This document shows positions 1-64,000 of a stretch of DNA of 64,000 nt, piece after piece; within the stretch, counting starts at the first letter, position 1; every line of letters starts with the position of its first letter. The notes under the pieces were generated by a model. The model made no database searches, was not told the DNA's origin, and was given only the letters and a program-made list of their open reading frames with translations. The DNA is taken from the NCBI GenBank assembly GCA_050261235.1, contig JBLNDB010000096.1, positions 2,161 through 66,160 on the forward strand. The letters are read 5' to 3'. The DNA comes from Chloroflexota bacterium. Its GTDB lineage: Bacteria > Bacillota > Sulfobacillia > JBFLWA01 > JBLNDB01. A program made the translations under genes and the position numbers.

Positions 1-1
1 C

Positions 2-1354
2 GAGGATGTCTCCGAGCATGACGTGGTCTGCCGCGTCATCGACGGCGGGCCGCTGTCGAACCGCAAGAAGGTCAACCTGCCCGGCGTCAAGGTGCCGCTG
101 CCGGCCGTCGGGCCCGATGACCTGCAGGCGCTCCGGCTGGGCGCCGAGATGCAGGTCGACTTCGTCGCCGCCTCGTTCGTCCGCAGCGCCGCCGACGTGC
201 TGGCGGTCAGGCACGTCATCGAAGAGGCCGGCGGCGACCAGTCGATCATCGCCAAGGTCGAGAACGCCGAGGGCGTCGACAACCTTGACGAGATCCTGCG
301 CGCTGCCGATGGCCTGATGGTCGCCCGCGGCGACCTCGGCGTCGAGATTCCCGCCGAGGAAGTGCCGCTCTACCAGAAGACGATGATCGAGCGCTGCCTG
401 CAGCTTGGCAAGCCCGTCATCACTGCGACGCAGATGCTGGAATCGATGGTCGAACACGCGCGGCCGACCCGCGCCGAGGCCTCCGATGTCGCCAACGCGA
501 TCTTCGACGGCACCGACGCGATCATGCTGTCCGCCGAGACCGCTGCCGGAAAGCACCCACTGGCGGCCGTCGAGACGATGGCCCGCATCGCCGAGCGGAC
601 CGAGCAGGCGCTCGGCCACGACCATTTCCTCGCCCGCCGCGAACAGAACCTCGGCCGCACCGTGACCAATGCCGTCGGCCACGCCACCTGCAGCCTGGCG
701 GCGTCGCTGGGCGCGACGGCGATCATCACGGCCACCGCATCCGGGCATACCGCGCGGCTGATCGCGCGCTACCGCCCGGCCGCCCATATCATCGCGACCG
801 TGACATCCGAGCGCGTCGCGCGCCGGCTGGCCCTGGTCTGGGGCGTGACGCCACTGGTCGTCGCGCCGGAGCAGAACACCGACGCGCTGATCGAGGAGTC
901 GGTCGCTGCCGCGCTCGCCGCCCACATGATCAGTGACGGCGACTTGGTCGTCGTCACGGCCGGCGTGCCGGTGGGCATCCCCGGCACGACCAACCTGATC
1001 AAGGTGCACACGGTCGGCGACGTCCTCGTCCGCGGCACCGGCATCGGCACGCGCTCAATCACCGGGCGCATCGTCGTCTGCCGAACCGGTCGCGAGGCCG
1101 TCCAGCGCCTCGCCCGCGGCGATATTCTCGTCGCGCCGAGCACCGATCTGGACTACGCCGATGTCATCGCCAGCGCCGCCGGCATCATCGCCGAGGAGGG
1201 CGGCCTCGCTTCCCATGCCGCCAAGATCGCGGTCCGCCTCGGCGTCCCCGCTGTCGTCGGCGCCGAGGGCGCCACCGCGCGGCTGCGTGACGGCGACGTG
1301 GTGACCATCGACGCTGCCCGCGGCCTCGTGTATAAGGGGAAGACGCGCGTCTGA
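2..1354 (+). CDS. pyk: Pyruvate kinase, 5'-truncated at the window edge, with a C-terminal PEP-utilising (mobile) domain
   Basis: Translation contains the pyruvate kinase motifs KKVNLPG, MVARGDLGVEIP, TQMLESM and RPTRAE. The C-terminus carries a PEP-utilisers-type segment GGLASHAAKIAVRLGVPAVVGAEGA. The reading frame continues upstream of position 23, so the 5' end lies outside the window. Confidence 0.9.
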   Translation, partial: EDVSEHDVVCRVIDGGPLSNRKKVNLPGVKVPLPAVGPDDLQALRLGAEMQVDFVAASFVRSAADVLAVRHVIEEAGGDQSIIAKVENAEGVDNLDEILRAADGLMVARGDLGVEIPAEEVPLYQKTMIERCLQLGKPVITATQMLESMVEHARPTRAEASDVANAIFDGTDAIMLSAETAAGKHPLAAVETMARIAERTEQALGHDHFLARREQNLGRTVTNAVGHATCSLAASLGATAIITATASGHTARLIARYRPAAHIIATVTSERVARRLALVWGVTPLVVAPEQNTDALIEESVAAALAAHMISDGDLVVVTAGVPVGIPGTTNLIKVHTVGDVLVRGTGIGTRSITGRIVVCRTGREAVQRLARGDILVAPSTDLDYADVIASAAGIIAEEGGLASHAAKIAVRLGVPAVVGAEGATARLRDGDVVTIDAARGLVYKGKTRV

Positions 1355-1391
1355 GGACCGCTTGCCCCTGCCCGAGTCGGATCTGTCGCCG

Positions 1392-1430
1392 CAAGCCCGC
1401 CGTCGGTTGACGGCGGGCTTGCGTTGTCCG
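1392..1430 (+). terminator. Stem-loop after pyk (gcaagcccgccgtcggttgacggcgggcttgc) with a weak T tract
   Basis: A perfect inverted repeat was seen directly in the sequence, followed by gttgtcc. There is no strong U run, so intrinsic termination is uncertain. Confidence 0.4.
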
Positions 1431-1481
1431 GGCATACTAGCTGAGACAGAGAGACAGGCCAGACCGGGAAGGGTGTCCACG

Positions 1482-3215
1482 ATGAAGTTCTTCAGTGGAG
1501 TCAGGTTGCGGCTGCGCGGGCAGCCGACCACTCAGCGCAAGGAAGCTCCGCCGCCGGGCGCCGGGCGACTGACGCCGCGCGCCTGGAAGGTGCGACACGG
1601 GCGGCCGGCGGAGAAGCCCGCACCGGAAGGCCAACCGCTATCGCGGTCGCTCGCCGGCAATGTCGAGCGGTTGAAGGAGATGATGGGCCGCGACAACGCT
1701 GACGTCATCATCCGCAGGTTCATCATCGGCACCAAGCCATCCATCCAGGCAGCGCTGTTCTTCATCGAGGGGCTGGCTGACCGGACCACTCACATAGAAG
1801 GCATTATCAAGCCGCTGATGGTCCAGTCGACGCGCGAGGTCGGCATGGCCGCGCCCGATCCGCGCGAACTGGCCGAGGTCATCCAGTCGCAGTTGATGCC
1901 GACTGCCGAGGCCTTGACCGTGACGACTCTCGAGGAAGTCGTCGACCACGCGATGACAGGCGAGTCGGCGCTGCTCATCGACGGGGCCACCGAGGCCGTC
2001 ATCATCGAGACACGCGGCTGGAAGAGCCGCGGCGTCGAGGCGCCGGAGACGGAGATCTCCATCCGGGGCCCACGCGAGTCCTTCACGGAAGTGTTGCGGT
2101 TCAACACCGCGCTCATCCGCAGGCGCATCCGCGACCCGCGCCTGCGGCTGGACGGGATGAGAGTCGGCCGGATGTCGCGGACAGATGTCGTAGTCGGCTA
2201 CATCCACGGTCTGACCGACCCGGATCTGATCACGACCGTGAAAGAGCGCATCAAGGCGATCGAGACTGACTTCATCCCAGACAGCAGCTACATCGAGCAG
2301 TTCATCGAGGACAGACCATTCTCGCCCTTCCCCCAGGTGCAGTACAGCGAACGGACCGACCGCGCCACTGCGGCGCTGGCTGAAGGTCGCCTGATCATCA
2401 TCGTCGACGGGTCGCCGATGGTGCTGATCATCCCATCGACCTTCACGACTCTCATCCAGGCGCCGGAGGACTATTACGAACGACCGATCCTCGGCACGTT
2501 CTTCCGCATCATCAGAAGCCTGTCCGCGTTCATCTCGCTGACCCTGCCGGCGTTCTACGTCGCCATCACGTCGTTCCACCAGGAGATGCTGCCGACCGAG
2601 TTGATACTGGCGTTCGCCGCGGCCCGCGAGCGCGTGCCGTTCCCGGCCATCGTCGAGCTGCTCGTCATGGAGGTCTCGCTCGAACTGGTCCGCGAGGCCG
2701 GCCTTAGGCTGCCATCGCCGGCCGGGCAGACAGTCGGCATCGTCGGCGCGCTCCTGCTTGGTCAGGCGGCAGTCCAGGCTCAGATCGTCAGCCCGATCAT
2801 CGTCATAGTCGTGGCGCTGACTGCCCTGGCGTCGTTCGCGGTGCCGCACTACTCGACGGGGATCGCCATCCGCGTGCTGCGATTCCTGCTGCTGATCCTC
2901 GGTGCCACGCTCGGGTTGTTCGGCGTTACCGCGGGCATGACCGCGATAACCATTCACATGGCCTCCCTGACATCGCTCGGCACGCCCTATCTGACCCCCC
3001 TGGCGCCACTGCGGCCGCGCTCGGCGCTGCTTGACACGGTTCTCCGCGCGCCCCTCTGGCGGCAGGACCTGCGCCCGGGCTGGCTCCACCCGCGCGACGA
3101 CCGGCGCCAGGCCAGGATCACCAGGCCATGGTCCAGCACCGCTCCTGACGCGGCGGGCGGTGGCGGCAAGACAGGCGGCAGGAAAGGCGGCAAGAAGGAG
3201 AGACGGCGGTCGTGA
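1482..3215 (+). CDS. Spore germination protein, GerA/GerKA family (germinant receptor A subunit)
   Basis: Start ATG at 1482 is preceded by gggaagggtg. The body shows GerA-family architecture with a soluble N-terminal domain and a C-terminal membrane domain. The C-terminal tail is unusually rich in Gly, Lys and Arg. The 3' end overlaps the next gene (GTGA). Confidence 0.85.
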   Translation: MKFFSGVRLRLRGQPTTQRKEAPPPGAGRLTPRAWKVRHGRPAEKPAPEGQPLSRSLAGNVERLKEMMGRDNADVIIRRFIIGTKPSIQAALFFIEGLADRTTHIEGIIKPLMVQSTREVGMAAPDPRELAEVIQSQLMPTAEALTVTTLEEVVDHAMTGESALLIDGATEAVIIETRGWKSRGVEAPETEISIRGPRESFTEVLRFNTALIRRRIRDPRLRLDGMRVGRMSRTDVVVGYIHGLTDPDLITTVKERIKAIETDFIPDSSYIEQFIEDRPFSPFPQVQYSERTDRATAALAEGRLIIIVDGSPMVLIIPSTFTTLIQAPEDYYERPILGTFFRIIRSLSAFISLTLPAFYVAITSFHQEMLPTELILAFAAARERVPFPAIVELLVMEVSLELVREAGLRLPSPAGQTVGIVGALLLGQAAVQAQIVSPIIVIVVALTALASFAVPHYSTGIAIRVLRFLLLILGATLGLFGVTAGMTAITIHMASLTSLGTPYLTPLAPLRPRSALLDTVLRAPLWRQDLRPGWLHPRDDRRQARITRPWSSTAPDAAGGGGKTGGRKGGKKERRRS

Positions 3216-4309
3216 AGGGCAAAATCAGCCTCATCGAGTTGACCATCATCTCGACCATCCTCATCGTCGGCACAGTGTTCATCCAACTGCCGGCGCGCCT
3301 GGCCCTGCTGGCCGAGCAGAGCGGCTGGCTCGGCATCCCGCTGGCCATGATTCCCGGCATTCTGCTGGCCCTGGCCATCGCCTGGCTCCATCGCCGGTTT
3401 CCTGACCAGTCTCCCGTCCGGTACATGCGCGAGATACTGGGTGAGCCCCTCGGATCGCTGTTCGCCATCTACATCACCGCTCTGCTCCTGGCCGCAGCCG
3501 CGTTCCTGGTGCGGGATTTCTCCGTGGCCATCATCATCGGCGCTCAGCCGCTGATGCCGCTGTCACTGGTGGTTGTCATCTTCCTGCTGTTGCTTCTGTT
3601 CATGACCTTCTGGGGGCTCGAGGTGATCGCCCGCACCGCGGTTGCGTTCCTGCCCTACATCGTCATCTCGCCGATCCTGGTGACCATCGGCAATCTGCGC
3701 TTCTCGCAGCCGGGAAGGCTCTTGCCCTTGCTCGGCGCGGGCCTGAAGCCGATTGCCGCCGCGACGTTCACCTCATCGGTCTACTTCAGCGAGCTGTTGA
3801 TCATGTCGGCCGTGCTGCCCAGAGTCCGTGACGCCCGTCGGGCGTCACTGGCGCTGTCGGCGGCCGTCCTGCTGGCCGTGCCGCCACTGGCGACGGTGGC
3901 GGCTTCGGCCGTCGCCGTCTTCGGCCCGACCGGGACGGCGCGGGCAGTCGTGCCTGGGCTCGAGCTGGCGCGCATGATCAGTTTTGGCGAGTCCCTGCAG
4001 CGCGTCGAGGCGGTGTTCGTCGTCTTCTGGATGATGGCGGCCATGATCAAGGTGGGCGTTTTCGTCTGGGTCGCCAGCGAGATGCTGGCCGAGACCATCC
4101 GCATCGAGAACTACCGGCTGTTGCTGCCGTCCATCGGCGCGCTGGTGTTCGTCCTCGCCATGCTGCCCCAGCACTTCTGGGATCAGACGCTCGCCTTCGA
4201 GGTGCTGGCTCGACTGATCGCGATATCGTTCTACACGACCCCGGCCGTGCTCATCGCGGTGGCTCTGATCAGACGAAAGGGTGGTCGGGCGAGCAATGGA
4301 CAACAATAA
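3212..4309 (+). CDS. Spore germination protein, GerAB/GerKB family (amino acid permease-like B subunit)
   Basis: Polytopic membrane protein of about 365 aa. Its GTG start overlaps the stop of the A subunit. This is the classic B-subunit position in a gerA-type tricistronic operon. Confidence 0.85.
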   Translation: MKGKISLIELTIISTILIVGTVFIQLPARLALLAEQSGWLGIPLAMIPGILLALAIAWLHRRFPDQSPVRYMREILGEPLGSLFAIYITALLLAAAAFLVRDFSVAIIIGAQPLMPLSLVVVIFLLLLLFMTFWGLEVIARTAVAFLPYIVISPILVTIGNLRFSQPGRLLPLLGAGLKPIAAATFTSSVYFSELLIMSAVLPRVRDARRASLALSAAVLLAVPPLATVAASAVAVFGPTGTARAVVPGLELARMISFGESLQRVEAVFVVFWMMAAMIKVGVFVWVASEMLAETIRIENYRLLLPSIGALVFVLAMLPQHFWDQTLAFEVLARLIAISFYTTPAVLIAVALIRRKGGRASNGQQ

Positions 4310-5564
4310 GGCCTGGCGGATCATGCAGGCAGTGCTGCTGGTCCTTGCCATCGCCGCCGTGCCGGTCCTGAGCGGCGGCTATGGCCGCCGTGAGGTCGAA
4401 GACACGGCGTTCGTCCTCGCGCTCGGGTTCGACCGGGCGCCCGACGGACAGGTCGCTGTCACCAGCCAGGTCGCCATCCCGGCCAAGGCCAAGGAGGGCG
4501 GCGGTGGCGGTGGCGATCTCCCGGTGATGGTCGTGACCAACACCGGTCGCACCGTCGCTGAGGCATTGCAGCAATTCGCCCTGTCGTCCAACAAGGAACC
4601 GTTCTGGGGCCACGTACGGGTGGCGGTGTTCGGCGAGGAGATCGCCCGTGAAGGCATTGCTCCGGTACTCGACTTCCTTGCCCGCAACCACGAATCGCGC
4701 GTGCTGATGTGGACAGCTGTGACGACCGGGCGGGCGAGCGACATTCTCGCCGCCAAAGCGCAGACCGAGAACCTGCCGGCGATGTTCCTGTCCGGCCTGA
4801 TAAGCCAGTCGCGCATACACTCGCTGGCGCCCATGACGACGCTATTCGACACCCTGCGGGAGATCGACGTGCGCACTGGCGATCCAGTGCTTCCGCTCAT
4901 CGATCTCGTCCAGCCCGGCACTCAGATCAAGCCAGGCGAGTCCGGTGGCGGTGGGCAGTCGAGCGGCGGCAGCGGCGAGCAGCAAGCTGCCGGAGAAGAT
5001 GCGAATCCGGTGCGCCTTGAGGGTGCCGGAGTGTTCCGTGACGACAAGCTGGTGGGCTTTCTCGACACCGAGCAGTCGCGGGGTCTTCAGTGGTTGCGGG
5101 GTGGCGTAAGGAACACGATCGTGACTTTCGCCGACCCGACGACCGGCGCGAGCGGGGCTTTGCGCGTGTTCGCCTCACGGCGTTCCGTCGTCAGCAGCAT
5201 CGATTTCGCCGACATCTCCCGCAGCCGCTTCAGGGTCAGAATCGAGGCCGACGCTTACTTCATCGAAAACACCGGCGGACCAGACGTGTTGAGCGCCGAG
5301 GGGCGGACCGCAGTCGAGAACGCAGCGGCCGCTGTCATCAGGAACGAGGCCATGGCTTCTCTCGACATTGTCCAACACCAGTATCGAGCAGACGTTCTTG
5401 AACTCGGCGAGCAGGTTCGCCGGCGGATGAGCAACGCTGCTTGGGAGCAGGTGCGCAGCACGTGGTTCGATGCCTTGTCGGACGTCCAGGTCGAGGTCAC
5501 TGTCGATCTCAAGCTGCGGCGGCCGGGACTGCTGACCGGCAGAGTCGGTCTCGGACGTCGCTAG
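4296..5564 (+). CDS. Spore germination lipoprotein, GerAC/GerKC family (C subunit)
   Basis: N-terminal signal-like segment MDNNKAWRIMQAVLLVLAIAAVPVLSGG followed by a Ger(x)C-like domain. It is the third gene of the operon. The start at 4296 was chosen over 4281 for better RBS spacing (gggtgg, 11 nt). Confidence 0.8.
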   Translation: MDNNKAWRIMQAVLLVLAIAAVPVLSGGYGRREVEDTAFVLALGFDRAPDGQVAVTSQVAIPAKAKEGGGGGGDLPVMVVTNTGRTVAEALQQFALSSNKEPFWGHVRVAVFGEEIAREGIAPVLDFLARNHESRVLMWTAVTTGRASDILAAKAQTENLPAMFLSGLISQSRIHSLAPMTTLFDTLREIDVRTGDPVLPLIDLVQPGTQIKPGESGGGGQSSGGSGEQQAAGEDANPVRLEGAGVFRDDKLVGFLDTEQSRGLQWLRGGVRNTIVTFADPTTGASGALRVFASRRSVVSSIDFADISRSRFRVRIEADAYFIENTGGPDVLSAEGRTAVENAAAAVIRNEAMASLDIVQHQYRADVLELGEQVRRRMSNAAWEQVRSTWFDALSDVQVEVTVDLKLRRPGLLTGRVGLGRR

Positions 5565-5610
5565 ACGCGCAGACGAATCCGGCCGGGCGCTCGCCCGGCC
5601 GGATTCGCCG

Positions 5611-5772
5611 TTACCACATGAAGGCTTCCCACAGTCCGAGGCCCAAGATCAGCACTCCCATGACCGACAGGCAGAAACCGCCGAGGTAGTTGCGCCGGCG
5701 CAATTGCCCATAGGCGATGGCCCACGTATAAGTGGAGAAGAGTGCGGCTGCGAATATCGCTATGTAGAGCAC
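5611..5772 (-). CDS. Small hypothetical membrane peptide (about 53 aa) convergent with gerAC
   Basis: The C-terminal 53 residues of minus-strand ORF 5611..5931 (VLYIAIFAAALFSTYTWAIAYGQLRRRNYLGGFCLSVMGVLILGLGLWEAFMW) form two clean TM helices. The GTG start is preceded by tggggtga. Support is weak. Confidence 0.25.
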   Translation of the reverse strand: MLYIAIFAAALFSTYTWAIAYGQLRRRNYLGGFCLSVMGVLILGLGLWEAFMW

Positions 5773-5897
5773 CGAATCACCCCAAGGAAATGTTGTGCCC
5801 CGCCGGGGCCCGCTATTCAGCAGGAATTGCGGTCCAGCCACCGAAAAGCAGTTATTGCCTGCCAACCGACACCAGCGACCGAAAGGAGCACGCATCG

Positions 5898-7280
5898 ATG
5901 GACTTTGACCGCGAGCTGGTAGCTGAGCCATTCCGCATCAAGATGATCGAAAAGGTCAAGCTGACGACCCGCGAGCAGCGCGAGAAGCTGATTGCCGACG
6001 CCGGCTACAACGGCTTCCTCCTCCGCTCTGAGGACGTCTACATCGACCTGCTCACCGACAGCGGCACCGGCGCTATGAGCGATTACCAGTGGGGCGGCCT
6101 GATGCAGGGCGACGAGGCCTATGCCGGCAGCCGCAACTTCTGGCATCTCAAGGATGTCATCAAGGACCTGATGGGATTCGATTACGTGATCCCGACCCAT
6201 CAGGGACGCGCAGCGGAGAACGTCCTGTTCACCACGCTCCTCAAGCCCGGCCAGTCGATTCCGAACAACATGCACTTCGACACGACCAAGGCGCATGTCG
6301 AACACAAGCGCGGCCGCGCCGTCGACCTCGTCTGCCCGGAAGGCCTCGAGGCCCAGTCCGACTACCCGTTCAAGGGCAACATGGATGTCGACCGCCTCGA
6401 CGCGTTCATGAAGGAACACGGCAGCGACAAGGCGCCGTTCATCATGATGACGGTGACCTGCAACAGCAACGGCGGTCAGCCGGTGTCGATGGCCAACATC
6501 GGGGCCGTCCGCCGCATCGCCGACAAGTACGGTGTGCCGCTGTTCTTCGACGTCGCCCGCTTCGCCGAGAATGCTTACTTCATCAAGCAGCGCGAGACTG
6601 GCTATGCGACCAAGAGCATCAAGGAGATCGTTCGTGAGATGTTCTCCTATGCCGACGGCTGCACGATGAGCGCCAAGAAGGACGCCATCGTCAACATCGG
6701 CGGCTTCATCGCGCTGAGGAGCGAGAAGCTGTACCGCGAATGCATGGTCTGGGCCGTCCTGTTCGAGGGCTTCATCACCTACGGCGGCCTCGCCGGCCGC
6801 GACCTCGAGGCGATCGCCCGCGGCCTCGAGGAGGTCGTCGACGATCAGTATCTGGCGCAGCGCATCGGCCAGGTCAAGTATCTCGGCGATGAGCTGATCC
6901 GCGCTGGCGTGCCGATCGTCACTCCCACCGGCGGCCACGCGATCTACCTTGACGTCCGCAAGATCCTGCCGGACATGCCGTCTGACCAGTTCCCCGGGCA
7001 GGCCCTCTGCGCCGAGCTCTACGTCGAGGGCGGCGTCCGCGGCGTCGAGATCGGCTCCGTCATGGCCGGTCGCGATCCCGAGACCGGCGCCAATCTGACG
7101 CCGGAGCTCGAGCTGGTACGCCTGGCGATCCCGCGTCGTGTCTACACTGATCGCCACATGGACGTCGTCGCCAGGACCTGCGCGCGCGTCATGGCGCGAC
7201 GGGACAGCATCCGCGGGCTCAGGTTCGCGTACGAGGCCCCGGTGTTGAGGCATTTTACGAGCCGATTCGAGCAGGTGTAG
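5898..7280 (+). CDS. tnaA: Tryptophanase (tryptophan indole-lyase), a PLP-dependent beta-eliminating lyase
   Basis: ATG at 5898 is preceded by gaaaggagcacgc. Tryptophanase signatures include EPFRIKMIEKVKLTTREQRE, FARFAENAYFIKQRE, SAKKDAIVNIGG, ALCAELYVEGGVRGVEIGS and a C-terminal VLRHFTSRFEQV. The match is closer to TnaA than to tyrosine phenol-lyase. Confidence 0.9.
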   Translation: MDFDRELVAEPFRIKMIEKVKLTTREQREKLIADAGYNGFLLRSEDVYIDLLTDSGTGAMSDYQWGGLMQGDEAYAGSRNFWHLKDVIKDLMGFDYVIPTHQGRAAENVLFTTLLKPGQSIPNNMHFDTTKAHVEHKRGRAVDLVCPEGLEAQSDYPFKGNMDVDRLDAFMKEHGSDKAPFIMMTVTCNSNGGQPVSMANIGAVRRIADKYGVPLFFDVARFAENAYFIKQRETGYATKSIKEIVREMFSYADGCTMSAKKDAIVNIGGFIALRSEKLYRECMVWAVLFEGFITYGGLAGRDLEAIARGLEEVVDDQYLAQRIGQVKYLGDELIRAGVPIVTPTGGHAIYLDVRKILPDMPSDQFPGQALCAELYVEGGVRGVEIGSVMAGRDPETGANLTPELELVRLAIPRRVYTDRHMDVVARTCARVMARRDSIRGLRFAYEAPVLRHFTSRFEQV

Positions 7281-7307
7281 ACACGCGAACTATGGCAGAC
7301 CCCCCAA

Positions 7308-7414
7308 GGGTAGGCCGTTCTCCATGGGATCAGCGGCCCGGCTTCATTCATCGCGCTGTCTGTTGCGCGGTGTCAAGGAGGCCGGGCCGCGATCCAATTC
7401 CGAACGGCCTACCC
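7308..7414 (+). repeat. Structured intergenic element, copy A (candidate cis-regulatory or structured RNA)
   Basis: Outer inverted repeat GGGTAGGCCGTTC...GAACGGCCTACCC encloses TCCATGGGAT, CGGCCCGGC, a TCGCGC/GCGCG hairpin, CAAGGAGGCCGGGCCG and ATCCAATTCCG. It shares core motifs with the copy at 37665-37796. It starts 28 nt after the tnaA stop. Confidence 0.45.
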
Positions 7415-7475
7415 ATTGGTGGGTCTCCCATAGTGCGCCCGCCACACCTTCTGGCGTCGGCTTCAGCAGCGCGTC

Positions 7476-7509
7476 TGTCAAGGAAGCCGGACCGTCGTTC
7501 CAATTCCGG
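7476..7509 (+). repeat. Partial third copy of the same element core (TGTCAAGGAAGCCGGACCG...TCCAATTCCGG)
   Basis: It shares AAGGAAGCCGGACCG and TCCAATTCCG with copies A and C. It lacks the outer stem and the TCCATGGGA segment. Confidence 0.35.
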
Positions 7510-7647
7510 CCCGCCCACCACTCGGGGGCACGGCCGCACAATCACCGGCAGGCCCGTAACGGCGCGTTACGGGCCTGTTCTCTCGGCTGCGCCGGCGTGT
7601 CGATCTGTGCTAGAATGGATGTACGTTGGCGGAGAGGGGGAGAGGGC

Positions 7648-8694
7648 ATGCGAAGCAATGCCGCGCGCTGGGCCGTGACCGGCCTCGTCGCTGCAGCCAC
7701 GCTGCTGCTGGCATTCCGGTTGCGGGCGGTGCTGTCGCCGTTCCTCACCGGGCTCGTCATCGCCTATCTCCTGGCGCCGGCCGCGGCCTTCTTCCAGCGC
7801 CGTGGGCTATCGCGCGGTCTGGCGGTGGCGGCGGTGTACGTGACCGTGATCGTGGTCTTCAGCCTCGTTGCCTTCTGGGTCATGCCCCGCGTCTTCGCCG
7901 AGTTGGCCAGGCTGGCCGAGAACCTGCCGGCATACACCGAGCAGATTCAGGGCCTGATTGCCCAGGCTCAGGCCAGGTACGAGTTCGTCCCGCCGTCGGT
8001 GCGGCAGGTAATCGAGCAGACCGCGGCCGACCTCGGCGCCGGGCTGATGACGGCAGTCAAGACCGCCATCCAGGGGAGCGCCGGATTCGTCTCCGGCCTT
8101 GCCAATTTCGTCTTCGCGTGGATCGTCTCCGTCTACTTCCTGCTTGACTGGCGGAAGATCGGGCAGCGCTGCCTGGCTCTGCTGCCGCTCGCGTCGCGCC
8201 CGGTGGCGGAGCAGCTCGCCGCTGACCTGGACGATCTCCTGGGTGGCTACCTGCGCGGAATGGCCATGCTCGCGGCCATCACCGGCGTCGCCTCGGGGTT
8301 CATCGTGCTCATTGCCGGCCTCCGGTTCGCGTTGCTGTTCGGCATCCTGTCGGCGGTCGGCGAGTTCATCCCGTACTTCGGCCCGCTCGCCGCGGCCGCC
8401 GCGCCGATCATCATGGCATGGTTGCGCTCGCCGGCGCTGGCGCTCAAGGTCGCCATCGCCTACATCATAGTCCAGCAGATCCAGTCGAATGTCATCTCGC
8501 CGAAGGTGGTCGGCGACCGGCTCGGCCTGCACCCGCTGGCCATTCTGTTCGCTCTGCTCGCCGGCCAGTCGCTGTTCGGCGTTCCCGGAATGCTGCTCGC
8601 GGCGCCGGTTGCCGGCATGCTCGGCATCCTCATCCGCTACGCCAGCCGCTGGTTGCCCGGCAGCCGCCCGGCGACCGGCGGCGGCAGCCCGTAG
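7648..8694 (+). CDS. AI-2E family transporter (PerM/UPF0118 family permease)
   Basis: Polytopic membrane protein with the typical AI-2E layout. The start at 7648 (MRSNAARW) is preceded by ggagagggggagagggc. An alternative ATG lies at 7615. Confidence 0.8.
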   Translation: MRSNAARWAVTGLVAAATLLLAFRLRAVLSPFLTGLVIAYLLAPAAAFFQRRGLSRGLAVAAVYVTVIVVFSLVAFWVMPRVFAELARLAENLPAYTEQIQGLIAQAQARYEFVPPSVRQVIEQTAADLGAGLMTAVKTAIQGSAGFVSGLANFVFAWIVSVYFLLDWRKIGQRCLALLPLASRPVAEQLAADLDDLLGGYLRGMAMLAAITGVASGFIVLIAGLRFALLFGILSAVGEFIPYFGPLAAAAAPIIMAWLRSPALALKVAIAYIIVQQIQSNVISPKVVGDRLGLHPLAILFALLAGQSLFGVPGMLLAAPVAGMLGILIRYASRWLPGSRPATGGGSP

Positions 8695-8741
8695 GAGGCG
8701 CCTGGTGCGGCGACACAGACGGACTGACCGGATTGACAGCA

Positions 8742-8770
8742 CAGCGCCCCGGCCATTGGCCGGGGCGCTG
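8742..8770. terminator. Perfect palindrome cagcgccccggcc-a-ttggccggggcgctg between two convergent genes (candidate bidirectional terminator)
   Basis: Seen directly in the sequence. It sits between the AI-2E transporter (+) and mntH (-). Confidence 0.5.
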
Positions 8771-8819
8771 ATATTGCCAGACAGGCTCCGGGGCCTGCCG
8801 CGCGGGCCGCTCCGCTGGT

Positions 8820-10136
8820 TCAGGCCGGCATCCAGCCGGCGCTCTGGGCGATCGTGAAGCCGAGCAGCGCCACCGTCATGGCGATCAGCATGATCGCCTG
8901 GCCCCAGCCGATGACGTTCATCAGCGGCGAGTTCGTGTGGTGGCCCATCAACTTCTTGTCGTTCACCAGAATCAGCATGACGATGAGGATCAGCGGCAGG
9001 AGAATGCCGTTCAGCGTCTGCGAGAAGAGCATCGTCTTGATCAGGTTGAGCCCGGGGTTGAGTACCGCCACGACGCCGATGACGATCATCACCGTGAACA
9101 GCGTGAAGAACTCCGGCGCTTCGCTCCAGCGTCTGCCGACCGCCGACTCCCAGCCGAAGGCCTCCGAGACGGCATACGCGGTCGACAGCGGCAGCACCGT
9201 GGCGGCCATGACCGAGGCGTTGAGCAGACCAAATGCGAACAGCCCGGCGGCGTACTTGCCGGCCAGCGGACCGAGCGCCGCTGCCGCCTCGGCGGCGTCG
9301 TTGATCAGGATCCCCCGCGGAAACAGCACGGCGCCGCACGCGACAACCATGAACAGGGAGAAGAAGTCGGTCATCAACGAGCCGACAAAGGTGTCGATGC
9401 GCGCGTACTTGAGGTCCTTCAGCGTCAGCCCCTTGTCGACGACCATCGCCTGCTGGTAGAACTGCATCCACGGCGTGATCGTCGTGCCGACCATGGCGAT
9501 GAAGATGGTCAGGTAGCCGGTGTCGGTGAAAGCGAGCTTGCCGCTCGGCAGGTGGATCGTCGGCACGAAGACGTTCCGCCAGACCGCGCCCCAGTCCGGT
9601 TTGGCGAGGACGCCGGAGACGACATAGGTGAGGAACACGGCGGAGAGGATGAGCAGGATCCGCTCGACCTGATGGTAGCTGCCGCGGATGATCACCCACC
9701 AGATGACCAGGCCGAGCAGCGGGACGACGAGGTAACGGGACAGCCCGAACAGCTCGGCGCCGGCGGCGATGCCGGCGAAGTCGCTGACCGTGGTCGCGAG
9801 GTTGGCGAAGAGGAGGATGGCCATCGCGAAGAACGTGATCCTGACCCCGAACCGCTCGCGGATCAGGTCGGCCAGCCCCTTGCCGGTAACGATGCCCATG
9901 CGCGTCGACATCTCCTGGATGACGATCAGTGCGACCGTGGTCAGCAGCAGGCCCCAGAGCATCGTGTACTGATAGCGGGCGCCGACGATCGAGTAAGTCG
10001 TGATTCCGCCGGCGTCGTTGTCGACATTGCCGGTAATGATGCCCGGCCCCATGATGGCGAGGAAGACCGCGATGCGAGTCCAAAGCGCCCGCAGGCGGCT
10101 CTGCTTCCGCTTGTTGTCGAGGGTCACAGGCATCAC
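8820..10136 (-). CDS. mntH: Nramp family divalent metal (Mn2+/Fe2+) transporter
   Basis: The N-terminus MMPVTLDNKRKQSRLRALWTRIAVFLAIMGPGIITGNVDNDAGGITTYS matches the Nramp family. Protein of 438 aa. Confidence 0.9.
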   Translation of the reverse strand: MMPVTLDNKRKQSRLRALWTRIAVFLAIMGPGIITGNVDNDAGGITTYSIVGARYQYTMLWGLLLTTVALIVIQEMSTRMGIVTGKGLADLIRERFGVRITFFAMAILLFANLATTVSDFAGIAAGAELFGLSRYLVVPLLGLVIWWVIIRGSYHQVERILLILSAVFLTYVVSGVLAKPDWGAVWRNVFVPTIHLPSGKLAFTDTGYLTIFIAMVGTTITPWMQFYQQAMVVDKGLTLKDLKYARIDTFVGSLMTDFFSLFMVVACGAVLFPRGILINDAAEAAAALGPLAGKYAAGLFAFGLLNASVMAATVLPLSTAYAVSEAFGWESAVGRRWSEAPEFFTLFTVMIVIGVVAVLNPGLNLIKTMLFSQTLNGILLPLILIVMLILVNDKKLMGHHTNSPLMNVIGWGQAIMLIAMTVALLGFTIAQSAGWMPA

Positions 10137-11383
10137 CTCCGCAACCGCATCTGCCGGGTCCAGCCGCCGCGCTCCATCGCCACATCCATGACGTCATCGA
10201 TGGTGATGATGCCGCGGAGACGGTTGTCGTCGTCGACTACCGGCACTGCGAGGAAGTCATACTTGGCCATGATGTCGACCACCTCGTCCTCGCTCGCCTC
10301 GACCGGCACGGAGATGGCCGGGCCGGTCATGATCTCCCGGACAAGCGTCTCCGGTTTGGCAATGATCAGCTCGCGCAGCGACAGCACTCCCGTCAACACC
10401 CCGCGCGCGTCGACGACATAGAGATAGTAGATCGTCTCGGCGTCCGGCTCATTGGCCCGCAGCAGTTCGATGACCTCGGCAGCGGTGAGGTCCTCGGTGA
10501 TATCGATGTAGCCGGTGGTCATCAGGCCGCCGGCAGTATGCTCCGCGTAGCGCAGCAGCTCACGCACGTCGGCCTGCTCTTCTTCCGCCATCGAGGCGAG
10601 GATCGCCTCGGCCTTCTCCGGTGGCATCTCGGCCAGCAGGTCGGCAACGTCGTCCGGCGACATCTCCTCGAGGATATCGGCAGCGCGCTCCGTGCCAAGC
10701 TGATCGAGAATGTGCTCCTGATCGGCGGCCTCGTCGACCTCGGACAGCGTCTCGGCGGCGCTCTCATCATCGAGCGAGCTGAACAGGGCCACCTGTTCAT
10801 GGCGGTCAAGGTCCTCGACGATGTCGGCCAGATCAGCCGGGTGCATGTCAGCCAGCTTGCGCGACGACATGCTGAGTCTGAGCGGGCTGCCCGCCGAGCC
10901 AAGCGGCTCGACCAGCGCCCAACTGATCAGGCGTGACGCCGGCCGCCAGACGCCACCGGTGAGCAGCGGGAACAGCTTCGGTCCGAGCAGGCGACGGACG
11001 AAGCCGCGGGCCCCGGCGTCGACTGCCGAGACGCGGCAACCCTTCACGCCCCAGCGCAACTCGATGTCGTTCACGCGGACGACTTTCGCGCCCTTGACGT
11101 CGATGATCTGCTTGTCCAGGACATCGCGCCCGAGGAGAATGTGGCTGACCAGTTCGCGGTAGGGCGTTGCATCGTCCATCGACCCATCGACGACGAAGCG
11201 TGCTTCCTCGTGTCGCCAACCGGCGCCGTCGATGGCCAGCAGACGGCCGTCCGCGCCGTTGATGATCACCAGAGTGATCGTCGCCTGCGGATCCTTGGCC
11301 AGCATCACCAGATCCCGGATTCGCCCGAGCACGCGTCCACTCTGGTCATAGACTCGCTGGCCGAGCACATCGCTGACGAACAT
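10133..11383 (-). CDS. Cytoplasmic protein with a PRC-barrel-like N-terminus, an MgtE N-terminal domain and a CBS pair, lacking the MgtE channel domain
   Basis: Contains the MgtE_N-like acidic helical region (ADLADIVEDLDRHEQVALFSSLDDESAAETLSEVDEAADQEHILDQL...) and tandem CBS motifs. No transmembrane segment is present. Its stop overlaps the mntH start (4-nt overlap). The ATG at 11383 is 11 nt after GGAGG. Confidence 0.8.
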   Translation of the reverse strand: MFVSDVLGQRVYDQSGRVLGRIRDLVMLAKDPQATITLVIINGADGRLLAIDGAGWRHEEARFVVDGSMDDATPYRELVSHILLGRDVLDKQIIDVKGAKVVRVNDIELRWGVKGCRVSAVDAGARGFVRRLLGPKLFPLLTGGVWRPASRLISWALVEPLGSAGSPLRLSMSSRKLADMHPADLADIVEDLDRHEQVALFSSLDDESAAETLSEVDEAADQEHILDQLGTERAADILEEMSPDDVADLLAEMPPEKAEAILASMAEEEQADVRELLRYAEHTAGGLMTTGYIDITEDLTAAEVIELLRANEPDAETIYYLYVVDARGVLTGVLSLRELIIAKPETLVREIMTGPAISVPVEASEDEVVDIMAKYDFLAVPVVDDDNRLRGIITIDDVMDVAMERGGWTRQMRLRR

Positions 11384-11412
11384 CAGGAAGCACACCTCCC
11401 CTGGGGCCGGGG

Positions 11413-12321
11413 CTAGAGTTGCGGAATCGCGATGCCGAGATCCGGTGGCAGCTCCTGTGGCAACTGGTTCAGGAAGAATACCGCGACCGTTCCCGGTCCG
11501 GCGTGCGAGCCGATGGCGGCGCCGACCTCCGAGATGACGAACTTGTCGCAGCCGTATGCCTCCCGGATCATGTCGCGCAAGCGCTCGGCGATGCTGCGGT
11601 CGGCCGCGAAGTTGATGCCGATGGTCTGCTCACGCAGTTCGACGCCGCGTTCGCCCATCAACTCGATCAGGCGCCGGAGCGCCTTCTTCTCGCCGCGGGC
11701 GTTCTCGAGCGAGTGAATCCTGCCCTCGACGAAGTGGAGGATCGGCCTGACGTCGAGCATGCCGCCGATGACCGCCTTCGCCTTGCTGATGCGGCCGCCG
11801 CGCTGGAGCATCTCGAGCGAACCGGCGACGAACAGGTGCTCCATATGCTTGCTGAGGAACCTGACCGCGTCTGCGATTCGCGCACGCGATTCGCCGCGGT
11901 CTGCCATCGCGGCCGCTGCCAGGACTATCAGACCCTGCCCGACAGACGCCGCCAGCGAGTCAATTACCTCGATCCGGTCGGCAGCTACCGCCGCGCGCGC
12001 CAGGCAGGCGGACTCATACGTGCCGCTGAGCCCGCTCGAGAAGGCGATGTAGATCAGCTCCTCATGCTCGCGGAGCGCCGCCTCGAAAGTTGTGATGAAG
12101 CTTGCCGGGGGAATCTGCGACGTGCGCGGCACCAGCGTCCGATCAGCGGCGATGCGCTGGTAGAACTCATGTGGCGGCATGTCGTCCCGGTCGCCATATG
12201 TCTCATTGCCGAGAGTGACAAGAATTGGCAGCTGAATGACACCGATCGCATTGCAGAGCGAGCGGTCCAAGTCGCAGCCGCTGTCAGTCATGATGCCGAC
12301 CTTCGCCAGTCTGTCAGCCAT
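11413..12321 (-). CDS. DegV family fatty-acid-binding protein
   Basis: DegV/DUF194 fold signatures (MADRLAKVGIMTDSGCDL..., SGLSGTYESA). It is the first gene of the apparent degV - CBS/MgtE_N - mntH transcription unit. Confidence 0.85.
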   Translation of the reverse strand: MADRLAKVGIMTDSGCDLDRSLCNAIGVIQLPILVTLGNETYGDRDDMPPHEFYQRIAADRTLVPRTSQIPPASFITTFEAALREHEELIYIAFSSGLSGTYESACLARAAVAADRIEVIDSLAASVGQGLIVLAAAAMADRGESRARIADAVRFLSKHMEHLFVAGSLEMLQRGGRISKAKAVIGGMLDVRPILHFVEGRIHSLENARGEKKALRRLIELMGERGVELREQTIGINFAADRSIAERLRDMIREAYGCDKFVISEVGAAIGSHAGPGTVAVFFLNQLPQELPPDLGIAIPQL

Positions 12322-12584
12322 TTCGTCCCCTCCTTACATTACATTGCACTTGTTGGAACCGCAAGACACGCCTGTCACCGGTCATCGTTGCTGTCTTCGT
12401 TGTCGGTCATGGCAAGAGTTGGATCATGGTCGTCATTCCCTCCAAGAAGTGGCAATATGCTCATCCAGCACAGTGATTCGCAAATCGAACGGCCGTCTCC
12501 TTTCGCACAGATGTCAATCGTCTTGCCAGAGTCGCCGAGTGTGCCGCGCAAGCGATTCGTCGCCGCGTTCGCGGGCCGACTCAC

Positions 12585-12613
12585 TTGAGAGCGCGCGACA
12601 CATATGCTATGAT
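12585..12613 (+). promoter_or_regulatory. Sigma-A-like promoter for tRNA-Leu(CAA): TTGAGA, 17 nt, TATGAT
   Basis: -35 TTGAGA at 12585-12590 and -10 TATGAT at 12608-12613, 19 nt upstream of the tRNA 5' end. Confidence 0.5.
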
Positions 12614-12631
12614 GATAGGCGCGAGGCGAAC

Positions 12632-12716
12632 GCCGAAGTGGCGGAATTGGCAGACGCGCTCGACTCAAAATCGAGAGTGGTTACCCCACGTGCGGGTTCA
12701 AGTCCCGCCTTCGGCA
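12632..12716 (+). tRNA. tRNA-Leu (anticodon CAA), type II with a long variable arm
   Basis: Cloverleaf read by hand. Acceptor GCCGAAG/CTTCGGC, D-arm GGCGGAATTGGCAGAC, anticodon stem CTCGA/TCGAG with loop CT-CAA-AA, long variable arm, T-arm GCGGGTTCAAGTCCCGC. Confidence 0.9.
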
Positions 12717-12725
12717 CAACAAACA

Positions 12726-12755
12726 CAAGCGCCGGCCCTTACGGGTCGGCGCTTG
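12726..12755. terminator. Hairpin caagcgccggccc-tta-cgggtcggcgcttg between the tRNA and the convergent CPBP protease gene
   Basis: Inverted repeat seen directly. The T tract is weak. Confidence 0.35.
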
Positions 12756-12773
12756 TTGCGCAGGCGCCACGCC

Positions 12774-13550
12774 TTACTCTTCCGCCGGCAGCAGCTCAGT
12801 AGCCGCCTCCCGCTCGGTCACCGTGCTTCGCACTGGGGCGCTGCCGCCCAGGAACCGCAGGCGCACACAGCCGAGGACGACGATGGCGGCCCCCAGATTG
12901 ACCAGCGCCCCGTAGACCGATTCGGCCTCGGCAGTGATCAACTGGACCGGTGAGATTGACTGCATGATCAAGGTGTCGACGACATTCCACCATTGGTGGA
13001 AGCCGACGGCCCAGAGCAGCGACCGGCCGTCGCGGACGCTTGTCCCCATGGCAAGGGCAAGCACTGTCACCATGGCCAGCCTGATCAGCATGTTGGTCGC
13101 TGCCGGCCAGGCCAGGATATGCATCGGCCCAAACAGGGCGGCCTGCGCGGCAATCGCCAGTCCGATGCCGTACTTTGCCGCCAGGCGATCCTGAACGTAG
13201 CCACGGAACAGGCCTTCCTCGAACACCGCGACTGGCAGATAGCCGACCGCCGTCCAGCCGAGCGCGGCCCAGAAGCCGTGCCCGGGTGCGTGCAGGGCGA
13301 CGCTGCCGTGCCCGGTCAGCACCAGGAACAGGCCGCGCAGGAGCCAGCTGCCGATGGCTGCGGCCGCACCTTCGGCCCAGAGAACCAGCCCCTCCACGCT
13401 CAGCCTCATCCTGAACGAGCGGATTCCCTCATGGCAGGTCATCATCCGGACGACCACTACGGCTGCAAAGAAGGTCCAGTTGGCGAGAGCCAGGTTGATG
13501 GCACTGCCTGCATCCACGTCTGCGTTTCCTCCTGCAAATGTTGCATCCAC
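12774..13550 (-). CDS. CPBP family intramembrane glutamic endopeptidase (CAAX protease/Abi family)
   Basis: Multi-TM protein carrying the CPBP motifs FEEGLFRGY and FGPMHI. Confidence 0.75.
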
Positions 13551-13629
13551 GCTTGGGTTCTCGCAATATTCGCGCGACTTGTGTCGATATCCTCCCGGCG
13601 CGCGAAAGATGCCTGCACGTCAGAAGCGG

Positions 13630-13658
13630 TTGCTTGGCTTCATTGGGTGTGTTATTAT
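13630..13658 (+). promoter_or_regulatory. Candidate sigma-A promoter for pckA (TTGCTT, 17 nt, TATTAT)
   Basis: Hexamers read directly from the sequence, 65 nt upstream of the pckA ATG. Confidence 0.35.
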
Positions 13659-13722
13659 CAAGGCGTATGGCGATGTGCCAAGTCGCCCAAATACGTCCGG
13701 AGGAACTAGGAGGTTGCAGTCC

Positions 13723-15291
13723 ATGCGCGGCTCGCTAGACTCTCTCGGAATCATCAACGCGAAGGTCCACTTCAACTTGCCCGTCCCGCGCCTTGTCGAA
13801 ATGGCCCTGGATCGCAAGGAAGGCGTTCTGGCGCCCAATGGCGCGATGACGGTGGCGACCGGCAAGTACACCGGCCGCTCGCCCAACGACAAGTTCGTTG
13901 TCGACCTGCCGTCGATCCATGATCAGATCGACTGGAAGAACAACCAGCCGATGTGCCCGGAGAAGTTCGACCATCTGTACAACCGGCTCGTCGCCTACCT
14001 GCAGAACCGCGAACTGTTCGTGTTCGACGGTTTCGCCGGCGCGGACAAGTCCCAGCGGCTGTCAGTCCGGTTTGTCAACGAGCTCGCATGGCAGAACCTG
14101 TTCGTCCACCAGCTGTTCATCCGCCCGACGGCCGAGGAACTGGCGGCTCACGAGCCGAACTTCACCGTCATCTGCGCGCCTGGCTTCCACGCCATCCCGG
14201 CAGTCGACGGCACCAAGTCCGAGGCGTTCATCGCACTCCATTTCGAGAAGCGTCTCGTCATCATCGGCGGCACCAGCTACGCCGGTGAGATGAAGAAGTC
14301 CATCTTCACCGTCATGAACTACTTCATGCCGCTTGCCGGCACGGCCACCATGCACTGCTCGGCCAACGTCGGCAAGGCGGGCGATGTCGCTCTGTTCTTC
14401 GGCCTCTCCGGCACCGGCAAGACCACCCTGTCGGCGGATCCCGACCGCTTCATCGTCGGTGATGACGAGCATGGCTGGAACGACAGCGGCATCTTCAACT
14501 ACGAGGGCGGCTGCTACGCCAAGTGCATCAAGCTGTCCAAGGAGAACGAGCCGCTCATCTGGAGCGCCATCCGCTTCGGTTCAGTGCTCGAGAACGTCGT
14601 CTACGATCCGGAGACGCGCGAACTGGACTATGACAGCGATCGGCTGACCGAGAACACGCGCGTCGCATACCCGGTCGAGTTCATCCCCGGCGCCGTCATT
14701 CCCGGTGTCGCCGGCCATCCGAAGACGATCTGCTTCCTCACCGCCGATGCGTTCGGCGTCCTGCCGCCGATCAGCAAGCTGACCCCGGAAGGCCTGATGT
14801 ATCACTTCCTGTCCGGCTACACCAGCAAGCTCGCCGGCACCGAGCGCGGCATCACCGAGCCGCAGGCCACTTTCTCGACCTGCTTCGGCGCCCCGTTCCT
14901 GCCTCACTTCCCGCTCCAGTACGCCGAGTTGCTCGCGAAGAAGGCCTCGGAACACAACACCAGCGTGTTCCTGGTCAACACCGGCTGGACCGGCGGCCCG
15001 TACGGCGTCGGCCATCGCATGAGCATCAAGCACACCCGCGCCATGGTCGCGGCAGCGCTCAACGGCGAACTGGACAAGGTCAGCTACACCATCGACCCGA
15101 TCTTCAACGTCGCGGTCCCGGACAGCTGCCCGAACGTCCCGGCCGAGGTCCTCAAGCCGCGCGAAGCCTGGGCTGACAAGGAAGCCTATGACAAGACCGC
15201 CAAGGCTCTGGCCGCCCGCTTCGTCAAGAACTTCGCGACCGCATTCGAGGGGATGCCCGACAAGGTCATCGCCGCCGGTCCGAAGGCCTGA
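13723..15291 (+). CDS. pckA: Phosphoenolpyruvate carboxykinase (ATP)
   Basis: ATG at 13723 follows aggagg. The body shows ATP-PEPCK motifs including the kinase-1a P-loop GLSGTGKTT, plus [12 protein letters not shown] and [13 protein letters not shown]. Confidence 0.9.
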
Positions 15292-15359
15292 ACGCAACGC
15301 CAAAGCCGCACCTCCAGATGGGGTGCGGCTTTCTTGTCTGATGGAAAGGGGCTGTCGCC

Positions 15360-16265
15360 GTGCCGGTTGCGCTTCAGGCCGTGCTCGTGCCGCTGTTCTG
15401 GTCGATGGTGTTTCCGTTGTCGAAAGTCATCATGCGCGACTTTCCGCCGCTCACTCTGGCTGCGCTGCGCTATGTCCTCGGCGCCGCCTTCCTGACCGTC
15501 CTGGCCGTGCGCCGCGGCGGCAAGACCGAGCTACTCAGACTGGTTCGCCGGCAGTGGCCGGCGCTGTTCGCGCTCGGACTGGCAGCCATCGTCTCGAACG
15601 CGGCTCAGGTCGTCGGCCTTCGCTTCGCCACCGCCGCCGTCGGGTCGATCATCGGCGCCACGTCGCCGGTCTACTCGACTGTCCTGGCAGCGGTCTTCCT
15701 GCGCGAGCGGATTGGCCTGGCCCAGGTCACCGGCCTGTTTCTGGCACTCGCCGGCGTCAGTGCCATCGCCCTCGGCGGGCCGGCGGGCAGCGGCGGCACG
15801 ACGCCGCTCGGCGTCATCCTGATGTTTGTCGGAGCGCTGGCCTATTCGGTCTACACTGTGCTCGGCAAGCGGCATGACGCCTCATCGCTGCCGGTCTTGG
15901 CCATCAGCACATGGCTCGGCGTCATCCCGCTCTGTCTGGCGGCGTTGTTGGTCGAGCCGGCCGTCCCGGCTGTCGCTCAGGCCGGACTCCGGTCCTGGCT
16001 CGCGCTGCTGGCGCTGGCCGCGCTGCCGACGGCGATTGCCGTCATCTGGTTCTTCTCCCTGGTCGCCCGCATCGGCGCGGCGCGGGCTTCGCTCATCCTC
16101 TACCTCGTGCCGGTGTTCGGGCTCGTCCAGTCGCGGTTCCTGCTCGGCGAGCGCATCACCTGGCCGCTGATCGTCGGTGCGCTGGTCTCGGTGGTCGGTG
16201 TGGCCATCGCCCAACCGCGCGGCGTCAGCGGGTCGGGTCGGCGGCCAGATCGAACACCTGCGTGA
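15360..16265 (+). CDS. DMT superfamily (EamA-like) transporter
   Basis: Ten predicted TM helices and a duplicated EamA-like architecture. GTG start. Confidence 0.75.
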   Translation: MPVALQAVLVPLFWSMVFPLSKVIMRDFPPLTLAALRYVLGAAFLTVLAVRRGGKTELLRLVRRQWPALFALGLAAIVSNAAQVVGLRFATAAVGSIIGATSPVYSTVLAAVFLRERIGLAQVTGLFLALAGVSAIALGGPAGSGGTTPLGVILMFVGALAYSVYTVLGKRHDASSLPVLAISTWLGVIPLCLAALLVEPAVPAVAQAGLRSWLALLALAALPTAIAVIWFFSLVARIGAARASLILYLVPVFGLVQSRFLLGERITWPLIVGALVSVVGVAIAQPRGVSGSGRRPDRTPA

Positions 16266-16791
16266 TCTCACGGATGATGCCGCTGACGTTGTCCTGGAAG
16301 TCGGTCAGATCCTCCGCCACCGCCAGCGGTTCGCCCGATCCCAGTTGGTTGCAGCTCGGCACGTGCATCTCCCACGACCATTCAAGCACGTAGATGCTGT
16401 CGATGGCCACGTTGACCATGTCGCTCGTCGCCGTCCGCGAGTAACGCTGGTGGATGTTGATCGCCGGCTCCTGGTCGATGATGCCGCTGACGGCTCGCAG
16501 CAGATCCGGCGGCGAGTACTTGACAAGGTTGATCGGCAGCGAGACCTCGATCAGGACCTCGACCGTTCCATCGGCATCGACCTCGGTCAGGGTGATGTCG
16601 GCGACCGGCGTCATGCGGTCGGCGACCTCATCGCCGCGGTACGGATGCTTGTAGATGGCGATGCGGCCGGTTACCTCCGGAATCGCCCTGCCTTCGATGA
16701 ATTCGAAGTTGCTGCTGATTTCATGTTCATAGCCGGTAGCGGTGGTGAGCACATGTTTGAACTGGTCGATGCAATTGCCGATGCAGCGCAT
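16225..16791 (-). CDS. Hypothetical protein, 188 aa; its 3' end overlaps the convergent EamA gene by 41 nt
   Basis: The ORF has protein-like, non-repetitive composition. A distant resemblance to small alpha/beta decarboxylase-like folds is uncertain, and no motif could be assigned. Confidence 0.5.
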   Translation of the reverse strand: MRCIGNCIDQFKHVLTTATGYEHEISSNFEFIEGRAIPEVTGRIAIYKHPYRGDEVADRMTPVADITLTEVDADGTVEVLIEVSLPINLVKYSPPDLLRAVSGIIDQEPAINIHQRYSRTATSDMVNVAIDSIYVLEWSWEMHVPSCNQLGSGEPLAVAEDLTDFQDNVSGIIREITQVFDLAADPTR

Positions 16792-16910
16792 TGTGGTCCC
16801 TCCCGATGGCGCGGCCGCCGCAGCTTGGACGGTTCGCAGTTACCATTATAACCGCTGGCTGTCCGCCCGCAACCGCCAGCAGGCAAGACGCTGGCGCTGC
16901 CTGTCCGAGG

Positions 16911-16939
16911 TTGTAGCGGGGTCGAGCGAGGTGTATAAT
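16911..16939 (+). promoter_or_regulatory. Promoter of the TPP riboswitch/thiT unit (TTGTAG, 17 nt, TATAAT)
   Basis: -35 at 16911-16916 and -10 TATAAT at 16934-16939. Confidence 0.45.
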
Positions 16940-16974
16940 GATTGCGGAGCGATCCGCCAACCGAATAGAGTCAG

Positions 16975-17060
16975 GCCGCTAGGGGAGCTGCAAAGCTGAG
17001 ACGCGGGACACCGCAAACCCTTGGGACCCGAACTGGATAATACCAGCGTGGGGAAGTGGC
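16975..17060 (+). ncRNA. TPP (THI-box) riboswitch
   Basis: Carries the conserved THI-element blocks: CTAGGGGAGCTG...GCTGAGA...ACCC...GAACTGGATAATACCAGCGTGGGGAAG. It lies upstream of a ThiT-like ECF S-component gene. Confidence 0.8.
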
Positions 17061-17081
17061 GATCGATAACAAGACCGCAAA

Positions 17082-17110
17082 GACCGCACCCACCACGGGC
17101 GCGGTCTTTT
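17082..17110 (+). terminator. Expression-platform intrinsic terminator of the TPP riboswitch (GACCGCACCC-ACCAC-GGGCGCGGTC then TTTT)
   Basis: A 9-bp stem with one mismatch, followed by a T run, immediately 3' of the aptamer and 60 nt before the thiT start. Confidence 0.6.
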
Positions 17111-17171
17111 CCTGTCCATGGCCGCTTTATCTCCGGCGGGGGAAGCTACCAACCGCGAAGGGGGATTCGTG

Positions 17172-17726
17172 ATGCGCAACCAGAGAGTGAGAATGGTCGT
17201 CGAAGCAGGGATGGCGATCGCGCTCACAGCCATCCTGCACCAGATCAAGGTCTATCAGATGCCGTTCGGCGGTGCGGTGACCGCCGGATCGATGATCCCG
17301 CTGCTGATCATCGCTCTCCGCTGGGGCCCGGGAATCGGCATGATCGCGGGCGCCGCCTACGGACTGATCGACTACATGTTCGAGCCGTGGTTCCTCACAC
17401 CCTGGCAGTTCCTGCTCGACTACCCGGTTCCGTTCGCCCTGCTCGGTCTGGCGGGCCTGCTGCGGCGTCAGCCGTACCTCGGCGTCGCGCTCGGCGTCGC
17501 CGGGCGTTTCGCCTCGCACCTGCTGTCCGGCGTCATCTACTGGGCGGCCAGCGCCGACCAGGTTCAGGCGGGGATGAACCCGTGGGTCTACTCCGCCATC
17601 TATAATGGGCAGTACCTGATTCCCGAGCTGATCCTTGCGCTGGCTCTGCTCGCCGCCCTGATGCCGACCTTCCGCCAGCAGGGCTTCCTACTGCCGGCGG
17701 GGCAGAGGCGCGGCGGCGCGCGGTAG
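17172..17726 (+). CDS. thiT: ThiT/YuaJ-like thiamine transporter (ECF S component)
   Basis: Six-TM protein of 184 aa sitting directly behind a TPP riboswitch. The ATG at 17172 is 7 nt after GGGGG. Confidence 0.75.
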   Translation: MRNQRVRMVVEAGMAIALTAILHQIKVYQMPFGGAVTAGSMIPLLIIALRWGPGIGMIAGAAYGLIDYMFEPWFLTPWQFLLDYPVPFALLGLAGLLRRQPYLGVALGVAGRFASHLLSGVIYWAASADQVQAGMNPWVYSAIYNGQYLIPELILALALLAALMPTFRQQGFLLPAGQRRGGAR

Positions 17727-18197
17727 GACCGGCTGCGGCGCCTGGCCGGGCGGCGCCGGCTGACCGTAGAAGGGTCGCCGCGGATTGCCCGGCAGGGCTG
17801 GCGGCGCCGGTGGCGCCGGCTGGGCGGGCTGTTCGGGCTCGCCCTCCGGGCGCTCGCCGCCGGCCCACGGATAGCGGGGGGCGTGCGCGATGGTGATGCT
17901 GGACAGCACCGTGCGGTGGATCTCCTCGCTGCCGTCGGTCGCCTTCTTGCGGCGCTCGATCTCGGCTCGCGGGACGACGACATGCAGCTCGTGCGGCAAC
18001 GTGCCGCCCTGAAAGCGGTAGACGCCGATCTCCAGTCCGTCCAGCTTGAACGTGACAAAGTCGACGCTCGGCTGGCACTGGACCGGCCAGGGAGAGGCCC
18101 ACGGGTTGTTTGGTGCCCATGGGATGACGCGCGGTGATGCCGCCAGCGGGGACGGCAGTCGCGGCGTCGCCGGGCACCCTCCATCAGCAGTCGACAT
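17688..18197 (-). CDS. Hypothetical protein with a globular core and a Pro/Ala-rich C-terminal tail
   Basis: The central segment (DFVTFKLDGLEIGVYRFQGGTLPHELHVVVPRAEIERRKKATDGSEEIHRTVLSSITIAHAPRYPW) is protein-like. The tail is PAPPAPPALPGNP-rich. It competes with two clearly junk ORFs in other frames. Confidence 0.35.
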   Translation of the reverse strand: MSTADGGCPATPRLPSPLAASPRVIPWAPNNPWASPWPVQCQPSVDFVTFKLDGLEIGVYRFQGGTLPHELHVVVPRAEIERRKKATDGSEEIHRTVLSSITIAHAPRYPWAGGERPEGEPEQPAQPAPPAPPALPGNPRRPFYGQPAPPGQAPQPVLPRAAAPLPRRQ

Positions 18198-18426
18198 GAT
18201 GACATCCCGCCTTTGGCGTCGGGCCGGCCCGGCGCCTCATGCTTTTCCTGACCATAATACGCGCGACAGTCCGCCAGTGTCCGCGTCCGGTCATACCTGC
18301 CGCTGCCGTGGCATAGAGATGCCCGGATGAGCTGGACGACCGCTCAGCTATCGCACCGGACCGGTTGCCAGCCGTTTCCTTGAGCCTTGCTAGGAATGGA
18401 AGGGCTCGACAGCGAATGGCTGAACA

Positions 18427-18453
18427 GGGAACTTTTCCGGTCCCGGGGACGTC
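18427..18453 (+). promoter_or_regulatory. ECF-type promoter (GGGAACTT, 17 nt, CGTC) upstream of the ECF sigma factor gene, implying autoregulation
   Basis: The AAC -35 and CGTC -10 motifs have the spacing typical of ECF sigma promoters. They lie about 50 nt before the sigma gene start. Confidence 0.45.
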
Positions 18454-18503
18454 CATTTCTCTGAGGGTGCGTGTGTCAGCATGCGCCCGGATCGGGGGGA
18501 TCG

Positions 18504-19136
18504 GTGTTGGAAGCTTCCGAGTCGGCACTCATCGAGCGCTGGCGGGGCGGCGAGCAGCGGGCCTTTGAGGAACTGGTGGCGCGTTACGAGAAGAGAGTCT
18601 ACAACCTGGCATATCGCATGTCGGGCAACGCCGATGACGCCAGCGACCTGGCCCAGGAGGCGTTTGTCCGCGTCTTCACCGCGCTGCCAAGCTTCAAGGG
18701 TCAGTCCTCGTTCGCCACGTGGTTGTACCGTATCGCCACCAACGTTTGCCTGGACGAACTCCGCCGCCGCGGCCGGCAGCCGGTGCTGTCCCTGGATCAG
18801 CCAGTGGCGATGGAAGAGGGCCCGGTGGCGCGCCAGACCGTGGATCCGGCGGCCGGCCCGCTGGACGAGCTCGAGCGCACCGAGCTGCGGGCGGCTGTCC
18901 AGGACGGCATCTCGGCGCTCCAGCCTGAGCACCGCGCAGTGATCATCCTGCGCGACCTCCAGGGCCTCCCATATGAAGAGATAGCGGGCGTGCTCGCCTG
19001 TTCTCTCGGGACCGTCAAGTCCCGCCTCAACCGCGCCCGGCTGGCCCTCAGGGAGCGCCTTTCGGCCATGGAACTTTTCCGGGGCGATGTCGTCTATACG
19101 GGCAAGCAAGCCGCGGAAGGAGGGAGCCGGCGATGA
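18504..19136 (+). CDS. ECF-family RNA polymerase sigma factor (sigma-70 regions 2 and 4)
   Basis: Region 2 (RYEKRVYNLAYRMSGNADDASDLAQEAFVRVF) and region 4 (DLQGLPYEEIAGVLACSLGTVKSRLNRAR) are present. The start is uncertain: GTG at 18504 or TTG at 18507. Confidence 0.8.
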   Translation: MLEASESALIERWRGGEQRAFEELVARYEKRVYNLAYRMSGNADDASDLAQEAFVRVFTALPSFKGQSSFATWLYRIATNVCLDELRRRGRQPVLSLDQPVAMEEGPVARQTVDPAAGPLDELERTELRAAVQDGISALQPEHRAVIILRDLQGLPYEEIAGVLACSLGTVKSRLNRARLALRERLSAMELFRGDVVYTGKQAAEGGSRR

Positions 19137-20359
19137 AGTGCGCAGACGTTCGTGACCTTCTGTCTGCCTATGTCGACGACGCTCTGGACGCAGAGCAGCG
19201 GGCCCGGCTCACCGACCACCTCCGCGACTGTCCGGCCTGCGCAGCCGAGCTTCAGGAACTCAAGCAGACCATCGCCCTGGTTCAGGAACTGGACGAAATC
19301 GAACCGCCGGCCGAGTTTCGCACCGAACTGCGACAGCGTCTGCGGCGCCTGGCTGCAGAGCGGCAGCCCGCCGGCGGGCGCCGGGCACGGTGGCTCAGTG
19401 CGCTGCCGGTCATGTCTGTCCGCAGCGCCATCGCCGCCGCACTGGTGCTGGTGATCACGCTGGCCGGCGGTGTCGGCATCGGCTATCGCCTGCAACTGCG
19501 AGCCGGCAGCGAAAAGTCGGAGCTGCTGGCGCGGGGCAAGGCCAGGGATCAGGTCGCTACCGGCGCGGCCGCGCCCCCGGCGGCGCCGGGCGCCGGCGAC
19601 GAGGGTCTCGGCGGCGGCGAGCCGCAGTTCGCCGCGGCCGATCAGGCCAACCTGCTGGGCACCGCCCAGCGCGCGGCCAGCGAAAACACCCAGAAGATCA
19701 TCCGCAATGGCGAGATGACCGTCGCCGTCGAGGAAATCGCCCCCGCGCAGCGCAGGGTCGAGGAGATCGCGGCCACGAACGGTGGTTACGTTGAGAATTC
19801 GAGCTTCCATCAGGTGAACGCGACGACGGCGCGAGCATCGCTTCAGCTCCGGGTGCCGGCGGCGAATCTCGACGGCGTTGTCGGCGCAGTCGAGCAGCTG
19901 GGTTATGTCAGGACCAAGACGATTTACGCCACCGATGTCACAGCCGTCTATACCGACACCGATGCCCGGGTGAAGAACCTGCAACTTCAAGAAGAGCGCC
20001 TGCGCGAAGTCTTGAAGCAGGCCACGACCGTCGATGACATTCTCCGCGTCGAGAACGAACTGAGCCGCATCCGCACGGACATTGACATCAATGCCGCCAA
20101 TCTCAGGAACCTGCAGTCAGGTGTCGAGATGGGAACGCTCACGGTCAATCTCGAGCAGGATCCCGATGCGGTGGCAGTGAGCACCAACCAGTCGCTTTGG
20201 AACCGCATCAAGGGCGCCTGCGTCAACACCATCAAGGCCATCGGCCGCTTCCTTGTCAGCCTGACGGTCTTCGTCGGCGGCGCGCTGCCCGTGCTGCTGA
20301 TCCTGGTGGCGCTCTGGCTGGCCATCCGTCCCCAACGCTGGTTCCATCGCCAAGAGTAG
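19133..20359 (+). CDS. Anti-sigma factor with an N-terminal zf-HC2 domain, a TM segment and a DUF4349-like extracytoplasmic domain
   Basis: Shows the motif HLRDCPACAAELQELKQTIALV. The ATG overlaps the sigma gene stop (ATGA). The C-terminal domain with coiled segments resembles DUF4349. Confidence 0.75.
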   Translation: MKCADVRDLLSAYVDDALDAEQRARLTDHLRDCPACAAELQELKQTIALVQELDEIEPPAEFRTELRQRLRRLAAERQPAGGRRARWLSALPVMSVRSAIAAALVLVITLAGGVGIGYRLQLRAGSEKSELLARGKARDQVATGAAAPPAAPGAGDEGLGGGEPQFAAADQANLLGTAQRAASENTQKIIRNGEMTVAVEEIAPAQRRVEEIAATNGGYVENSSFHQVNATTARASLQLRVPAANLDGVVGAVEQLGYVRTKTIYATDVTAVYTDTDARVKNLQLQEERLREVLKQATTVDDILRVENELSRIRTDIDINAANLRNLQSGVEMGTLTVNLEQDPDAVAVSTNQSLWNRIKGACVNTIKAIGRFLVSLTVFVGGALPVLLILVALWLAIRPQRWFHRQE

Positions 20360-20378
20360 CGCCAAGAAGGGGAGAACC

Positions 20379-21128
20379 ATGTCATATCGACCATTTGAGG
20401 TGCGCCCGATTCACCTCGTCTCCGGTCTGTTGGTCATCGCTTTGCTCCTGGTCGGCGTGCTTGCCCTGAGGACGCCGCTGGCCCCCGGAAGCGTGGCGCA
20501 GGAATCGGTCATCGTCGTCAGCGGTGAAGGGACAGTCGAGGTCAAGCCCGACACCGCGACGATCTCGCTCGGCGTGCAGCGTCAGGCGAAGACGACGGAG
20601 GCCGCCATCACCAGCCACGCCACGGCCATGAACGCCGTCATCGCGGCCCTCAAGCAGGCCGGCGTCAAGGATGAAGACATCAAGACCACCCGCTTCAGCG
20701 TCGACCCTCTTTACGACTATGATACCAACGGCAAGCCGCCCGTCCTGGTCGGCTACCGGGTGACGAATATCGTCACCTGTGACTCGCAGGACCTCGAGCA
20801 TCTCGGCGGGCTGATCGACGCTGCCGTCGCCGCCGGTGCCAACGAGGTCAACGGCATCACCTTCACCGTCAAGGACGTCGATGCCGTCAAGACGGCGGTG
20901 ATCGAAGCCGCCGTCAAGGACGCCCGGGTCAAGGCCGACGCCATCGCCAATGCCGCCGGCGTGAAGATCCGCCGCGTCCGGTCAATCTCGCTCGATGCCC
21001 CGTTCCAGCCGCCAGTCTACTACATGAACGGGAAGATGCTGCGGGACGCCGCCGGCGCCACATCGACGCCAATCGAAGCCGGCACGAACACGATCCGCGT
21101 TACCGTCAGCGTCACCTTCGGCATCTAG
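20379..21128 (+). CDS. SIMPL domain-containing protein (DUF541; 26 kDa periplasmic immunogenic protein family)
   Basis: N-terminal TM anchor followed by the SIMPL architecture (VSGEGTVEVKPDTATISLGVQ...TTRFSV). Confidence 0.75.
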   Translation: MSYRPFEVRPIHLVSGLLVIALLLVGVLALRTPLAPGSVAQESVIVVSGEGTVEVKPDTATISLGVQRQAKTTEAAITSHATAMNAVIAALKQAGVKDEDIKTTRFSVDPLYDYDTNGKPPVLVGYRVTNIVTCDSQDLEHLGGLIDAAVAAGANEVNGITFTVKDVDAVKTAVIEAAVKDARVKADAIANAAGVKIRRVRSISLDAPFQPPVYYMNGKMLRDAAGATSTPIEAGTNTIRVTVSVTFGI

Positions 21129-21312
21129 GCAACTCCTCCCATGCCTGGCAGAAACCCGGACGCCCCGAGTGGGCATCCGGGTTTCGCTGCCTCAGGGGTT
21201 GTTCCGCCGTCCCTCCCCAGGCGCTGGTCGGCGCCGTCGCGTGAAGGTTTCGCCGACACCGCCGGTGAAATACTGAGGGAGTTCACAGTCTGACTCACCG
21301 GGGGTGACCCGG

Positions 21313-24003
21313 ATGGCCAGGAAAGCCATCTTCATCGACGGCAACAGCCTCATCAACCGTGCCTATTTCGCGGTGCGCCCGCTGACCAACTCACAGGGCC
21401 AGATGACCAACGCGGTCTACGGGTTCGTCACCATGCTGCTGCGGCTGCTCCGCGAGGAGAAGCCCGACTATCTGGCAGTCGCCTTCGACAAGAGCAAGAT
21501 CAACTTCCGCCACAGCGAGTACCAAGCCTACAAGGCCAACCGCACCGGCATGCCCGATCAGTTGGCCTCACAGATGCCGTTGCTCAAGGATGTCCTGCGG
21601 GCATTCCGGATTCCGATCTACGAGATCGACGGCTACGAGGCCGACGATGTCCTCGGGACGCTGGCCCGCCAGACTGCGACCAGCGATCTCACGGTGCTCA
21701 TCCTGACCGGCGACCGCGACGCGCTGCAGTTGATCGATGACCGGACGAACGTGTTGTTCACGCTGAAGGGGATCTCCGACCTCAAGCGGTATGACGCCGC
21801 AGCGCTGCGGGCCGACTTCGACCTCGCGCCGGCACAGATCATCGACCTCAAAGCCCTGATGGGGGACAAGTCCGATAACATCCCCGGCATCCCGGGCGTG
21901 GGCGAGAAGACGGCGCTCAAGCTCCTGCACGACTTCGGCAGCGTCGACAGCGTCCTCGACCACGCTGACGAAGTCGCCGGCGAACGCCTGAAGGCGTTGC
22001 TCCGTGAGCACGCCGACGCGGCCCGGTTGTCCAAACGCCTCGCGACAATCAAGTGCGATGTGCCGATAGCTGTCGACATCGACGCCGCCGCGGTGGACGA
22101 GCCGGACTACCCGGAGTTGCTGCGCGTGTTCCGTGAGCTGGAGTTCCGCGGCCTGATCGACCGCCTGAACCTTGAGGCGAAGGCCGGTGTCGATGCGTCT
22201 GCCGCCGCGGCACCGCCCGCGGCGCCGGTCGAGGTCAGCGTCGTGGCGTCCGCAGAGGAGTTGGCGCGCCTCGGCGACTCACTGCGGCATGGCTTTGCGC
22301 TCCAAGTGGTCCCCGGAGCGGGCCATCCGGTCGAAGGTCGCATCAGCGCGATCGCGCTGGCGCCGCTCGCCGGTTCGGGCGAGACGGTGACGATCGTGTC
22401 GCTGACCGAACCGGAGGCCGATCTGTTCGCGCCCCGCGGGCTGTCTGCGGCCGAAGCCGTTCGCGTCCTGAGACCGTTGCTTGAAGATGCCGCTGTGGCA
22501 AAGGTCGGGTACAACCTGAAGCCAGGCCTGCTCGCCCTCCGGCGTCACGGTTGCGAGCTGCGCGGCCTCGTCCACGATGCCGCCATCGCTGCCTACCTGC
22601 TCGATCCGACACGCGCGACGTATCGCCTCGAGGACCTCGGGCGAGAGTACCTCGGCGCTGAGCTGCCGGCCGAGCTGCACGGCGACACGACTGCGCTCGC
22701 TGCGCGTACTGCCGCCCTCGTCAAACTGCAGCCCCTGCTGGAGCGGCGTCTCGCCGACAATGGTCTCGCCGAGCTGTTTCGGACCATGGAGACGCCGCTG
22801 CTGGGGGTCCTCGCGGCGATGGAGTATGAGGGCGTCGCGATCGACCGCCAGCGGTTGCTCAAGATGGGTGACGAGTTCGCGGCCCGGCTCGTCGAGCTGA
22901 CGGCCGACATCTACCGCCTCGCCGGCGGCGAGTTCAACATCAACTCGACGAAGCAGCTGGGCGAGATACTGTTCGTCAAGCTCGGGCTGCCTGCCGTCAA
23001 GAAGACCAAGACGGGCTTCTCGACTGATGCTGAGGTCCTCGAAGCGCTTGCCGCCAATCACGAGATCGCCGCCAAGCTGCTCGAACACCGGGCGCTCTCG
23101 AAACTGAAGAGCACCTACGTCGACGGTCTGGCGGCGCTCGTGAGCCCGCTGACCGGGCGCGTCCACACGACCTTCCAGCAGACGGTGACGGCGACCGGAC
23201 GCCTCTCCAGCACCGAGCCGAACCTGCAGAACATCCCGATCCGCGATGAGCTGGGGCGCCGCCTGCGACTGGTGTTCGTGCCCGACAGCCCGGACAAGCT
23301 GATCCTGGCAGCCGATTACTCGCAGATCGAACTGCGCATTCTGGCGCATCTGAGCGGCGACGCCTACATGACCGACTCGTTCCTGCGCAACCAGGACGTC
23401 CACCAGCGTACGGCCGCCGAAGTGTTCGGTGTCAGGCTGGAGGACGTTACCCGCGACATGCGCGCCCGAGCCAAGGCCGTCAACTTCGGCATCGTCTATG
23501 GCATCAGCGACTTCGGCTTGGCGCGCCAACTCGGGATTCCGCGGGCGGAGGCGGCGCAGTACATCGCGACCTATTTCGAGCGATACGGCGGTGTCAAGGA
23601 CTACATGGACCGGACCATCAGCCAGGCCCGCGCCCAGGGCTACGTCACGACCCTGTTCGGCCGTCGCCGCCTGCTGCCGGATATCGACAACCGCAACCGC
23701 AACGTCCGCCAGTTCGCCGAGCGCACTGCGATCAACACGCCGATCCAGGGCACGGCGGCGGACATCATCAAACTCGCCATGATCAGCATCGACCGGCGAC
23801 TGCGCGCTGAGAAGCTCAGGTCGAAGATGATCCTTCAGGTTCATGATGAGTTGATTTTCGAGGTCGAGCGCGACGAGCTCGACGCGATGAAGCGCCTCGT
23901 CCGCGACGAGATGGAGGGCGTCGTCAAGATGAGCGTGCCCTTGCTGGTCGATGTCAAGGTGGGTCCGAACTGGTACGACGTCAAGGGTATCGCGGTCGAC
24001 TGA
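21313..24003 (+). CDS. polA: DNA polymerase I
   Basis: 5'-3' exonuclease N-terminus (AIFIDGNSLINRAYFA) and polymerase motifs A, B and C (DYSQIELR, RRAAKAVNFGIVYG, HDELIFE). The ATG at 21313 was chosen over GTG at 21304. Confidence 0.9.
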   Translation: MARKAIFIDGNSLINRAYFAVRPLTNSQGQMTNAVYGFVTMLLRLLREEKPDYLAVAFDKSKINFRHSEYQAYKANRTGMPDQLASQMPLLKDVLRAFRIPIYEIDGYEADDVLGTLARQTATSDLTVLILTGDRDALQLIDDRTNVLFTLKGISDLKRYDAAALRADFDLAPAQIIDLKALMGDKSDNIPGIPGVGEKTALKLLHDFGSVDSVLDHADEVAGERLKALLREHADAARLSKRLATIKCDVPIAVDIDAAAVDEPDYPELLRVFRELEFRGLIDRLNLEAKAGVDASAAAAPPAAPVEVSVVASAEELARLGDSLRHGFALQVVPGAGHPVEGRISAIALAPLAGSGETVTIVSLTEPEADLFAPRGLSAAEAVRVLRPLLEDAAVAKVGYNLKPGLLALRRHGCELRGLVHDAAIAAYLLDPTRATYRLEDLGREYLGAELPAELHGDTTALAARTAALVKLQPLLERRLADNGLAELFRTMETPLLGVLAAMEYEGVAIDRQRLLKMGDEFAARLVELTADIYRLAGGEFNINSTKQLGEILFVKLGLPAVKKTKTGFSTDAEVLEALAANHEIAAKLLEHRALSKLKSTYVDGLAALVSPLTGRVHTTFQQTVTATGRLSSTEPNLQNIPIRDELGRRLRLVFVPDSPDKLILAADYSQIELRILAHLSGDAYMTDSFLRNQDVHQRTAAEVFGVRLEDVTRDMRARAKAVNFGIVYGISDFGLARQLGIPRAEAAQYIATYFERYGGVKDYMDRTISQARAQGYVTTLFGRRRLLPDIDNRNRNVRQFAERTAINTPIQGTAADIIKLAMISIDRRLRAEKLRSKMILQVHDELIFEVERDELDAMKRLVRDEMEGVVKMSVPLLVDVKVGPNWYDVKGIAVD

Positions 24004-24018
24004 GCGAGGGGGAGGACA

Positions 24019-24843
24019 ATGCCTGAACTGCCGGAAGTCGAGACGGTCCGCCGCGAGTTGAGTGCCCTGACCGGCCTTCGCATCGTCAGGACTGCCGTTC
24101 TGTCGCCGCATCTGATCCGCTGCCCGGATGCCGAGCGGTTCGCCGCCGGCACGACCGGCAAGACCATTGCCGCCGTCGACCGGCAGGGCAAGTTCCTCAT
24201 CATCAGGCTCGATCCTGGCAGCGATCTGGTCGTCCACCTGCGGATGGCCGGCCGGATGTACGTCAACGACCCGGCGGATCCGGTCGAGAAGCACACGCAT
24301 GTCATCTTCGACCTCTCCGACGGTCGCCAGCTCCGCTACATCGATCTCCGTCACTTCGGGCTGATCTGCCTGGTCGACCGCGGCGAATACGGCGACCTTG
24401 GGCTGCTCAACCGACTCGGTCCGGAGCCCCTGTCAGACGGATTCACCAAGCAGTACTTCCGCGCCGGGCTGGCGAAGCGACGCGGCCCGATCAAGTCGCT
24501 CCTGCTGAATCAGGAGTTCATTGCCGGCATCGGCAACATCTACGCTGACGAAAGCCTGTTCGCAGCCAGGATCAGGCCCGACCGTCCGGCGGCGTCGCTG
24601 TCCCGGCAAGAAGCCGATCGCCTCTGGCAGGCAATCCGCGATGTGATCGCCGATGCGCTCGTGTTCGGCGGCACGACGTTCTCGACTTACCGCCGCGCCG
24701 ACGGCAGCAAAGGCGAGTTCGCCGCCTACCTCAAGGTTTATGGCCATGAGGGCGCGGCCTGCCCGCGCTGCGGCAAGGGACAGATCGAGCGGCTTCGACT
24801 GGGCGGCCGCAGCGCGCACTTCTGCCCCCATTGCCAACGGTAG
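24019..24843 (+). CDS. mutM: Formamidopyrimidine-DNA glycosylase
   Basis: MPELPEVETVRREL N-terminus and a C-terminal zinc finger CPRCGKGQIERLRLGGRSAHFCPHCQ. Confidence 0.9.
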   Translation: MPELPEVETVRRELSALTGLRIVRTAVLSPHLIRCPDAERFAAGTTGKTIAAVDRQGKFLIIRLDPGSDLVVHLRMAGRMYVNDPADPVEKHTHVIFDLSDGRQLRYIDLRHFGLICLVDRGEYGDLGLLNRLGPEPLSDGFTKQYFRAGLAKRRGPIKSLLLNQEFIAGIGNIYADESLFAARIRPDRPAASLSRQEADRLWQAIRDVIADALVFGGTTFSTYRRADGSKGEFAAYLKVYGHEGAACPRCGKGQIERLRLGGRSAHFCPHCQR

Positions 24844-24910
24844 GCCTGCGCTTGTCCTCCGAAATGTGGTACAATAGGCAAGGGGGTTACCTCACCGGGG
24901 AGGGACTGGT

Positions 24911-25126
24911 TTGGTCACGTATCAGGTTGAAGTGGATTCCGGACGGCTGCCGAGCGGCGGCGCGGGAGCCATTCTCAAGCAACTCGGCATCACCGGCGAA
25001 GTCGGCATCCGCCAGACGGGCAACGGCAAGTGGATACTCGAAATCTGCGCCGAGGGCCAGCTCGCCGAAGAAGCCCTGCGGGCGTTCGGCACCGTCGCCA
25101 AGTTCAGCGGCGCGGCCAGCGAATAG
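24911..25126 (+). CDS. Small hypothetical protein (71 aa)
   Basis: TTG start 6 nt after GGGAGG. A clean intrinsic terminator follows. No recognisable family. Confidence 0.35.
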   Translation: MVTYQVEVDSGRLPSGGAGAILKQLGITGEVGIRQTGNGKWILEICAEGQLAEEALRAFGTVAKFSGAASE

Positions 25127-25145
25127 TCACTGATCGATAATCCCG

Positions 25146-25179
25146 AAGCCCCGGCCAACGGCCGGGGCTTTGCGTTTTC
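25146..25179 (+). terminator. Rho-independent terminator (aagccccggcc-aac-ggccggggctt then gcgttttc)
   Basis: An 11-bp perfect stem plus a T tract, downstream of mutM and the small ORF. Confidence 0.65.
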
Positions 25180-25422
25180 AGTCGCCTGACTGTTGCATGG
25201 TGTCGGAATTTGTCAACAGAATGACGTGCATTTGGTTCCACACTCAGGCAGGAGATGTTTGGCGGAGGGAGAACGTCTCCCTAACACGCCAAGTAACGCG
25301 CTATCGCTCATCTTCACGCCGGTCCAGGAATCACGGCTCCGTCCGCAGATCAAGCAGGCCAACGCCTGCCTCTTGGGACGGGGCATTTTTCATGCCCAAA
25401 CTATGGTATGAGGAGGAGAGCC

Positions 25423-27054
25423 ATGAAGCTGCGCCGCGTTGTGATCCTGCTGCTGGTGGCGGCACTGGTGGTCGGGCTGTTCGCCGGCTGCAACCGCCCC
25501 AAAGCGCGTACTGACGTCACCAAAGGTGACCTGGCAGCTACGCAGGAGCTCAGGTACAACCTGGGCACCGAGCCCCAAACCCTCGATCCCTGCAAGTCGA
25601 CCGGCGTCCCGGAGATGAACGTCCATCTGCCCATGCTCGAGGGACTGACCCGCGTCGGCCTGAACAACCAGATCGTTCCGGGCGTAGCGACCAAGTGGGA
25701 AGTCAGCCCGGACGGCAAGGTCTACACCTTCCACCTCCGCAAGGCCAAGTGGTCCAACGGCGACCCGCTCACCGCCGAGGACTTCAAGTGGTCCTGGCTG
25801 CGCGCCTGCGCGCCCGAGACAGCAGGTGACTACGCCTATCAGCTCTGGTACATCAAGAACGCCCAGGCCTACACTGAGGGAACCGTGAGCGCCGACGAGG
25901 TCGGCATCAAGGTTATCAACCCGCAGACGCTCGAGGTCACGCTCGAGTATTCGGCCCCATATTTCCTCGAGATCACTGCATTCGATACATTGCTCCCGGT
26001 CCACCGGGCGACCGCCGAAGCTCAGGGCGACAAGTTCGGCTCCGAGGCCGCCGGCTATGTCTGCAACGGGCCGTTCGTCCTGACCGAGTGGGTCCACAAC
26101 GACCACATCACCTACGTCAAGAACAACGAGTACTGGGACAAGGACAACGTCTTCCTCGACAAGCTGACCTATTACATGGTCGAGGAGGCGAGCACCGAGC
26201 TCACGATGTACGAGACCGGTCAGATCGACATCGGCGACAACCCGCCGCTGCCCGACCACGACCGTCTCGTCACTGAAGGCAAGCTCCAGACGGCTCCGCT
26301 CATCGGTACCTACTACTACATCTTCAACTGCGAGCAGAAGCCGTTCGATGACCCCCGCGTCCGCAAGGCGCTCACCCTTGGCCTGAACCGTGCCGATCTG
26401 ATCAAGAACGTTCTCAAGGGCGCCCAGATGCCCGCCACCGCGTTTGTCTGCAAGGGCATCAATGAAGGCGACAAGGACTTCCGTGATGTCGGCGGCAGCT
26501 TCTTCAAAGACGCCGACATCGCCGAGGCCCAGCGGCTCCTGGCCGAGGCCGGCTACCCGGGCGGCAAGGGCTTCCCGGCGTTCGAAATCCTCTACAACAC
26601 CAGTGAGAGTCACAAGGCCATCGCTGAGGCCATCTGCGAGATGTGGAAGACCAATCTCGGCATCTCCGGCATCAAGCTGGTGAACCAAGAGTGGGGCGTC
26701 TACCTGGATTCCCGCGACGCCGGCGCCTTCCAGGTCGCCCGCGCCGGCTGGATCGGCGACTACTCCGACCCGATGACCTTCCTCGACATGTGGACGACCG
26801 GCAACGGCAACAACAACACCCGCTGGGGTGACGCCGAGTACGACAAGCTGGTCGAGGAAGCCAAGCGCGAGCAAGACCCGGCCAAGCGCTTCGCGATCAT
26901 GCACAAGATCGAGGAAATCCTGATGCGCGACATGCCGATCCTGCCGATCTACTTCTACGCAGACGAGTACGTCATGCAGCCGTACGTAGGCGGTGTGATC
27001 CGCTCGCCGCTCGGCCCGATCGAGTTCAAGTTCGCCTATATCAAGAAGCACTAG
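25423..27054 (+). CDS. ABC transporter substrate-binding lipoprotein, peptide/nickel family (SBP family 5; OppA/DppA-like)
   Basis: Lipoprotein signal MKLRRVVILLLVAALVVGLFAGC followed by a family-5 SBP body. The ATG at 25423 follows gaggagg. Confidence 0.85.
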   Translation: MKLRRVVILLLVAALVVGLFAGCNRPKARTDVTKGDLAATQELRYNLGTEPQTLDPCKSTGVPEMNVHLPMLEGLTRVGLNNQIVPGVATKWEVSPDGKVYTFHLRKAKWSNGDPLTAEDFKWSWLRACAPETAGDYAYQLWYIKNAQAYTEGTVSADEVGIKVINPQTLEVTLEYSAPYFLEITAFDTLLPVHRATAEAQGDKFGSEAAGYVCNGPFVLTEWVHNDHITYVKNNEYWDKDNVFLDKLTYYMVEEASTELTMYETGQIDIGDNPPLPDHDRLVTEGKLQTAPLIGTYYYIFNCEQKPFDDPRVRKALTLGLNRADLIKNVLKGAQMPATAFVCKGINEGDKDFRDVGGSFFKDADIAEAQRLLAEAGYPGGKGFPAFEILYNTSESHKAIAEAICEMWKTNLGISGIKLVNQEWGVYLDSRDAGAFQVARAGWIGDYSDPMTFLDMWTTGNGNNNTRWGDAEYDKLVEEAKREQDPAKRFAIMHKIEEILMRDMPILPIYFYADEYVMQPYVGGVIRSPLGPIEFKFAYIKKH

Positions 27055-27147
27055 ACCAACGCCGCTGGAACGAGAGGTATACGCGTACGCGGCATGCGGC
27101 GCGTATACCTCTCTTCTGCGCAGCAGCAGTGAAGGGAGTGAGACAAG

Positions 27148-28077
27148 TTGACGCGCTTCCTGGTCCGGCGGATCATCTCGATGCTGATTGTGCTGTTCAT
27201 CATCACGACAGTGACGTTCTTCTTGATGCACGCCATCCCCGGCGGCCCGTTCTCGCGCGACAAGGAGCTGCCGCCCGCCGTGCTGGCGGCCATCGAGGCC
27301 CGGTACAAGCTGGATCAGCCGATCTGGCGGCAGTACCTCGACTACATGGGCAATCTCCTCCGCGGCGACCTCGGCCCTTCATTCAAGTACGTCGGACGGC
27401 AGGTCACCGACATGATCAAGCAGTCGTTCCCGATTTCAGCCACGCTCGGCCTGCTGGCAGTCTCGACGGCGCTCGCGCTCGGCATCCCGGCAGGCATCAC
27501 CTCGGCTCTGAAACAGAACAAGTGGCAGGACAACGCGGTGATGTTCTTCGCGATCATCGGCGTATCGGTGCCGAGCTTCGTCATAGCCGCAGTGCTGATG
27601 TACGTCTTCGCCCTCAAGCTGCGCTGGCTGCCGCCGGCGATGTGGGGCAAGCCGAGTCAGGCCATCATGCCGGTCGTCGCCCTGGCTGCCATGTCGATGG
27701 CCATCTTCGCCCGCCTGATGCGCTCGAGCATGCTTGAGGTGGTCAACCAGGACTACATCAAGGTCGCGCGCGCGAAGGGTCTTCCGGAGCGGACCGTCAT
27801 CTGGCGGCACGCCGTCCGCAACGCCCTGATCCCGGTCGTCACCGTCGCCGGCCCGCTGGTGGCGGACGTCCTGACCGGCAGTTTCGTCATCGAGCGCATT
27901 TTCGCCATCCCCGGGCTCGGGCGTCACTTCGTGACCAGCATCAACAACCGTGACTACACGGTCACGCTTGGCGTCACCGTGTTCTACAGCGCCTTCCTGG
28001 TGCTGATGATGCTGCTCGTCGACCTGGCTTACGCCTGGCTCGATCCGCGGATCAAGATCACGGGCGAAAAGGAGTGA
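27148..28077 (+). CDS. ABC transporter permease (OppB/DppB-like)
   Basis: Six TM helices. TTG start. Confidence 0.85.
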   Translation: MTRFLVRRIISMLIVLFIITTVTFFLMHAIPGGPFSRDKELPPAVLAAIEARYKLDQPIWRQYLDYMGNLLRGDLGPSFKYVGRQVTDMIKQSFPISATLGLLAVSTALALGIPAGITSALKQNKWQDNAVMFFAIIGVSVPSFVIAAVLMYVFALKLRWLPPAMWGKPSQAIMPVVALAAMSMAIFARLMRSSMLEVVNQDYIKVARAKGLPERTVIWRHAVRNALIPVVTVAGPLVADVLTGSFVIERIFAIPGLGRHFVTSINNRDYTVTLGVTVFYSAFLVLMMLLVDLAYAWLDPRIKITGEKE

Positions 28078-28083
28078 GAGCAG

Positions 28084-29004
28084 TTGGAGTCAATGACGGA
28101 ACAAGAGCTGTTCGCGCCACTCGTCCGTGAGACGACCAACGCCCAGGTCATCGTCCGACCGAGCACCACCTACTGGCAAGATGTCTGGCGCCGGCTGAAG
28201 AAGAACCGCGGCGCGATCATCGGCCTGATCCTCATCGGCCTCATCATCGCGCTGGCGATCTTCGGGCCGATGCTGAGCCCCTATAAGTACTCGGATCAGG
28301 ACCTGCAGGCGACCAACCGTCCCCCGTCAGCCCGTCACTGGTTCGGCACCGACAACCTCGGCCGCGACCTGCTGACGCGCGTCCTGTTCGGCGCCCGCAT
28401 CTCGCTGTCGATCGGCTTCGTAGCCAGCCTGATCATCCTCACCATCGGTATCATCTATGGCGGCATCTCAGGCTTCTTCGGCGGCCAGGTCGACAACCTG
28501 ATGATGCGCATCGTCGATATCCTCTGGGCGATTCCACTGACGCTGTTCGTCATCATGCTGATGGTCGTGATGGGGTCCGGGCTGCTGACCATATTCGTCG
28601 CCCTTGGTTCGGTCTACTGGGTCGGCATGGCCCGCATCGTCCGCGGCCAGATCATCAGTCTCAAGAACCAGGAGTTCGTGCTCGCGGCGCGGACGATCGG
28701 CGCCTCGAACTGGCGGATCCTGCTGCGGCACCTGATTCCCAACGCCATGGGCCCGATCATCGTCACGGTGACGATGAACATCCCCAATGCCATCTTCACC
28801 GAGGCGTTCCTCAGTTTCATCGGTCTCGGTGTCAGCGCGCCAATGGCCAGCTGGGGCGTCCTCGCCAACGATGGCGCGCAGTCCATCCGCGCCTACCCAT
28901 GGCAGATCTTCTTCCCGGCTCTGGCGATCAGCCTGACGATGCTCGCCTTCAACTTCCTCGGCGATGGTCTCCGCGATGCGCTCGATCCGCGCATGCGCCG
29001 CTAA
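28084..29004 (+). CDS. ABC transporter permease (OppC/DppC-like)
   Basis: Six TM helices. Confidence 0.85.
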   Translation: MESMTEQELFAPLVRETTNAQVIVRPSTTYWQDVWRRLKKNRGAIIGLILIGLIIALAIFGPMLSPYKYSDQDLQATNRPPSARHWFGTDNLGRDLLTRVLFGARISLSIGFVASLIILTIGIIYGGISGFFGGQVDNLMMRIVDILWAIPLTLFVIMLMVVMGSGLLTIFVALGSVYWVGMARIVRGQIISLKNQEFVLAARTIGASNWRILLRHLIPNAMGPIIVTVTMNIPNAIFTEAFLSFIGLGVSAPMASWGVLANDGAQSIRAYPWQIFFPALAISLTMLAFNFLGDGLRDALDPRMRR

Positions 29005-29016
29005 AGGGGTGATAGC

Positions 29017-30027
29017 ATGAACCGCGACAATCTGTTGCTTGAAGTGAAGGACCTCAAGACATCCTTCTTCACCTTCAACGGCGAGGTCAAGGCTGTCGAC
29101 GGCGTCAGCTTCCATGTCGAAAAGGGCGAAGCCGTGGCCATCGTCGGTGAGTCGGGCTGCGGCAAGAGCCAGACGATGCTGTCAGTGATGCGTCTGCTGC
29201 AGGATCCCGGTCGCATCGTCCACGGCGAGATCATCTTCGACGGCGAGGACCTGGTGAAGAAGAGCGAGCGGGAAATGCAGAAGATCCGCGGCAACGACAT
29301 CGCCATGGTGTTTCAGGATCCGATGACCTCGCTCAACCCGGTCATCAGTATCGGCATGCAGATCTGCGAAGCGCTCCAGCTGCATCAGGGGATGAGTCTC
29401 AAGCAGGCGAAGGAGCGTGCGATCGCGATGCTCAGGCTGGTCGGCATTCCCAATCCCGAGCAGCGCGTCAACGAGTACCCGCATCAGTTCTCCGGCGGCA
29501 TGCGGCAGCGCGCCATGATCGCCATGGCCCTGTCATGCAATCCGAAACTCCTCATCGCCGATGAGCCGACGACGGCCCTCGATGTGACGATCCAGGCGCA
29601 GATCCTTGAGCTCATGAAGGAGCTGCGACAGAAGATCAGCACGTCGATCATCCTCATCACCCATGATCTCGGCGTCGTTGCCGGCATGGCCCAGCGCGTC
29701 ATCGTCATGTACGCGGGCAAGATCATCGAGACGGCTCCGGTGGGCGAGCTGTATGCGAACCCGCAGCACCCCTACACCTGGGGCCTGCTCAAGTCGGTGC
29801 CGCGCCTCGACGATCAGCAGCGGCGGCGGTTGGTGCCGATCGAAGGCACGCCGCCCGATCTGCTCAGTCCGCCACAGGGCTGCTACTTCAACCCGCGTTG
29901 CCGCCACGCGATGGTGATCTGCGAGCGCGAGGCGCCGCCGTTCAGCGATGTCAAGGACGGGCACCGGTGCGCCTGCTGGCTGCTTGACCCGCGGGCGCCG
30001 CGCGTCAGCCGGGAGGTGGCCGACTGA
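29017..30027 (+). CDS. ABC transporter ATP-binding protein (OppD/DppD-like)
   Basis: Walker A GESGCGKS, signature LSGGMRQR, and the C-terminal oligopeptide-transporter extension. Confidence 0.9.
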
Positions 30028-31007
30028 TGCCAGGTGAGCTGCTGCTTGAAGTCACGAACCTGAAGAAGTACTTCCCGATCACCAGGGGGACTGTCTTCAC
30101 CCGCACGGTCGGCTACAACTACGCCGTCGACGGCATCAGCTTCAGCATCCGACGCGGTGAGACGCTCGGCCTCGTCGGCGAGAGCGGTTGCGGCAAGACG
30201 ACGGCCGGCCGGACAATCGTCCGCCTCTACGAGCCGACATCAGGCGACGTCTTGTTTGACGGCGTCAACCTGCCGAAGCTCAGCGCGCGCGGTATGATGC
30301 AGTATCGGCGGCGGATGCAGATGATCTTCCAGGATCCGTACGCTTCGCTCAACCCGCGCATGACCGTCTCCGACATCATCGGCGAGCCGATGGACATCCA
30401 CGGTCTGTACAGCGGCAACGACCGTAAGGCGCGCATCCATCAGCTGTTGGAAGTCGTCGGGCTCAACCCGGAGCATGCGACGCGCTTCCCGCACGAATTC
30501 TCGGGCGGACAGCGGCAGCGGATCGGCGTGGCGCGAGCGCTGGCGGTCGAGCCGGAGTTCATCATCTGCGACGAGCCGATTTCGGCCCTCGATGTCTCGA
30601 TCCAGGCGCAGGTCGTCAACATGCTCGAGGAACTGCAGCAGAAGCTCGGCTTGACCTACCTGTTCATCGCCCACGATCTGGCCATGGTCAAGCACATCAG
30701 CGACCGCGTCGCCGTCATGTACCTTGGCAAGATCGTTGAACTGGCCGACAGCCTCGAACTGTATCGCCAGCCGCTCCACCCGTACACACGCGCATTGCTG
30801 TCAGCCATCCCGATCCCCGACCCGGCAGTGGAAGAGGAACGGCGCCGGATCATCCTCGAAGGCGATGTGCCAAGCCCGATCAACCCGCCCAGCGGCTGCC
30901 ACTTCCGCACCCGTTGCAGCCGTGCGACCAAGGAGTGCGCCGAAGTCGAACCGGAACTTCGGGATCTGGGCGGCGGCCATATGGTGGCCTGCTTGCACGA
31001 GAGTTAG
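30027..31007 (+). CDS. ABC transporter ATP-binding protein (OppF/DppF-like)
   Basis: Walker [10 protein letters not shown] and signature FSGGQRQR. The start overlaps the previous stop. Confidence 0.9.
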
Positions 31008-31028
31008 CCGAGCGTGCCACGCGCAACC

Positions 31029-31069
31029 GCACGACAGAGCGGACCTCCCCGCAGAGGTCCGCTCTGTCG
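31029..31069 (+). terminator. Long stem-loop after the opp operon (acgacagagcggacctc...aggtccgctctgtcgt); no U tract
   Basis: A 17-bp inverted repeat seen directly. A role in intrinsic termination is uncertain. Confidence 0.35.
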
Positions 31070-31207
31070 TCTCTGCCCGCGATGCGGCCCAACGCGAGCG
31101 ACTGCGACCGGGGTGAATCAATATTCCACGGCCGCAAATCCTAACGACGCGCGCAGCCATTGCAGGTGAATACGTTCCATGCGGCGAAACACACCTGTCA
31201 AATCTCA

Positions 31208-31831
31208 ATGAAGGTGATTCTGGTGCGTGTGATCGGGCTGACTGGCGGCATCGCCAGCGGCAAGAGCACGGTTTCCCGCATACTTCGCGAGATGGGCGCC
31301 GAGATCGTCGACGCCGATGTCCTGGCGCATGAAGTCCTGCGGCCCGGCACCGAAGGCTGGGCCCAGGTCGTGGCGACATTCGGCAACGACATCCTGAGGC
31401 CCGACGGCACCATCAACCGCAGGCTGCTCGGCAAGAAGGTGTTCCCGGATCCGGAAGCGGTGCGGAAGCTGAACGGCATCGTCCACCCGCGCGTCATCAG
31501 GGCGAGCGTGGAGCGGATCGAGTCGGCCAGACGCATCTGGGGCACGAGTCAGCATCTGCTGGTAATCGATGCGCCCTTGCTCATTGAAGCCGGAATGCAT
31601 ACAATGGTCGATGAAGTCTGGGTTGTCAAAGTCGATGAGCACACTCAGCTCGAACGTCTGATGCAACGGGACAAGTTCACCATCGGCGAGGCGATTGCGC
31701 GCGTCCACGCGCAAATGCCGCTCTCCGAGAAGCTGACGTACGCTGATCGCGTCATCGACAACACTGGGTCAGTCGAATCGACCCGCAGCCAGATCGAACG
31801 TATCTGGCGCGACATCTTCCCAGCCGAATAG
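31208..31831 (+). CDS. coaE: Dephospho-CoA kinase
   Basis: P-loop IGLTGGIASGKST and a CoaE-like body. The start is uncertain: ATG at 31208 or a downstream GTG. Confidence 0.8.
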   Translation: MKVILVRVIGLTGGIASGKSTVSRILREMGAEIVDADVLAHEVLRPGTEGWAQVVATFGNDILRPDGTINRRLLGKKVFPDPEAVRKLNGIVHPRVIRASVERIESARRIWGTSQHLLVIDAPLLIEAGMHTMVDEVWVVKVDEHTQLERLMQRDKFTIGEAIARVHAQMPLSEKLTYADRVIDNTGSVESTRSQIERIWRDIFPAE

Positions 31832-31883
31832 CGCTGCGCCAGGCGGCATAGACATTGGTTACCCGTGAGTTGGAGTTGATCGC

Positions 31884-32468
31884 TTGTCCGGAGGGTCGCG
31901 CAGGCGCACAGGCCTGCTGTTCTTTTTCCTCATCTGCCTTGCCGCACTGCTGTTGCTCAACCGGCGCTGGCTCTGGCGGCCGTTCTATCCCATCCACTAT
32001 CAGGCCGAACTGGCGCGCGAGAGCCGCCGCAATGGCCTTGATCCGTTTCTCGTCGCTGCGATCACGCGAACGGAAAGCGGCTGGCGACCGAACGCGGTCT
32101 CGGCGCGCGGCGCCATCGGCCTGATGCAGATCATGCCTGACACCGGACGCTGGGTGGCGGATCAGATCGGTCTTCGCGACTTCACCGAGGAGTCGCTGTT
32201 CGACCCGGAAATCAACCTGCGCATCGGCTGTTGGTACATCGCTGAACTCAGCCGGCAGTTCAAGGGTGATCGGATCCTCATCCTCGCCGCCTACAATGCC
32301 GGTCGCGGCAACGTCAGCGAATGGCTGCGCTCGGAGCGCTGGAGCGGCGAGGCTGAGAGCGTAGGCGACATACCGTTCGAGGAGACGCGCAATTTCATCA
32401 CGCGCGTTCTCAACGCCCGCTCCCGTCTGGTCTGGATCTACGGTCCCGGCTACTTTGCGGTTGACTAG
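31884..32468 (+). CDS. Lytic transglycosylase domain protein (SLT family, membrane-anchored)
   Basis: N-terminal TM segment, then the SLT catalytic motif (ITRTESGWRPNAVSARGAIGLMQIMPDTG...AAYNAGRGNV). Confidence 0.75.
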   Translation: MSGGSRRRTGLLFFFLICLAALLLLNRRWLWRPFYPIHYQAELARESRRNGLDPFLVAAITRTESGWRPNAVSARGAIGLMQIMPDTGRWVADQIGLRDFTEESLFDPEINLRIGCWYIAELSRQFKGDRILILAAYNAGRGNVSEWLRSERWSGEAESVGDIPFEETRNFITRVLNARSRLVWIYGPGYFAVD

Positions 32469-32577
32469 CGGCGCCGATTCGTCTTTGCGTCGCGCAACTC
32501 GCGCAGCCAGGCGAGGAACATTTTTCGCTTGCGGTGCGCGTGTCGTTATGCTAAGATAATCTCTGCAACCGAGCAAT

Positions 32578-32661
32578 GCCGAAGTGGCGGAATTGGCAGA
32601 CGCGCTGTGTTCAGGGCGCAGTAGGCGATAGCCTGTGCGGGTTCAAATCCCGCCTTCGGCA
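32578..32661 (+). tRNA. tRNA-Leu (anticodon CAG)
   Basis: Same acceptor and D-arm as the tRNA at 12632. Anticodon loop TT-CAG-GG. Long variable arm. Confidence 0.9.
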
Positions 32662-32666
32662 CACAG

Positions 32667-32694
32667 AACCCCCTTGCGCGAGCAAGGGGGTTTT
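32667..32694 (+). terminator. Rho-independent terminator (aacccccttgcgcgagcaagggggtttt)
   Basis: Perfect stem plus TTTT immediately 3' of the tRNA. Confidence 0.7.
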
Positions 32695-32841
32695 GCCTGT
32701 CGCCGGGGCGCTGTGGGGGCAGCACGGGCAGGCAGGGGGCGTCAGGGGTACTCCAGTCGCTCCCTTGGGCGCTGGCAGGCCGACTTTCTTCGGCACGCCC
32801 TGACAGCACCTTTGCCCGGCATGTTTCCGTAATGGTAGAAT

Positions 32842-33972
32842 ATGAACAAATGTGAGCTGTCCCCGTGGGGAGGAAATGGTCCAGTGCTGGATGACCCTGG
32901 CAGTAGTACCGCGTTGAGTAATGGCTCCATAATGATCGCAGTCGTTCTGCTGTTCATGTCCGCCGTGTTCTCCGGTTCGGAGACGGCGATTTTCTCGCTT
33001 AGCGCCATCAGAATACGCCAGTTGGTAGACAAGGGAGTAACCTGGGCAAGGACAGTGCGCAGACTGCTGTCCGACGCCCATGGCTTGCTCTCTACTCTTT
33101 TGATCGGCAACAATATCGTCAACACGTGGCTGACCTCGCTGGTGACTTCCATAGCCCTCGCGACGCTGGCCCGGCGCTACAGCCGGGAAGTCGCCGAGCT
33201 GGCCGCATCCGCCATCACCACCGTGCTGTTGCTGCTGTTCGGCGAAGTGACGCCGAAGGCAATCGCGGCACACGATCCGGAAGGCTTTGCGTTGGCGGTG
33301 TCTCGCCCGGTCGCAGTCCTCAAGACGATCCTCCATCCGCTGACGCGGGTCCTCAACGCCTTCACGTCCTGGTTCGTCGACACGATCGGCGGTCGCGACA
33401 AGACGCCGACCGTATCGGTGACCGAGGACGTGATCAAGACCGCGGCGGCGATTGGTGAGGAGGCTGGCGCGATCGAAAGCGATGAGCGGGCGATGATCTA
33501 TGGCGTCTTCGCCAGCGACGACACGCCTGTGACGCGCGCCATGGTGCCGCGCCAGAACATCGTCGCCGTCGAGGCCGGCGAGCCGATCGAGCAGGTGTTG
33601 CAGAAGATCGTCGCCAGTGGCCTGTCGCGCCTGCCGGTCTATGAGGGCGACATCGACCACATTGTCGGCCTGATCTACGCCAAGGACCTGTTCGTTCACT
33701 TCCGGCGCCGGCGGAAGGGGCTGCGGACCACCAGCCTGCTGCGCCCGGCCCACTTCGTGAGGGCAACGAGCAAGGTCAAGCCGCTGCTCGCCGAGTTGCG
33801 CGCGAAGAGCACGCAGCTGGCGATCGTCCTCGGCCCGGACGATCGTGTTGTCGGCCTGATTACCCTCGAGGATCTGCTTGAAGAGGTCATCGGTGAGATC
33901 GAGGATGAACATGACACCGTTCTGACCAGCGGCGGCGCACTCAGTCCGGCGAAGGCGGTGCAGGCCGAGTGA
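32842..33972 (+). CDS. HlyC/CorC family transporter (DUF21 membrane domain, CBS pair, CorC_HlyC), paralog 1
   Basis: CNNM/DUF21 N-terminus (GSETAIFSL), a CBS pair, and a C-terminal CorC_HlyC domain (LEDLLEEVIGEIEDEHD). The true start may be GTG at 32884, which has the better RBS. Confidence 0.8.
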   Translation: MNKCELSPWGGNGPVLDDPGSSTALSNGSIMIAVVLLFMSAVFSGSETAIFSLSAIRIRQLVDKGVTWARTVRRLLSDAHGLLSTLLIGNNIVNTWLTSLVTSIALATLARRYSREVAELAASAITTVLLLLFGEVTPKAIAAHDPEGFALAVSRPVAVLKTILHPLTRVLNAFTSWFVDTIGGRDKTPTVSVTEDVIKTAAAIGEEAGAIESDERAMIYGVFASDDTPVTRAMVPRQNIVAVEAGEPIEQVLQKIVASGLSRLPVYEGDIDHIVGLIYAKDLFVHFRRRRKGLRTTSLLRPAHFVRATSKVKPLLAELRAKSTQLAIVLGPDDRVVGLITLEDLLEEVIGEIEDEHDTVLTSGGALSPAKAVQAE

Positions 33973-35243
33973 TTGTCGCTGCACAGATTGCCATCCTGAT
34001 CGTCGCCTTCGTCGCCCGTGCGTTCTTCGCCGGCTCGGAGACCGCTCTCGTGTCGGCCGAAGCGGTTCAGATCGAGCATCTGGCCCGCTCCGGCAACAGC
34101 GCCGCCGTCGCCATCGAGCGTCTGCGGTCGGACCGCCAGCGGATGATCGGGTCGCTGCTCGTCGGCACCAACCTGACCAGCGTCATTGCCACAGTCCTGG
34201 CCACCAGCCTGACGCACGCCTACGGCCTGTTTGGTGAGGCCGGCATCGTCGTGACAACGATCCTGATGATCCTTCTCATCCTCATCTTTGGTGAGATCAT
34301 CCCCAAGAGCTACGCGGCAAGCAACGCCCTGTCGGTCGCGCTGCGCGTCGCCAAGCCGGTACTGGCGCTCGGCACGGTGCTTGGGCCGATCGCCTCCGTC
34401 TTCACCGCCATCCCCAAGTTGTTCCTGCGCGGGCGGCGGAGCACCGCCGATCAGCAGATCACCGAGGACTCCATCCGGACGATGATCGCCATTGGCGAGG
34501 AAGAGGGCGCCGTCGACGAGGACGAGCGCGAGATGATCATCGGCATGCTCGACACCGGGGATACTGCGGTGTGGGAGGTCATGACGCCGCGCGTCGAGAT
34601 GATCTATGTGGCCGTCGACGATACCTTCGACGACGTGCTCGACCGGATCGAGCGCGAGGGTTTCTCGCGCATCCCGGTCTACGAGGACACTGTCGACAAC
34701 ATCATCGGCGTCCTCCATGCCAAGGACGTGCTTCCTTACTGCGTCGCCGATGCCCGGCCAGACATCCGGTCGCTGCTCCGGCCGACGATGTTCGTGCCCG
34801 AGTCCAAGCGTGTCTCCGACTTGCTTGACCAGATGCGCAAGACGCGCATCCATCTCGCCATTGTCCTCGATGAGTACGGCGGCACCGCCGGTCTGGTGAC
34901 GATCGAGGATCTGCTCGAAGAGATCTTCGGCGAGATCCACGACGAGTACGATGCCGGCGAGGAAGACCCGATCATCGCTCGCGGCGCCGGGTCGTTCAGC
35001 GTCGATGCCGGTATGAGCATCGGTGAGGTCAACGAGGAATTCGAACTGGCGCTCCCGGATGATGAGGCCGGCACGATCGGCGGCCTTGTCTACTCGCTGC
35101 TCGGCCGGGTGCCGCTGCGCGGCGAGCGGGCTCTCCTGCCCGAGCAGCGGGTCGAATTGGTGGCCGAACGGGTCGCCGGACGCCGGATCACCCGCGTCCG
35201 TCTCAACATCGGGCAGGCCGAGGCACGTGCCGGCGACGACTGA
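33969..35243 (+). CDS. HlyC/CorC family transporter, tandem paralog 2
   Basis: Same domain order (GSETALVSA ... IEDLLEEIFGEIHDEYD). A 4-nt overlap with paralog 1. Confidence 0.8.
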   Translation: MIVAAQIAILIVAFVARAFFAGSETALVSAEAVQIEHLARSGNSAAVAIERLRSDRQRMIGSLLVGTNLTSVIATVLATSLTHAYGLFGEAGIVVTTILMILLILIFGEIIPKSYAASNALSVALRVAKPVLALGTVLGPIASVFTAIPKLFLRGRRSTADQQITEDSIRTMIAIGEEEGAVDEDEREMIIGMLDTGDTAVWEVMTPRVEMIYVAVDDTFDDVLDRIEREGFSRIPVYEDTVDNIIGVLHAKDVLPYCVADARPDIRSLLRPTMFVPESKRVSDLLDQMRKTRIHLAIVLDEYGGTAGLVTIEDLLEEIFGEIHDEYDAGEEDPIIARGAGSFSVDAGMSIGEVNEEFELALPDDEAGTIGGLVYSLLGRVPLRGERALLPEQRVELVAERVAGRRITRVRLNIGQAEARAGDD

Positions 35244-35390
35244 TCGATCACCTCAGCCCGCTCCTCCTTGCAGGGGCGGGCTGTTTGTGCGTTTCCGGCC
35301 GCGACGTGCCAATTTGTGAAGCAGAGTGCAGTCGCGGGAGGACAAGCCGCAGCCCTTGTTGAACTGAGGTTCTGTTTGACCAACTCCGGG

Positions 35391-36353
35391 ATGGGAGGCA
35401 AGACATTGAGCGACATCAAACGCAACATATTGGAGGCCATCGGCCAGACGCCAGTCGTTGAGCTGCAGCGCGTCCGGCCTGCCAACGGGACGCGCATCCT
35501 GGTCAAGGTGGAGGCCTTGAGTCCCGGCGGCAGCATCAAGATCCGCCCGGCCTACAACATGGTCAAGGAAGCGATCAAGCAGGGGCGCCTCAAGCCGGAT
35601 TCGATCATCGTCGAGGCGACCAGCGGCAACCAGGGCATCGCGCTCTGCCTCGTCGGCGCCGCGCTCGGCTACCGCGTCCGGATCGTCATGCCCGCCTGCA
35701 TGAGCAAGGAGCGCCAGATGCTGATGCGCTCCTATGGCGCGGAATTGGTCCTGACCGATCCCGGCAAGGACATCGGTGAGGCGATTCTGACGGCCAAGGC
35801 GACCGCCGAGAAGATGGCGGCTGAAGATCCGCGCGTCTTCTTCGCGAGTCAGTTCACCAACGAGAACAACCCGGCGGCGCACCGCAACACGACGATCGCC
35901 GAAATTCTGAAGCAGATCGGTGACGAAACCGAGGTCGACGCCTTCGTTTCCGGCATCGGCACCGGCGGCACGATCACCGGCTGCGGCGAGGTCCTCAAGG
36001 AGAAGTTCCCGCACTGTCGGATCGTCGCTGCCGAGCCCAGCGAGGCAGCCATTCTTGCCGGCAAACCGATCGGCAATCACATTCAGCAGGGCATCGGCGA
36101 TGGCCTGATTCCGGACGTGCTCAACACGAAGATCATCGATGACATTGTTCTCGTCACCGATGATGAGGCCGCCGCCACGGCACGCCGTCTGGCGAAGGAA
36201 GAGGGACTGTTTGTCGGGGTTTCCTCCGGCACGAACGTGTGCGCCGCGCTGAAAGTGGCGGAAAAGCTCGGACCGGGCAAGACTATAGTGACGCTTTGCC
36301 CTGATACCGGCGAACGCTACCTCAGCCTCGGCGTGTTCGGCGTCGAAGATTAG
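35391..36353 (+). CDS. cysK: Cysteine synthase A (O-acetylserine sulfhydrylase), PLP-dependent
   Basis: Signatures [20 protein letters not shown] and the lysine-containing PLP site. An alternative TTG start at 35407 gives a more typical N-terminus ([16 protein letters not shown]). Confidence 0.85.
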
Positions 36354-36385
36354 CACAATCCAGTCGCAGAATGGGAGGGTATTGC

Positions 36386-37633
36386 GTGTACGAGCATCTC
36401 AAGATTGACGACCCGCAGGTCTACGAGGCCATGAAGAACGAACTGGCCCGGCAGCGCGACGGACTCGAGCTGATCGCTTCCGAGAACTTCGCTCCGCTGT
36501 CAGTGATCGAGGCTCAGGGATCCGTGTTCACGAACAAATACGCCGAAGGCTTGCCGCGGAAGCGCTACTACGGTGGCTGCGTCTACGTCGACATCGTCGA
36601 GCAGTTGGCCATCGATCGCGCCAAGGAGCTGTTCGGGGCAGAGCATGCCAACGTCCAGCCCCATGCCGGCGCCCAGGCCAATACGGCTGTCTACTTCGCC
36701 ATGCTGACCCCGGGCGACACCGTCCTCGGCATGGACCTCGCTCACGGCGGTCACCTGACGCACGGCCACCCGCTCAACTTCTCGGGCAAGTACTTCCGGT
36801 TCGTTCCCTACGGCGTCCGCGAGGACAGCGAGGTCATCGACTATGATGTCGTCGAGAAGCTCGCCGTCGAGAACAAGCCGAAGCTGATCGTCGCCGGCGC
36901 CAGCGCCTATCCGCGCGTCATCGATTTTCCGCGGCTGCGCGAAATCGCCGACAAGGCCGGCGCGATGCTGATGGTCGACATGGCCCACATCGCCGGTCTC
37001 GTCGCCGCAGGCGTCCATCCCAGCCCGGTGCCGTACGCCGACTTCGTCACCACCACGACTCACAAGACTCTGCGCGGACCGCGCGGCGGCCTCATTCTCT
37101 GCCGCAAGCAGTACGCCAAGGACATCGACCGCTCGGTCTTCCCGGGGCTCCAGGGCGGGCCGCTCGAGCACGTCATCGCCGCCAAGGCCGTTGCGTTCAA
37201 GCTCGCGGCCGGCGAGGAGTTCAAGGCCTATCAGCGCTGCGTCGCTGACAACGCCCAGGCGCTCGCCAAGGCCCTCGTGAAGGGCGGCCTGCGCTTGGTC
37301 TCCGGCGGCACCGACAACCATCTCATGCTCGTCGACCTGACGCCGAAGAACATCACTGGTCTCGACGCGCAGGAGCGGCTGGCCGAGATTGACATTACGG
37401 TCAACAAGAACGCCATTCCGTTCGACAAGCTGCCGCCGGCCAAGACTTCCGGCATCCGCGTCGGCACTCCGGCCTGCACGACCCGCGGCATGGGCGTGAA
37501 GGAGTTCGAGGAGATCGGCGCCATCATCGCCGAGTCGTTCGGCAGCGACTTCGAGGCTGTCAAGGGATCGCTCAAGGCCCGCGTGGCGGCGCTCTGCAAG
37601 CGGTTCCCGCTGTACCCGGACCTGGCCGAATAG
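36386..37633 (+). CDS. glyA: Serine hydroxymethyltransferase
   Basis: GTG at 36386 is 5 nt after GGGAGGG. Signatures [17 protein letters not shown] and the PLP-lysine region [14 protein letters not shown]. Confidence 0.9.
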
Positions 37634-37664
37634 GCGCGCACTGTCGCGGGGGACACCCTGTGAA

Positions 37665-37796
37665 GGGACCGGCGCCATTGACTGATACTCCATGGGATTC
37701 TCGGTCCGGCCCGGTTCGTCGCGCACTGTGCGCAGCGCGCCAACGCGGAAGCCGGACCGACAATCCAATTCCGTATCAGCCAAAGGCGCCGGTCCC
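37665..37796 (+). repeat. Structured intergenic element, copy C (candidate cis-regulatory or structured RNA)
   Basis: Outer inverted repeat GGGACCGGCGCC...GGCGCCGGTCCC encloses TCCATGGGAT, CGGTCCGGC, a TCGCGCACTGTGCGCA hairpin, GGAAGCCGGACCG and ATCCAATTCCG. It starts 32 nt after the glyA stop and ends 69 nt before the amidohydrolase start. Confidence 0.45.
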
Positions 37797-37864
37797 GACG
37801 CACGATGTCCCCCCCAGGTGACACCCCGCGGCGTGCGGCGGAAGCGGAGAGGGAAGAGGAAACC

Positions 37865-39067
37865 ATGGGAGGGTCGGGAATGGCTGGATTGGCGGAACTG
37901 AAGGGCCAGGCGCGCGCTGAGGTCGACCGTGAGCAGGCGCGCCTGATCGACATCTCACATCAGATCCACCGCAACCCCGAGATCGCCATGCAGGAACATC
38001 AGGCAGCGGCGCTCCTGACCGGAACGCTCGAGGCTGAGGGGTTCACCGTCACCCGCGGCGTCGCCGGCATGGAGACTGCGTTCATCGCCGAATTCGGCCA
38101 TGGCGACGGTCGCGCCGTCGGCATCCTCGCCGAGTACGACGCCCTGCCGGGCATCGGCCACGCCTGTGGACATAACGTCAGCGCTGCCGCCTGTACCGGC
38201 GCCGGTATCGCCGTCAAGCGCCTGCTCGCCGCAGGCAAGTTGACCGGCACGATCAAGGTCTTCGGCACGCCAGCAGAAGAGGGCGGCGGTGGCAAAGTCC
38301 TGATGGCCAACGCCGGGCTGTTCGCAGGCATCGATGCGGCCCTCGCCATGCATTGCGGTCAGCGCAATTCGGTCGGCGGCTCCTGCCTTGCCACCCAGGC
38401 GTTCACTTTCCGCTTCCACGGCAAGCCGGCTCACTCGGCGGCCGCGCCGGACAAGGGCGTCAACGCGCTGGACGCGGTCATCCAGACGTTCAGCGGTCTG
38501 AACGCGATGCGTCAGCACGTCCGGCCGGACGTCCGGTTGCATGGCATCATCACCAACGGCGGCCAGGCGGTCAACATCGTCCCCGAGTTCGCCGAATGCC
38601 GCATCCAGGTGCGGGCCGCCAAGAAGGCCTATCTCGCCGAGGTCATCGACCGGGTGCTGAACATCGCTCGCGGCGCTGCCCTGCAGACCGGCGCGACGCT
38701 GGACTACGAGGGGGACCTGCCGTATGACGATATCCTCGAGTGCCCGCCGTTGGCGCATCTGCTCAAGGCCAACATGGAACAGCTCGGCCTGACGGTGGAG
38801 GATCACGCCGGTCTGGTCACGCCGGCCTCGAGCGATGTCGGCAACGCCAGCTACGTCGTGCCGACGGTCGAGGCCAACTTCGCGATGTGCGGCCCCGACA
38901 TCGCCCACCACACTGAGGGCTTCCGCGAGGCCTCAGGCTCGCCGGCGGGCGACGCGGCCGCGCTCAATGCCGCCAAGACGCTGGCCATGACGGCCATCGA
39001 CCTGCTCGCCTCGCCCGCCGCCGCGGCGGCAGTGCGGGCCTGGTTTGAGCAGGCAAAGCAGGGTTAG
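37865..39067 (+). CDS. M20 family amidohydrolase (M20D aminoacylase/hippurate hydrolase/AbgB-like)
   Basis: Metal-binding motifs GHACGHN and GTPAEEGGGGK. The ATG at 37865 follows gagggaagaggaaacc. Confidence 0.8.
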   Translation: MGGSGMAGLAELKGQARAEVDREQARLIDISHQIHRNPEIAMQEHQAAALLTGTLEAEGFTVTRGVAGMETAFIAEFGHGDGRAVGILAEYDALPGIGHACGHNVSAAACTGAGIAVKRLLAAGKLTGTIKVFGTPAEEGGGGKVLMANAGLFAGIDAALAMHCGQRNSVGGSCLATQAFTFRFHGKPAHSAAAPDKGVNALDAVIQTFSGLNAMRQHVRPDVRLHGIITNGGQAVNIVPEFAECRIQVRAAKKAYLAEVIDRVLNIARGAALQTGATLDYEGDLPYDDILECPPLAHLLKANMEQLGLTVEDHAGLVTPASSDVGNASYVVPTVEANFAMCGPDIAHHTEGFREASGSPAGDAAALNAAKTLAMTAIDLLASPAAAAAVRAWFEQAKQG

Positions 39068-39211
39068 GAGAGGTCAGGACAGTATCGAGACCGGGGCAGG
39101 GCAGCGCTTGTCGCTGCCCTGCTTGTCATTCCGGGCATCCGGCGACTGCAGGGATTTCCCATCCTTCGCCAAATTAGCAGAGCAGACGGACCCGTCGTGA
39201 GGAGGATGACC

Positions 39212-40549
39212 ATGGACCGCAAGAACATAACCGTGCTCGGCGGCGGCTCGGCCTATACCCCGGGACTGGTCGAGGGGCTGTTGCGGCTGAGGGATCAGTT
39301 GCCGCTCCGGCGCCTGACGCTGATGGACATCGACCGGGACAAACTGGACACGGTCGCGGCACTGGTCAGGAAGATGGTCGCGGCGGCCGATCCGGAGGCT
39401 GAAGTGGCTGCCACTGCTGACCGCGGCGAGGCGCTGACCGGCGCCGATTTCGTCCTCTGCCAGATCCGCGTCGGCGGGCTTGCGGCGCGCCACCTCGATG
39501 AGAAGCTGCCACTCAAATACGATGTCATCGGCCAGGAGACGACCGGCCCGGGCGGTTTCGCCATGGCGCTCCGCACCATCCCGGTGATGGTCGACATCGC
39601 CCGTGAGATGGAGCGGCGCTGCCCCGATGCCTGGCTGATCAACTACACCAACCCGACCGGCATCGTCGCCGAGGCCGTCCACCGGGCGACGAACGCAAAG
39701 ATGATCAGCATCTGCGACATCCCGATCAGCATCCAGCATTTCGTGGCCATCGCCATGGGCGTGCCGCGCGATGCCATCAGCCTCGACTACGTCGGTCTCA
39801 ACCACCTCGGCTGGGTCCGCCACGTCTGGCACGAGGGCCGCGACGTCATGCCGCTGCTCAGACAGATGGCCGATTCGCTCGACCTCGCGCACCTGCCGCC
39901 GGGGTTCGTGCTCGAAGACGACCGGATGACCAAGGACCTCCACTACATGCTGAAGCTGTTCAAGAAGATCGGCGTCATCCCGTCCCCGTACCTCATGTAC
40001 TACTACTACAGCGACGAGCTCCTCAGCCGTCTCAAGGCCGACCCGCTGACGCGCGCCGAGGAGGTCATGGCGATCGAGCGCGACCTGCTGCCGTTCTACC
40101 GCGAGGCCGCGGCGCGGCCGGAAGTCGACTTGTGGAAGAAGCGGGGTGGGGACTGGCACGCCGACATGATGGTCGGCATGGTTGCCGCCATCGCCAACGA
40201 CGCTCAGAGTCGGTTCATCGTCAACCTGCCCAACAGCGGGGCCATCAAAGGCCTGCCCGATGACAAGGTCGTCGAGCTGCCGGCGATCGTCGGCAGGCGC
40301 GGCGCTCAGGCACTGGTCGTCGGTGAGGTGCCGCCGGACATGCTGGGCCTGATGCAGGTGGTCGGCGCCTATGAGACGCTGACGGTCGAAGCGGCGCTCG
40401 AGGGTTCCTATGAGAAGGCGCTCCGGGCGCTCGCCCTCCATCCGCTCGTCCCGTCAATCGCCGTCGCCGAGAAGCTCCTTGACGACTACCTGGCCGCCCA
40501 CCGCGCCTACTTGCCCCAGTTCAGCGGCAGTCAGGGGGCGGGCGCATGA
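39212..40549 (+). CDS. Glycoside hydrolase family 4 (NAD+/Mn2+-dependent 6-phospho-glucosidase type)
   Basis: NAD-binding N-terminus MDRKNITVLGGGSAYTPG and a GH4 catalytic region. The ATG is 6 nt after AGGAGG. Confidence 0.85.
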   Translation: MDRKNITVLGGGSAYTPGLVEGLLRLRDQLPLRRLTLMDIDRDKLDTVAALVRKMVAAADPEAEVAATADRGEALTGADFVLCQIRVGGLAARHLDEKLPLKYDVIGQETTGPGGFAMALRTIPVMVDIAREMERRCPDAWLINYTNPTGIVAEAVHRATNAKMISICDIPISIQHFVAIAMGVPRDAISLDYVGLNHLGWVRHVWHEGRDVMPLLRQMADSLDLAHLPPGFVLEDDRMTKDLHYMLKLFKKIGVIPSPYLMYYYYSDELLSRLKADPLTRAEEVMAIERDLLPFYREAAARPEVDLWKKRGGDWHADMMVGMVAAIANDAQSRFIVNLPNSGAIKGLPDDKVVELPAIVGRRGAQALVVGEVPPDMLGLMQVVGAYETLTVEAALEGSYEKALRALALHPLVPSIAVAEKLLDDYLAAHRAYLPQFSGSQGAGA

Positions 40550-41967
40550 CCTTCCGTCAGGGCCTGTCGAAGTTCGCCGGCGCTGCGATGACGCCGATTG
40601 CCGTCCTGCCGGCGGCGGCGGTCATCATCGCGCTCGGCACGGTCCTGCCGCCGGAGTTCGGCGGGCGCGCCTTCGCTGCGGCCGGCCAGACGCTGTTCAA
40701 TTACCTTGGCCTGATCATCGCCGTCGGCTGTGCCATCGGCCTGGCCAACCGCGAGGGCATCGCCGGCTTCGCCGCCGGCGCGATGTACATCATCATCGAT
40801 GGCATCGTCAAGGCCTACAACCCCGAACTCAATCTCGGCGTACTCGCCGGCATCATCTCGGCCATCGCCGCCGCGCATTTCTACCACCGCTTCCACGCCG
40901 TCCGCTTTCCCGACTACCTCAGTTTCTTCGGCGGTCAACGCTTCGTGCCGATCATCTCCGCCTTCGCGGCAGTGTTCGTCGGCCTCGCCCTGGCCTATGT
41001 CGGCCCCTGGCTGCAGTCCGGCATCGTCTCGCTCGGGAACTGGATGGCCGCCGCCGGCATCCTCGGCGTCTTCGCCTACGGCGTCATCGAACGACTGCTG
41101 ATCCCCACCGGTCTGCACCACTTCCTCAATACGATCGTTCTCTTGCTCGTCGGCTCGTACGCCGGCGCCACCGGCGATCTTGGCCGCTTTTTCGCCGGTG
41201 ACCCGACGGCCGGCTACTTCATGAGCGGCGCCTATGCCTTCATGCTGTTCGGCTTGCCTGCCGCGTGCCTGGCGATGTACCACGAGGCCAAGCCCGGCGC
41301 CAAGCGCTCGGTCAAGGGGCTGATGATCACCGCCGCGGCGACGTCGTTCCTGACCGGCATCACCGAGCCGGTCGAGTTCTCGTTCCTGTTCACCGCGCCG
41401 GTGCTCTATCTGGCACACACACTGCTGGCGGGGTCGTCGTTCGCGCTCAACTATGCCCTCCGGATCCGCCATGGCTACGCCTCATCGGCCGGCATCGTCG
41501 AGTTCATCGCCAACCTGACGCGGGCCGACAACGGGCTGCTGATCATCCCGATCGGCATCGCCTATGGCGTGCTGTACTACCTCGTCTTCCGGTTCCTGAT
41601 CCGCCGGCTCAACCTGGCCACGCCGGGGCGGCTGGCCGAAGAAGCGGGCATGGATGCGGCGCTCGCGGCTAACCCGCCGGCGCTTGCCGGGGCGCCGGCA
41701 GCGGCGGGCGCCGCGCCAGCGAGCCTGACCGAGCGCGCCGCCGGCGTCATCGCCGCGCTCGGCGGGAGAGACAACCTGACCGGCGTCGACTCCTGCCTGA
41801 CGCGCCTGAGAATCGGCCTGGACGACGAATCGCTCGTCGATGAGGACGGGCTGAAACGCCTCGGCGCACTCGGCATCGTCAAGATGGGGCAGGGGGCGTG
41901 GCAAGTCGTGTTCGGGACTGTTTCGGACGCGCTCAGGCACGAGATGAAGCAGATATTGCGGGGCTGA
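40546..41967 (+). CDS. PTS transporter, glucose-family EIIC with a fused C-terminal EIIB domain
   Basis: EIIC membrane domain plus an EIIB region with the phospho-cysteine motif (DSCLTRLRIGL). Its start overlaps the GH4 stop (ATGA). Confidence 0.85.
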   Translation: MTFRQGLSKFAGAAMTPIAVLPAAAVIIALGTVLPPEFGGRAFAAAGQTLFNYLGLIIAVGCAIGLANREGIAGFAAGAMYIIIDGIVKAYNPELNLGVLAGIISAIAAAHFYHRFHAVRFPDYLSFFGGQRFVPIISAFAAVFVGLALAYVGPWLQSGIVSLGNWMAAAGILGVFAYGVIERLLIPTGLHHFLNTIVLLLVGSYAGATGDLGRFFAGDPTAGYFMSGAYAFMLFGLPAACLAMYHEAKPGAKRSVKGLMITAAATSFLTGITEPVEFSFLFTAPVLYLAHTLLAGSSFALNYALRIRHGYASSAGIVEFIANLTRADNGLLIIPIGIAYGVLYYLVFRFLIRRLNLATPGRLAEEAGMDAALAANPPALAGAPAAAGAAPASLTERAAGVIAALGGRDNLTGVDSCLTRLRIGLDDESLVDEDGLKRLGALGIVKMGQGAWQVVFGTVSDALRHEMKQILRG

Positions 41968-42054
41968 TGCCGATTGCTGATGCCACCGCGGACTATCAGC
42001 CGCTGGTCGGCGTATCTGTAGAGTAGCCGACACTTGACGTGAGGTGCTGCTGAC

Positions 42055-43635
42055 ATGCGTGGCCGCAATCGCTGGCTGGCGATGACCGTGGTCGTCCTGC
42101 TCGCATTTGCCGCAGGGATGGGGCTCCGCGCCTGGCAGCGACACCGGGCGACATCGCCCGGGAACCAGGCCGAGCCGGCAGGGCCGGGTGCGCCCGTTTC
42201 ACCGGTCGCACCGGTCACGCCGCCGCCGCCTGTCGCGCCGTCCGGTCCGCTCAAGGTCGTCAAAGTGCATCCGGAGCCGGGCGAGGTCGGCATCATGCGC
42301 TGGTCACGCCTGCTAGTCCTGTTCGACCGGCCGGTGACCGAGGCCGCCATCAAGGCGGGCCTGGCGGTCGATCCGCCGCTCGCACTGCGCTTTGAGCCAT
42401 ACGGTGATACGGGTTGGGCGGTCAGCCCGCTGACCGGCTGGGCCGAGGCCCGGCTCTACAGCGTCCGTCTCAGTGGACAGCTGGCGGCGGCCGGCGGTGA
42501 GGTCCTGGGAAGCGATGTTGCCTGGTCGTTCCGCACCGCTGCCCTGCCGCCGCCGGACGATGTCGCCGGTCCCGGCGCCGCCTGGGAGACGACGCTCGGC
42601 CTGACGGCGCCGGTCTGGTCGCCGGACGGCCAGCGTCTGGCCGTTGTCCGGCGGGGTGACGATCACTATGATTGGCAACTCGCTGTCATCGACATCGCCA
42701 GCGGCAAGCAGAGCATAGTCGGTCCGGCCGACCCGGTGCCGCCGGTCTGGCTCGATGGCTCGCACATCGCGGTGGCGGCCAGAAGCTCACAGCCCGGCGC
42801 CGGGGTCGAGTTCCGCCAATATGACCTCAGCCGCGGCACCTACCGCATCCTCGCCTCACCGACCGATCTGCGCCAGTACGCTTTCCTGGTCACGCCCCAC
42901 CGCGCGCCGGATGGCGGTTGGCTGCTCGAGGTCAATCAGGGGGGTCTCGATGCGCACTCTGACGTTTCCCAGTCGTTTGCGCTTCTCAACGCCGCCGGCG
43001 GGGTGCGCTGGCTCGACGAGCCAGCCGGGACGAAGTGGTTCCTCGGCTGGGACGGGGCCGGTCGCGCGGTCTTCCTCAACACGTTCGAGAACTTCAACCA
43101 CAGTCACGACTTCCGCTACGACATCATGGCCTGGGATCCCGGCGATGACCAGCCGGCGACGCTCGCAGGCGGCGGGCCGATTGCCAATTTCGGCGGCGCT
43201 GCCTGCCAGGGCGATGAGGTCGCACTCTGGACGTGGACCGCGGTCGACACCGGCAACAGCATCGACCATCGCCCGGCTCGCTTGTTGCGGTATCGCATTC
43301 AGGACAACGAGCTGCTCGATCTCCTGCCGAGAATGCCAGCCGGCGACTCCGGCAACCCGAACGGGCTTGCTGCCTGCGTTGAGGACAGCTGGCCGAGCTG
43401 GGCGCCGGACGGCTTGCGGCTGGCATTCGCATCGAACCGCGGCAGCAGTTGGGATATCTGGACGATGAACGCCGACGGCAGCGATCCGCGGCGCCTGACC
43501 ACGGATGAAGGCGAGGACACGCATCCCGCCTGGTCGCCCGACGGCACGACGATCGCGTTCCTCAGCACCCGTTCCGGCGTCCGCGAGGTCTGGCTGATGG
43601 ATGCGAGCGGCGCCAATCAGCGGCCGGCGCGCTGA
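42055..43635 (+). CDS. Membrane-anchored PD40 (TolB-like) beta-propeller repeat protein with a Pro-rich linker
   Basis: N-terminal TM anchor, a PAGPGAPVSPVAPVTPPPPVAP linker, and C-terminal PD40 repeats (WAPDGLRLAFASNRGSSWDIWTMNADGS..., HPAWSPDGTTIAFLSTRSG). Confidence 0.7.
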   Translation: MRGRNRWLAMTVVVLLAFAAGMGLRAWQRHRATSPGNQAEPAGPGAPVSPVAPVTPPPPVAPSGPLKVVKVHPEPGEVGIMRWSRLLVLFDRPVTEAAIKAGLAVDPPLALRFEPYGDTGWAVSPLTGWAEARLYSVRLSGQLAAAGGEVLGSDVAWSFRTAALPPPDDVAGPGAAWETTLGLTAPVWSPDGQRLAVVRRGDDHYDWQLAVIDIASGKQSIVGPADPVPPVWLDGSHIAVAARSSQPGAGVEFRQYDLSRGTYRILASPTDLRQYAFLVTPHRAPDGGWLLEVNQGGLDAHSDVSQSFALLNAAGGVRWLDEPAGTKWFLGWDGAGRAVFLNTFENFNHSHDFRYDIMAWDPGDDQPATLAGGGPIANFGGAACQGDEVALWTWTAVDTGNSIDHRPARLLRYRIQDNELLDLLPRMPAGDSGNPNGLAACVEDSWPSWAPDGLRLAFASNRGSSWDIWTMNADGSDPRRLTTDEGEDTHPAWSPDGTTIAFLSTRSGVREVWLMDASGANQRPAR

Positions 43636-43714
43636 ACCGTTGCGATGACGCTGGCACTTGTTGCCCTTGCATTACGATGCTCGATATGCTAATGTATTTT
43701 GTGCAAGCGAATTC

Positions 43715-43796
43715 GTCGGAGTGGCGGAATTGGCAGACGCGTACGTTTGAGGGGCGTATGGAGGAATCCGTGCGGGTTCAAGTCCCGCCTCCGACA
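43715..43796 (+). tRNA. tRNA-Leu (anticodon GAG), copy 1
   Basis: Acceptor GTCGGAG/CTCCGAC, anticodon loop TT-GAG-GG, variable arm TGGAGGAATCCGT. A hairpin with T run follows. Confidence 0.9.
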
Positions 43797-43967
43797 CAAG
43801 AGTGCCTCCTCTTCCCGATTCGGGAAGAGGAGTCTTTTTCATTCCTGCGCCGCGGCAACGAGCTGCGGCGACTGAATTCTCCGCGCGGCGAGCGAGCCTG
43901 CAGGGGGAATCGCTACGTGGGGCGAACTATATCTCGCGGTACGGCAGCTGGCAGGAGGCATGGTCGC

Positions 43968-45272
43968 ATGGCGGGCAGCAACAATCGCAGTCTCGGTCTG
44001 GCAGCATCATTCAGAGCAACGTTCCCGGCGCTCTGCTCGCGCAACTACGTTTACTTCATCACCGGTCAATCGGTGTCGCAGATCGGCACCTGGATGCAGA
44101 CTGCGGGCCAGAACTGGCTGGTCTATGTCACCACTCAGTCGCCGCTCAAACTCGGCCTGGTCAGTGCCGCGCAGTTCCTGCCGGTCATGTTCCTGTCGCT
44201 GTTCGCCGGGGTGTTCGTCGACCGCTTTCCGAAGCGAGCGATCGTCGTCTGGACGCAGGTCGCCGCGGCCCTGCAGGCGTTCGCTCTGGCCGCCCTCGTG
44301 TTCACCAATCAGGTTCAGTACTGGCACGTGCTGCTTCTTGCCCTGTGCTCCGGGTTGGTTCGCACTGTCGATAACCCGGCCAGACAATCCCTGATGATCG
44401 AGCTTGTCGGCAAAGAGGCCCTCGTCAACGCCATCGGCCTCAATTCGACCGTGTTCAACGTCGCGCGCATCGTTGGGCCGGCCGTGGCCGGCATCGCGTA
44501 TGAGAAGTACGGGCCCGGCTGGTGCTTCCTGCTCAACGGCCTGAGCTTCCTGCCGGTCATCGCCGGGCTGCTGGCAATGGACATCAAGGCGCGCAAGCGG
44601 GCGACGGTCAAGAAGAACGTGCTCCGGGAAGTCGTCGAGGGTCTCAACTACATCGGCACGAAGCCGCTGCTCATCAGCACCGTAGCCCTCGCGGCGGTCG
44701 TCAACATCTTCGCTGTCAACCACAGCGTGTTGCTGACGATTCTCGCCCGCGACGATTTTCGGATGGGCGCCGGCGGCTACGGCTACATGATGTCGTTCAT
44801 GGGCGCCGGTTCGCTTGTCGGAGCGCTGTTCACGGCTGTCTCCGGCGCCAAGCGCGGCCCTCGCTCCGGACTGCTCGGCAGCAGTTCGATGATCATCGCC
44901 AGCCTGCTCGCCGGCCTTGGCGCCTTCGGGCTGTTTCGCAGCCTGCCCCTGGCCATGATCATCCTCGCCCTGACCGGCGTGTTCAACCTTACCTTCAGCA
45001 CCAACGCCAACTCGACGATGCAGCTCAACGCCGCAGATGGCTACCGCGGGCGCGTCATGAGCGTCTACTTCCTCGTCTGGGGCGGCACGACGCCGATTGG
45101 CAGCCTGTTCGCCGGCGCGCTCGCCAGCCGCTTCGGCGCGTCCTGGGCGTACATCGTCAGCGGCCTTGTCACTGCCGCGTCCGCATGCGCCGTGCTGGCG
45201 GTCCAGCGACGGCTCGCCCGCCGCCTCGCGCATGCCGCTACCCCTGCGGCTGGCACTGCTTCCGACGCCTGA
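43968..45272 (+). CDS. MFS transporter (12-14 TM helices; EntS/DUF894-like subgroup)
   Basis: Typical MFS topology and N-terminus (FPALCSRNYVYFITGQSVSQIGTWMQ). The ATG at 43968 is 9 nt after AGGAGG. Confidence 0.8.
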   Translation: MAGSNNRSLGLAASFRATFPALCSRNYVYFITGQSVSQIGTWMQTAGQNWLVYVTTQSPLKLGLVSAAQFLPVMFLSLFAGVFVDRFPKRAIVVWTQVAAALQAFALAALVFTNQVQYWHVLLLALCSGLVRTVDNPARQSLMIELVGKEALVNAIGLNSTVFNVARIVGPAVAGIAYEKYGPGWCFLLNGLSFLPVIAGLLAMDIKARKRATVKKNVLREVVEGLNYIGTKPLLISTVALAAVVNIFAVNHSVLLTILARDDFRMGAGGYGYMMSFMGAGSLVGALFTAVSGAKRGPRSGLLGSSSMIIASLLAGLGAFGLFRSLPLAMIILALTGVFNLTFSTNANSTMQLNAADGYRGRVMSVYFLVWGGTTPIGSLFAGALASRFGASWAYIVSGLVTAASACAVLAVQRRLARRLAHAATPAAGTASDA

Positions 45273-45356
45273 CCGATGGACCACTACGCGCATCGACAGT
45301 GCATTCGCGAGTTAACGCGGCGCGAACAGCGCCGTCGCAGCCACAGCGGACGTGGT

Positions 45357-46916
45357 ATGAGTAAAGTTAACGCGGGTCGGCGCCTCTGAAAACAGGAACG
45401 AGACGGTTCCTCTCCGAAGGTGTAAGCGCCAACAAACACCCTAGGGAAGAGGGGACCCATCTCGTCATGGCGGATTTCAACGAACTCGTCGCAGTATCCT
45501 TCTCAGAGCTTGAAAGAACGCTGTTCGAAGGCTTGACCAAGTTGTTCCTCGAGGCCATGACGGAGCTGCTTTCAAGGCTTGATGCTCAGGTCGCTGGGAA
45601 GCGTGACAAGCAGCGGTATGTAATCGTTGAACGCAAGGAGACGTGCCTTGAAACCATGCTCGGGCCTTTGCGCTTCCGCCGGCGTGTTTACCTGGACCGG
45701 GAGACGGGAGAACGGGTCTACGGGCTGGACGAGGCGCTTGGACTGACGAAACGTGCCAGGGTGAGCCCGGGGCTGAAGGAAGCCGCAGTGAGGGAAGCCG
45801 TTGAGGCACCGTCGTACCGCGCGGCCCGGGACAGTCTCGAGCGCAGGCATGGCCAGCGGGTGATGAGCCACGAGACCATACGGCAGCTGACGCTGAAGAC
45901 CGGGAAGGAGATACAGCGTGCTGACGAGGCTCTGGCGCTTGAGCCCAATGGCGAGCGGAAGATCCCGGTGCTGTTCATCAAGGCGGATGGGCTGTACGTG
46001 TCAAGGCAGAAGGCAGGCAAGCGTGAAGAGCGGTTCGTCATAGCGCATGAAGGCTGGCAGCGCAGGAGCCCTGGCAGCGAAGAATACGAGCTCGTGAACA
46101 AGACGTACATACACTGCGACTCGGCCGGTGACGTCTGGGAGCAGGCGAGCCGGATGCTGTTCGCCAGATACGACCTCAGCGACACAGTTGTCGTCGTCAA
46201 TGGCGACCGCGCCAAGTGGATCCGCGAGGGAGTGCGGTACTTCCCGAAAGCCATCTACCAGTTTGACCGGTTCCATCTGCTGCGGGATGTCAAGGCGAAA
46301 CTCAGGCTGGCACCGCAGGCAAGGAAGGAAGTGCTCCAGGCTATACGTGACGGAAGGTCGCGGGATGTGCTCGATCTCATGCACAAGGTGAGACTCAGTG
46401 ACGGAAAGCTAAACGCGAGCTCGACGAACTGAGGCGCGACTTGCAGCGCTTTCCCGAGGCGATGGTGGACTACCGTGTGCGGCTGGCGATGATGGGCTTG
46501 GATACGGCCGGCATGCGAGGTATGGGCTCGGCTGAGTCCAACATGAACCACTTGGCGCGCCGACTGAGAAAGCAAGGCCGCAGCTGGTCCAGAAACGGCT
46601 TGAGAGCAATGATCCGGGTGATGATTAAGCTCTTCGAGGGCACGCTGCACCGCTTCACGCAGAGCCTGATGGACATCACGGAGCACCTGGATGCAGAGAT
46701 GCTGCTGACCGGCGCAGGCCGGATTGTGCAGGCGGCTCTGGACAAGGCGAGCTACGTCGCGGGCAAGACGTACCGGATGCCGATTCGACAAGCTGGAAGC
46801 AACGTGTCGCGTGGTCTCTCTGAGTTCATGAACCGTCTGAACCGAGCACTGCCGGCGCAGTTGGCCTAGCAGACCTCAAACGCAACACTTCGGGAAGGAA
46901 CGGCGCCGACCCGCGT
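45357..46916 (+). mobile_element. IS element, ISLre2 (UPF0236)-like, about 1.56 kb with imperfect terminal inverted repeats
   Basis: Left end TTAACGCGGGTCGGCGCC (about 45361-45378) is the reverse complement of the right end GGCGCCGACCCGCGTTTG (about 46897-46914). It encloses one transposase reading frame split in two. Confidence 0.6.
45467..46869 (+). pseudogene. ISLre2-family transposase interrupted by a single frameshift near 46415-46432
   Basis: ORF 45467-46432 (321 aa) and ORF 46441-46869 (142 aa) together make roughly 460 aa, the length of an ISLre2/UPF0236 transposase. The second frame reads through ...RKAKRELDELRRDLQRFPEAM... directly after an in-frame TGA. The break lies at GGAAAGC, consistent with a 1-nt indel in an A run. 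It is not a slippery heptamer. Confidence 0.65.
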
Positions 46917-46989
46917 TTGCTTGACAGACTCGCGGACGTGCTGACACATGACAGCGGCAACGAGTTGTGCTATCATCAGATGTGCGATT

Positions 46990-47071
46990 GTCGGAGTGGC
47001 GGAATTGGCAGACGCGTACGTTTGAGGGGCGTATGGAGAAATCCGTGCGGGTTCAAGTCCCGCCTCCGACA
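46990..47071 (+). tRNA. tRNA-Leu (anticodon GAG), copy 2
   Basis: Identical to copy 1 except for one base in the variable arm (GGAGGAAT versus GGAGAAAT). It has its own promoter (TATCAT -10) and terminator hairpin (gcctcctccttctgctcgcagggggaggc). Confidence 0.9.
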
Positions 47072-47233
47072 CCGGTAAAGCCTCCTCCTTCTGCTCGCAG
47101 GGGGAGGCTTTTGCTTGCTCGACGGCTCGGCTGAAACCAGAAGCTCACCTGCGCTGTACTTGAATGGTCATGATTGTGCGTGACGCGGTCCGGAACCGCG
47201 CCGCTGGCAAAGCGGCGCAAGGGAGCGAGATCA

Positions 47234-48319
47234 ATGAGCGAAAACCAGTCGTTACTCGATTACCTCGACAGATCCATCGGCGCGTTGTTTCACGACGCCT
47301 GGCGCGTCACCGGCGGCAATCCGGCGCAGGCAGCTTTCTTCCTGAAAATGCTCCGCTGGCAGGAGCAGGCGGGGCGCACCCGTCGCAAGTGGGAAGCCGA
47401 GGGCGTCCACGTCCCGCCCTTCCTGATCGCCAGCATCACACATCGCTGCAACCTGCAGTGCGTCGGCTGCTATGCCCGGGCTCAGCACCGCCGGGATGAA
47501 CCCGAGCTCAGTCCGGACAAGTTCCGCAGCGTGCTCGGTGAGGCGAGCGAACTCGGCGTTGGCATGGTCCTGATCGCCGGCGGCGAGCCCCTGACCCGAC
47601 CCGAGCTGTTGTCGGTCTGCGTCGAGTACCCGCGGCTGATGTTCCCGCTGTTCACCAACGGGATGCTGATCGATGACCAGCGAGTCGCCTTTTTCAGGCG
47701 GCACCGCAATTTGATGCCGGTCATCAGCATCGAGGGCCACGCCGGCGAGACGGATGGCCGCCGCGGCGCGGGAGTCCACCAGCATGCACTGGCGTTGGCG
47801 CGGCGGCTCAAGTCCGAGGGTGTCGCGTTCGGGATGTCGTTGACCGTGACCGCCGCCAACTGCTCGACAGTCACGGACCGGTCGTTCATAAACGATCTCA
47901 TCGACCGCGGCTGCCGCCTGTTCTTCTTCGTCGAGTACGTTCCCGTTCAGGAGGGAACCGACGCGCTGGTCCTGGCAGCCGGACAGCGGCTCGCCTTGCG
48001 GGCCGCGGCGGCGGACTTCCGCGCCCGCCTGCCGGGGCTGTTCATCACCTTCCCCGGCGATGAAGAAGAGGCCGGTGGTTGTCTTGCCGCCGGTCGGGGC
48101 TTCGTTCACATCAGTCCGGCGGGGCGCGTCGAGCCGTGCCCATTCGCCCCATACTCCGACGCCAGCCTGACCGAGATGTCCTTGAAGGACGCGCTGCAGT
48201 CGAATCTGCTCAGCGCGATCCGCGCGAACCACGACCAACTTCGCGAGACCAGATCCGGGTGCGCGCTCTGGGAGAGACGCGACTGGGTCAGGACGCTGCT
48301 CCCCGGTGGCGGGGAATAA
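47234..48319 (+). CDS. Radical SAM enzyme (CxxxCxxC) with a C-terminal Cys-containing extension, possibly SPASM/twitch-like; function unknown
   Basis: Radical SAM cluster motif ITHRCNLQCVGCY, the GGEPL glycine-rich SAM motif, and C-terminal cysteines (GGCLAAG...VEPCPF...SGCALW). An N-terminal extension of about 60 aa precedes the core. The ATG at 47234 follows aagggag. Confidence 0.8.
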   Translation: MSENQSLLDYLDRSIGALFHDAWRVTGGNPAQAAFFLKMLRWQEQAGRTRRKWEAEGVHVPPFLIASITHRCNLQCVGCYARAQHRRDEPELSPDKFRSVLGEASELGVGMVLIAGGEPLTRPELLSVCVEYPRLMFPLFTNGMLIDDQRVAFFRRHRNLMPVISIEGHAGETDGRRGAGVHQHALALARRLKSEGVAFGMSLTVTAANCSTVTDRSFINDLIDRGCRLFFFVEYVPVQEGTDALVLAAGQRLALRAAAADFRARLPGLFITFPGDEEEAGGCLAAGRGFVHISPAGRVEPCPFAPYSDASLTEMSLKDALQSNLLSAIRANHDQLRETRSGCALWERRDWVRTLLPGGGE

Positions 48320-48332
48320 GCAGGAAGACAGG

Positions 48333-48369
48333 CCGGGATGCAGAAATATACTGCATCCCGGTTCCTTTT
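48333..48369 (+). terminator. Strong rho-independent terminator (ccgggatgcag-aaatatact-gcatcccgg then ttcctttt)
   Basis: An 11-bp perfect stem and a T-rich tract, 14 nt after the radical SAM stop codon. Confidence 0.75.
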
Positions 48370-48871
48370 AAGTCAAAAAGCAGGATATCGATCGCCCGGT
48401 TTTTCGTCATTCTTGCAGCTAGTCGCACTATTTCCGCCATTTGTCAGCACAAAGTTCGCCAAACTCGACACCGCTCAGAAGGATATCCGAGTGGCTGGGC
48501 GAATATTAGTCCTCACCAAAGCTTCGAAAAGTGTGCCATATGTGGACGGTGGCTAATTAGCCCAGATTGGTCAATACATGGATATGAATTCGAGTTCGGA
48601 GAGCTGGTCCCGGCGCGTTTGAGGTGATTGTTGAATGGATGCGCTCTATCGTCAGAAACGCACTTCTCAGCCAATCGCACCGCGTCGACAGACTCCGATT
48701 TTTGATTTGCCGAAAGGGGGGTGAGAACGGCAGGCCATGTGTAGGTCCACCGGACCGCTGGTCTTTGCCGGATCAGTCGAAAAGCCAGGAAGGCAGGCGG
48801 TACTCATCGTGTCACTGCTGACCCTGACTCCCACTCAGGTTTCCCGGAAGAACTAGGGAGGAGGTGCTTCC

Positions 48872-49654
48872 TTGACTCTGCTCGCCAAGAATCAGTCAAC
48901 CACGTTCATTCTCGAGCTCCTGTTCTGCATCGGGTTGTTGCTGATGATCTCCCGTGCACGCGCAGGCAAGAAGGTCCCTGAGATCCGTAAGGTCAATGGT
49001 CTCGACGCTCTCGACGAAGCCATTGGTCGCGCCACTGAAATGGGCCGGCCGGTGCACTACTCGCCGGGTATCGGTGACCTCTCGAACTCCCAGACCCTCG
49101 CTTCGTTCTCACTGCTGGCCTACGTCGCCCGCATGTGCGCGAAGTACGACACCCGCCTCATCGTCACCAGCCGTACCGTTACCGTTACGCCGGTCATGGA
49201 AGAAATCGTCAAGGCTGCTTACACCGACATGAACAAGGCGGACAACTACAACCCGAACGACGTCCGCTTCCTGTCTGACGACCAGTTCGGTTACGCCTCT
49301 GGTTGCGTCGGTATCATGCAGCGCGAACAGGTCGCGGCCAACATTCTGTTTGGTGCGTTCTGGGCCGAGTCGCTGATCTTCGCCGAAGTCGGTTCGCAGA
49401 GCGGCGCCATTCAGATCTCCGGTACCGCCAACACCGCGCAGATCCCGTTCTTCGTCGCGGCTTGCGACTACACCCTGCTCGGCGAGGAAATGTACGCCGC
49501 CAGCGCTTACCTGTCACGTGACCCGGTTCTCGTCGGTAACCTCGTCGGTCAGGACTGGGGCAAGTGGTTCGCTGCGGCCGTCATCGCCGTTGGCGCCATC
49601 CTCGCCACCATCAACCCGAAGTCCAATCCGCTGTCCACTTGGCTCCTGAAGTAA
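48872..49654 (+). CDS. Hypothetical bitopic membrane protein (N-terminal TM, extracytoplasmic domain of about 190 aa, C-terminal TM); cluster gene 1
   Basis: TTG start 7 nt after GGGAGGAGG. No recognisable family. The codon usage is NNT/NNC-biased and differs from the window average (frequent cgt, ggt, gct, tct, acc), and GC is lower. Confidence 0.65.
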   Translation: MTLLAKNQSTTFILELLFCIGLLLMISRARAGKKVPEIRKVNGLDALDEAIGRATEMGRPVHYSPGIGDLSNSQTLASFSLLAYVARMCAKYDTRLIVTSRTVTVTPVMEEIVKAAYTDMNKADNYNPNDVRFLSDDQFGYASGCVGIMQREQVAANILFGAFWAESLIFAEVGSQSGAIQISGTANTAQIPFFVAACDYTLLGEEMYAASAYLSRDPVLVGNLVGQDWGKWFAAAVIAVGAILATINPKSNPLSTWLLK

Positions 49655-49680
49655 CCCCGAGCGAACGGAGGTGAGACGTT

Positions 49681-50301
49681 TTGCGTAAAGAAATTCCGCT
49701 TCTCATCACTTTGCTGGCTGGTCTGATTTACGTCATTGCTAACTTCTTCAGCGTTCCCATCGCGACGTCGGCAAAGAACACCCTGGATAGCTGGTTCCTC
49801 ATTTCTCAGGCGTTCGCCGTTCTGCTTGGCGTAACCAACCTGACCCTGATCCATCTGCGCAGCATCTCAACCCGCCGCACGGGTTGGGGCTTCAGCGTCG
49901 CGCTTCTCGTCTCGATGTACACCGTCATGATCTACGGCGCGTTCAAGACCGCTACGGATCCGTTCTTCAACACCATCTTCTTCAAGTCCATGATCAACGC
50001 GCTGTCAGGCACTATGTTCTCCCTGCTCGTGTTCTACATCACGTCGGCTGCCTACCGCGCGTTCCGCATTCGCTCGTTCGAGGCCTCGCTGCTCCTCATC
50101 ACGGCAGTCATCATCATGCTCGGCCGTGCTCCGGTCGGCGACCTCATCTCGCCCTGGCTCCCGAAGGCCACTAGCTGGCTGCTCGACATCCTTAACGTTG
50201 CAGGTATGCGCGGCATTCAGATCGGCGCTGCTCTTGGCGGTATTGCCACCGCGTTGAGAGTCGTCGTCGGTATCGAGCGCGCCTACCTTGCCGGCGAGTA
50301 A
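49681..50301 (+). CDS. Hypothetical polytopic membrane protein (about 5 TM helices, 206 aa); cluster gene 2
   Basis: Hydrophobic helices read directly. No recognisable family. Same codon bias as gene 1. Confidence 0.65.
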   Translation: MRKEIPLLITLLAGLIYVIANFFSVPIATSAKNTLDSWFLISQAFAVLLGVTNLTLIHLRSISTRRTGWGFSVALLVSMYTVMIYGAFKTATDPFFNTIFFKSMINALSGTMFSLLVFYITSAAYRAFRIRSFEASLLLITAVIIMLGRAPVGDLISPWLPKATSWLLDILNVAGMRGIQIGAALGGIATALRVVVGIERAYLAGE

Positions 50302-50314
50302 GGGAGGTACACGC

Positions 50315-51148
50315 ATGAACTTCTTTGACAGACTGCAGAAGATCGACCGCCGTGTCCTCTACGTCCTCCTCGCGATCGTGGTCACCTACGCTACGATCAA
50401 GCCGATGGGTCTGCCGATCAAGATCGGTAAGGAAACCCAGCAGACCTACGATTTCATCAACAATCTGCCGGCCGGCAGCACCGTCGTTCTGATGTTCGAC
50501 TATGGCGCTGACGCCATGCCGGAACTCCACACCAACGCTCTGGCCATTGGCAAGCTGCTCTTCTCCAAGGGCCACAAGGTCATCGGCGCTGCCATGTGGA
50601 ACACCGGCTCCGGCATGCTGAACATGTTCTTTGAGACCATGACCAAGGAGTTCCCGAACCTCGTCGAAGGCACTGACTGGGTCAACGTCGGCTACAAGCC
50701 GGGTGGACAGGTCTGGGCAGAAAAGACGACTGTCGACTTCATCGAAGCCTGCGCCGGCGTTGACGCGAACGGCAAGCCGCTCGCCTCGATGCCGATCTTC
50801 CAGGGCATCAAGACCTCGGCTGACACCGACCTCTTCATCGACCTCGCGGCCGGCAACCCCGGCATCGAAGAGCTGATCAAGACCGTCGGCGCCAAGGGCA
50901 CCCCGATCATCGGCGCGGTTACCGCCGTTTCCATCACTGGTCAGCTGCCGGCCCTCCAAGCTGGTCTGATCAAGGGCCTGCAGATGGGTATGCGCGGCGC
51001 CGCCGAAATGGAGCTCCTCGTCAACCGTCCGGACAAGGCTATCGCTGGCATGGACGCTCAGTCCCTTAGCCACGTGCTTCTCATTCTCTTCATCCTGCTC
51101 GGCAACATCGGCTACCTGGCCACCAGGCAGTCGGGCGCTAAGCGTTAG
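50315..51148 (+). CDS. Hypothetical bitopic membrane protein, a distant paralog of cluster gene 1; cluster gene 3
   Basis: The ATG at 50315 follows AGGGAGG. Same layout as gene 1 (TM, globular domain, TM) with scattered colinear similarity: HYSPGIG/FDYGADA, FAEVGSQSGAIQISGTANTAQIPFF/FIDLAAGNPGIEELIKTVGAKGTPII. Confidence 0.65.
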   Translation: MNFFDRLQKIDRRVLYVLLAIVVTYATIKPMGLPIKIGKETQQTYDFINNLPAGSTVVLMFDYGADAMPELHTNALAIGKLLFSKGHKVIGAAMWNTGSGMLNMFFETMTKEFPNLVEGTDWVNVGYKPGGQVWAEKTTVDFIEACAGVDANGKPLASMPIFQGIKTSADTDLFIDLAAGNPGIEELIKTVGAKGTPIIGAVTAVSITGQLPALQAGLIKGLQMGMRGAAEMELLVNRPDKAIAGMDAQSLSHVLLILFILLGNIGYLATRQSGAKR

Positions 51149-51162
51149 GAGGTGACACGACC

Positions 51163-51789
51163 TTGACAATGGAACAAGTCGGCGTTTGGATCGCCGCTGC
51201 TCTGACCCTGGCTCTCTACAGCTTCCTGTGGAAAGAGAACCCGGTCTATCGTCTGGCTGAGTACCTCTACGTCGGTATGGCTGCCGGTTACGGCGTCGTC
51301 GTCACCATCGACAGCTATATCCGCCCGACGATCAAGAACGACCTGATGACCGATGGCAAGTGGCTGCTCCTGATCCCGATCTGCCTCGGTCTCCTGGCCT
51401 ACGCCCGTTTCGTCAAGCCGATCGCGTTCCTCGCCCGCTGGACGATGGCGTTCTGGCTCGGCGTCGGCGCCGGTATGGTTCTGACCCGTGACTTCCGCCC
51501 GCAGTTCATCGTCGCGTTGACCGCTACCTTCAAGCCGCTCTTCGTGGCCGGTAAGGTCGGCGTCAGCATCAACAACATCCTGCTCGTCGTCGGTGTCATC
51601 ACCTCCCTGATGTACTTCTTCTTCACCACGAAGCGCACCGGCATCATGGCCGGTGGTGCGAAGATCGGTCGCTGGGTGATGATGGTCGCCTTCGGCGCTG
51701 CCTTCGGCAACACCGTTATGGCCCGCGTCTCGCTCTTCCTCGGCCGCATGCAGTTCCTGCTCATCGACTGGCTCAAGGTCGTCAAGTAG
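51163..51789 (+). CDS. Hypothetical polytopic membrane protein (about 6 TM helices, 208 aa), a probable counterpart of cluster gene 2; cluster gene 4
   Basis: TTG start 7 nt after GGAGGTGA. Intergenic gaps are tight (13-26 nt), implying one operon together with genes 1-3. Confidence 0.65.
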   Translation: MTMEQVGVWIAAALTLALYSFLWKENPVYRLAEYLYVGMAAGYGVVVTIDSYIRPTIKNDLMTDGKWLLLIPICLGLLAYARFVKPIAFLARWTMAFWLGVGAGMVLTRDFRPQFIVALTATFKPLFVAGKVGVSINNILLVVGVITSLMYFFFTTKRTGIMAGGAKIGRWVMMVAFGAAFGNTVMARVSLFLGRMQFLLIDWLKVVK

Positions 51790-51953
51790 GCATTGCAATC
51801 AGGGACTCGCTGGACGGCTCCCCTCACGGGGAGCCGTCTTTCTTTCGCCCGCGACCGGTGCTGCGGTATGCAGATGTCTCGCAGCAGGGGTCGCGCCGCC
51901 GGACGGCGAAGCCCATCTCCGGTGATGACCCATCCGAACTGGGGGAAACGAGC

Positions 51954-52757
51954 GTGAGCAAGCAGCCGATTGGCTTTTTCGATTCCGGCCTCGGCGGTCT
52001 GACGGTCGCGCGGGCTGTCAGTGAACTGCTGCCGGGCGAGGACCTTGTCTACATCGGCGATTCCGGACGCTGCCCGTACGGACCACGCCCGGCTGACGAG
52101 GTCAGGCGCTTCAGCCTGCAGATTCTCGACCGTCTGGCCGCTGAGCACGTCAAGCTGGCGATCGTTGCCTGCAATACGGCCACCGCTGCCCTGATGGCCG
52201 CCTGGCCGACCGCCTACCCGTTTCCGGTGCTGGGCGTCATCGGTCCCGGCGCCCGCGCTGCGGTGGCTGCAACCCGCACCGGCCGGATCGGGCTGATTGC
52301 AACCGAGGGAACGGTGAGAAGCGGCGCCTATGCGCAGGCCATCAGCGAACTGAATGGCGATGCGCAGGTGTTCGGCCAGGGCTGTCCCAAATTCGTCGCA
52401 GCGGTCGAAGCCGGCCTCAGCCAATGGGCGCCGGAAGTCGTCGCGGCCGCCCGGGAGTACATCAGGCCGCTGCTCGGTCAGGGCATCGACACGCTGATCC
52501 TCGGCTGCACGCACTTCCCGCACCTTGCCGGCGTAATCGGCCAGGTCGCCGGTCCGGGCGTGACGCTGGTCGACCCGGCGGGAGAGGTCGCGGCCGAGGC
52601 CCGGAGCCTGCTGGCTGCCGCCGGCCAACTTGCGCCAGCCGACGGCCGGGCCCCGCTCCGGCGCTTCTACACAAGCGGCGACCCCGAGGTGTTCGTGAAA
52701 CTGGGCAATGTCCTCTGGCCGGACGGGGTCCCGGACTGCCAGCAAATCGCATTCTGA
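51954..52757 (+). CDS. murI: Glutamate racemase
   Basis: Signatures PIGFFDSGLGGLTV, ACNTAT and the GCTHFP catalytic cysteine motif. The track ORF begins at 51858, but a GTG near 51954 gives the canonical N-terminus. My reading of the printed bases around 51890-51905 is one base out of register with the track translation, so this coordinate carries that uncertainty. Confidence 0.75.
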   Translation: MSKQPIGFFDSGLGGLTVARAVSELLPGEDLVYIGDSGRCPYGPRPADEVRRFSLQILDRLAAEHVKLAIVACNTATAALMAAWPTAYPFPVLGVIGPGARAAVAATRTGRIGLIATEGTVRSGAYAQAISELNGDAQVFGQGCPKFVAAVEAGLSQWAPEVVAAAREYIRPLLGQGIDTLILGCTHFPHLAGVIGQVAGPGVTLVDPAGEVAAEARSLLAAAGQLAPADGRAPLRRFYTSGDPEVFVKLGNVLWPDGVPDCQQIAF

Positions 52758-52856
52758 GTCCGCACTACGCGAGACGACCGCGGGTTTTGCCCGCGGTCGT
52801 CTGAATTCTCACCTCGGCTGATTCGCCGGCGGTGACGGATCTGTGTCGCAATGCGC

Positions 52857-53666
52857 CTAGAGCCCGCATGCCATCAGGACGGGTCGGTCATCGCCGTCAC
52901 TCAGTTGCATGCTACCAAGGTCGCGGAGCTCGCGGAACCCCCGCCTGGCGAAGAAGCTCGCCGGGCCGTTGGGAAACGGCGTCCGCCGGCCGGCGACGAC
53001 GAGCACTCGCCGGTACCCCTGGCGCGGCAGGTCCGTCAGCAAGCGGTCGAGCAGCGCGCCCCGATAGTCCGGCTGCCGCGTCGGGTAGATGCACGTGATG
53101 AAGGCGTCATCCCGGGCGGCGACGCGCAGTGGATAGGGCACGTCAGACGCCGGCAGGACCTCGACGGCCGCCACCGGCTGCCCGCCGGCGTAGGCGATGT
53201 ACCCAAGCGCCGCTGTCGGCGTCCGGGCTTCGCGATCGGCCAGCCAATCCATCTTGAGGCTGCACCCTGCGCCTGCGGGCGCATTGCAGAGAACGCATGT
53301 ATCGCCGCTGTTCGCGGCAGTCAGCAGGTCGATCCGCTCCGACTGTGCCTCCACTGCCGACCCGCCGGCCTCGCTCTCTTCCGGGCCATCCGCCCCGCCG
53401 TCGCCGGCGTCCTCGACCGGCGGTGAGTTGACAAGCCGCGTCAGAGTGGCGGCCCGCAGCGGCGCCGAGACGCGGATGCGATCGTCGATGATCGTCAGGA
53501 ACGGGGCGAAGAGCCCGTGCTTGTCGGCAATCTCAGGGCGACCCGTGACGTCCCTGACCGCGACCGTACCGCCAAGTTCCGCGGCTGCCTGACGGGCCTG
53601 ATCGACTACCCAGGGCAACCATGGGCACTGTCCACCGAAGTGCAGAACCAAGACGCTGTGTGGCAT
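52857..53666 (-). CDS. Fusion protein: thioredoxin-like/ArsC-like N-terminal domain plus C-terminal GNAT acetyltransferase
   Basis: N-terminal CPW-containing thioredoxin-like fold (VLVLHFGGQCPWLPW), an acidic linker, and a C-terminal GNAT motif (RRVLVVAGRR...NGPASFFARRGF). Confidence 0.6.
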   Translation of the reverse strand: MPHSVLVLHFGGQCPWLPWVVDQARQAAAELGGTVAVRDVTGRPEIADKHGLFAPFLTIIDDRIRVSAPLRAATLTRLVNSPPVEDAGDGGADGPEESEAGGSAVEAQSERIDLLTAANSGDTCVLCNAPAGAGCSLKMDWLADREARTPTAALGYIAYAGGQPVAAVEVLPASDVPYPLRVAARDDAFITCIYPTRQPDYRGALLDRLLTDLPRQGYRRVLVVAGRRTPFPNGPASFFARRGFRELRDLGSMQLSDGDDRPVLMACGL

Positions 53667-53687
53667 GTCTCTCCCCCGGCGGCCCCG

Positions 53688-53927
53688 TCAGGATCTTGCG
53701 GCCAGCCACTGCTTGATCTCGGCCAGCGCGGGCACACGACCGTATGCGACGACCTTGCCGTCGATCACCAGACCCGGTGTCCGCATCACGCCGTAGGCCA
53801 TGATGCCGGACATGTCGGTGACCTTCTCGATGCTTGCCTCGATGCCCAGCGCCTGAGTCGCCTCGTGCACCAGTTTGTCGAGCTTGACGCAGTTCGCGCA
53901 GCCGGGACCGAGAACTTTGATGTCCAT
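53688..53927 (-). CDS. Thioredoxin-family small protein (redox-active disulfide protein 2, CxxC)
   Basis: MDIKVLGPGCANCVKL...: a protein of about 79 aa with a CANC motif. It is the kind usually paired with DUF318 permeases. Confidence 0.7.
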   Translation of the reverse strand: MDIKVLGPGCANCVKLDKLVHEATQALGIEASIEKVTDMSGIMAYGVMRTPGLVIDGKVVAYGRVPALAEIKQWLAARS

Positions 53928-53938
53928 CCGGACACCCC

Positions 53939-54901
53939 CTAGGCGATGATGTTGAACAGGAACCCGACAACGGTGATTGCCGCCGCGGTAAGGCCGACGA
54001 ACACGGCCAGCAACTTCGGCTTGATGACCTGCCGCAGGAGGATGATCTCCGGCAACGAGAGCGCCACCGTCGACATCATGAAAGCGAGGACGGTGCCGAG
54101 CGCCACCCCCTTCGCGAGCAACGCCTGGGCAATCGGCATGATGCCGATGTCATTGGCGTAGAGCGGCACGCCAATCGCGACGGCCACGGGGATGGCGAGC
54201 GGATTGCGAGGACCGGCGTAGCGGGTCAGCAGGTCGGCGGGGGCGTAGCCGTGGATCAGGGCACCAATGCCGATGCCGATGATGACGTACAGCCAGACCC
54301 GACTGACGATTGTCCGCACCTCGGCGGTCGCGTACCGCACGCGGTCGCGCCAGGTCAGCGCGGCACCGGCCACCGCCAGTTCACCGACCTCGATGTTGCG
54401 AACGAATCCTTCTATCTGGTCATCCATCTTCAGCCGCCCGATCAGCATGCCACAGGCCACCGCGATGACCACGCCGGCGATGATGTACAGCGTGGCGATG
54501 CGCGGTCCGAACAGGGCGAACAGCATCAGCATCGAGACATCGTCAACGAGCGGTGATGAGATCAGGAACGAGAACACCACCGGCAACGGCAGGCCCGCCC
54601 TGACGAAGCCGATGAACAGCGGCACCGATGAGCAGCTGCAGAACGGCGTGATCACACCCAACAGCGCCGCCAGGACGGAGCCCCAGAACTCGCCGAAGCG
54701 ACCGAGCGCCTTGCGGGCCGCCTCCGGCGGGAAGAAGCTGCGCAAGTACCCAACCGAGAAGACCATCACGATCAGCAGGAATATCAGCTTGATGCTGTCG
54801 TAGACGAAGAAGTTGGCTGACTCCGCAATCGCCGTTCCGCGGGCAAGACCGAACAGCGAGTAGATCAGCCAATCAGCAAAGGCCTTGATCAACCATGCCA
54901 C
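53939..54901 (-). CDS. DUF318/ArsP-like permease with a TPFCSCSS motif (putative organoarsenical/metalloid efflux permease)
   Basis: Eight TM helices and the TPFCSC motif that is characteristic of ArsP-type permeases. Confidence 0.75.
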   Translation of the reverse strand: MAWLIKAFADWLIYSLFGLARGTAIAESANFFVYDSIKLIFLLIVMVFSVGYLRSFFPPEAARKALGRFGEFWGSVLAALLGVITPFCSCSSVPLFIGFVRAGLPLPVVFSFLISSPLVDDVSMLMLFALFGPRIATLYIIAGVVIAVACGMLIGRLKMDDQIEGFVRNIEVGELAVAGAALTWRDRVRYATAEVRTIVSRVWLYVIIGIGIGALIHGYAPADLLTRYAGPRNPLAIPVAVAIGVPLYANDIGIMPIAQALLAKGVALGTVLAFMMSTVALSLPEIILLRQVIKPKLLAVFVGLTAAAITVVGFLFNIIA

Positions 54902-55281
54902 CCCCAGTCAGGTTTCACACGGTCATGGCACTGGATCGGCGGTCGTGCGCGCACTGCCGCCAGCCGGGCACGAAAGTCGGGATCATCGTCCGGCATGCCG
55001 GCGCCCCTGGCCAGCGCTTGCAGATCGGCAAGCAGGCCACAAAGCTGGTCAGGCACGAGTGACTGCAATGACCACTGACCCTCGCGCCGCTCCGCCACCA
55101 GTCCGGCCTCCTTGAGCACCTTCAGATGCTGCGAGATTGCCGGTTGGGTCAGGGCCAGCATCTGCTCCAGTTCACAGACGCACAGTTCGCCTGCGGCGAG
55201 TGCGGCGATGATCTTCAACCTTACCGGCTGTCCCAACGCCCGGTACGCCTTGGCAAGCGCGGGCCAGTCACGCATGGCCAA
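54889..55281 (-). CDS. arsR: ArsR/SmtB family metalloregulatory transcription factor
   Basis: Winged helix-turn-helix with the metal-site motif ELCVCEL. It overlaps the permease start and is the first gene of the unit. Confidence 0.8.
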   Translation of the reverse strand: MAMRDWPALAKAYRALGQPVRLKIIAALAAGELCVCELEQMLALTQPAISQHLKVLKEAGLVAERREGQWSLQSLVPDQLCGLLADLQALARGAGMPDDDPDFRARLAAVRARPPIQCHDRVKPDWGWHG

Positions 55282-55426
55282 TCACCCCCTGGATTCCCAA
55301 TAATAAATAAGCATTTCCTTATGAAATATCCTACTTCCCGTGCCCCCGCCCTGTCAATCGGTCAGTCAGCGCAGGACACCGCCGCAGCGGGCGCGAATAC
55401 CATCGGAGCAAGAAACGGAGGCCACT

Positions 55427-56233
55427 ATGGGGAATATCACAGCAGTCATCGCGGGCTGCGGCGGGGCGGGGAAGACCACCGCCACCATCAATCTGGGCAT
55501 CGCACTTGCCGCCCGAGGTCAACGCGTTCTCCTGGTCGATGGGGCGGCCGGCCTGCCGGACCTCGATGCGTCGCTCAGCCTGGAGCGGGCTGTCCGCCAC
55601 ACTGTGAGCGACGTCATCAGGGGGCGTTGCGAGACTGCCGCGGCCCTGGTCCGGGTGCCGCACGCGGAGCATCTCTGGTTGCTGCCCGCCGGTCCGACCG
55701 GCGGCGAGTGTCTGCACCGGGCCGCGATCGCAGACATCGTCAGCGGCCTGATCGACGACTATGACCAGATCCTGATCGACGCGCCGCCAGGCAATGAAGC
55801 CGGTTGGCTGGCAGCGGTCGCGGCCGCGGCCACCTACGTCGTGGTCGCTCAGCACACTGTCCAGCACCGGCGGGGTGTCGAGTCCGTGCTGTCGCGGCTG
55901 CGCGAGGAGCAGCTGCTGAGCGAGCACCCGCTGATTCTGTTCAACCGGGTGACGCCGGCGCGCAGCACGGCGACCGGCGTCAGCACCGCCGATCTCCTCT
56001 ATGCCTGGGGCCTTGACGACGACGACGTCATCGGCAGCATCCCGGAGGATGATGCGGTCCTGAGCGCCAAGCACAACGGGGTGCCCTTGCTTGTCTCGGC
56101 GCTGCCGACCGCCGCCGGGCGCGCTTTCGTGGCTGCTGCCGGCCGCCTCGCCGCCGCGCTCGCTGCCCGTGAGGCCGAGCGGGATTCTGACCAAACGGAG
56201 GTCGATGATGATGTATCGCGCCCCCAAGCTTGA
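55427..56233 (+). CDS. ParA/MinD-like P-loop ATPase (orphan)
   Basis: Deviant Walker A AGCGGAGKTTATINLG plus Walker B regions. The ATG at 55427 is 6 nt after AACGGAGG. Confidence 0.7.
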   Translation: MGNITAVIAGCGGAGKTTATINLGIALAARGQRVLLVDGAAGLPDLDASLSLERAVRHTVSDVIRGRCETAAALVRVPHAEHLWLLPAGPTGGECLHRAAIADIVSGLIDDYDQILIDAPPGNEAGWLAAVAAAATYVVVAQHTVQHRRGVESVLSRLREEQLLSEHPLILFNRVTPARSTATGVSTADLLYAWGLDDDDVIGSIPEDDAVLSAKHNGVPLLVSALPTAAGRAFVAAAGRLAAALAAREAERDSDQTEVDDDVSRPQA

Positions 56234-56711
56234 CAGTTCGGACAAGGACCGCTTCTACCGCGAACTCAACGAGCTGTTGCTGCACCTGATCGAATTCGAG
56301 CCGGACTGGCTGGCCAACCTGGCCAATGCCGCCGGGCTGCTCGGACACCAGCTCGGGCAGATCAACTGGGCGGGCTTCTACCTGTTCAAGGGCGATGACC
56401 TCGTCCTCGGGCCGTTCTGGGGCAAGCCGGCGTGCACTCACATCGACATCGGCGAGGGGGTCTGCGGCGCTGCAGCCAGAGAACGCGAGACCGTGCTCGT
56501 GACTGATGTCAACACATTCCCCGGCCACATCGCCTGTGACGAGTCGTCGCAGGCCGAGATCGTCGTGCCGATCATCGTTGACGGCGATCTCAAGGCGGTC
56601 CTCGATATCGACGCTCCCGTCAAGGGGCGCTTCGATCTGCTTGACCAGCGCGGCCTCGAGCAGTTCGCGGCAACGCTGGCAAAGCACGTCGACTGGAGCA
56701 AGATGCGCTAG
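56205..56711 (+). CDS. GAF domain protein (free-methionine-R-sulfoxide-reductase-like GAF)
   Basis: The GAF fold in the fRMsr/YtsP subfamily carries conserved cysteines (ACTHIDIGEGVCG...HIACDESS). Its start overlaps the ParA-like gene 3' end by about 28 nt in another frame. Confidence 0.7.
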   Translation: MMMYRAPKLDSSDKDRFYRELNELLLHLIEFEPDWLANLANAAGLLGHQLGQINWAGFYLFKGDDLVLGPFWGKPACTHIDIGEGVCGAAARERETVLVTDVNTFPGHIACDESSQAEIVVPIIVDGDLKAVLDIDAPVKGRFDLLDQRGLEQFAATLAKHVDWSKMR

Positions 56712-56868
56712 ACATAACGCGCTTCACTGACATCGCGAGGCCTCGGGCGCAAGCCCGGGGCCTCGTTCCGTCAACACCCGGACCCGCCGCCAGCCCGGGC
56801 CGATTCACTCTCGACATAACAACTGCGTATAATGACACCAAAGTCCCTGAAGGAGGTCATCGACGGGC

Positions 56869-57036
56869 ATGTCACAACGACAGCACATCGGGCCCTACCC
56901 GCTCGCCCACGCGTTCGTGCCATTCCAGTGTTACGTGACCCGTTTCCCGCCGCTTGAGGGGCTCAAGGCAGGCACCATCTTCCCGGAGCTGGTGAGCCAG
57001 TACGTGCCGCGAGTCTGCGCGAGGGAGGGAGAATGA
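56869..57036 (+). CDS. cotJA: Spore coat protein CotJA (55 aa; shorter than the 60-aa cutoff of the ORF track)
   Basis: Hand translation gives MSQRQHIGPYPLAHAFVPFQCYVTRFPPLEGLKAGTIFPELVSQYVPRVCAREGE, which is CotJA-like (Y-P, FQ and GT-FPEL motifs). Its stop overlaps the cotJB ATG (ATGATG). Confidence 0.6.
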   Translation: MSQRQHIGPYPLAHAFVPFQCYVTRFPPLEGLKAGTIFPELVSQYVPRVCAREGE

Positions 57037-57293
57037 TGGAGCGTTCCCAGTTCGAGGCATTGCTCGCTCTGCAGGCGCTGGGGTTCACCCTGGTCGATCT
57101 GAACCTCTACCTCGACACCCATCCCTGGGACCAGCGCGCGCTGGCTGACTTCAACGCCACTTCGGCGCAGTACCACGCCTGTCGTCAGCAATATGAGAGC
57201 ATGTATGGCCCGCTGATGAACTTCGGCCATAGCATGAGCCCGGCACCATGGCGCTGGGCGATCGACCCATGGCCATGGGAAATCTGCGTCTAG
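57033..57293 (+). CDS. cotJB: Spore coat protein CotJB
   Basis: MMERSQFEALLALQALGFTLVDLNLYLDTHPWDQRAL...YGPLMNFG...PWPWE matches the CotJB family signature. Confidence 0.8.
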   Translation: MMERSQFEALLALQALGFTLVDLNLYLDTHPWDQRALADFNATSAQYHACRQQYESMYGPLMNFGHSMSPAPWRWAIDPWPWEICV

Positions 57294-57307
57294 AGGGGGG
57301 ATAACGG

Positions 57308-57880
57308 GTGTGGGTGTATGAACGCAAGCTCGAGTACCCTGTGCGGATTACGCGTCCAGATCCGCGGATGGCCAAGAACATCATCACCCAGTATGGTGGA
57401 CCGGATGGCGAACTGGCTGCGTCGATGCGCTATCTGACGCAGCGCTACTCGATGCCGACATCGCAGGCAAAAGCAGTGCTGACCGATATCGGGACCGAGG
57501 AGCAGGCCCACATGGAGATTGTCGCCGCCCTCGTCTACCAGCTGACAGAGGGTGCCTCAATCGAGGATATCAAGCGCGCCGGGCTCGACGGCTACTATGC
57601 CGACCACGACAAGGCGATCTACTTCGTCAACGCCGAAGGCGTGCCCTGGACGGCGGCCTACATCCAGTCGAAGGGCGATCCGATCGCCGACCTTCACGAG
57701 GATATGGCGGCGGAGGAGAAGGCGCGCGCGACATACGAGTGGTTGCTCAACCTCAGCGACGACCCGGATGTCTCCGATGTCCTGAAGTTCCTGCGCGAGC
57801 GGGAGGTCGTCCACTTCCAGCGCTTCGGCGAAACGCTTAATCTGATGCACGACTACATGCACCGCAAGCGTCAGTTCTGA
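57308..57880 (+). CDS. cotJC: Spore coat protein CotJC (manganese-catalase-like ferritin fold)
   Basis: MWVYERKLEYPVRITRPDPRMAKNIITQYGGPDGELAASMRYLTQRY and the EEQAHMEIV di-metal motifs. GTG start. Confidence 0.85.
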   Translation: MWVYERKLEYPVRITRPDPRMAKNIITQYGGPDGELAASMRYLTQRYSMPTSQAKAVLTDIGTEEQAHMEIVAALVYQLTEGASIEDIKRAGLDGYYADHDKAIYFVNAEGVPWTAAYIQSKGDPIADLHEDMAAEEKARATYEWLLNLSDDPDVSDVLKFLREREVVHFQRFGETLNLMHDYMHRKRQF

Positions 57881-57935
57881 CCCCGGCTGCTGAAGCGGGG
57901 CTGCCTCACCTCCTCTGGCCCGCCGTGAGCGGGCA

Positions 57936-57970
57936 AACACCCTGCGCCAACTGGCGCAGGGTGTTTCTCT
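57936..57970. terminator. Hairpin aacaccctgcgcc-aact-ggcgcagggtgtt then tctctt, between cotJC (+) and the convergent efflux operon (-)
   Basis: A 13-bp perfect stem. Likely the terminator for cotJ, and possibly bidirectional. Confidence 0.5.
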
Positions 57971-57999
57971 TACCATCCGGCGATTGTATGCCGCCGGCG

Positions 58000-59174
<1,175 letters not shown>

Positions 59175-59178
<4 letters not shown>

Positions 59179-59936
59179 GCCATCGCCTCCTCGCCTGCGG
59201 CAGCCCCACCCGCATACGCCTGGCTGCGCGCGTCGATCGGACTGGCGACCGGCTGGTCGCTGATGATCCGACCGTCGCGCAGGCGGATGATGCGCCGTGA
59301 ATGGCGGGCGATATCCTCATCATGCGTCACAAGGACAATCGTCCGCCCCTGTCGGTGCAGATCCTGCAGAATCGCCATCACCTCGCGCCCGGAGCGGCTG
59401 TCGAGGTTGCCTGTCGGCTCGTCGCCGAGGATGATCGGCGGGTCGGCGGCAATCGTCCGGGCGATGGCGACGCGCTGGACTTCGCCGCCGGAGAGTTGAT
59501 TCGGCTGATGGTGGAGGCGGTGGCCGAGCCCGACCGCAGTCAGGGCGCGCTCCGCCACCCGCCGCCGCTCAGCGGCGGCCACGCCGCGATAGACCAGCGG
59601 CAGTTCGACGTTCTCCAGTGCGGTCAGGCGCGGCAGCACGTTGAAGCTCTGAAACACGAAGCCGATGCGGCGGTTGCGGATCTCGGCGAGAGCGTTGTCA
59701 CCCTTGGCGCTCACATCCTCGCCGGCCAGCAGGTAGGTGCCGGAGGTCGGGCGGTGCAGGCAGCCGATGACGTGCATCAGCGTCGATTTGCCGGAGCCCG
59801 ATTGCCCCATGATCGACACGAACTCACCTTCCGCGATCGACAGGTCGATGCCGCACAGCGCCTCGACGACCGTCTCACCGGTGCGATACTGCTTGGTCAG
59901 TGCCTTGAGTTCGATTAGCGCGGGCATGGCCGTCAT
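59175..59936 (-). CDS. ABC transporter ATP-binding protein (MacB/LolD-type; YknY-like)
   Basis: Walker A GQSGSGKST, signature LSGGEVQRVAIARTI, Walker B ILGDEPTGNLD. Confidence 0.9.
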
Positions 59937-61672
59937 CGCCCGCCATTCGGCCGGATGACCCGGTCACCGGACTGGGGGCCCATGCCCATCCCGGGGAAGC
60001 GCAGACCGTTGTTGCCGCTCACGGTGCCGGTGATCACCGTCTGGCCCTCGCTCAGGCCGGAGACGATCTCGATGTAGAGATCATTGGCCAGGCCGGTCGT
60101 GACCTCGACATTGGTCGCCTTGCGGTCGTCGCCGAGGACGCGGACGAACGAGCGGCCACGCATTGTCTGTACCGCCTCGACCGGCACATAGAGCACGTCA
60201 TCACGGCGGTCGCAGGTGATGGTCACGTTGGCCGTCATCCCGGCCAACAGGTCCTTCGGGTCAGTCAGCTGCAGCTCGACCGGGTATGTCGCGACGCCCT
60301 GGCTGACCGTGCCCAGCGGTGAAATCGAGCTGATCTTTGCCTGATAGGTCTGCCCGGGCTTCGCCGGAACGTCGACGATCGCCTCCATACCGACCTGGAG
60401 GTCGGCCACGTCCAGTTCATCGACGTTGATCTTGACCGACATCTGACTGAAGTCCGCGACGGTGAACATCGCCGTTGATGCGTTGGCGGCCACACGGCTG
60501 CCCACGCTGAGCGAGCAGGCCGTCACGACGCCATCGAATGGCGCGACCACAGTCAGGTCTTCGACATCGGCGAGGGCTGACTCATAGGCCGCGCGCACCT
60601 GTGCCAACTTCGCCTCTTCAGAGGTGATTTCGGTGGCTGTGGCGGTGACCGGTGGGGTCAGCAGGTCATTGAGAGCGGTGCGGGCGTTGTCGAGGTTCAG
60701 TTCGGCTTCTTCGAGAGCCAGGATGGCAGCATCGCTCACCAGCGACATGATCGTATCGCCTTCCTCGATCATGTCGCCCACTGAGACAGAGATCGCGTCC
60801 ACAGAGGCTGCCGTTCGCGAACGGACTGTGTACGTCCTTGCCGAGATCGAGCCGGATCCCTCCAGCTCGGTTCTGTCCATCACATAGTAGCCGATCATGC
60901 CAGGACGGATGTAGTCGTCGCCATCCACTGGATCAAGCGCGATAGTGATGGGTATCTTCACCCCCGTCTCGACCGAGCCGGTCGCGCTCGGGGTGATGCT
61001 GACGACTCGACCGACTCGTTCTGCCCCATTCACGCTGACTGATGCCGTGTCGCCGAGGTGCATGCTGTCTGCCGCCCACTGTGAGACAGTTGTGGAAAGG
61101 GTGAGGGCATTGAGATCGAGTATCGATGCCAGCGTCGCCTGACCGGCAATCTGATCGTGCACGTTCACGGGAATACTGGCGACCAGGCCGGACACAGGTG
61201 ATTGCACGGTCAACCCAGCGACATCTTTCCGGCGCTCTGAGAGCGTGTACTCAGCCTGGCTAACTCGGTACTTGGCATTCTTGATCTCGTTCTCCGTCGC
61301 CGTCGACCGCGGGCTGACCATGTCCGCCAGCCGCTGTTCCTCTGCCTTAAGATTGGCCCGCGCCTGGTCGAGGGCAACCAGCAGGTCAGGGTTGCTGAGG
61401 CGGGCGAGCACCTGCCCTTTCTTCACGTGGTCGCCGACTTTCACCAGCACTTCGTCGGTGGTGGCGGTGGTAGACAGACGCAAGTCCTGCTGCACACCGC
61501 TGACCAGCGTGCCGGTGTTCGTCACTGTAACCTCAATCGTCCCCCGGTCGACTGTTGTCGTCGCGTAGCTGGTGGCCGCTCGCGCCGAGCGCCGGCGCAG
61601 CGTCCGCCAACCGGCGAAGACAAGCAGCAGAACGAGGATCACCGCAACGGGAATGACCCATTTCCTTTTCAA
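59933..61672 (-). CDS. Efflux periplasmic adaptor (HlyD/membrane fusion protein family; YknX-like), about 580 aa
   Basis: N-terminal TM segment (KRKWVIPVAVILVLLLVFAGW), then coiled-coil and beta-barrel MFP regions. The start was moved to TTG at 61672, 7 nt after GAAGGGGGGG. The 676-aa track ORF adds an implausible Ala/Pro/Ser-rich leader. Confidence 0.7.
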   Translation of the reverse strand: MKRKWVIPVAVILVLLLVFAGWRTLRRRSARAATSYATTTVDRGTIEVTVTNTGTLVSGVQQDLRLSTTATTDEVLVKVGDHVKKGQVLARLSNPDLLVALDQARANLKAEEQRLADMVSPRSTATENEIKNAKYRVSQAEYTLSERRKDVAGLTVQSPVSGLVASIPVNVHDQIAGQATLASILDLNALTLSTTVSQWAADSMHLGDTASVSVNGAERVGRVVSITPSATGSVETGVKIPITIALDPVDGDDYIRPGMIGYYVMDRTELEGSGSISARTYTVRSRTAASVDAISVSVGDMIEEGDTIMSLVSDAAILALEEAELNLDNARTALNDLLTPPVTATATEITSEEAKLAQVRAAYESALADVEDLTVVAPFDGVVTACSLSVGSRVAANASTAMFTVADFSQMSVKINVDELDVADLQVGMEAIVDVPAKPGQTYQAKISSISPLGTVSQGVATYPVELQLTDPKDLLAGMTANVTITCDRRDDVLYVPVEAVQTMRGRSFVRVLGDDRKATNVEVTTGLANDLYIEIVSGLSEGQTVITGTVSGNNGLRFPGMGMGPQSGDRVIRPNGGR

Positions 61673-61721
61673 GCCCGCGCCCCCCCTTCGGGAATTTCCG
61701 TCCAAGCCTACCAACTTTTTG

Positions 61722-63137
61722 TTACGAAACTGTTGCCGCTGCCGGAAGGGAGACGGTGAACGTCGTTCCGCGCCCGACTTCGCTGGCGACCGACACCGAG
61801 CCGCCATGGAGTTCGACGATCCGCCGGACAATCGCCAGCCCGAGGCCGCTGCCTTGTCCGCTGCGGCTCGCGTCGCCTTTGTAGAAGCGCTCCCAGATGC
61901 GGGGGAGCTGGTCCGGTGGAATGCCGGCGCCGGTGTCGCTGACGGTGATGCAGGCGCGGCCATTGTCCTTTGCCACTGCCACCGCGACCCGCCCGCCGGC
62001 CGGCGTGAAGCGCAGCGCGTTCTCGATCAGATTGGCCAGCACCTGTTCGATGCGCCCCGGATCGGCGTCGGCCAGCACCGGCGCATCGCCGGCGCACGTC
62101 AATTCGATCCCCCGTTCGCTCGCGGCGGCTGCCAGCGTGCTGCAGGTCGCCCGCGCCAGTCCGGTCAGATCGACGGTTTCGCGGGCAAGGGAGAAGGTCC
62201 CCGAATCGAGCCGCGATGACTGCAGCAGGTCGTCGACCAGGCGCGCCGTCCGCGTCACTTCAGCCCGCGTGTCGCTGAGGTGCTGCCGCAGTTCGGCCGG
62301 GTCCGAGATGATGCCGTCGGCCACGGCCTCGACGGCCGCCAGCAGGCGGGTCAGTGGCCGTCGCAGTTCGTGTGAGACGTCGGCAATGAACTCGCGTCGC
62401 GTCTCTTCCAGCTTCTGCAGCTCGGCCGCGGCGCGGTTGAACGCCTGCGCCAGTTCGCTCAGTTCGTCGTCGCCGGGCAGCTCGACGCGACGCGTGTAAT
62501 CACCCCCGGCGAGGGCCCGCGCCGCTTCGGTGAGCTTGCGGATCGGACCCGACAGCGTGCGCGATGCCCAGTAGGCGAGCATCAGCGACACGACCACCGA
62601 CACGAGCGCCGCCCAGATGAAGCGCTGCCGCAAGTGGGCGGCGGCAAGCGCCAGTGAACTGAGCTCGGCGCTGACGATCACCGCTCCGTTGACGCGATCG
62701 AACTCGGTGATCGGCACGACGACCGACAGCGCGGCCTTGCCGAACCGCTTGTCGGTAAAGGTGGCGGTCTTGCCCGCGAGTATCTGGATCATCGCGTCCT
62801 GACCGACCTCGGTGCCCGTCGCCGCGGCCTGTGACGCGATCAAGACCAGACCGCGCCTGTCGATGATCGACACCCGTGCCTGCAGGGCGCTGTCCATCGC
62901 TCGCAGCGTATCGTAAGCGCTCGCCGGATCGCGTCGTCCGGCGACGACGTCACCCATCAACCGGGCCATCTCGCCGCCGGCGGCCTTGAGCGCTTCCAGC
63001 TTGGCATCGAACACGTAGTTTGCGACCAGGGCCGCCAGCACGCCACCGGTCACGATGAGCGTGATCAGCGCGAGGGCGATGTGCGAGACGACCAGCCGCG
63101 TCAGCAGGGTGCCGCGGGTTGAGCGGTCTTCATTCAC
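61722..63137 (-). CDS. Sensor histidine kinase (two TM, HAMP, HisKA, HATPase_c)
   Basis: H-box ADVSHELRRPLT plus N and G boxes. The GTG start at 63137 follows GAGGTGG and overlaps the response regulator stop (GTGAATGA). The 516-aa track ORF over-extends into the regulator gene. Confidence 0.8.
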   Translation of the reverse strand: MNEDRSTRGTLLTRLVVSHIALALITLIVTGGVLAALVANYVFDAKLEALKAAGGEMARLMGDVVAGRRDPASAYDTLRAMDSALQARVSIIDRRGLVLIASQAAATGTEVGQDAMIQILAGKTATFTDKRFGKAALSVVVPITEFDRVNGAVIVSAELSSLALAAAHLRQRFIWAALVSVVVSLMLAYWASRTLSGPIRKLTEAARALAGGDYTRRVELPGDDELSELAQAFNRAAAELQKLEETRREFIADVSHELRRPLTRLLAAVEAVADGIISDPAELRQHLSDTRAEVTRTARLVDDLLQSSRLDSGTFSLARETVDLTGLARATCSTLAAAASERGIELTCAGDAPVLADADPGRIEQVLANLIENALRFTPAGGRVAVAVAKDNGRACITVSDTGAGIPPDQLPRIWERFYKGDASRSGQGSGLGLAIVRRIVELHGGSVSVASEVGRGTTFTVSLPAAATVS

Positions 63138-63813
63138 GGTCGACCACCTCGAACTTGTAGCCGACGCCCCAGACGGTCTGGATGTAGGTGTGGGGCGCGC
63201 CCCCGGCCTCCAGCTTGCTGCGCAGGCGCTTGATGTGGACGTCCACGGTCCGCGGCTCGCCGAAGTAGTCATAGCCCCAGACTCGCTCCAGCAGTTGCTC
63301 GCGGGTCAGCACCTGGCCCGGGTTGTTCGCCAGGAGGACCAACAGCTCGAACTCCCTCGGCGTCAGGGGGACAGTCTGCTCGGCGACTGTCACTTCGTAC
63401 TTGGCGGGGCGAATCGTCAGCCCGGGAAAGGTGAGTGTCCGCTCGCGGTCCGCCGGCTCGCCGCCGGCCCGCCGAAACAGCGCGCGGACCCGCGACAGCA
63501 GCTCCTTCATTGCGAACGGCTTGACCAGGTAATCGTCCGCGCCGAGATCGAGCCCCTGGACACGGTCCTCGACCTCGCCACGGGCAGTCACCATGATGAT
63601 CGGCATCCGGCGCGTGATCCGGATCCGGCGACAGACCTCGAGACCGTCGACTTTCGGCAGCATCAGGTCGAGCACTACCAGGTCGGGATCCCAGGCGTCG
63701 ACCTCTGCCAGTCCGGCGGCGCCGTCAGCGGCGATGCGCGTCTCGTACCCCTCGGCCACCAGGTACTTGGCCATGATCCGGGCCAGATACTGGTCATCTT
63801 CAACTATCAGCAC
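63130..63813 (-). CDS. OmpR-family response regulator
   Basis: Receiver domain (MLIVEDDQ...DLVVLDLMLP...) and a winged-helix trans_reg_C output domain (VWGYDYFGEPRTVDVHIKRLRSKL). Confidence 0.85.
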   Translation of the reverse strand: MLIVEDDQYLARIMAKYLVAEGYETRIAADGAAGLAEVDAWDPDLVVLDLMLPKVDGLEVCRRIRITRRMPIIMVTARGEVEDRVQGLDLGADDYLVKPFAMKELLSRVRALFRRAGGEPADRERTLTFPGLTIRPAKYEVTVAEQTVPLTPREFELLVLLANNPGQVLTREQLLERVWGYDYFGEPRTVDVHIKRLRSKLEAGGAPHTYIQTVWGVGYKFEVVDRE

Positions 63814-63945
63814 GCGGGCGCTCAGCCTGCATCGCCTCCCGGTAAGGCGGCGAGGCCTGCCGGGGACAGGCCTCGCGCGCTTCTGACACTACACATATCC
63901 TAAGCCCCAGTTGTTACGCCATTGTGACGTCGCGCGGCAGTCCCT

Positions 63946-64000
63946 AGATCAGCGTCAGGCCAGCTTCGGCCGCCGCCGCGAACGCTGCGGCCGTCGCCGC
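63946..64000 (-). CDS. 3' end of an unidentified minus-strand gene running off the window (...AATAAAFAAAAEAGLTLI stop)
   Basis: An open frame on the minus strand ends with TAG (complement of 63946-63948). Too short to assign a function. Confidence 0.3.

Follow-up and report, generated by a model that had tools for sequence, protein, structure and literature searches.

REP/REPIN elements (RAYT; Enterobacteria, Pseudomonas) are duplicative, intergenic imperfect palindromes that lie just past stop codons and whose recognition depends on the hairpin, not on stem sequence alone. Transcripts carry REPs in the 3' UTR, where they form hairpins and stabilise the upstream mRNA, and one lies downstream of glyA in E. 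coli. ERIC/IRU and Correia (NEMIS) elements are MITE-like palindromes of 100-150 bp that, once co-transcribed, fold as long hairpins of RNA, vary in presence or absence among strains and can affect mRNA processing and stability; their whole sequence, including the terminal repeats, is kept across copies, with target duplications. Integron attC sites are hairpins located right 3' of ORFs, in which the structure and the unpaired bases are kept while stem sequence varies; they act on one strand, and changes in gene content occur alongside. The RNase III signals of phage T7 are intercistronic hairpins with a conserved internal loop between upper and lower stems, and after cleavage a protective 3' hairpin stays on the upstream message. 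Finally, rod-like riboswitches with one conserved internal loop exist, such as the NMT1/xanthine and NAD+-I aptamers, in each of which one hairpin combines an invariant internal loop with covarying helices and accompanies a defined gene class.

The hairpin family described here resembles each of these systems in some respects and departs from each in others. Compared with REPs, it has no GTAG-type 5' tetranucleotide, it measures 100-170 nt rather than 20-40 nt, and its conserved part is an internal loop rather than the hairpin foot. Its outer stems are unrelated between copies, its copy number is apparently low, no RAYT gene was seen among the window ORFs scanned, and it adjoins one enzyme class, which is not a REP property. 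Its size is close to that of ERIC and Correia elements, but what its subfamilies have in common is limited to 21 nucleotides of the loop and some of the inner helix, and no target duplication is seen. The T7 signals differ in being phage-encoded and fixed in position, and RNase III needs no long invariant sequence. The NMT1/xanthine and NAD+-I aptamers have short stems, occur in 5' leaders together with an expression platform and persist at orthologous loci, in all of which this element differs.

Two copies in the window (the whole 64-kb stretch of DNA that was analysed), A and C, belong to one hairpin family, in which exact TCCATGGGAT and ATCCAATTCCG form a 6x6 internal loop. The copies, their parts and the neighbouring genes are as follows.

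5742..7280, + strand: tnaA-like beta-eliminating lyase gene (Beta_elim_lyase, PLP fold type I)
7298..7425, + strand: copy A, whole hairpin (inverted repeat, MFE, covariance model 92.9 bits)
7308..7320, + strand: copy A, 5' arm of outer helix P1, GGGTAGGCCGTTC, with its partner at 7402-7414, GAACGGCCTACCC
7321..7331, + strand: copy A, conserved 5' block, TCCATGGGAT plus C (no change across five sequences)
7333..7390, + strand: copy A, inner helix P3 (7333-7345 with 7378-7390), a GC-rich apical hairpin inside
7391..7402, + strand: copy A, conserved 3' block, G-ATCCAATTCCG, in which GATCC belongs to P2
35268..37633, + strand: unit of a PALP gene (35268-36353) and glyA/SHMT (36371-37633), 17 nt between them
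37648..37813, + strand: copy C, whole hairpin with 63-nt arms (inverted repeat; covariance model 78.2 bits)
37805..39067, + strand: M20 amidohydrolase gene, downstream of copy C

The TAG stop codon of the tnaA-like gene lies 17 nt upstream of hairpin A, which has a same-strand AI-2E transporter gene downstream; the glyA stop codon lies 14 nt upstream of hairpin C. Domain annotation bears out this gene context (Beta_elim_lyase/tnaA-like, AI-2E transporter, SHMT, M20), which an earlier note, made from the sequence, had described. The same note placed the copies at 7308-7414 and 37665-37796; both locations hold, but the true hairpins are longer, at 7298-7425 and 37648-37813 (63-nt arms, 81% complementary). 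The extra pairing in copy A, between 7298-7307 and 7415-7425, is made by a flanking C-run and G-run. Each copy folds as a single long hairpin, copy A at -95.8 kcal/mol (z = -11.1) and copy C at -111 kcal/mol (z = -9.0).

The conserved blocks define the loop and the helix next to it. In copy A, TCCATG (7321-7326) forms the 5' side of the internal loop and AATTCC (7396-7401) the 3' side, GGATC (7327-7331) belongs to P2, and G7402 closes P1. The corresponding blocks of copy C lie at 37689-37698 and 37763-37773. A window search finds exact TCCATGGGAT at 7321 and 37689 only and exact ATCCAATTCCG at 7392 and 37763 only, with 61 nt (A) and 64 nt (C) between the two blocks; to meet both exact blocks a second time in 128 kb, in the same order and spacing, has a calculated probability of ~1e-6. 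The loop strands, C-UCC-AU-G on the 5' side and A-AU-UCC-G on the 3' side, are asymmetric and invariant, and one reading divides the loop into 3x3 UCC/UCC, two A-U base pairs and a mismatched G·A. From the outside inward, the unit consists of a 13-40 bp outer helix that is free in sequence, the loop, a GGAU/AUCC helix, a covarying inner helix and a variable tip, together a long imperfect palindrome of ~100-170 bp. AAGGARGCC, at first taken for an unpaired block, is actually the 3' strand of the inner helix, and copy C has only GGAAGCC. A GC-rich hairpin had also been described as part of both copies; it is present in the copies of the window genome but absent from those of relatives.

Several other readings of these blocks were considered and rejected. 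By inspection, the loop does not fit a K-turn, a loop E or attC boxes, and a 9-nt complementarity of the 3' block to the D-arm of tRNA-Leu was judged to be chance. A small peptide starting at the ATG in TCCATGGGAT is contradicted by frames that differ at the 3' block and by the lack of a Shine-Dalgarno sequence, while a 456-aa ORF at 7324-8694, which continues into the AI-2E gene, is an artefact of high GC content. The idea of recoding, or of a PYLIS-like signal, was raised because all upstream stop codons are TAG; it was dropped since TAG makes up 23 of the 54 stops in the window and the next in-frame stops come within 10 codons.

The helices have changed while pairing was kept. The covariation set comprises five sequences with four independent stem sets, taken from the window copies and related contigs (designated L078 to L111). 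Within it, 92.4% of cells are paired, compared with 19-49% in slid controls, and double changes occur at 12 of 29 pairs, which none of 500 shuffles matches. RNAalifold also finds the architecture of P1, 6x6 loop, P2 and P3 unaided. Pairs of P1 vary at eight of nine positions, whereas TCCATGGGAT is without variation and ATCCAATTCCG has changed once across copies, to ATCCAATTGCG in L095. Pairing statistics, shuffles and RNAalifold thus agree that the compensatory changes first seen in the two window copies are real. Over whole arms, with orthologous L078/L085 counts removed, there are about 11 A·C against 7 G·U mismatches, and in the P1-P3 core about 3 against 4. That A·C is as common as G·U weighs against a strongly constrained plus-strand RNA, where G·U would be favoured. 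The minus strand also folds better than the plus strand, at -129 versus -110 in copy C and -90.7 versus -84.7 in L095.

The family does not correspond to a catalogued RNA. In the whole window, Rfam 15 at the gathering score reports only a TPP riboswitch and four tRNAs, leaving the element unmatched, and at E<=10 the region 7200-7650 yields two chance matches of 12.3 and 9.1 bits (E>3). The earlier note could name no known class and proposed this Rfam check, whose outcome agrees with it: the hairpin family is real and has no match among catalogued RNAs. It is confined to one uncultured high-GC lineage. A two-loop pattern gave 13 matches in metagenomes, with L085 and L090 the only real ones, and two in a viral scan, both chance; a plasmid BLAST found nothing. 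A separate pattern, GCCGGRCCGN{1,6}WTCCAATTCCG, gave 74 matches in a collection of genome contigs, all of them chance and without the 5' block or hairpin; it was too narrow, as its inner-helix part is specific to the window genome, and says little on relatives.

All four independent loci adjoin a PLP-dependent enzyme gene, an association that is based on these four loci and was in part recognised post hoc. The window has ~54 genes and just three PLP-enzyme genes in two units, the second being PALP with glyA/SHMT, and both of its element loci lie at the 3' ends of the two units (p ~0.002). The remark in the earlier note on PLP genes is strengthened by two further loci from the unbiased metagenome pattern scan, which touch an Aminotran_1_2|PALP spacer and a CorC|glyA spacer; the latter makes one of the four loci have a non-PLP gene (CorC) on its upstream side. 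The sample as a whole covers about five loci in three uncultured genomes. Every copy is on the same strand as its flanking genes. Gene orientation is confounded with replication direction, so this sense orientation cannot tell RNA from single-stranded DNA. Elements start 0-17 nt past the upstream stop codon, and the units of L078 and L085 themselves supply the codon that ends the preceding ORF. The distance from the element to the downstream start codon is 18 nt in L109, ~55-65 nt at copy C and ~220 nt in L078, and downstream of A and B a separate hairpin intervenes before the next gene.

This arrangement bears on whether the element could be a riboswitch-like cis-regulatory RNA, in which the loop would form a pocket that reports PLP, a B6 vitamer or an amino acid and tunes PLP enzymes. 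No riboswitch class has been validated for PLP (PMC10043782). The element keeps close to where the upstream ORF ends while its distance to the downstream gene varies, its stems are extremely long and perfect, A·C mismatches are tolerated, and an alternative-pairing expression platform is not seen. Orthologous loci do not retain the element, and coenzyme riboswitches usually control the synthesis or transport of the coenzyme, not the enzymes that use it. We therefore consider a riboswitch quite unlikely, even though a conserved loop between covarying helices, adjacency exclusively to PLP-enzyme genes and the lack of an Rfam match are what such an RNA would display. The structured-RNA claim of the earlier note accordingly survives in part: the structure and the conserved loop with covarying stems stand, but a stable, gene-specific leader or riboswitch does not, given gain and loss at each locus, no consistent expression platform and outer stems of 13-40 bp.

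Comparison with relatives, whose flanking proteins are 84-93% identical at the loci compared, reveals extensive turnover. At every locus the element is present in one relative and missing from another. The window carries the element at the glyA 3' site, which is empty in L078; L078 and L098 carry it at the CorC 3' site, which is empty in the window and L099. The aminotransferase-PALP spacer is 44 nt long without the element in L102 and holds ~170 nt of element in L109. The tnaA 3' site is the only one common to two genomes, where L095 carries one unit and the window carries both A and B. Units have also been duplicated: L085/L109 and L078/L090 have 111 nt in common at 95.5%, and 146 nt are common at 92% with L098, in both cases between unrelated flanks. 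A unit of 111-170 nt, including the outer stem, recurs in this way at 92-95% identity at two loci, the one such pair of near-identical units at unrelated loci that was found. A second 3' arm is present in the tail of the L098 and L109 copies; a promoter in the A-rich part of this tail was considered, and a scan gave no support for it.

Such gain, loss and copying, together with outer stems of 13-40 bp, is what mobile DNA palindromes show, and a selfish MITE or REP/REPIN-like repeat is a possible explanation, almost as likely as the retained module that we favour below. The hairpin would form in single-stranded DNA, its loop would be recognised and cleaved by a transposase encoded elsewhere in the genome, and adjacency to PLP genes would be coincidental or a target preference; covariation of the stems would reflect an enzyme that requires a hairpin but no particular sequence. 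Near-identical units at loci with unrelated flanks, presence/absence at all loci, and nested or tandem decayed copies (A with B, and the second 3' arm in the L098/L109 tail) all point in this direction, as do the contigs L095, L097, L098 and L111, which stop at or within the element, the supply of the upstream stop codon by the unit in L078 and L085, and the balance of G·T and A·C mismatches. The earlier note had set a MITE aside on the ground that it would carry identical terminal repeats in every copy. This argument holds only in part: subfamilies are indeed wholly different, yet members of one subfamily carry copied stems, and the near-identical duplication of one unit at two loci comes close to the repeats with identical stems that the note regarded as the mark of a REP or MITE.

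Other observations fit a selfish repeat less well. Firstly, adjacency to PLP-enzyme genes at four of four loci has p ~1e-3 to 1e-4 under random intergenic placement. Secondly, copies are few: three units lie in the 64-kb window, only known loci occur in ~145 kb of lineage contigs, and the covariance-model search that the note had suggested, run over these ~210 kb, returned no further copy and no many-copy repeat, which argues against a dense repeat. Thirdly, no target-site duplication is visible as a direct repeat at the empty/filled junctions, in a comparison of genomes too far apart in sequence for the ends to be placed exactly. The invariant TCC...TCC might be interpreted as a 3-bp duplication, always the same, on either side of a smaller core, but this clashes with the way in which units are copied, since the outer stem travels along with the core. 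The outer stems of the subfamilies are also unrelated, unlike the expectation for simple copy-and-paste. Finally, the terminal repeats of the sole IS in the window (UPF0236/ISLre2; 45361-45384 and 46902-46925) are unrelated to the element, ruling out a link to this ISLre2-family IS, and no Y1_Tnp was detected among the window ORFs scanned, which comprise only part of those under ~200 aa.

Gene content also changes at these sites. Copy C and the M20 gene are both missing from L078, and where the window has PALP between CorC and glyA, L078 has the element. The PALP of L085 was considered as the gene missing from the L078 CorC-glyA locus and rejected, since it shares only 24% identity with the PALP of the window; for the M20 pair the figure is likewise only 28%. 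Gene presence/absence that tracks the element would be expected of a DNA-level site for a recombinase or a MocR/PdxR-type PLP-dependent regulator, with the gene differences arising through site-specific recombination; the two conserved blocks would be bound on duplex DNA or be juxtaposed when a cruciform extrudes. PLP-enzyme genes are typical targets of MocR-type regulators, and the mismatches are without strand bias. A DNA-level site nevertheless appears very unlikely: the block spacings across copies (44, 46, 61 and 64 bp) suit a hairpin and not a duplex operator, the elements lie at gene 3' ends and not at promoters, variable genes are flanked by one element and not two, and no recombinase or MocR-type gene is present among the annotated window ORFs. 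With regard to attC sites in particular, R''/R' boxes (RYYYAAC / GTTRRRY) are absent from the hairpin feet in the aligned copies inspected, a cassette array is missing, no integrase is encoded nearby, housekeeping genes (tnaA, glyA, transporters) form the flanks, and each variable gene has a single site.

Our tentative preference is for a duplicative hairpin module that is co-transcribed in a 3' UTR or intercistronic spacer, is kept beside PLP-enzyme genes and has its loop read by a trans-acting factor. A unit would be born when a whole hairpin is copied to a new intergenic site a few nucleotides past a stop codon, and it would be co-transcribed with the upstream gene, in sense orientation every time. 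The transcript would carry a very stable RNA hairpin in its 3' UTR or intercistronic spacer, where the conserved internal loop could serve as the recognition site for a putative trans-acting factor, most likely a protein. Through this loop the hairpin may function as a controlled 3' end, a stabiliser or a processing signal. Selection would then keep copies beside PLP-dependent amino-acid-catabolic genes (tnaA, glyA and the aminotransferase-PALP-M20 operon). Transcription, action at the RNA level, the factor in trans and an effect on expression are what we infer from the sequences compared.

A riboregulatory module for PLP enzymes, with a loop (UCC/UCC plus G·A) that binds a PLP-responsive protein, a signal from amino acids, PLP or another B6 vitamer, sets mRNA stability or the 3' end and spreads by duplication to further PLP-enzyme genes, is unlikely. 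If true, vitamin B6 status would for the first time be linked to an RNA element, PLP being among the few universal coenzymes without a known riboswitch. If the link to PLP-enzyme genes holds, this would be a test case of ~85 nt for an element that is both mobile and selectively retained at one gene class, and a test of whether bacteria monitor vitamin B6 or amino-acid catabolism via RNA. If the element is selfish, it would be an unusual palindromic repeat in which only the internal loop is conserved and the terminal stems are free, pointing to an enzyme that recognises structure and is so far undescribed in this lineage.

The tnaA 3' end holds two further features, a third copy of the element and a separate hairpin with a putative role in 3'-end formation.

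7415..7528, + strand: copy B, degenerate, directly after A (covariance model only 9.8 bits)
7549..7577, + strand: 13-bp GC hairpin, then TTCTCTC (candidate 3' end signal)

The 5' arm of copy B is ATTGGTGGGTC and its 5' block has decayed to TCCCATAGTG. Its 3' half is intact, with GGCTTCA..GTCTGTCAAGGAAGCCGGACCG followed by TTCCAATTCCG at 7498-7508, and its 3' arm, GCCCGCCCACC..CGGGGG, is identical to the L095 3' arm at 17 of 23 positions. Judged by the outer arms, copy B is probably the ortholog of the single L095 copy. Many genes here end in perfect GC hairpins of 13-17 bp without a U tract, and the elements, 0-17 nt past stop codons, could in principle be ordinary U-less 3'-end hairpins (terminators) of this genome that share descent. 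This is most improbable: the other hairpins have no internal loop and score at most ~15 bits with the covariance model, a plain terminator has no need of 21 invariant nucleotides, and A and B are already followed by the terminator-like hairpin at 7549-7577. No U tract follows either of copies A and C, as the earlier note had stated, and scans for intrinsic terminators in 7000-8000, 37500-38000 and L109:3850-4200 gave no terminator-like site. The hairpin at 7549-7577 is likely the true 3' end signal of the tnaA transcript, a role that would place copies A and B inside the tnaA 3' UTR.

The window holds two full copies of the hairpin element and a decayed third.

Copies of the hairpin element in the window
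7308-7414, copy A, the core of one very stable hairpin at 7298-7425
7415-7528, copy B, a decayed third copy directly after A, with TTCCAATTCCG and the 3' half of the core still present
37665-37796, copy C, the core of one very stable hairpin at 37648-37813

The earlier note had located the cores of A and C correctly and understated their extent, since each hairpin reaches past both ends. Folding gives −95.8 kcal/mol (z = −11.1) for the hairpin around copy A, and that around copy C has arms of 63 nt with 81% complementarity (z = −9.0). The conserved blocks named in that note are exact and in the same order in both copies, with TCCATGGGAT starting at 7321 (A) and 37689 (C) and ATCCAATTCCG at 7392 and 37763; the exact form of each occurs at no other window position. 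The 5' block of copy B reads TCCCATAGTG, and the covariance model of the element (R1) no longer scores this copy. The gene context was also described correctly: copy A lies between an upstream tnaA-like beta-eliminating lyase and a downstream AI-2E transporter, and copy C between serine hydroxymethyltransferase (SHMT) and an M20 amidohydrolase. A search of Rfam 15 gave no match to the element.

Minimum-free-energy folding and RNAalifold agree on one plan. The outer helix, P1, is 13-40 bp of any sequence, and the pair closing it before the loop is an invariant C-G. This opens onto a 6x6 internal loop (5' side UCCAUG, 3' side AAUUCC); one reading of it, by inspection, is a symmetric 3x3 UCC/UCC loop with two possible A-U pairs and a G·A mismatch. 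The short helix P2, GGAU(Y)/(R)AUCC, is followed by a small junction, the inner helix P3 (CGGYCSRRCUUC and its partner) and a variable tip. The block AAGGARGCC, first taken as unpaired, forms the 3' strand of P3.

Related contigs, obtained from exact-protein look-ups and one metagenome pattern scan, appear to represent three related genomes, G1-G3, assigned on shared samples and identity levels. Their flanking proteins are 84-93% identical between genomes.

Related genomes and full copies outside the window
G1 (window type), contigs L075-77 and, probably, from shared samples, L102-108
G2, contigs L078, L090, L085/L110, L109 and L111
G3, contigs L095, L097 and L098
L078:9663-9773 (G2), full copy after CorC, upstream of glyA
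L098 from its first base (G3), full copy after CorC, upstream of glyA
L085:1534-1703 and L109:3938-4106 (G2), full copy between aminotransferase and PALP genes
L095:11441-11556 (G3), full copy after tnaA

All full copies contain TCCATGGGAT, and all but L095, which has ATCCAATTGCG, contain ATCCAATTCCG. The loci read number about five, from three uncultured genomes. The element is absent from the more distant relatives L079-81, L096, L099 and L112. The pattern used in the one genome-collection scan proved to fit the window genome alone, so the scan bears little on the spread of the element among sequenced species.

The covariation alignment comprises five sequences, equivalent to four independent stem sets. 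Standard pairs occupy 92.4% of its cells, and 12 of 29 pairs show changes on both sides. The observed pairing or covariation score was reached by none of 500 shuffles, and sliding the partner strand as a control reduced pairing to 19-49%. The proposal of a conserved loop with covarying stems is thus solid. With variation at eight of nine P1 pairs, the outer stems of different loci are in effect unrelated; P3 shows C-G/U-A, C-G/G-C and G-C/A-U swaps, and 21 nucleotides of the loop and P2 are fixed. Plain terminators would not need 21 invariant nucleotides, which makes them a very improbable explanation. A recombinase or regulator site acting at the DNA level is disfavoured by the variable distance between blocks and seems quite unlikely.

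The element does not look like an ordinary dense repeat, as R1 found no further copies in the 64-kb window and ~145 kb of lineage contigs. Its placement is striking too, next to genes for enzymes dependent on PLP, the vitamin B6 coenzyme. Three of the ~54 window genes are of this class (tnaA, and PALP beside glyA), and both window loci lie exactly at the 3' ends of the two units they form (hypergeometric p = 0.002 when only positions directly 3' of such a gene are counted, 0.007 when either side is allowed). The unbiased metagenome scan returned only two genuine matches, both touching PLP-enzyme genes: one between an Aminotran_1_2 gene and a PALP gene that is another paralog than the one in the window (24% identity), the other between CorC and glyA. 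Three of four independent loci start 0-17 nt past the stop codon of a fold-type-I PLP enzyme, and every copy has the sense orientation. If insertion into intergenic space were random, such a placement would be expected with a probability of roughly 1e-3 to 1e-4, a figure drawn from a small sample and a hypothesis partly derived from the same data.

The element is not a fixed, gene-specific leader, since each locus varies between relatives. At the glyA-3' site, G1 has copy C and the M20 gene, and G2 and G3 have only an ordinary hairpin. At the CorC-3' site, G2 and G3 have the element, G1 has a plain hairpin and PALP gene, and L099 has nothing. Between the aminotransferase and PALP genes, G1 has an empty spacer of 44 nt and G2 has ~170 nt of element, and the tnaA-3' site has two units in G1 and one in G3. 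Judged by its outer arms, copy B may be orthologous to the G3 copy (17/23 identities in the 3' arm, other pairs ~50%), a tentative assignment, as MAFFT aligns the G3 copy to A. The core of B shows modest similarity to A (68%) and C (62%), against 56% for L095, and this resemblance is a pointer to possible concerted evolution rather than a result.

A ligand-sensing, riboswitch-like RNA, possibly for PLP, would agree with the loop, stems and gene class, and no riboswitch is known for PLP; this reading is unlikely, as it fits poorly with an element that sits 3' of genes, shows no expression platform, has very long stems and is not conserved at orthologous loci.

Two G2 loci are 95.5% identical over 111 nt, or 92% over 146 nt including the tail, in a unit that takes in the outer stem and the TAG ending the upstream ORF. 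They are alike only in the element, with unrelated flanks, which indicates that whole hairpins are copied to new sites. A degenerate partial copy with a second 3' arm follows the full copy in G2 and G3, the breaks of contigs L095, L097, L098 and L111 fall at the element, its mismatches are balanced between G·U and A·C types, and the minus strand folds better than the plus in two copies; these features are compatible with a duplicative DNA palindrome. The tail after the full hairpin (L098 88-147; L109 4046-4106; L085 1645-1703) consists of an A-rich stretch of ~38 nt, a degenerate 3' block TCAATTTCG and the second 3' outer arm. No promoter was detected in the tail, which is missing from L078 and L090, as if deleted between two direct arm copies.

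As a purely selfish, MITE/REP-like hairpin of single-stranded DNA, recognised by an unseen transposase, the element would show the observed turnover and mismatch spectrum; its placement at PLP-enzyme genes and its unrelated outer stems would stay unexplained. We hold this reading possible, and not much less likely than the one placed first below. The closest behaviour is that of REP/REPIN, ERIC or Correia-type palindromic elements, themselves transcribed into 3'-UTR hairpins. Unlike these, the element has no GTAG-like foot and varies in sequence from copy to copy; a target duplication was not visible and, among the window ORFs scanned, a cognate transposase was not seen. Integron attC sites and phage T7 RNase III signals likewise conserve structure and unpaired bases while their stems vary, but the boxes and cassette arrays of attC are missing here. 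We rate the element as a kind of intergenic palindromic hairpin element, unusual in that conservation is confined to the internal loop and in its association with genes of one cofactor class.

The evidence supports a duplicative unit whose internal loop and placement are under selection. The reading we place first, if tentatively, is a mobile hairpin module that would be co-transcribed with the upstream gene and act in RNA as a recognisable 3'-UTR or intercistronic hairpin. Its invariant loop may bind a trans-acting factor, and the hairpin could serve as a 3'-end, stabiliser or processing signal for operons of PLP-dependent amino-acid-catabolic enzymes. Downstream of the tnaA stop codon, copies A and B are followed by a separate terminator-like hairpin (7549-7577), so that both would be part of the tnaA 3' UTR. 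Many gene ends of this genome already carry long GC hairpins without U tracts, so a hairpin inserted after a stop codon could readily take that role.

Perfect GC hairpins of 13-17 bp with little or no U tract (1390-1423, 5574-5607, 7549-7577, 31031-31070 and 57935-57966) suggest that this organism uses U-less 3'-end signals. Two GC hairpins, at 8745-8766 and 25148-25168, have the stem GCCCCGGCC..GGCCGGGGC in common. All four window tRNA-Leu genes have, in the D-arm, a 9-nt stretch (CGGAATTGG) exactly complementary to the element's 3' block CCAATTCCG, probably by chance (roughly p = 0.02).

tRNA-Leu D-arm matches to the 3' block
12642-12652 (-)
32588-32598 (-)
43725-43735 (-)
47000-47010 (-)

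Two tRNA-Leu(GAG) genes (43715-43797 and 46990-47073) are 99% identical and enclose an MFS transporter gene and an ISLre2/UPF0236-family insertion sequence. The latter has 24-nt terminal inverted repeats (45361-45384 and 46902-46925), which are unrelated to the hairpin element, and a transposase split into two ORFs (45467-46432 and 46441-46869). Among the more distant relatives, L081 carries an IS605 OrfB/TnpB-like gene (2873-3679; PF01385, PF07282), and L096, whose tnaA product is 80% identical, has a different GC-rich repeat of ~37 nt (gtgggccggcccgggtgaRcctccgcggcagaggcgc) twice downstream of tnaA (~1550-1590 and ~1915-1955).

A MAG labelled Chloroflexota by NCBI encodes a protein identical to the glyA product. 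A GerA/spore permease/GerAC germination operon lies directly upstream of tnaA (window 1362-5564; L095 5608-9675), and the closest homologs of tnaA and glyA beyond the lineage itself belong to Bacillota, which together make that label doubtful; probably it is an error, or else these are unusual high-GC spore formers. The window also contains a full-length TPP riboswitch (16971-17071 (+), 71.4 bits) upstream of an ORF at 17118-17726.

Follow-up and report, generated by a model that had tools for sequence, protein, structure and literature searches.

The window, a 64,000-nt stretch of DNA from a MAG labelled Chloroflexota, carries glyA and a gene for an M20 amidohydrolase in the same direction, and the spacer between them holds a large inverted repeat, here called copy B (Table 1). 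The GlyA protein encoded in the window was 100% identical to P0001. For the M20 gene, the call on the identical contig L124 places the start at the ATG at 37880, which is supported by the similarity of the N-terminus MAGLAELK to MAGLTELK in the L134 orthologue. An earlier description made from the letters of the window, the sequence-only reading, had given a spacer of 230 nt and an element ending 69 nt before the amidohydrolase ATG. Both distances needed correction. A frame check showed that the ATG at 37866 is out of frame with M20; the spacer measures 246 nt (37634-37879), and 83 nt separate the end of copy B from the true start codon, or 66 nt when measured from the extended base of the hairpin. 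On the other side, 14 nt lie between the TAG stop codon of glyA and the extended hairpin. A terminator scan of 37300-38100 returned no terminator-like site around copy B, and the sequence after the hairpin, TGTCCCCCCCAGG, contains no T-run. Promoter signals, including any for M20, were found neither around nor inside copy B.

Table 1. Positions of the genes, of copy B with its parts, and of the other family members
Feature	Positions	Strand	Remarks
glyA (serine hydroxymethyltransferase)	36386..37633	+	NCBIfam NF000586, E 8e-186; start as called on L124
Copy B, extended hairpin	37648..37813	+	Outermost base GGGGGACA/TGTCCCCC; arms 37648-37710 and 37751-37813
Copy B, main hairpin as in the earlier description	37665..37796	+	GGGACCGGCGCC to GGCGCCGGTCCC
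Invariant 5' block CTCCATGGGAT	37688..37698	+	Identical in 4/4 distinct copies
Inner stem, 5' arm TCGGTCCGGC	37701..37710	+	Pairs with 37751-37760
Variable apical region	37711..37750	+	Own small GC hairpin; length varies among copies
Inner stem, 3' arm GCCGGACCGA	37751..37760	+	Pairs with 37701-37710
Invariant 3' block ATCCAATTCCG	37763..37773	+	Identical in 3 copies; ATCCAATTGCG (one change) in L131
M20 amidohydrolase gene	37880..39067	+	TIGR01891, E 6e-64; GGGAGGG ribosome-binding site before start
Copy A	7285..7438	+	5 nt past tnaA stop (7278-7280); covariance model 132.3 bits
Relic A2, decayed 3' half-copy	~7433..7528	+	Retains TCAAGGAAGCCGGACCG...TTCCAATTCCG; 5' block and most pairing gone
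Terminator-like GC hairpin beyond A and A2	7545..7580	+	Strict T-run rule of the terminator scan unmet
A', orthologous tnaA copy	L131:11444-11551		5' block intact, 3' block one change; stems largely different, complementary
Copy C	L127:9668-9773		Starts 2 bases past TAG stop of CNNM/CorC gene

Copy B folded as one long imperfect hairpin. The segment 37655-37806 gave -91.3 kcal/mol on the + strand (z -8.6) and -105 kcal/mol on the - strand (z -10.2), and in neither case was any of 200 shuffled sequences as stable. The full inverted repeat (37648-37813), with arms of 63 nt that are 81% complementary, reached -108.5 (+ strand) and -125.4 kcal/mol (- strand).

Related elements were found at two further loci. 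In total, four distinct full copies and one relic were recovered from three unrelated loci (tnaA, glyA and CNNM/CorC), all of them in the orientation of the flanking genes, and the copies sit 2-15 nt past the stop codon of a gene on the same strand. Each member is built from a variable outer stem, an invariant internal loop, a covarying inner stem of ~14 bp and a variable tip. The internal loop is 6x6, with UCCAUG on the 5' side opposite AAUUCC on the 3' side, and is held in the two invariant blocks: CTCCATGGGAT comprises the UCCAUG side together with the first half of a GGAU/AUCC helix, and ATCCAATTCCG supplies the AAUUCC side. To our knowledge, neither the K-turn nor loop E nor the tetraloop-receptor motif fits a symmetric loop of this kind. 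Within the blocks, 43 of the 44 positions were conserved, whereas neighboring stem segments of 10 nt were 10-70% identical between copies, mostly 20-50%.

Copy A, which follows tnaA, folded with -114.3 kcal/mol (z -12.8) and carries CTCCATGGGAT at 7320-7330 and ATCCAATTCCG at 7392-7402. It has in common with copy B both blocks, the GGAU/AUCC helix and the inner stem CGGyCCGGC/GCCGGrCCG, and the outer stems of the two are wholly different in sequence with pairing kept. The sequence-only reading had described copy B as a second full copy of the element after tnaA, with the same blocks and helices and different stem sequences. This description was upheld, as both 11-mers are exact, the inner stem covaries and the outer stems pair. 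Relic A2 scored only 6.3 bits with the covariance model described below, run with filters off. The terminator-like hairpin beyond copy A and the relic likely places both inside the tnaA 3' UTR. Copy C directly adjoins the stop codon of the CNNM transporter gene and lies 227 nt upstream of glyA; its block-to-block gap is 44 nt, compared with 61-64 nt in copies A and B. A conserved small peptide was considered as well, given that an ATG in CTCCATGGGAT opens an ORF in every copy, and was rejected on the frame of the 3' block, which differs between copy C and copies A and B.

Conservation of the fold was assessed on the four distinct copies. The RNAalifold consensus contained 36 pairs, 19 of which showed compensatory double changes, and standard pairs made up 91.7% of the pair cells; none of 500 shuffles reached the observed values. 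When the 3' partners were slid by 1-3 columns as a control, only 28-52% were paired. In the inner stem, the compensatory changes among copies included C-G/U-A, C-G/G-C and G-C/A-U. A covariance model, the check named in the sequence-only reading, agreed with it: the copies, which are the same four from which the model was built, scored 110-132 bits (+ strand) and 63-66 bits (- strand), with copy B at 110.3 bits (E 3e-23) and 63.4 bits, respectively. No match at E<=1 was obtained in 717 kb of unrelated genomes preselected for both 9-mers at the right spacing.

The orthologous tnaA copies of the window and L131 allowed a comparison at one locus. They differ at 22 of 72 stem positions and keep 34 of 36 pairs; in a simulation of random substitutions a mean of 20.8 pairs was kept, and none of the 100,000 trials reached 34. 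Most differences in the adjoining coding sequence fall at third codon positions, and the divergence is roughly neutral. The maintained pairing thus does not represent plain decay of junk. Either the fold has been selected at this locus or one copy has been replaced by another family member. The core-adjacent stem of L131 matches copy B at 6 of 10 positions and copy A at 4 of 10, numbers too small to decide on replacement.

G-U pairs were counted to compare the two strands. Copies A, A', B and C contain 2, 0, 1 and 3 on the + strand (total 6) and 0, 2, 6 and 0 on the - strand (total 8), and G-U pairs favor neither strand across the four copies. Copy B itself is 17 kcal/mol more stable on the - strand and has six A-C mismatches on the transcribed strand. 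Moreover, the stem changes are nearly all double changes and not steps from G-C to G-U. Because of the balanced G-U pairs and the double changes, a constraint on DNA complementarity fits the data better than selection on one RNA strand.

Database searches gave no credible relative of the element. Rfam 15 showed no match over it at gathering thresholds, and in E-value mode nothing was returned for copy B even at E<=10. Copy A matched a Caulobacter sRNA stem with 12.3 bits (cutoff 35), and copies C and A' matched miRNA-precursor models on both strands with 28-31 bits (cutoffs 67-137); all of these are generic hairpin matches. BLAST in distant mode, with copy B against plasmids and copy A against phages, returned only one 46-nt low-complexity match. 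Three pattern scans of viral contigs yielded nothing, or chance matches that were rejected by the covariance model. A scan of genome contigs (596 Gb) was performed with CCATGGGAT-N(48-78)-TCCAATTCC, a pattern that proved too loose; all 120 matches listed were chance matches with no hairpin. In metagenome contigs, a 22-base pattern with a gap of 50-76 found three copies of one chance match in a coding sequence; the gap excludes short variants like copy C (44 nt), so the result is no evidence that the family is rare, and both contig scans say little about how widespread it is. Within the annotated or scanned ORFs of the 64-kb window, neither a Y1 transposase domain nor an integrase was detected, and the only transposase there is a broken ISLre2/UPF0236 gene. 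GC skew gave too weak a signal to indicate the direction of replication. A tRNA- or SINE-like origin was also considered, since CGGAATTGG occurs both in the complement of the 3' block and in the D-arm of the tRNA genes of the window; it was dismissed, as a shared 9-mer is expected by chance and nothing else aligns.

To follow the element among relatives, contigs were fetched by means of GlyA, TnaA and M20 homologues, and sampling is thus centered on glyA and tnaA. The basis is ~150 kb of sequence from the clade and near relatives. The four copies and the relic come from ~92 kb of clade DNA, corresponding to ~1 copy per 23 kb in this sample. Copy B occurs only in the source species, where it is identical in L124-126. 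No element follows glyA in L127, L132, L133 and L140, whose GlyA proteins are 91-92% identical, nor in L134, L135, L137 and L128-130. Every other examined glyA is followed by a plain terminator-like hairpin. L134 and L135 retain the glyA-M20 gene order, with M20 proteins 85% and 77% identical, respectively; their spacer of ~82 nt contains a simple GC hairpin and then T-rich sequence, and no element.

The other loci were variable as well. Within the group with 91-92% GlyA identity, copy C is complete and identical in L127 and L140. In L133 it is cut by the contig start, the part held being identical, and L132 begins just inside the 3' arm. The window has a terminator and cysK at this site, and no element. 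The tnaA copy is present in the window and in L131 (TnaA 89% identical) and absent in L136 (80%). On the flanks of the distant relatives L128, L129, L130 and L134-L137 the covariance model found no element. At two of the three loci, a copy stands at the site of a simple terminator hairpin in relatives or in the window itself. Filled and empty sites were aligned, but the spacers are too diverged and yielded no exact insertion ends. Parsimony requires at least three gains (after tnaA, glyA and the CNNM gene) in a shallow clade with GlyA and TnaA ~90% identical.

On these comparisons copy B appears to be a recently inserted dispersed repeat and not a dedicated regulator of glyA or M20. We assign a probability of roughly 0.5 to the reading that it is a REP/REPIN-like mobile palindromic repeat, one of a clade-restricted dispersed family that lands just past stop codons. 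Relatives without the element at this site argue for a dispersed repeat, and at least three gains together with a decaying copy are the behavior of one; a relic beside copy A is likewise as expected of repeats. A dispersed, insertion-polymorphic repeat was missing from the possibilities considered in the sequence-only reading and is the picture that the comparative data show. The family may consist of non-autonomous mobile or recently proliferating DNA, in which case copy B would have entered the glyA-M20 spacer in this lineage only. Its sequence information would be carried by the invariant internal loop rather than by the ends, and the invariant loop within a conserved fold could serve as the recognition feature for the agent that copies the element. 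The likeliest agent would be an enzyme that works on single-stranded DNA in folded form, as known from the IS200/IS605 and REP/RAYT systems.

Some results stand against a mobile repeat. The ~92 kb of clade DNA yielded no more than the four distinct copies and the relic. Near-identical copies at different loci, as from a recent burst, were not found; there is no target-site duplication, conserved terminal repeat or GTAG/CGTC tag; and no candidate transposase for the element was seen in the annotated parts of the window. The shared orientation of all copies with their flanking genes also fits a role at the RNA level, as do, on the same side of the balance, the pairing kept between the orthologous tnaA copies and the position of all three loci next to genes for PLP enzymes. 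These last points are the ones on which a host-functional structured RNA would rest: an element of 3' UTRs or intercistronic regions whose loop binds a putative protein or ligand, perhaps linked to PLP or amino acids, and which is kept by selection at each locus. The copies and the relic are co-oriented with both upstream and downstream genes, in regions that are probably transcribed. Functional RNAs classically show invariant loop blocks within covarying stems, and the pairing after tnaA has survived ~30% stem divergence. The loci flank tnaA, glyA and glyA; only 3 of the ~55 genes of the window encode recognizable PLP enzymes, and a rough post-hoc estimate puts the chance of such adjacency at ~1e-3. 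The sequence-only reading had remarked that tryptophanase and serine hydroxymethyltransferase are both PLP enzymes of amino acid metabolism. This coincidence holds at the third locus too, which also adjoins glyA. However, copy C directly follows the CNNM/CorC gene, the glyA/tnaA-centered sampling inflates the coincidence, and the same genes lack the element in close relatives. The position is also inconsistent, downstream of tnaA and glyA but, for copy C, upstream of glyA. Together with the A-C mismatches of copy B on the transcribed strand, the lack of a favored strand overall, the existence of a decayed copy and the lack of a credible Rfam match, this leaves a host-functional RNA possible, if doubtful. 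A further reading is, in our view, unlikely: the family as a domesticated module, still spreading, which takes the place of intrinsic terminators behind highly expressed genes for amino acid or PLP enzymes (tnaA, glyA), with the 6x6 loop, on RNA or on single-stranded DNA, as a putative dedicated binding site for a partner molecule. If true, it would constitute a new class of mobile post-transcriptional control element and not a selfish repeat.

The remaining explanations concern the local neighborhood or other kinds of mobile DNA. An elaborated intrinsic or "I-shaped" terminator, or a local extension of the ancestral glyA terminator hairpin, is suggested by the hairpin of the relatives, which lies at exactly the place of copy B; its stem GGCCCGGCC/GGCCGGGCC resembles the inner stem of copy B, and MAFFT aligns the two. 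Copy C is likewise located where the window has a terminator. GC-rich CCGG stems are, however, low in complexity and common. No T-run follows copy B, the terminator scan was empty, and copy A is followed by a separate terminator-like hairpin. The same 11-mers and inner stem at unrelated loci rule out independent local evolution, and a terminator origin is accordingly improbable. Insertion of the core into the loop of a pre-existing local hairpin could account for the outer stems, but no similarity between these and the terminators of relatives was found. A small, non-coding inverted repeat whose presence varies between relatives could also be a classic MITE, with a DDE insertion sequence as its source, or an integron attC site; attC sites in particular lie behind ORFs in a single orientation, and their structure is better conserved than their sequence. 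Against a MITE, the copies do not share their outermost arms, the core is bordered by inverted and not direct repeats, and no target-site duplication is visible. Against attC, the ends of copy B have no RYYYAAC/GTTRRRY core sites (the 5' arm is without AAC and the 3' arm without the GTT core), the flanking genes are housekeeping genes in conserved synteny and not cassettes, the copies lie 30 kb apart, and the annotated parts of the window contain no integrase. We regard both origins as quite improbable.

Least probable of all is a 5' leader, riboswitch or attenuator controlling M20, which the sequence-only reading had offered as one of two compatible roles. The element does precede M20, has the same orientation and takes up most of the spacer. 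However, M20 orthologues in L134 and L135 manage with a short spacer and no element, the other copies are not upstream of M20-like genes, and copy B ends clear of the ribosome-binding site of M20. There is also no terminator/antiterminator alternative and no U-tract, and Rfam was empty for copy B. The other role, a structured 3' end protecting glyA mRNA, fared differently. Copy B cannot be a conserved 3' structure of glyA, since the other examined glyA genes have a plain terminator-like hairpin, but protection of the glyA mRNA 3' end is plausible as a consequence of insertion.

For the mobile repeat reading, such a consequence can be outlined. The genes on either side of copy B point the same way, and no terminator or promoter signal was found around it, so copy B is probably transcribed with glyA and probably within a glyA-M20 transcript. 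Its stem-loop, of about -90 to -108 kcal/mol, would then be expected to act, like those of REPs, as a barrier to 3'->5' exonucleases, or as a processing site. A barrier would stabilize the glyA part of the transcript and alter the coupling of glyA and M20, and copy B would take the place of the small terminator or attenuator found between these genes in relatives. Judged by folding energy and position, any such effect on the mRNA would be a side effect of insertion and not a conserved regulatory device.

If the mobile repeat reading is right, the element represents a previously undescribed hairpin-repeat family in an uncultured lineage, in which only the internal loop and the inner helix are conserved and the remainder turns over by compensating changes, unlike tagged REPs and MITEs. 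It would provide a useful case for weighing the argument that covariation proves a functional RNA against covariation in a DNA palindrome, as a riboswitch-like signature coexists here with insertion polymorphism, a decayed copy and no G-U strand bias. As a practical matter, no regulatory leader should be annotated in the glyA-M20 spacer. A genome-wide census would be worthwhile in view of the apparent terminator replacement and of the position next to tnaA and glyA.

Among known systems, the cis-regulatory RNAs of Rfam resemble the element in having invariant unpaired nucleotides within covarying helices. They differ in that the element is without a conserved downstream gene family and an expression platform and is absent at orthologous loci. 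The ERIC/IRU, Correia/NEMIS, BOX and RUP repeats, of 100-150 nt, form long mRNA hairpins in 3' UTRs or intercistronic regions and affect mRNA stability or processing. Their terminal inverted repeats are conserved, target-site duplications are usual, and the copies resemble one another over their whole length, whereas in the family described here only 22 nt and the inner stem are conserved.

Tagged REPs are palindromes of 20-40 bp or 21-65 nt, one end of which carries GTAG or CGTC in unpaired form (PMC3733652, PMC6006769). The elements described here are longer, at 110-165 nt. Copy A has a GTAG within its outer stem (7309-7312) and the L131 copy has one in its flank, but B and C show none at a corresponding position. 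Y1 HUH transposases recognize the hairpins of REPs and of IS200/IS605 as folded single strands (PMC6006769). The likeness to IS200/IS605 lies in a folded strand that is recognized by unpaired or mismatched bases and not by the stem, and in a strand-specific orientation (PMC6006769). However, IS200/IS605 hairpins measure 20-25 nt and stand at both ends of an element that bears a guide tetranucleotide. Here, a single hairpin of 110-165 nt is present, no guide or target tetranucleotide was identified, and no tnpA or tnpB lies nearby.

A genome with REPINs has tens to hundreds of them, together with a single-copy cognate RAYT gene that carries the repeat on its flanks. The host of the present family belongs to an uncultured lineage labelled Chloroflexota and is not a proteobacterium, unlike the hosts of REPIN/RAYT systems. 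A REPIN has two conserved inverted segments at a fixed spacing that form a hairpin, and pairing in the spacer is kept through compensatory changes (PMC3116915); in the GI REPINs of Pseudomonas the distance between the segments is 71 bp (PMC3116915). REPINs and REPs lie mostly downstream of ORFs, form clusters with defunct singlets and vary in site occupancy between close relatives (PMC3116915, PMC3733652). The blocks of the present family differ from REPIN segments in that they form an internal loop, are only partly complementary and are enclosed by further pairing on the outside, and are thus not palindromic REPs at the ends. Divergence among the copies is also far greater than is usual for the REPINs of one genome. 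The two families nevertheless share the form of extragenic hairpin repeats on a scale of ~100 nt with two conserved segments (block starts 55-75 nt apart here), a less conserved spacer that keeps its pairing, a location mostly downstream of ORFs, clusters with defunct partial copies and a variable occupancy of sites.

Gene content around glyA was compared between the window and four relatives' contigs whose GlyA is 91-92% identical (L127, L132, L133 and L140). In the window glyA is flanked by cysK and the M20 amidohydrolase gene; both are absent from all four relatives, where a GH4 glycosidase gene lies directly 3' of glyA. These two gene-content differences match two differences in the hairpin element: absence of cysK goes with copy C, the copy that follows the CNNM/CorC gene in the relatives, and presence of the M20 gene with copy B, the copy between glyA and that gene. 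Coordinates are collected in the table.

Compared with L127, the contigs L132 and L133 have an additional 60 nt inserted directly 3' of copy C. The insertion opens with an AT-rich 42-nt stretch (CTTGACAAAAAGAAGAGACGGGAACCATAAGTCAATTTCGTG) and then repeats the 18-nt 3' outer arm, CAGCCTTT(C/T)TGCAGCGGC. About 170 nt 3' of copy C in L127 stands a string that resembles both conserved blocks fused, with the inner hairpin missing; its counterpart in L132 and L133 shows lower similarity. This string could be a second relic, equivalent to the decayed half-copy A2 beside copy A after tnaA, or it could be a chance resemblance. Three short-read contigs, L132 and L133 together with L131 (TnaA 89% identical), break at or within the element, which would fit assembly breaks at repeated or palindromic sequence.

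Shorter matches to the element were also found. Hairpin B has the 10-mer CGCGCACTGT at its tip, and the single-stranded flank immediately 5' of the hairpin contains it too, a recurrence that may be either chance or a trace of the element's formation. GCGCACTGT is found as well within a terminator loop of L135, a contig with the glyA-M20 order and no element. Kinship of the 3' block with tRNA was considered on account of nine contiguous bases shared between its complement (CGGAATTGGAT) and the D-arm of four tRNA genes in the window, and the match was judged to be chance because the rest does not align.

A GC-rich direct repeat of about 38 nt, GGTGGGCCGGCCCGGGTGA(G/A)CCTCCGCGGCAGAGGCGC, distinct from the element, was observed in L136 (TnaA 80% identical to that of the window), where it is present twice within 400 nt in the sequence downstream of tnaA.

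Features discussed, with their positions
Feature	Source	Position
Contig end	L131	13 nt past its element copy
Contig start	L132	just past 3' block
Contig start	L133	at ACTCCATGGG
cysK	window	35244-36353
M20 gene	window	37880-39067
Region of 60-nt insertion	L133; L132	62-141; 1-82
String resembling fused blocks GATGGATTGCGGTTCCAATGTTGCG	L127	9928-9952
10-mer, flank; tip	window	37635-37644; 37720-37729
tRNA D-arm matches CGGAATTGGCA	window	12642-12652, 32588-32598, 43725-43735, 47000-47010
Direct repeat	L136	1558-1596, 1921-1960
tRNA-transposase region	window	43715-47072
Flanking tRNA genes	window	43715-43797, 46990-47072
Transposase ORFs	window	45467-46432, 46441-46869
Germination operon	window	1362-5564
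TPP riboswitch	window	16971-17071
YuaJ-type gene	window	17118-17726

Elsewhere in the window, a UPF0236/ISLre2-family transposase gene is broken into two ORFs. It is flanked by two 83-nt tRNA genes that are 99% identical and 3275 nt apart, with an MFS transporter gene between the first tRNA gene and the split transposase gene. The arrangement suggests that an insertion duplicated the tRNA gene and that the transposase was inactivated afterwards.

The assembly is labeled Chloroflexota. The window nevertheless encodes a GerA/spore-permease/GerAC germination operon together with genes for DegV, YuaJ and the PTS, and outside its own clade its TnaA has its nearest named homologues in Bacillota. The assignment to Chloroflexota may be mistaken; alternatively, this may be a spore-forming lineage that is unusually placed. 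A TPP riboswitch, scoring 71.4 bits and exceeding the gathering score, was detected with a YuaJ-type thiamine transporter gene directly downstream, an ordinary arrangement that is already known.

Follow-up and report, generated by a model that had tools for sequence, protein, structure and literature searches.

A predicted sigma-H-type promoter and a conserved 42-nt block in the AT-rich spacer upstream of a DUF6754 membrane-protein operon

The closest described counterparts of the promoter discussed here are the sigma-H promoters of Bacillus and Clostridioides, such as those of spoVS, spoVG, spo0A (Ps) and spoIIA. The sigma-H consensus is given in PMC8510167 as RNAGGAWWW for the -35 element and RNNGAATWW for the -10 element, and PMC12456013 places AGGA and GAAT 17-18 nt apart, i.e. 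with 11-12 nt between the nonamers. The mapped SigH promoters of C. difficile quoted in PMC7438776 (Table 3) have the same spacing, and their transcription starts 8-9 nt after GAAT. The forespore factors sigma-F and sigma-G of B. subtilis have the consensus GTATA / GGNAANAMTR (PMC3416734). A third group of systems, the riboswitches and leader attenuators, resembles our locus in having a long 5' leader before a membrane-protein operon.

The spacer in front of the DUF6754 operon shares with the known sigma-H promoters the same nonamers, the 11-nt spacing and an endospore-forming host. It differs from them in that the DUF6754 cassette is no known member of the regulon, the host belongs to a high-GC, deep-branching and uncultured lineage, and the leader is unusually long.

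The spacer, its promoter and a conserved upstream block

The window, which is the whole stretch of DNA that was analysed (64 kb), contains a 552-nt non-coding interval (48320-48871) reaching from the stop codon of a radical SAM/SPASM gene (48319) to the TTG start codon of a DUF6754 gene (48872). Its GC content is 52.7%, compared to 64.8% for the window on average, 66.3% for the radical SAM gene and 59.9% for the operon; no other 552-nt stretch of the 64 kb has a lower GC content, and only 0.12% of stretches of this length are equally low. The size and the AT-rich character of the gap, as described in the original prediction, therefore hold, but the figures of 48% against 68% GC do not: 47% is reached within the spacer only at 48400-48599. 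The repeat gatcgcccggttttt, listed in the same prediction, turned out to be single-copy, and a repeat search of the spacer yielded only short repeats (10-20 nt, 80-91% identity), which are at chance level and are not conserved in relatives.

In our judgement the spacer likely controls transcription of the DUF6754 operon, in a host that belongs to the endospore-forming Bacillota. Overall it is an ordinary bacterial control region: behind a terminator come a probable operator and a sigma-H-type promoter, followed by a largely neutral, long leader and a strong ribosome-binding site. The features are the following:

47234-48319, + strand: radical SAM/SPASM gene, 361 aa, with the Pfam domains Radical_SAM, Fer4_12 and SPASM; upstream neighbour, outside the unit
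48331-48369, + strand: intrinsic terminator, a 13-bp stem (8 G-C pairs) with a 7-nt loop at 48331-48363, then TTCCTTTT
48415-48456, + strand: block A, GCAGCTAGTCGCACTATTTCCGCCATTTGTCAGCACAAAGTT, 42 near-invariant nucleotides at about -98 to -57 from the predicted start; putative regulator site
48440-48453, no strand assigned: palindrome TTTGT-N4-ACAAA within block A, unique in the 64 kb
48478-48486, + strand: sigma-H-type -35 element GAAGGATAT (consensus RNAGGAWWW), kept in the relatives L007, L006, L102, L018 and L183
48498-48506, + strand: sigma-H-type -10 element GGCGAATAT (consensus RNNGAATWW), 11 nt after the -35 nonamer
48507-48527, + strand: start-proximal block, consensus TAAGTCCTCACAAAAGCTTCG, 71-81% identity in L007, L006 and L102
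48509-48515, + strand: predicted transcription start, by analogy with the mapped C. difficile SigH starts applied to the GAAT that ends at 48504
48513-48871, + strand: predicted 5' UTR of about 360 nt, in which 48528-48695 is unconstrained filler
48786-48800, + strand: 15-nt island CAGGAAGGCAGGCGG, 73-93% identity, the GGCAG of which can pair with CUGCU at 48813-48817
48845-48871, + strand: translation initiation region, an invariant CCGGAAGAACTA, then the Shine-Dalgarno sequence GGGAGGAGG (48856-48864) and a 7-nt spacer
48872-51789, + strand: four-gene membrane operon, DUF6754 gene at 48872-49654 and membrane proteins at 49681-50301, 50315-51148 and 51163-51789

The radical SAM/SPASM gene has no NCBIfam equivalog and is called in the identical contigs L001-L003. 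The terminator hairpin begins 12 nt past its stop codon, has the make-up of an intrinsic terminator and contains a perfect 11-nt inverted repeat (I2). The textbook terminator proposed earlier at 48333-48369 was thus recovered, as a stem-loop and T tract, at 48331-48369. Transcription of the radical SAM gene would end at this hairpin and its T tract, and the terminator shields the operon from transcripts initiated further upstream.

Both published sigma-H (Spo0H) nonamers and their spacing are matched in full, with 17 nt from AGGA to GAAT, equivalent to 11 nt between the nonamers. The pattern AGGAWWW-N11-12-RNNGAAT occurs a single time in the 64 kb, while 0.06 matches are expected by chance. 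A sigma-70 scan of the spacer found no credible promoter, the lone match lying inside the terminator hairpin. From these matches we infer that the promoter is of the type read by sigma-H, the stationary-phase and sporulation sigma factor: RNA polymerase carrying sigma-H, which acts in the transition state and early sporulation, would recognise GAAGGATAT-N11-GGCGAATAT at 48478-48506, with a predicted transcription start near 48512. The observations of the original prediction did not include a sigma-H-type promoter.

Endospore formers carry sigH. The window itself encodes a GerA germination gene (1362-3215), and the relatives of its DNA polymerase I are all Bacillota (Symbiobacteriia, Thermincolia, Peptococcia and Clostridia), which leads us to regard the host as an endospore former; the presence of sigH in it is deduced from this taxonomy. 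The deposited records encoding proteins identical to those of the window are named 'Chloroflexota bacterium'.

Relatives of the locus were fetched via the DUF6754 protein. Contigs with an identical protein have a spacer that is 100% identical and are hence uninformative for conservation. The informative clade consists of L007/L008, L006, L102, L018, L183 and L182, the proteins of which are 79-89% identical, and the fourfold synonymous sites of the adjacent genes (59-61% identical) serve as the neutral yardstick. The sigma-H motif is kept throughout this clade, in six diverged lineages that include L007, L006, L102, L018 and L183, despite diverged spacers and different sequences between its two elements.

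Block A stands far above this yardstick. With the window as reference, its 42 positions carry one mismatch in L007, two in L006 and three in L102; in L018, which has tRNA-Leu upstream, similarity over the block falls to 45%. The core GCAGCTAGT retains its distance of 64-65 nt to AGGA even in L183, a more distant relative. No second copy of block A was found in the window. The one base of the palindrome that varies among the relatives (C, G or T) falls in the N4 spacer. Judging by this conservation block A is probably an operator for a regulator, and its position from -98 to -57 is typical of a transcription-factor site. Many sigma-H promoters carry activator or repressor sites for Spo0A or AbrB, which the conserved site 5' of the -35 element recalls here. 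A clade-specific regulator would bind block A, possibly jointly with a second half-site near the transcription start: compared by eye, the start-proximal block, with the related stretch at 48509-48524, looks similar to the 3' end of block A, GTCAGCACAAAGTT, and could form the other half of the operator.

Several known sites were tried as an identity for block A and rejected. It has no match to the TGTCGAA box of Spo0A (best 5/7), and comparison by eye, with consensus sequences taken only partly from papers, gave no acceptable match to a sigma-70, sigma-E, sigma-K, sigma-F or sigma-G promoter or to a SpoIIID site. The enrichment of 0A boxes near sigma-H-type promoters is weak and is confounded by the -10 element.

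The leader of the operon

The transcript would carry a leader of about 360 nt, mostly neutral, with constraint in the 15-nt island and the last 30 nt. A significant rise of leader identity is indeed limited to the CAGGAAGGCAGGCGG island and these last 30 nt. The stretch 48528-48695 is 33-38% identical to the relatives compared to 53-61% at fourfold sites, and in L183 about 150 nt of the middle of the leader, as well as the GGCAG stem, are absent. Since the middle is less conserved than synonymous sites and about 150 nt of it can be missing, the leader consists mostly of unconstrained filler with a few short conserved islands. The blocks in the 3' part of the leader show some conservation to which the promoter-based explanation assigns no function.

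The large regulated 5' UTR suggested by the original prediction is consistent with this architecture, as the sole recognisable promoter lies about 360 nt before the start codon; the riboswitch or attenuator mechanism suggested along with it is not. One could argue that the leader holds a clade-specific cis-regulatory RNA, which binds a protein or a ligand or sequesters the Shine-Dalgarno sequence, and which controls the operon beyond the promoter. Such an RNA would account for the conserved 3' island and for its GGCAG/CUGCY stem, 5 bp with one compensatory change (in L102), as well as for the 12 invariant nucleotides 5' of the Shine-Dalgarno sequence and for the potential pairing of UAGGGAGG with CUUCCUUG, which would span the start codon. 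It would also fit the distance from GAAT to the start codon, and with it the leader length, which is kept at 356-367 nt in five clade lineages. However, the RNA-level data go against it. Rfam gave no match in the spacer when the whole window was searched at the gathering score, and at E <= 10 on the spacer it returned noise only; the best hit there, which overlaps the terminator, scores 17.8 bits where the gathering score is 44. The TPP riboswitch detected by Rfam at 16971-17071 served as internal positive control, and among the loci of five relatives Rfam found tRNA only and nothing in the leaders. The 374-nt leader has a minimum free energy of -120.9 kcal/mol and folds worse than its shuffles (z = +1.09), and the local hairpins are no more stable than shuffles either (z = -0.35, -0.93 and +1.8, the second value being that of the GGCAG/CUGCU hairpin). 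RNAalifold on five to six leaders gave a weak consensus fold with one or two compensatory pairs and a covariation term of +1.16 and -0.28 kcal/mol, i.e. close to zero or unfavourable. No conserved intrinsic terminator was found between the promoter and the start codon; the only attenuator candidate is a stem of 5 bp (48744-48756) followed by a weak T tail, and the segment around it is either deleted in L006, L102 and L018 or cannot be aligned with them. Together with the unconstrained middle (about 170 nt) and with the lineage that lacks both much of the leader and the stem, these data make a cis-regulatory RNA unlikely. In contrast to riboswitches and attenuators, the leader matches no covariance model, is not unusually stable, shows neither covariation nor a terminator/antiterminator pair, and is mostly neutral.

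The end of the leader agrees better with what had been proposed. The strong ribosome-binding site at the end of the interval is present, with the Shine-Dalgarno sequence GGGAGGAGG placed 7 nt before TTG 48872 and invariant in relatives. The initiation region as a whole is 97-100% identical in L007, L006 and L102 and 77% identical in L018. A hairpin pairing the Shine-Dalgarno sequence with the start codon is not more stable than shuffles, the region being less structured than these (z = +1.8). Translation would start at TTG 48872, behind a very strong Shine-Dalgarno sequence.

Promoter motifs across the DUF6754 family

The first gene of the operon encodes a protein with Pfam domain DUF6754 (E = 4e-97), and the content and order of the four genes are identical in relatives. 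For the other three proteins no Pfam, NCBIfam or PADLOC family was found, and sequence comparison of two of the four proteins with the PDB gave no match. The structural model of the DUF6754 protein (pLDDT 85) combines a transmembrane helix with a Rossmann-like alpha/beta domain and C-terminal helices, and it has no significant structural match. A literature search returned no paper that mentions DUF6754. The four-gene cassette has more than 6,500 homologues and no solved structure; it is widespread in Bacillota and several candidate phyla. The control region described here offers a regulatory handle on this dark-matter operon of four membrane proteins.

Could the sigma-H match nevertheless be a chance one in a plain AT-rich spacer, the operon being driven by an unrecognised nearer promoter or by read-through? 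The motif was first noticed in the window sequence and the test was formalised afterwards, and one match also turned up in each of six out of 100 shuffled versions of the window. However, the family-wide enrichment is independent of the way in which the motif was found. In a sample of 150 non-redundant DUF6754 loci, from genomes and metagenomes, we searched for AGGA-N16-18-GAAT within 450 nt upstream and found 39 matches on the coding strand, as opposed to five when the other strand of these regions is read (binomial p = 7e-8). The remaining 1.48 Mb contain 82 matches, which corresponds to about 3.7 expected. The enrichment is thus 8- to 11-fold and confined to the coding strand. The aligned matches also show an extended consensus, (A/G)(A/C)AGGA(A/T)TT ... 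CGAATAT, and the locus of Symbiobacterium thermophilum (L036) carries AGGAGTTCGGTGGTCTTTACCGAAT 75 nt upstream. The retention of both motif and position in the six diverged clade lineages likewise speaks against chance.

A nearer promoter would fit the observation that the implied UTR of about 360 nt is longer than at other DUF6754 loci, where GAAT precedes the start codon by 33-210 nt (about 208 nt in L183), and that a sister clade has a different motif close to the gene. On the other hand, no other promoter-like site was detected in the spacer, and read-through is blocked by the strong terminator. We therefore regard a plain spacer with a fortuitous motif as improbable, and retain the sigma-H-type promoter as the one that would serve the operon.

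In the sister lineages (77-83% protein identity) the spacers are short, about 90-360 nt, and lack the sigma-H motif; they contain instead a conserved G[CT]AT[TC]-N15-GG(T/A)TATTCTA located 21-59 nt before the start codon, which resembles the sigma-F consensus. In the window the invariant GGAAGAACTA (48846-48855) fits the -10 consensus of sigma-F/sigma-G with one mismatch. In contrast to the forespore promoters, however, the window clade has no -35 element at any allowed spacing, and a transcript started from GGAAGAACTA would begin inside the Shine-Dalgarno sequence. GGAAGAACTA is probably a vestige or simply a part of the ribosome-binding region. As the sister clade has a sigma-F-like motif in place of the sigma-H one, promoter usage in the DUF6754 family appears to be labile; both arrangements, as read from their motifs, would tie the cassette to stationary phase or sporulation.

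The modestly new point is the apparent control of the DUF6754 cassette by sigma-H across endospore-forming Bacillota: sigma-H-type promoters precede it in at least 39 lineages, with a sigma-F-like promoter in the sister clade. The promoter logic of sigma-H, AGGA-N17-GAAT, also extends to an uncultured, high-GC lineage that branches deeply. Tentatively, we would go one step further and propose that the cassette may belong to the sigma-H regulon of endospore-forming Bacillota, as a widely conserved member that has so far gone unrecognised, that the sister clade may have switched to a forespore sigma-F-type promoter, and that in the clade of the window a new regulator may bind the 42-nt block through TTTGT-N4-ACAAA. 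The sigma-H prediction can be tested in cultivable carriers of the cassette, e.g. Symbiobacterium thermophilum.

Origin and coding potential of the spacer

The clade members share a long upstream region homologous to that of the window, and this homology begins abruptly at 48415, i.e. at the first nucleotide of block A, irrespective of the gene that lies further upstream: a radical SAM gene in the window and in L007, an MFS transporter in L006 and tRNA-Leu in L018. In L102 the contig ends upstream of block A, and the block conservation starts abruptly as well. The 10 nt preceding block A are unrelated between relatives. An nhmmer profile of the leader, run against 181 loci, matched only upstream of DUF6754 genes of the window's own clade and found no distant homologues. 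Since homology sets in at 48415 whatever the upstream gene and the profile matches only before DUF6754, the leader belongs to the operon and is not debris of upstream rearrangements.

It was also considered that the spacer is the scar of a horizontal acquisition or of mobile-element activity, or else a platform for a nucleoid-associated protein. Both ideas start from its rank as the lowest-GC stretch of the window, and the former could further draw on the split transposase and the duplicated tRNA-Leu situated 1.3-4.6 kb upstream, as well as on the varying gene 5' of the leader. Yet the rearrangements stop at block A, from where all clade members are collinear with the operon; BLAST of the spacer against plasmid and phage collections found nothing, there are no terminal repeats, and 52.7% GC is only moderately AT-rich. 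The leader travels with the operon, and an acquisition scar finds no support in these comparisons. The conserved 42-nt block, for its part, points to a sequence-specific regulator rather than to a nucleoid-associated protein, at least as far as conservation can indicate. Taken together, we judge these two readings to be very improbable, and the spacer is best read as the control region of the operon.

With regard to coding potential, the spacer ORFs of at least 20 aa in all six frames were compared with relatives and with Pfam and rejected, as the apparent matches, which appear on either strand and in more than one frame, only mirror the DNA conservation of block A. An ORF on the minus strand with its ATG at 48440 (M-x-x-x-x-x-LAA in relatives) was rejected as well: its similarity stops after nine codons, it has no ribosome-binding site, and the two differences that separate L006 from the window each fall on a second codon position and are non-synonymous.

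The ORF with four cysteines (48639-48821, + strand) had been put forward as a possible small-peptide gene. Its ATG at 48639, its four cysteines and the GAGGTGA 11 nt upstream are as described, but with the stop codon at 48819-48821 it encodes 60 aa, not 61. Comparison with relatives rules it out as a gene. The homologous site has no start codon there and the cysteines are not conserved; against L007, indels of 1, 4, 4, 2 and 1 nt break the frame, and the substitutions are evenly spread over codon positions 1, 2 and 3 (19/21/28). The ORF has no Pfam match and is not called by gene callers in L001-L003. That it nonetheless encodes a small cysteine peptide, possibly the substrate of the radical SAM/SPASM enzyme encoded next door, is hardly credible, because L007 keeps the enzyme gene yet not the ORF, its start or its cysteines, the stretch is present in L006, L102 and L018, where no radical SAM gene lies beside the operon, and the terminator separates the ORF from the enzyme gene. 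By all appearances the four-Cys ORF is a chance ORF of a GC-rich genome, and a false small-protein candidate is thereby removed.

Putative promoter sequences of the DUF6754 operon in the sister lineages and in the window clade

The spacers upstream of the DUF6754 operon in the sister lineages (77-83% protein identity) are short, approximately 90-360 nt, and lack the sigma-H motif. These lineages harbor a conserved G[CT]AT[TC]-N15-GG(T/A)TATTCTA located 21-59 nt 5' of the start codon, and one of them reads GGACAGTATA at this site.

Window 48872-51789, and related loci L023-L181: DUF6754 cassette, four uncharacterised membrane proteins
L010:882-911: sister-lineage sigma-F-like motif
L013:41-70: sister-lineage sigma-F-like motif
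L017:1962-1991: sister-lineage sigma-F-like motif
L184:10-39: sister-lineage sigma-F-like motif

The motif is similar to the sigma-F consensus GTATA/GGNAANAMTR. Since the same sequences served to define the pattern, its enrichment among them is not an independent test. The similarity suggests that the promoters of the DUF6754 operon have been switched between sporulation sigma factors across the lineages.

A sequence of related appearance is present at 48846-48855 of the window, where the invariant GGAAGAACTA, lying immediately 5' of the Shine-Dalgarno sequence of the DUF6754 gene, differs from the sigma-F -10 consensus GGNAANAMTR by one mismatch. No -35 element was found at a suitable spacing from it, and transcription started from it would begin inside the Shine-Dalgarno sequence. 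Possibly it is left over from the promoter of the sister clade, or it belongs to the ribosome-binding region.

Two further details of the window clade were observed. A second AGGATAT (48382-48388, within AGCAGGATATC) is located 98 nt 5' of the -35 element of the predicted sigma-H-type promoter; a GAAT is missing 17 nt 3' of it, and the relatives do not keep it. The related locus L183 (81% identity) reads TTT, within 400-410, where the conserved TTG start codon of its relatives stands, and therefore the gene caller took a later start, giving a protein of 243 aa. The TTT reflects a sequencing error or else a mutation of the start codon.

Distribution and modeled structure of the DUF6754 cassette

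Homologues of the cassette number more than 6,500, often with two or three copies per genome, and beyond Bacillota they occur in WOR-3, Cloacimonadota, Eisenbacteria and further candidate phyla. The AlphaFold model of DUF6754 (pLDDT 85) predicts a membrane-anchored Rossmann-like domain, for which the PDB gave no significant match. No paper in the literature mentions DUF6754.

Radical SAM gene and the tRNA-Leu pair

47234-48319: radical SAM/SPASM enzyme gene
43715-43797 and 46990-47072: tRNA-Leu(GAG), two copies
45467-46432 and 46441-46869: split UPF0236-family transposase

The radical SAM/SPASM gene adjoins the DUF6754 operon only in the window and in L007. Its top NCBIfam matches (AhbD, PqqE, NirJ and mycofactocin maturase) are all far under the cut-offs with no equivalog-level assignment among them, the PADLOC pVip matches are weak, and no candidate for a substrate peptide was found beside the gene.

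The two tRNA-Leu(GAG) copies share 99% identity, the repeat is confined to the 83-nt tRNA, and between them lie an MFS_3 transporter gene and the split transposase. In L018, a locus of the window clade, the same tRNA-Leu stands directly 5' of the DUF6754 leader. Therefore, the radical SAM gene, the insertion sequence and the second tRNA-Leu copy of the window reflect local rearrangement.

Host phylum

1362-3215: GerA spore-germination gene
21304-24003: DNA polymerase I

The records with proteins identical to the DUF6754 protein and the DNA polymerase I of the window are named 'Chloroflexota bacterium'. The named relatives of this polymerase (50-54% identity) all belong to Bacillota, namely Symbiobacteriia, Thermincolia, Peptococcia and Clostridia. 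Judged by these relatives and the GerA gene, the Chloroflexota label is probably wrong.

A TPP riboswitch at 16971-17071 (+ strand), which scores 71.4 bits where the gathering score is 54.3, precedes the ORF at 17118-17726.

Follow-up and report, generated by a model that had tools for sequence, protein, structure and literature searches.

The window analysed here, a stretch of DNA of 64,000 nucleotides, contains a tightly packed block of four genes for membrane proteins, and the question raised by this locus is whether the block encodes a system of its own and what such a system would do. The features of the locus are the following, with the four genes designated G1 to G4.

47174-48319: Radical_SAM gene, upstream neighbour
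48331..48363, + strand: intrinsic terminator of the upstream radical-SAM gene and 5' limit of the operon (13-bp stem, then T-run)
48410..48530, + strand: conserved DNA block, candidate promoter/operator region, near-identical in related loci
48855..48866, + strand: extended Shine-Dalgarno of G1, AGGGAGGAGGTG, read in the sequence
48872..49654, + strand: G1, 260 aa, bitopic, Pfam DUF6754
49681..50301, + strand: G2, 206 aa, polytopic, about 6 TM helices
50315..51148, + strand: G3, 277 aa, bitopic
51163..51789, + strand: G4, 208 aa, polytopic, about 6 TM helices
51812..51839, + strand: intrinsic terminator at the operon end (12-bp stem with 9 GC pairs, then T-run)
51858-52757: Asp/Glu racemase, next gene downstream

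The four genes are co-oriented on the + strand, with spacings of 26, 13 and 14 nt between the ORF calls, and public gene calls on the same DNA give proteins of 260, 206, 277 and 208 aa for G1, G2, G3 and G4. Each gene is preceded by a strong Shine-Dalgarno sequence, read as AGGGAGGAGGTG, GGAGGTG, GGGAGG and AGGAGGTG, respectively, and no intrinsic terminator occurs on the + strand within the block. The four genes form one operon. The gene coordinates, the packing at 13-26 nt and the strong Shine-Dalgarno of each gene, as given by a first-pass annotation, were all seen in the sequence.

The leader upstream of G1 has about 500 nt and houses the candidate promoter/operator block, which occurs once in the window and is near-identical in loci L093, L094 and L096, about 350-450 nt 5' of the same cassette. 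The block is missing from relatives of 81-83% identity, where the spacers are shorter, and the Shine-Dalgarno of G1 is the only upstream element kept with more distant relatives. A riboswitch or sRNA is unsupported: the leader has no Rfam match and the conserved block no RNA-structure signal (z = -0.04).

G1 belongs to DUF6754 over its full length and with a high score. Its match to the Pfam profile (PF20539) reaches 324.7 bits, where the cut-off is 27 (E = 4.2e-97), and covers profile positions 7-250 of 257, and the same domain is present in 120 of the 120 G1 homologues listed. The Pfam entry covers one of the four subunits and is silent on the four-gene system, its topology and its partners, and literature searches with DUF6754/PF20539, PF13941 and context terms returned nothing relevant. 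The protein has a short N-terminus outside the cell, followed by a TM helix, a basic patch, a cytoplasmic Rossmann-like alpha/beta domain and a C-terminal TM helix. In this domain a Gly-rich loop follows beta-1, and Cys, His and acidic residues are conserved. In diderm lineages G1 carries an extra secreted N-terminal domain, while its cytoplasmic part is constant.

No family match was found for G2, G3 or G4 as single sequences in Pfam, NCBIfam, PHROGs or PADLOC, and a Pfam scan at E <= 1 of 47-51 orthologues of each gave inconsistent noise only. The first-pass annotation could match none of the four to a family known to it; this holds for these three and not for G1. In particular, none of 51 G3-family proteins matches PF20539 even at E <= 1. 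Profile searches of all PDB sequences at E <= 10 with the four families returned nothing credible.

G3 consists of an N-terminus with a conserved D-R-R, a TM helix, a Rossmann-like alpha/beta domain, a C-terminal TM helix in which His253 and Asn264 are conserved, and a basic tail. From the positive-inside rule, its N-terminus and tail are predicted to be cytoplasmic and its domain extracytoplasmic. The domains of proteins 1 and 3 had both been placed outside the cell by the first-pass annotation; this agrees with the prediction for G3 and is wrong for G1, whose globular domain is cytoplasmic. Some G3 proteins contain insertions, the cytoplasmic part of the system remaining constant. One G3 variant has a repeat insert of about 550 aa, Ig/CARDB-like by eye, with no relative in the PDB. 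A weak PDB profile match of G3 to glutamate racemase (E = 0.07) was judged a beta-alpha-beta coincidence.

The polytopic nature of G2 and G4, previously put at 5-6 helices, is borne out, with about six TM helices each. G2 has a conserved AAYRAFR motif and is predicted to be N-in/C-in by the positive-inside rule (K+R 9.0 vs 4.1). G4 has in addition an amphipathic tail, a conserved acidic residue in TM2 (Glu33) and a weak hint of an internal repeat (HHalign E = 6e-4, 29% probability). It is predicted to be N-out, as loops 1, 3 and 5 have 6.6 K+R vs 2.0 in the N-side loops, the tail being excluded.

The AlphaFold2 models of G1 and G3 have a common layout (TM helix, helix, six beta-alpha units, TM helix) and a generic Rossmann-like fold, with an alpha/beta domain of about 200 aa between the N- and C-terminal TM helices. 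The arrangement of TM helix, globular domain and TM helix proposed earlier for both proteins is confirmed. Paralogy was evaluated by BLASTP and HHalign with about 95-105 orthologues per family, half-protein comparisons included. The BLASTP values (E = 6.9 and 0.67) are not significant, nor are those of HHalign for G1 vs G3 (E = 0.033, 1.5% probability) or for a second comparison, which was out of register (E = 0.009, 4.6% probability). The "patchy colinear similarity" noted at first between proteins 1 and 3 is therefore not significant. Since Rossmann-like folds are ubiquitous and the profile comparison is insignificant, the paralogy of G1 and G3 is not demonstrable, and G2 and G4 have only size and helix count in common. 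Moreover, the members of each putative pair are predicted to be oppositely oriented, which argues against the plain duplication in tandem of one module with a single orientation. Of the two paralogous pairs suggested before, what stands is the common architecture and fold class of G1 and G3; sequence paralogy is demonstrable for neither pair. The KTN domains of the Trk/Ktr K+ uptake systems (KTN/RCK), being minimal Rossmann folds, are matched by any query of this kind. G1 lacks the GxGxxG motif and is not a member of this family (TrkA_N). In addition, the cassette has no TrkH/KtrB-type partner, G1 is membrane-integral and one of the two domains is predicted outside the cell.

The order 1-2-3-4 is kept in 77 of 85 related loci with at least a dozen phylum-level labels, so the block is co-conserved. 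At least 580 loci were confirmed among species-representative genomes. The carriers are hundreds of bacterial species, mostly uncultured and patchy over a dozen or more phyla; they include degraders that are dominant in anaerobic digesters, sediments and sponges but uncultured, and the culturable Symbiobacterium thermophilum. Several divergent copies per genome are common, and two cassettes lie within 7 kb in 16 of 80 loci. DUF6754 comprises more than 6,500 clusters at 90% identity and the G3 family 5,272 clusters at 50% identity. Across phyla the identity of the subunits is 35-50%. It decreases from G1 (49%), the most conserved, over G2 (42%) and G4 (41%) to G3 (34%), the least conserved, and the same order is found between paralogous copies. 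No natural fusions between subunits occur among the 385 proteins retrieved. Most carriers belong to non-sporulating phyla, which makes a role specific to sporulation unlikely.

The four-gene cassette is a genuine, widespread and undescribed system: no paper mentions it, it is named in no source, and no characterised or solved relative was found, in line with the first-pass annotation. Since the gene order is kept in 77 of the 85 loci over many phyla, the four products are very probably subunits of one conserved complex of the cytoplasmic membrane, which supports the hetero-oligomer suggested previously. The close packing of the genes points indirectly to the same.

The likeliest function of this complex is nutrient uptake, namely the import of amino acids or small peptide-derived solutes, a tentative reading of less than even confidence. 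G2 and G4 would form the membrane core. On the outer face G3 would expose its Rossmann-like domain, anchored by TM helices at both ends, and on the cytoplasmic face G1 its more conserved one, anchored likewise. The fast-evolving outer domain of G3 would capture or select the substrate, and G2/G4 would provide the pathway, possibly ion-coupled via the membrane-embedded Glu33 (G4) and His253/Asn264 (G3). The constrained inner domain of G1 would bind a nucleotide or phospho-ligand, or act on the incoming substrate, and would drive or gate the cycle. Transporters that differ in specificity typically occur, as the cassette does, in several divergent copies per genome, and the low conservation of G3 is what would be predicted if specificity lay in the outward-facing part. 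The varying extracytoplasmic additions to a constant cytoplasmic part also count for uptake.

The genomic context points weakly in the same direction. In Bacillota, the flanks of the cassette contain peptidases M20, M55, S58 and C26 and asparaginase II. In FCB-type loci the order is gcvT-gcvH-gcvPA-gcvPB-...-cassette-TonB-dependent receptor-ExbB-ExbD, so that the cassette has a system of amino-acid catabolism on one side and an importer of the outer membrane on the other. The contexts elsewhere also include a GlmL-like ATPase module, itself uncharacterised, and the GlmL-like gene is the only strongly recurrent neighbour (16 of 134 neighbours). The context signal is lineage-specific, and in the window itself there are no functional neighbours around the cassette. 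PTS-related neighbours were seen in L001/L002 and are not recurrent.

Against uptake, no subunit resembles a known transporter, channel or binding-protein family in sequence or fold, and the cassette contains no ATPase or obvious energy-coupling motif. Like the TRAP (DctPQM) and TTT (TctABC) transporters, the system is multi-subunit, lacks an ATPase, combines a (predicted) extracytoplasmic alpha/beta domain with polytopic subunits, often occurs in several copies per genome and lies near catabolic genes. However, the outer domain of G3 is a single Rossmann-like lobe on two TM helices and not a two-lobed soluble binding protein, the conserved cytoplasmic-domain subunit G1 has no counterpart in TRAP or TTT, and none of the four subunits matches the DctP, DctQ, DctM or TctA/B/C families in Pfam or NCBIfam. 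An ABC or ECF transporter is not indicated either: the four proteins have no ABC_tran or P-loop match in Pfam or NCBIfam, and in 77 of 85 loci the cassette has four genes and no more, none of them for an ATPase. The mannose-type PTS families EII-Sor and EIID-AGA gave no match. Rossmann-like domains on both faces are uncommon among transporters and would fit an enzyme or a redox/energy complex just as well.

A bolder and rather doubtful version of the complex is a new class of machine made of two two-subunit modules that are mutually upside-down. G1 (N-out, domain inside) with G2 (N-in) would be mirrored by G3 (N-in, domain outside) with G4 (N-out), giving a pseudo-symmetric core with one Rossmann-like domain per membrane face. 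In a third of the genomes it would work with a partner set, likewise uncharacterised, of two small membrane proteins, an NqrA_N-like protein and a GlmL-like ATPase of the actin fold. The machine would be a major system, overlooked so far, for nutrient uptake or energy coupling in anaerobic heterotrophs that are uncultured, among them Zixibacteria, WOR-3, Cloacimonadota, Fermentibacteria, Poribacteria and Symbiobacterium/Limnochordia-like Bacillota.

An ion-translocating energy-converting or redox-linked complex, with an architecture like that of Rnf/Na+-NQR or transhydrogenase, is unlikely. In Rnf and Na+-NQR, the small subunits RnfA/RnfE and NqrD/NqrE have 6 TM helices, and their conserved intramembrane cysteines hold an Fe-S centre between the two. 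NqrC/RnfG is anchored on the outer side and NqrF on the inner side, whereas NqrA/RnfC is peripheral. The likeness of the cassette is one of architecture only: two 6-TM subunits of about 200 aa, predicted in opposite orientation, would form an ion path, and of the one anchored domain per face, the cytoplasmic one of G1 would bind NAD(P)(H) or another nucleotide. Some cassette genomes also encode an adjacent protein with a weak N-terminal domain of the NqrA_N/RnfC_N type. On the other hand, Pfam and the PDB link none of the cassette proteins by sequence to an Rnf/Nqr subunit, and the cassette lacks flavin or Fe-S motifs and a large NqrB/RnfD-like subunit, and G1 and G3 are anchored at both ends. 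G2 and G4 have no Rnf-Nqr match in Pfam, weak matches across 47+47 orthologues included, their profiles find no Nqr/Rnf chain in the PDB at E <= 10, and no Cys is conserved among their invariant or near-invariant columns.

Quite unlikely is also a machine for envelope biogenesis or export, in which a glycosyltransferase-like or ligase-like G1 would act on a substrate that is polymeric or linked to a lipid, G2/G4 would carry this substrate across the membrane and the outer G3 would hand it on. It is suggested by the GT-B half-domains among the fold matches of both domains (MurG, heptosyltransferase, LpxB, UGTs and BshA/MshA/PimA), and by the FN3-like or Ig-like extracytoplasmic additions on G1 and G3 in some lineages. 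Furthermore, the next gene is a glutamate racemase in the window and in one close relative, and M23 and M50 peptidases lie downstream in other close relatives.

The codon usage and the lower GC noted for the block are real. The GC content is 0.57-0.62 across the block vs about 0.65-0.70 in the flanks, and T at four-fold sites amounts to 0.18-0.22 vs 0.083 +/- 0.024 (maximum 0.147) in 31 other genes. Compared with the other genes, the cassette is rich in CGT (31% vs 9%), GGT (39% vs 13%) and GCT (29% vs 8%) and poor in CGG (3% vs 28%), and rare Arg/Gly codons account for 3% vs 32%. Its two-fold sites are more C-biased than those of host genes (TAC 0.90 vs 0.73, GAC 0.88 vs 0.67) and its ENC is 32.8 vs 37.5. 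Of the two explanations offered at first, translational selection for high expression fits this anomaly better than foreign origin. The avoidance of rare codons, the C preference, the ENC and the strong Shine-Dalgarno sequences indicate that the operon is probably strongly expressed in this lineage, including this organism. The anomaly is common to two close relatives with syntenic neighbours. It is not family-wide, the high codon bias being absent in relatives of 81-83% identity, and a cross-phylum test on 51 loci, with ENC corrected for GC3, gave no significant result (p = 0.18), which limits the high-expression inference to this sub-clade.

That the cassette is a recently acquired mobile island with the GC and codons of its donor genome is highly improbable: such an origin would be compatible with the GC below the flanks, the distinct codons, a broken UPF0236 transposase and a duplicated tRNA-Leu 2-5 kb upstream, and the patchy distribution, but the C-bias at two-fold sites and the avoidance of host rare codons are a signature of translational selection rather than of a donor with lower GC, some of the decrease in GC falls at codon position 1 and reflects membrane-protein amino-acid composition, the cassette has no PHROG or PADLOC match and no relatives on 72,556 plasmids or 50,697 phage records, and the same signature with the same neighbours (MFS_3, radical SAM) occurs in relatives of 86-89% protein identity, which marks the locus as an old resident.

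Three of the four subunits (G2-G4) are absent from Pfam and NCBIfam despite the large size of their families. The PDB offers no precedent for this architecture, in which each face has a Rossmann-like domain that is anchored twice and the subunits may be paired in inverted orientation. The culturable S. thermophilum offers a way into experiments on the cassette. If the complex is the carriers' main route of amino-acid or peptide uptake, or a new energy-coupling device, metabolic reconstructions of the carrier phyla would miss a central component.

The four genes of the cassette occupy the positions proposed in the first-pass annotation, which agree with an ORF search and with the public gene calls for this stretch.

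Features of the cassette and its flanks (protein lengths from the public gene call of the same DNA)
48331-48363, + strand, strong intrinsic terminator that closes the upstream radical-SAM gene
48872-49654, + strand, gene 1 (product G1, 260 aa)
49681-50301, + strand, gene 2 (product G2, 206 aa)
50315-51148, + strand, gene 3 (product G3, 277 aa)
51163-51789, + strand, gene 4 (product G4, 208 aa)
51812-51839, + strand, intrinsic terminator 3' of gene 4

The genes are 26, 13 and 14 nt apart and are preceded in turn by the strong Shine-Dalgarno sequences AGGGAGGAGGTG, GGAGGTG, GGGAGG and AGGAGGTG; TTG is the start codon of three of them. No + strand terminator was found between the two flanking ones, so the four genes make up one discrete transcription unit. 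Its leader is about 500 nt long, and the Shine-Dalgarno sequence of gene 1 is the only leader element kept in more distant relatives. A block of about 115 nt (48410-48530), near-identical in four sub-clade loci and each time 5' of the cassette, is probably its promoter/operator region. The conservation of this block exceeds that of coding DNA; it matched nothing in Rfam and showed no sign of RNA structure.

G1 is a full-length member of Pfam DUF6754 (PF20539, E = 4e-97), a domain of unknown function. That the first-pass annotation could match none of the proteins to a known family thus needs correcting for G1 but stands for G2, G3 and G4, which have no match in Pfam, NCBIfam, PHROGs or PADLOC; scanning Pfam at E <= 1 with 47-51 orthologues per protein returned inconsistent noise only. 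Homologues are named nothing beyond 'hypothetical' or 'DUF6754 domain-containing' in all sources, and a literature search for DUF6754 and PF20539 found no paper mentioning either. The family profiles of G1-G4 have no relative among all PDB sequences. The architecture is without counterpart in the PDB, and none of the four subunits has a relative that is characterised or of solved structure.

The cassette is kept as a block in other genomes. With one genome per species scanned, at least 580 related loci are confirmed, and all four genes stand in the order 1-2-3-4 at 77 of the 85 loci examined, the others being mostly broken off by contig ends. There is strong support for the four proteins forming one membrane complex, which is highly probable. 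The carriers are labelled as Bacillota (including Symbiobacterium and Fermentithermobacillaceae), Zixibacteria, WOR-3, Cloacimonadota, Poribacteria, Eisenbacteria, Fermentibacteria/Aegiribacteria, Planctomycetota, Ignavibacteria, Stahlbacteria, Coatesbacteria, Edwardsbacteria and Vulcanimicrobiota. Two cassettes lie at most 7 kb apart at 16 of 80 loci, and the G3 family comprises 5,272 clusters at 50% identity. Median identity to the window proteins is 49% for G1, 42% for G2, 41% for G4 and 34% for G3, an order also observed between paralogous copies within one genome. In the source record the organism is labelled 'Chloroflexota bacterium'; the closest cassette relatives, however, have GerA/GerAC/spore-permease and SpoIVF-like M23/M50 genes next to them and the more distant ones belong to Bacillota, and the label may be wrong.

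The 15 residues past TM1 of G1 carry on average 4.7 K+R versus 0.7 D+E, which predicts a cytoplasmic domain. In 62 of 111 G1 orthologues, essentially from diderm phyla, a signal-peptide-like start is followed by an extra beta-rich domain of ~100-150 aa that begins with a conserved D-x-P-N-D-x-G, and the TM helix and DUF6754 come after; Bacillota, including the window, lack it. This domain is FN3-like in appearance (carriers among loci L022-L098, e.g. L097 9227-10465). Because a single TM helix separates the secreted domain from DUF6754, the latter is placed inside the cell; together with the charges, this contradicts the extracytoplasmic location first judged most likely for protein 1. The G3 domain, on the other hand, is predicted to lie outside from a conserved D-R-R ahead of TM1 and a basic tail past TM2 (3.5 K+R versus 0.6 D+E). 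Long G3 variants contain repeat or helical inserts, all at one surface site of this outer domain. Among the large variants (P0269, P0263, P0335, P0329, P0301) are proteins with ~550 aa of Ig/CARDB-like repeats, with helical inserts, with the whole domain duplicated in tandem, or with an extra C-terminal TM and an extracellular tail. G2 is predicted N-in (K+R 9.0 versus 4.1) and G4 N-out, since its loops 1, 3 and 5 carry more K+R (6.6 versus 2.0). The orientations predicted from sequence are out/out for G1 and G4 and in/in for G2 and G3, so that G3+G4 would be the inverted image of G1+G2.

The common layout proposed for proteins 1 and 3 is borne out, because their AlphaFold2 models (G1, pLDDT 81; G3, pLDDT 92.8, pTM 0.87) show the same element order: TM helix, one helix, six beta-alpha units, TM helix. 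Foldseek gave no match at E <= 1e-3, the best matches being engineered GPCR fusions. The two paralogous pairs of the first-pass annotation are not demonstrable by sequence. BLASTP between the putative partners gives E = 6.9 and 0.67, and no G3 homologue matches the DUF6754 profile. HHalign profiles of ~100 orthologues per family align G1 with G3 at E = 0.033 (1.5% probability), in register with predicted secondary structure, as any two Rossmann-like domains could, and G2 with G4 at E = 0.009 (4.6% probability), out of register. If paralogous, the pairs would be topologically inverted, which recasts the duplication idea.

The neighbourhood in the window is uninformative on function: a PD40 protein, tRNA-Leu, an MFS_3 transporter, a broken UPF0236 transposase, a second tRNA-Leu and the radical-SAM gene lie upstream, and an Asp/Glu racemase, a gene of unassigned function and ArsP/ArsR downstream. 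An ORF downstream of the racemase gene (52857-53666, - strand, 269 aa) has no Pfam family. The tRNA-Leu(GAG) copies (43715-43797 and 46990-47072) are 99% identical and 3,275 bp apart; with the MFS_3 gene and the transposase (two ORFs, 45467-46432 and 46441-46869) between them, they look like a duplication or insertion scar. In L093, a locus of 89% identity, MFS_3 is immediately 5' of the cassette leader. A TPP riboswitch (16971-17071; 71 bits, above gathering threshold) is unrelated to the cassette.

In other genomes just one neighbour recurs strongly, a PF13941 GlmL-like actin-fold ATPase (16/134 sampled neighbours, 16/45 fully flanked loci), scoring far under the NCBIfam equivalog cut-offs. 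It travels with protein c2 (weak RnfC_N/NqrA_N calls; a very large family, with at least 8,000 matches) and the small membrane proteins c1 and c3, a second conserved gene set with no member of assigned function. The set adjoins the cassette in about one third of genomes (e.g. L012 10073-13257, L073 2725-6460, L097 5362-9122); the ATPase has ~620 aa, and c2 has ~375-470 aa with the weak calls at its N-terminus and a KOW-like C-terminus. Bacillota loci have peptidases M20, M55, S58 and C26 and asparaginase II nearby. The FCB-type order is gcvT-gcvH-gcvPA-gcvPB-(lplA)-c1-c3-GlmL-like-c2, then G1-G2-G3-G4-(lplA)-TonB-dependent receptor-ExbB-ExbD. The 64-kb window contains none of these partner genes. 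In the FCB-type loci L097, L098 and L099 the GlmL-like/c2 set is directly 3' of a complete glycine-cleavage operon, often with lplA. L099 has the gcv-to-c2 stretch without the cassette, so the main tie of this accessory set may be to glycine metabolism.

A solute importer for amino acids or peptide-derived nutrients is tentatively favoured, because genomes often carry several diverged copies, the subunit facing outward evolves fastest, the additions on the extracytoplasmic side vary, and the cassette is flanked by genes for outer-membrane uptake on one side and for amino-acid catabolism on the other. An Rnf/NQR-like ion-translocating or nucleotide-linked energy complex would share the architecture, but sequence and motif tests on the cassette proteins fail, and this reading appears unlikely. 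An envelope-biogenesis or export machine ranks below it as rather improbable.

The codon anomaly noticed at first is real: T at four-fold sites reaches 0.18-0.22, against 0.083 +/- 0.024 in other genes, rare Arg/Gly codons fall to ~3% (versus ~32%), GAA rises to 0.55 (versus 0.29) and ENC is 32.8, 12 below the GC3 expectation (pooled other genes: 37.5, 5.5 below). Relatives with 89% and 86% G1 identity have the same signature and the same MFS_3 and radical-SAM neighbours; 81-83% relatives lack the signature, and a cross-phylum test (p = 0.18) indicates that it is not family-wide. Of the two causes first offered, foreign DNA is very improbable, since C is favoured at two-fold sites more strongly than in host genes, the reverse of the imprint expected from a lower-GC donor, relatives with the same neighbours share the signature, and plasmid and phage searches found no relative. 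Lineage-specific translational selection, that is high expression, would explain the codon usage better. Judged from its genes and predicted structures, the four-subunit system would fit no known kind.
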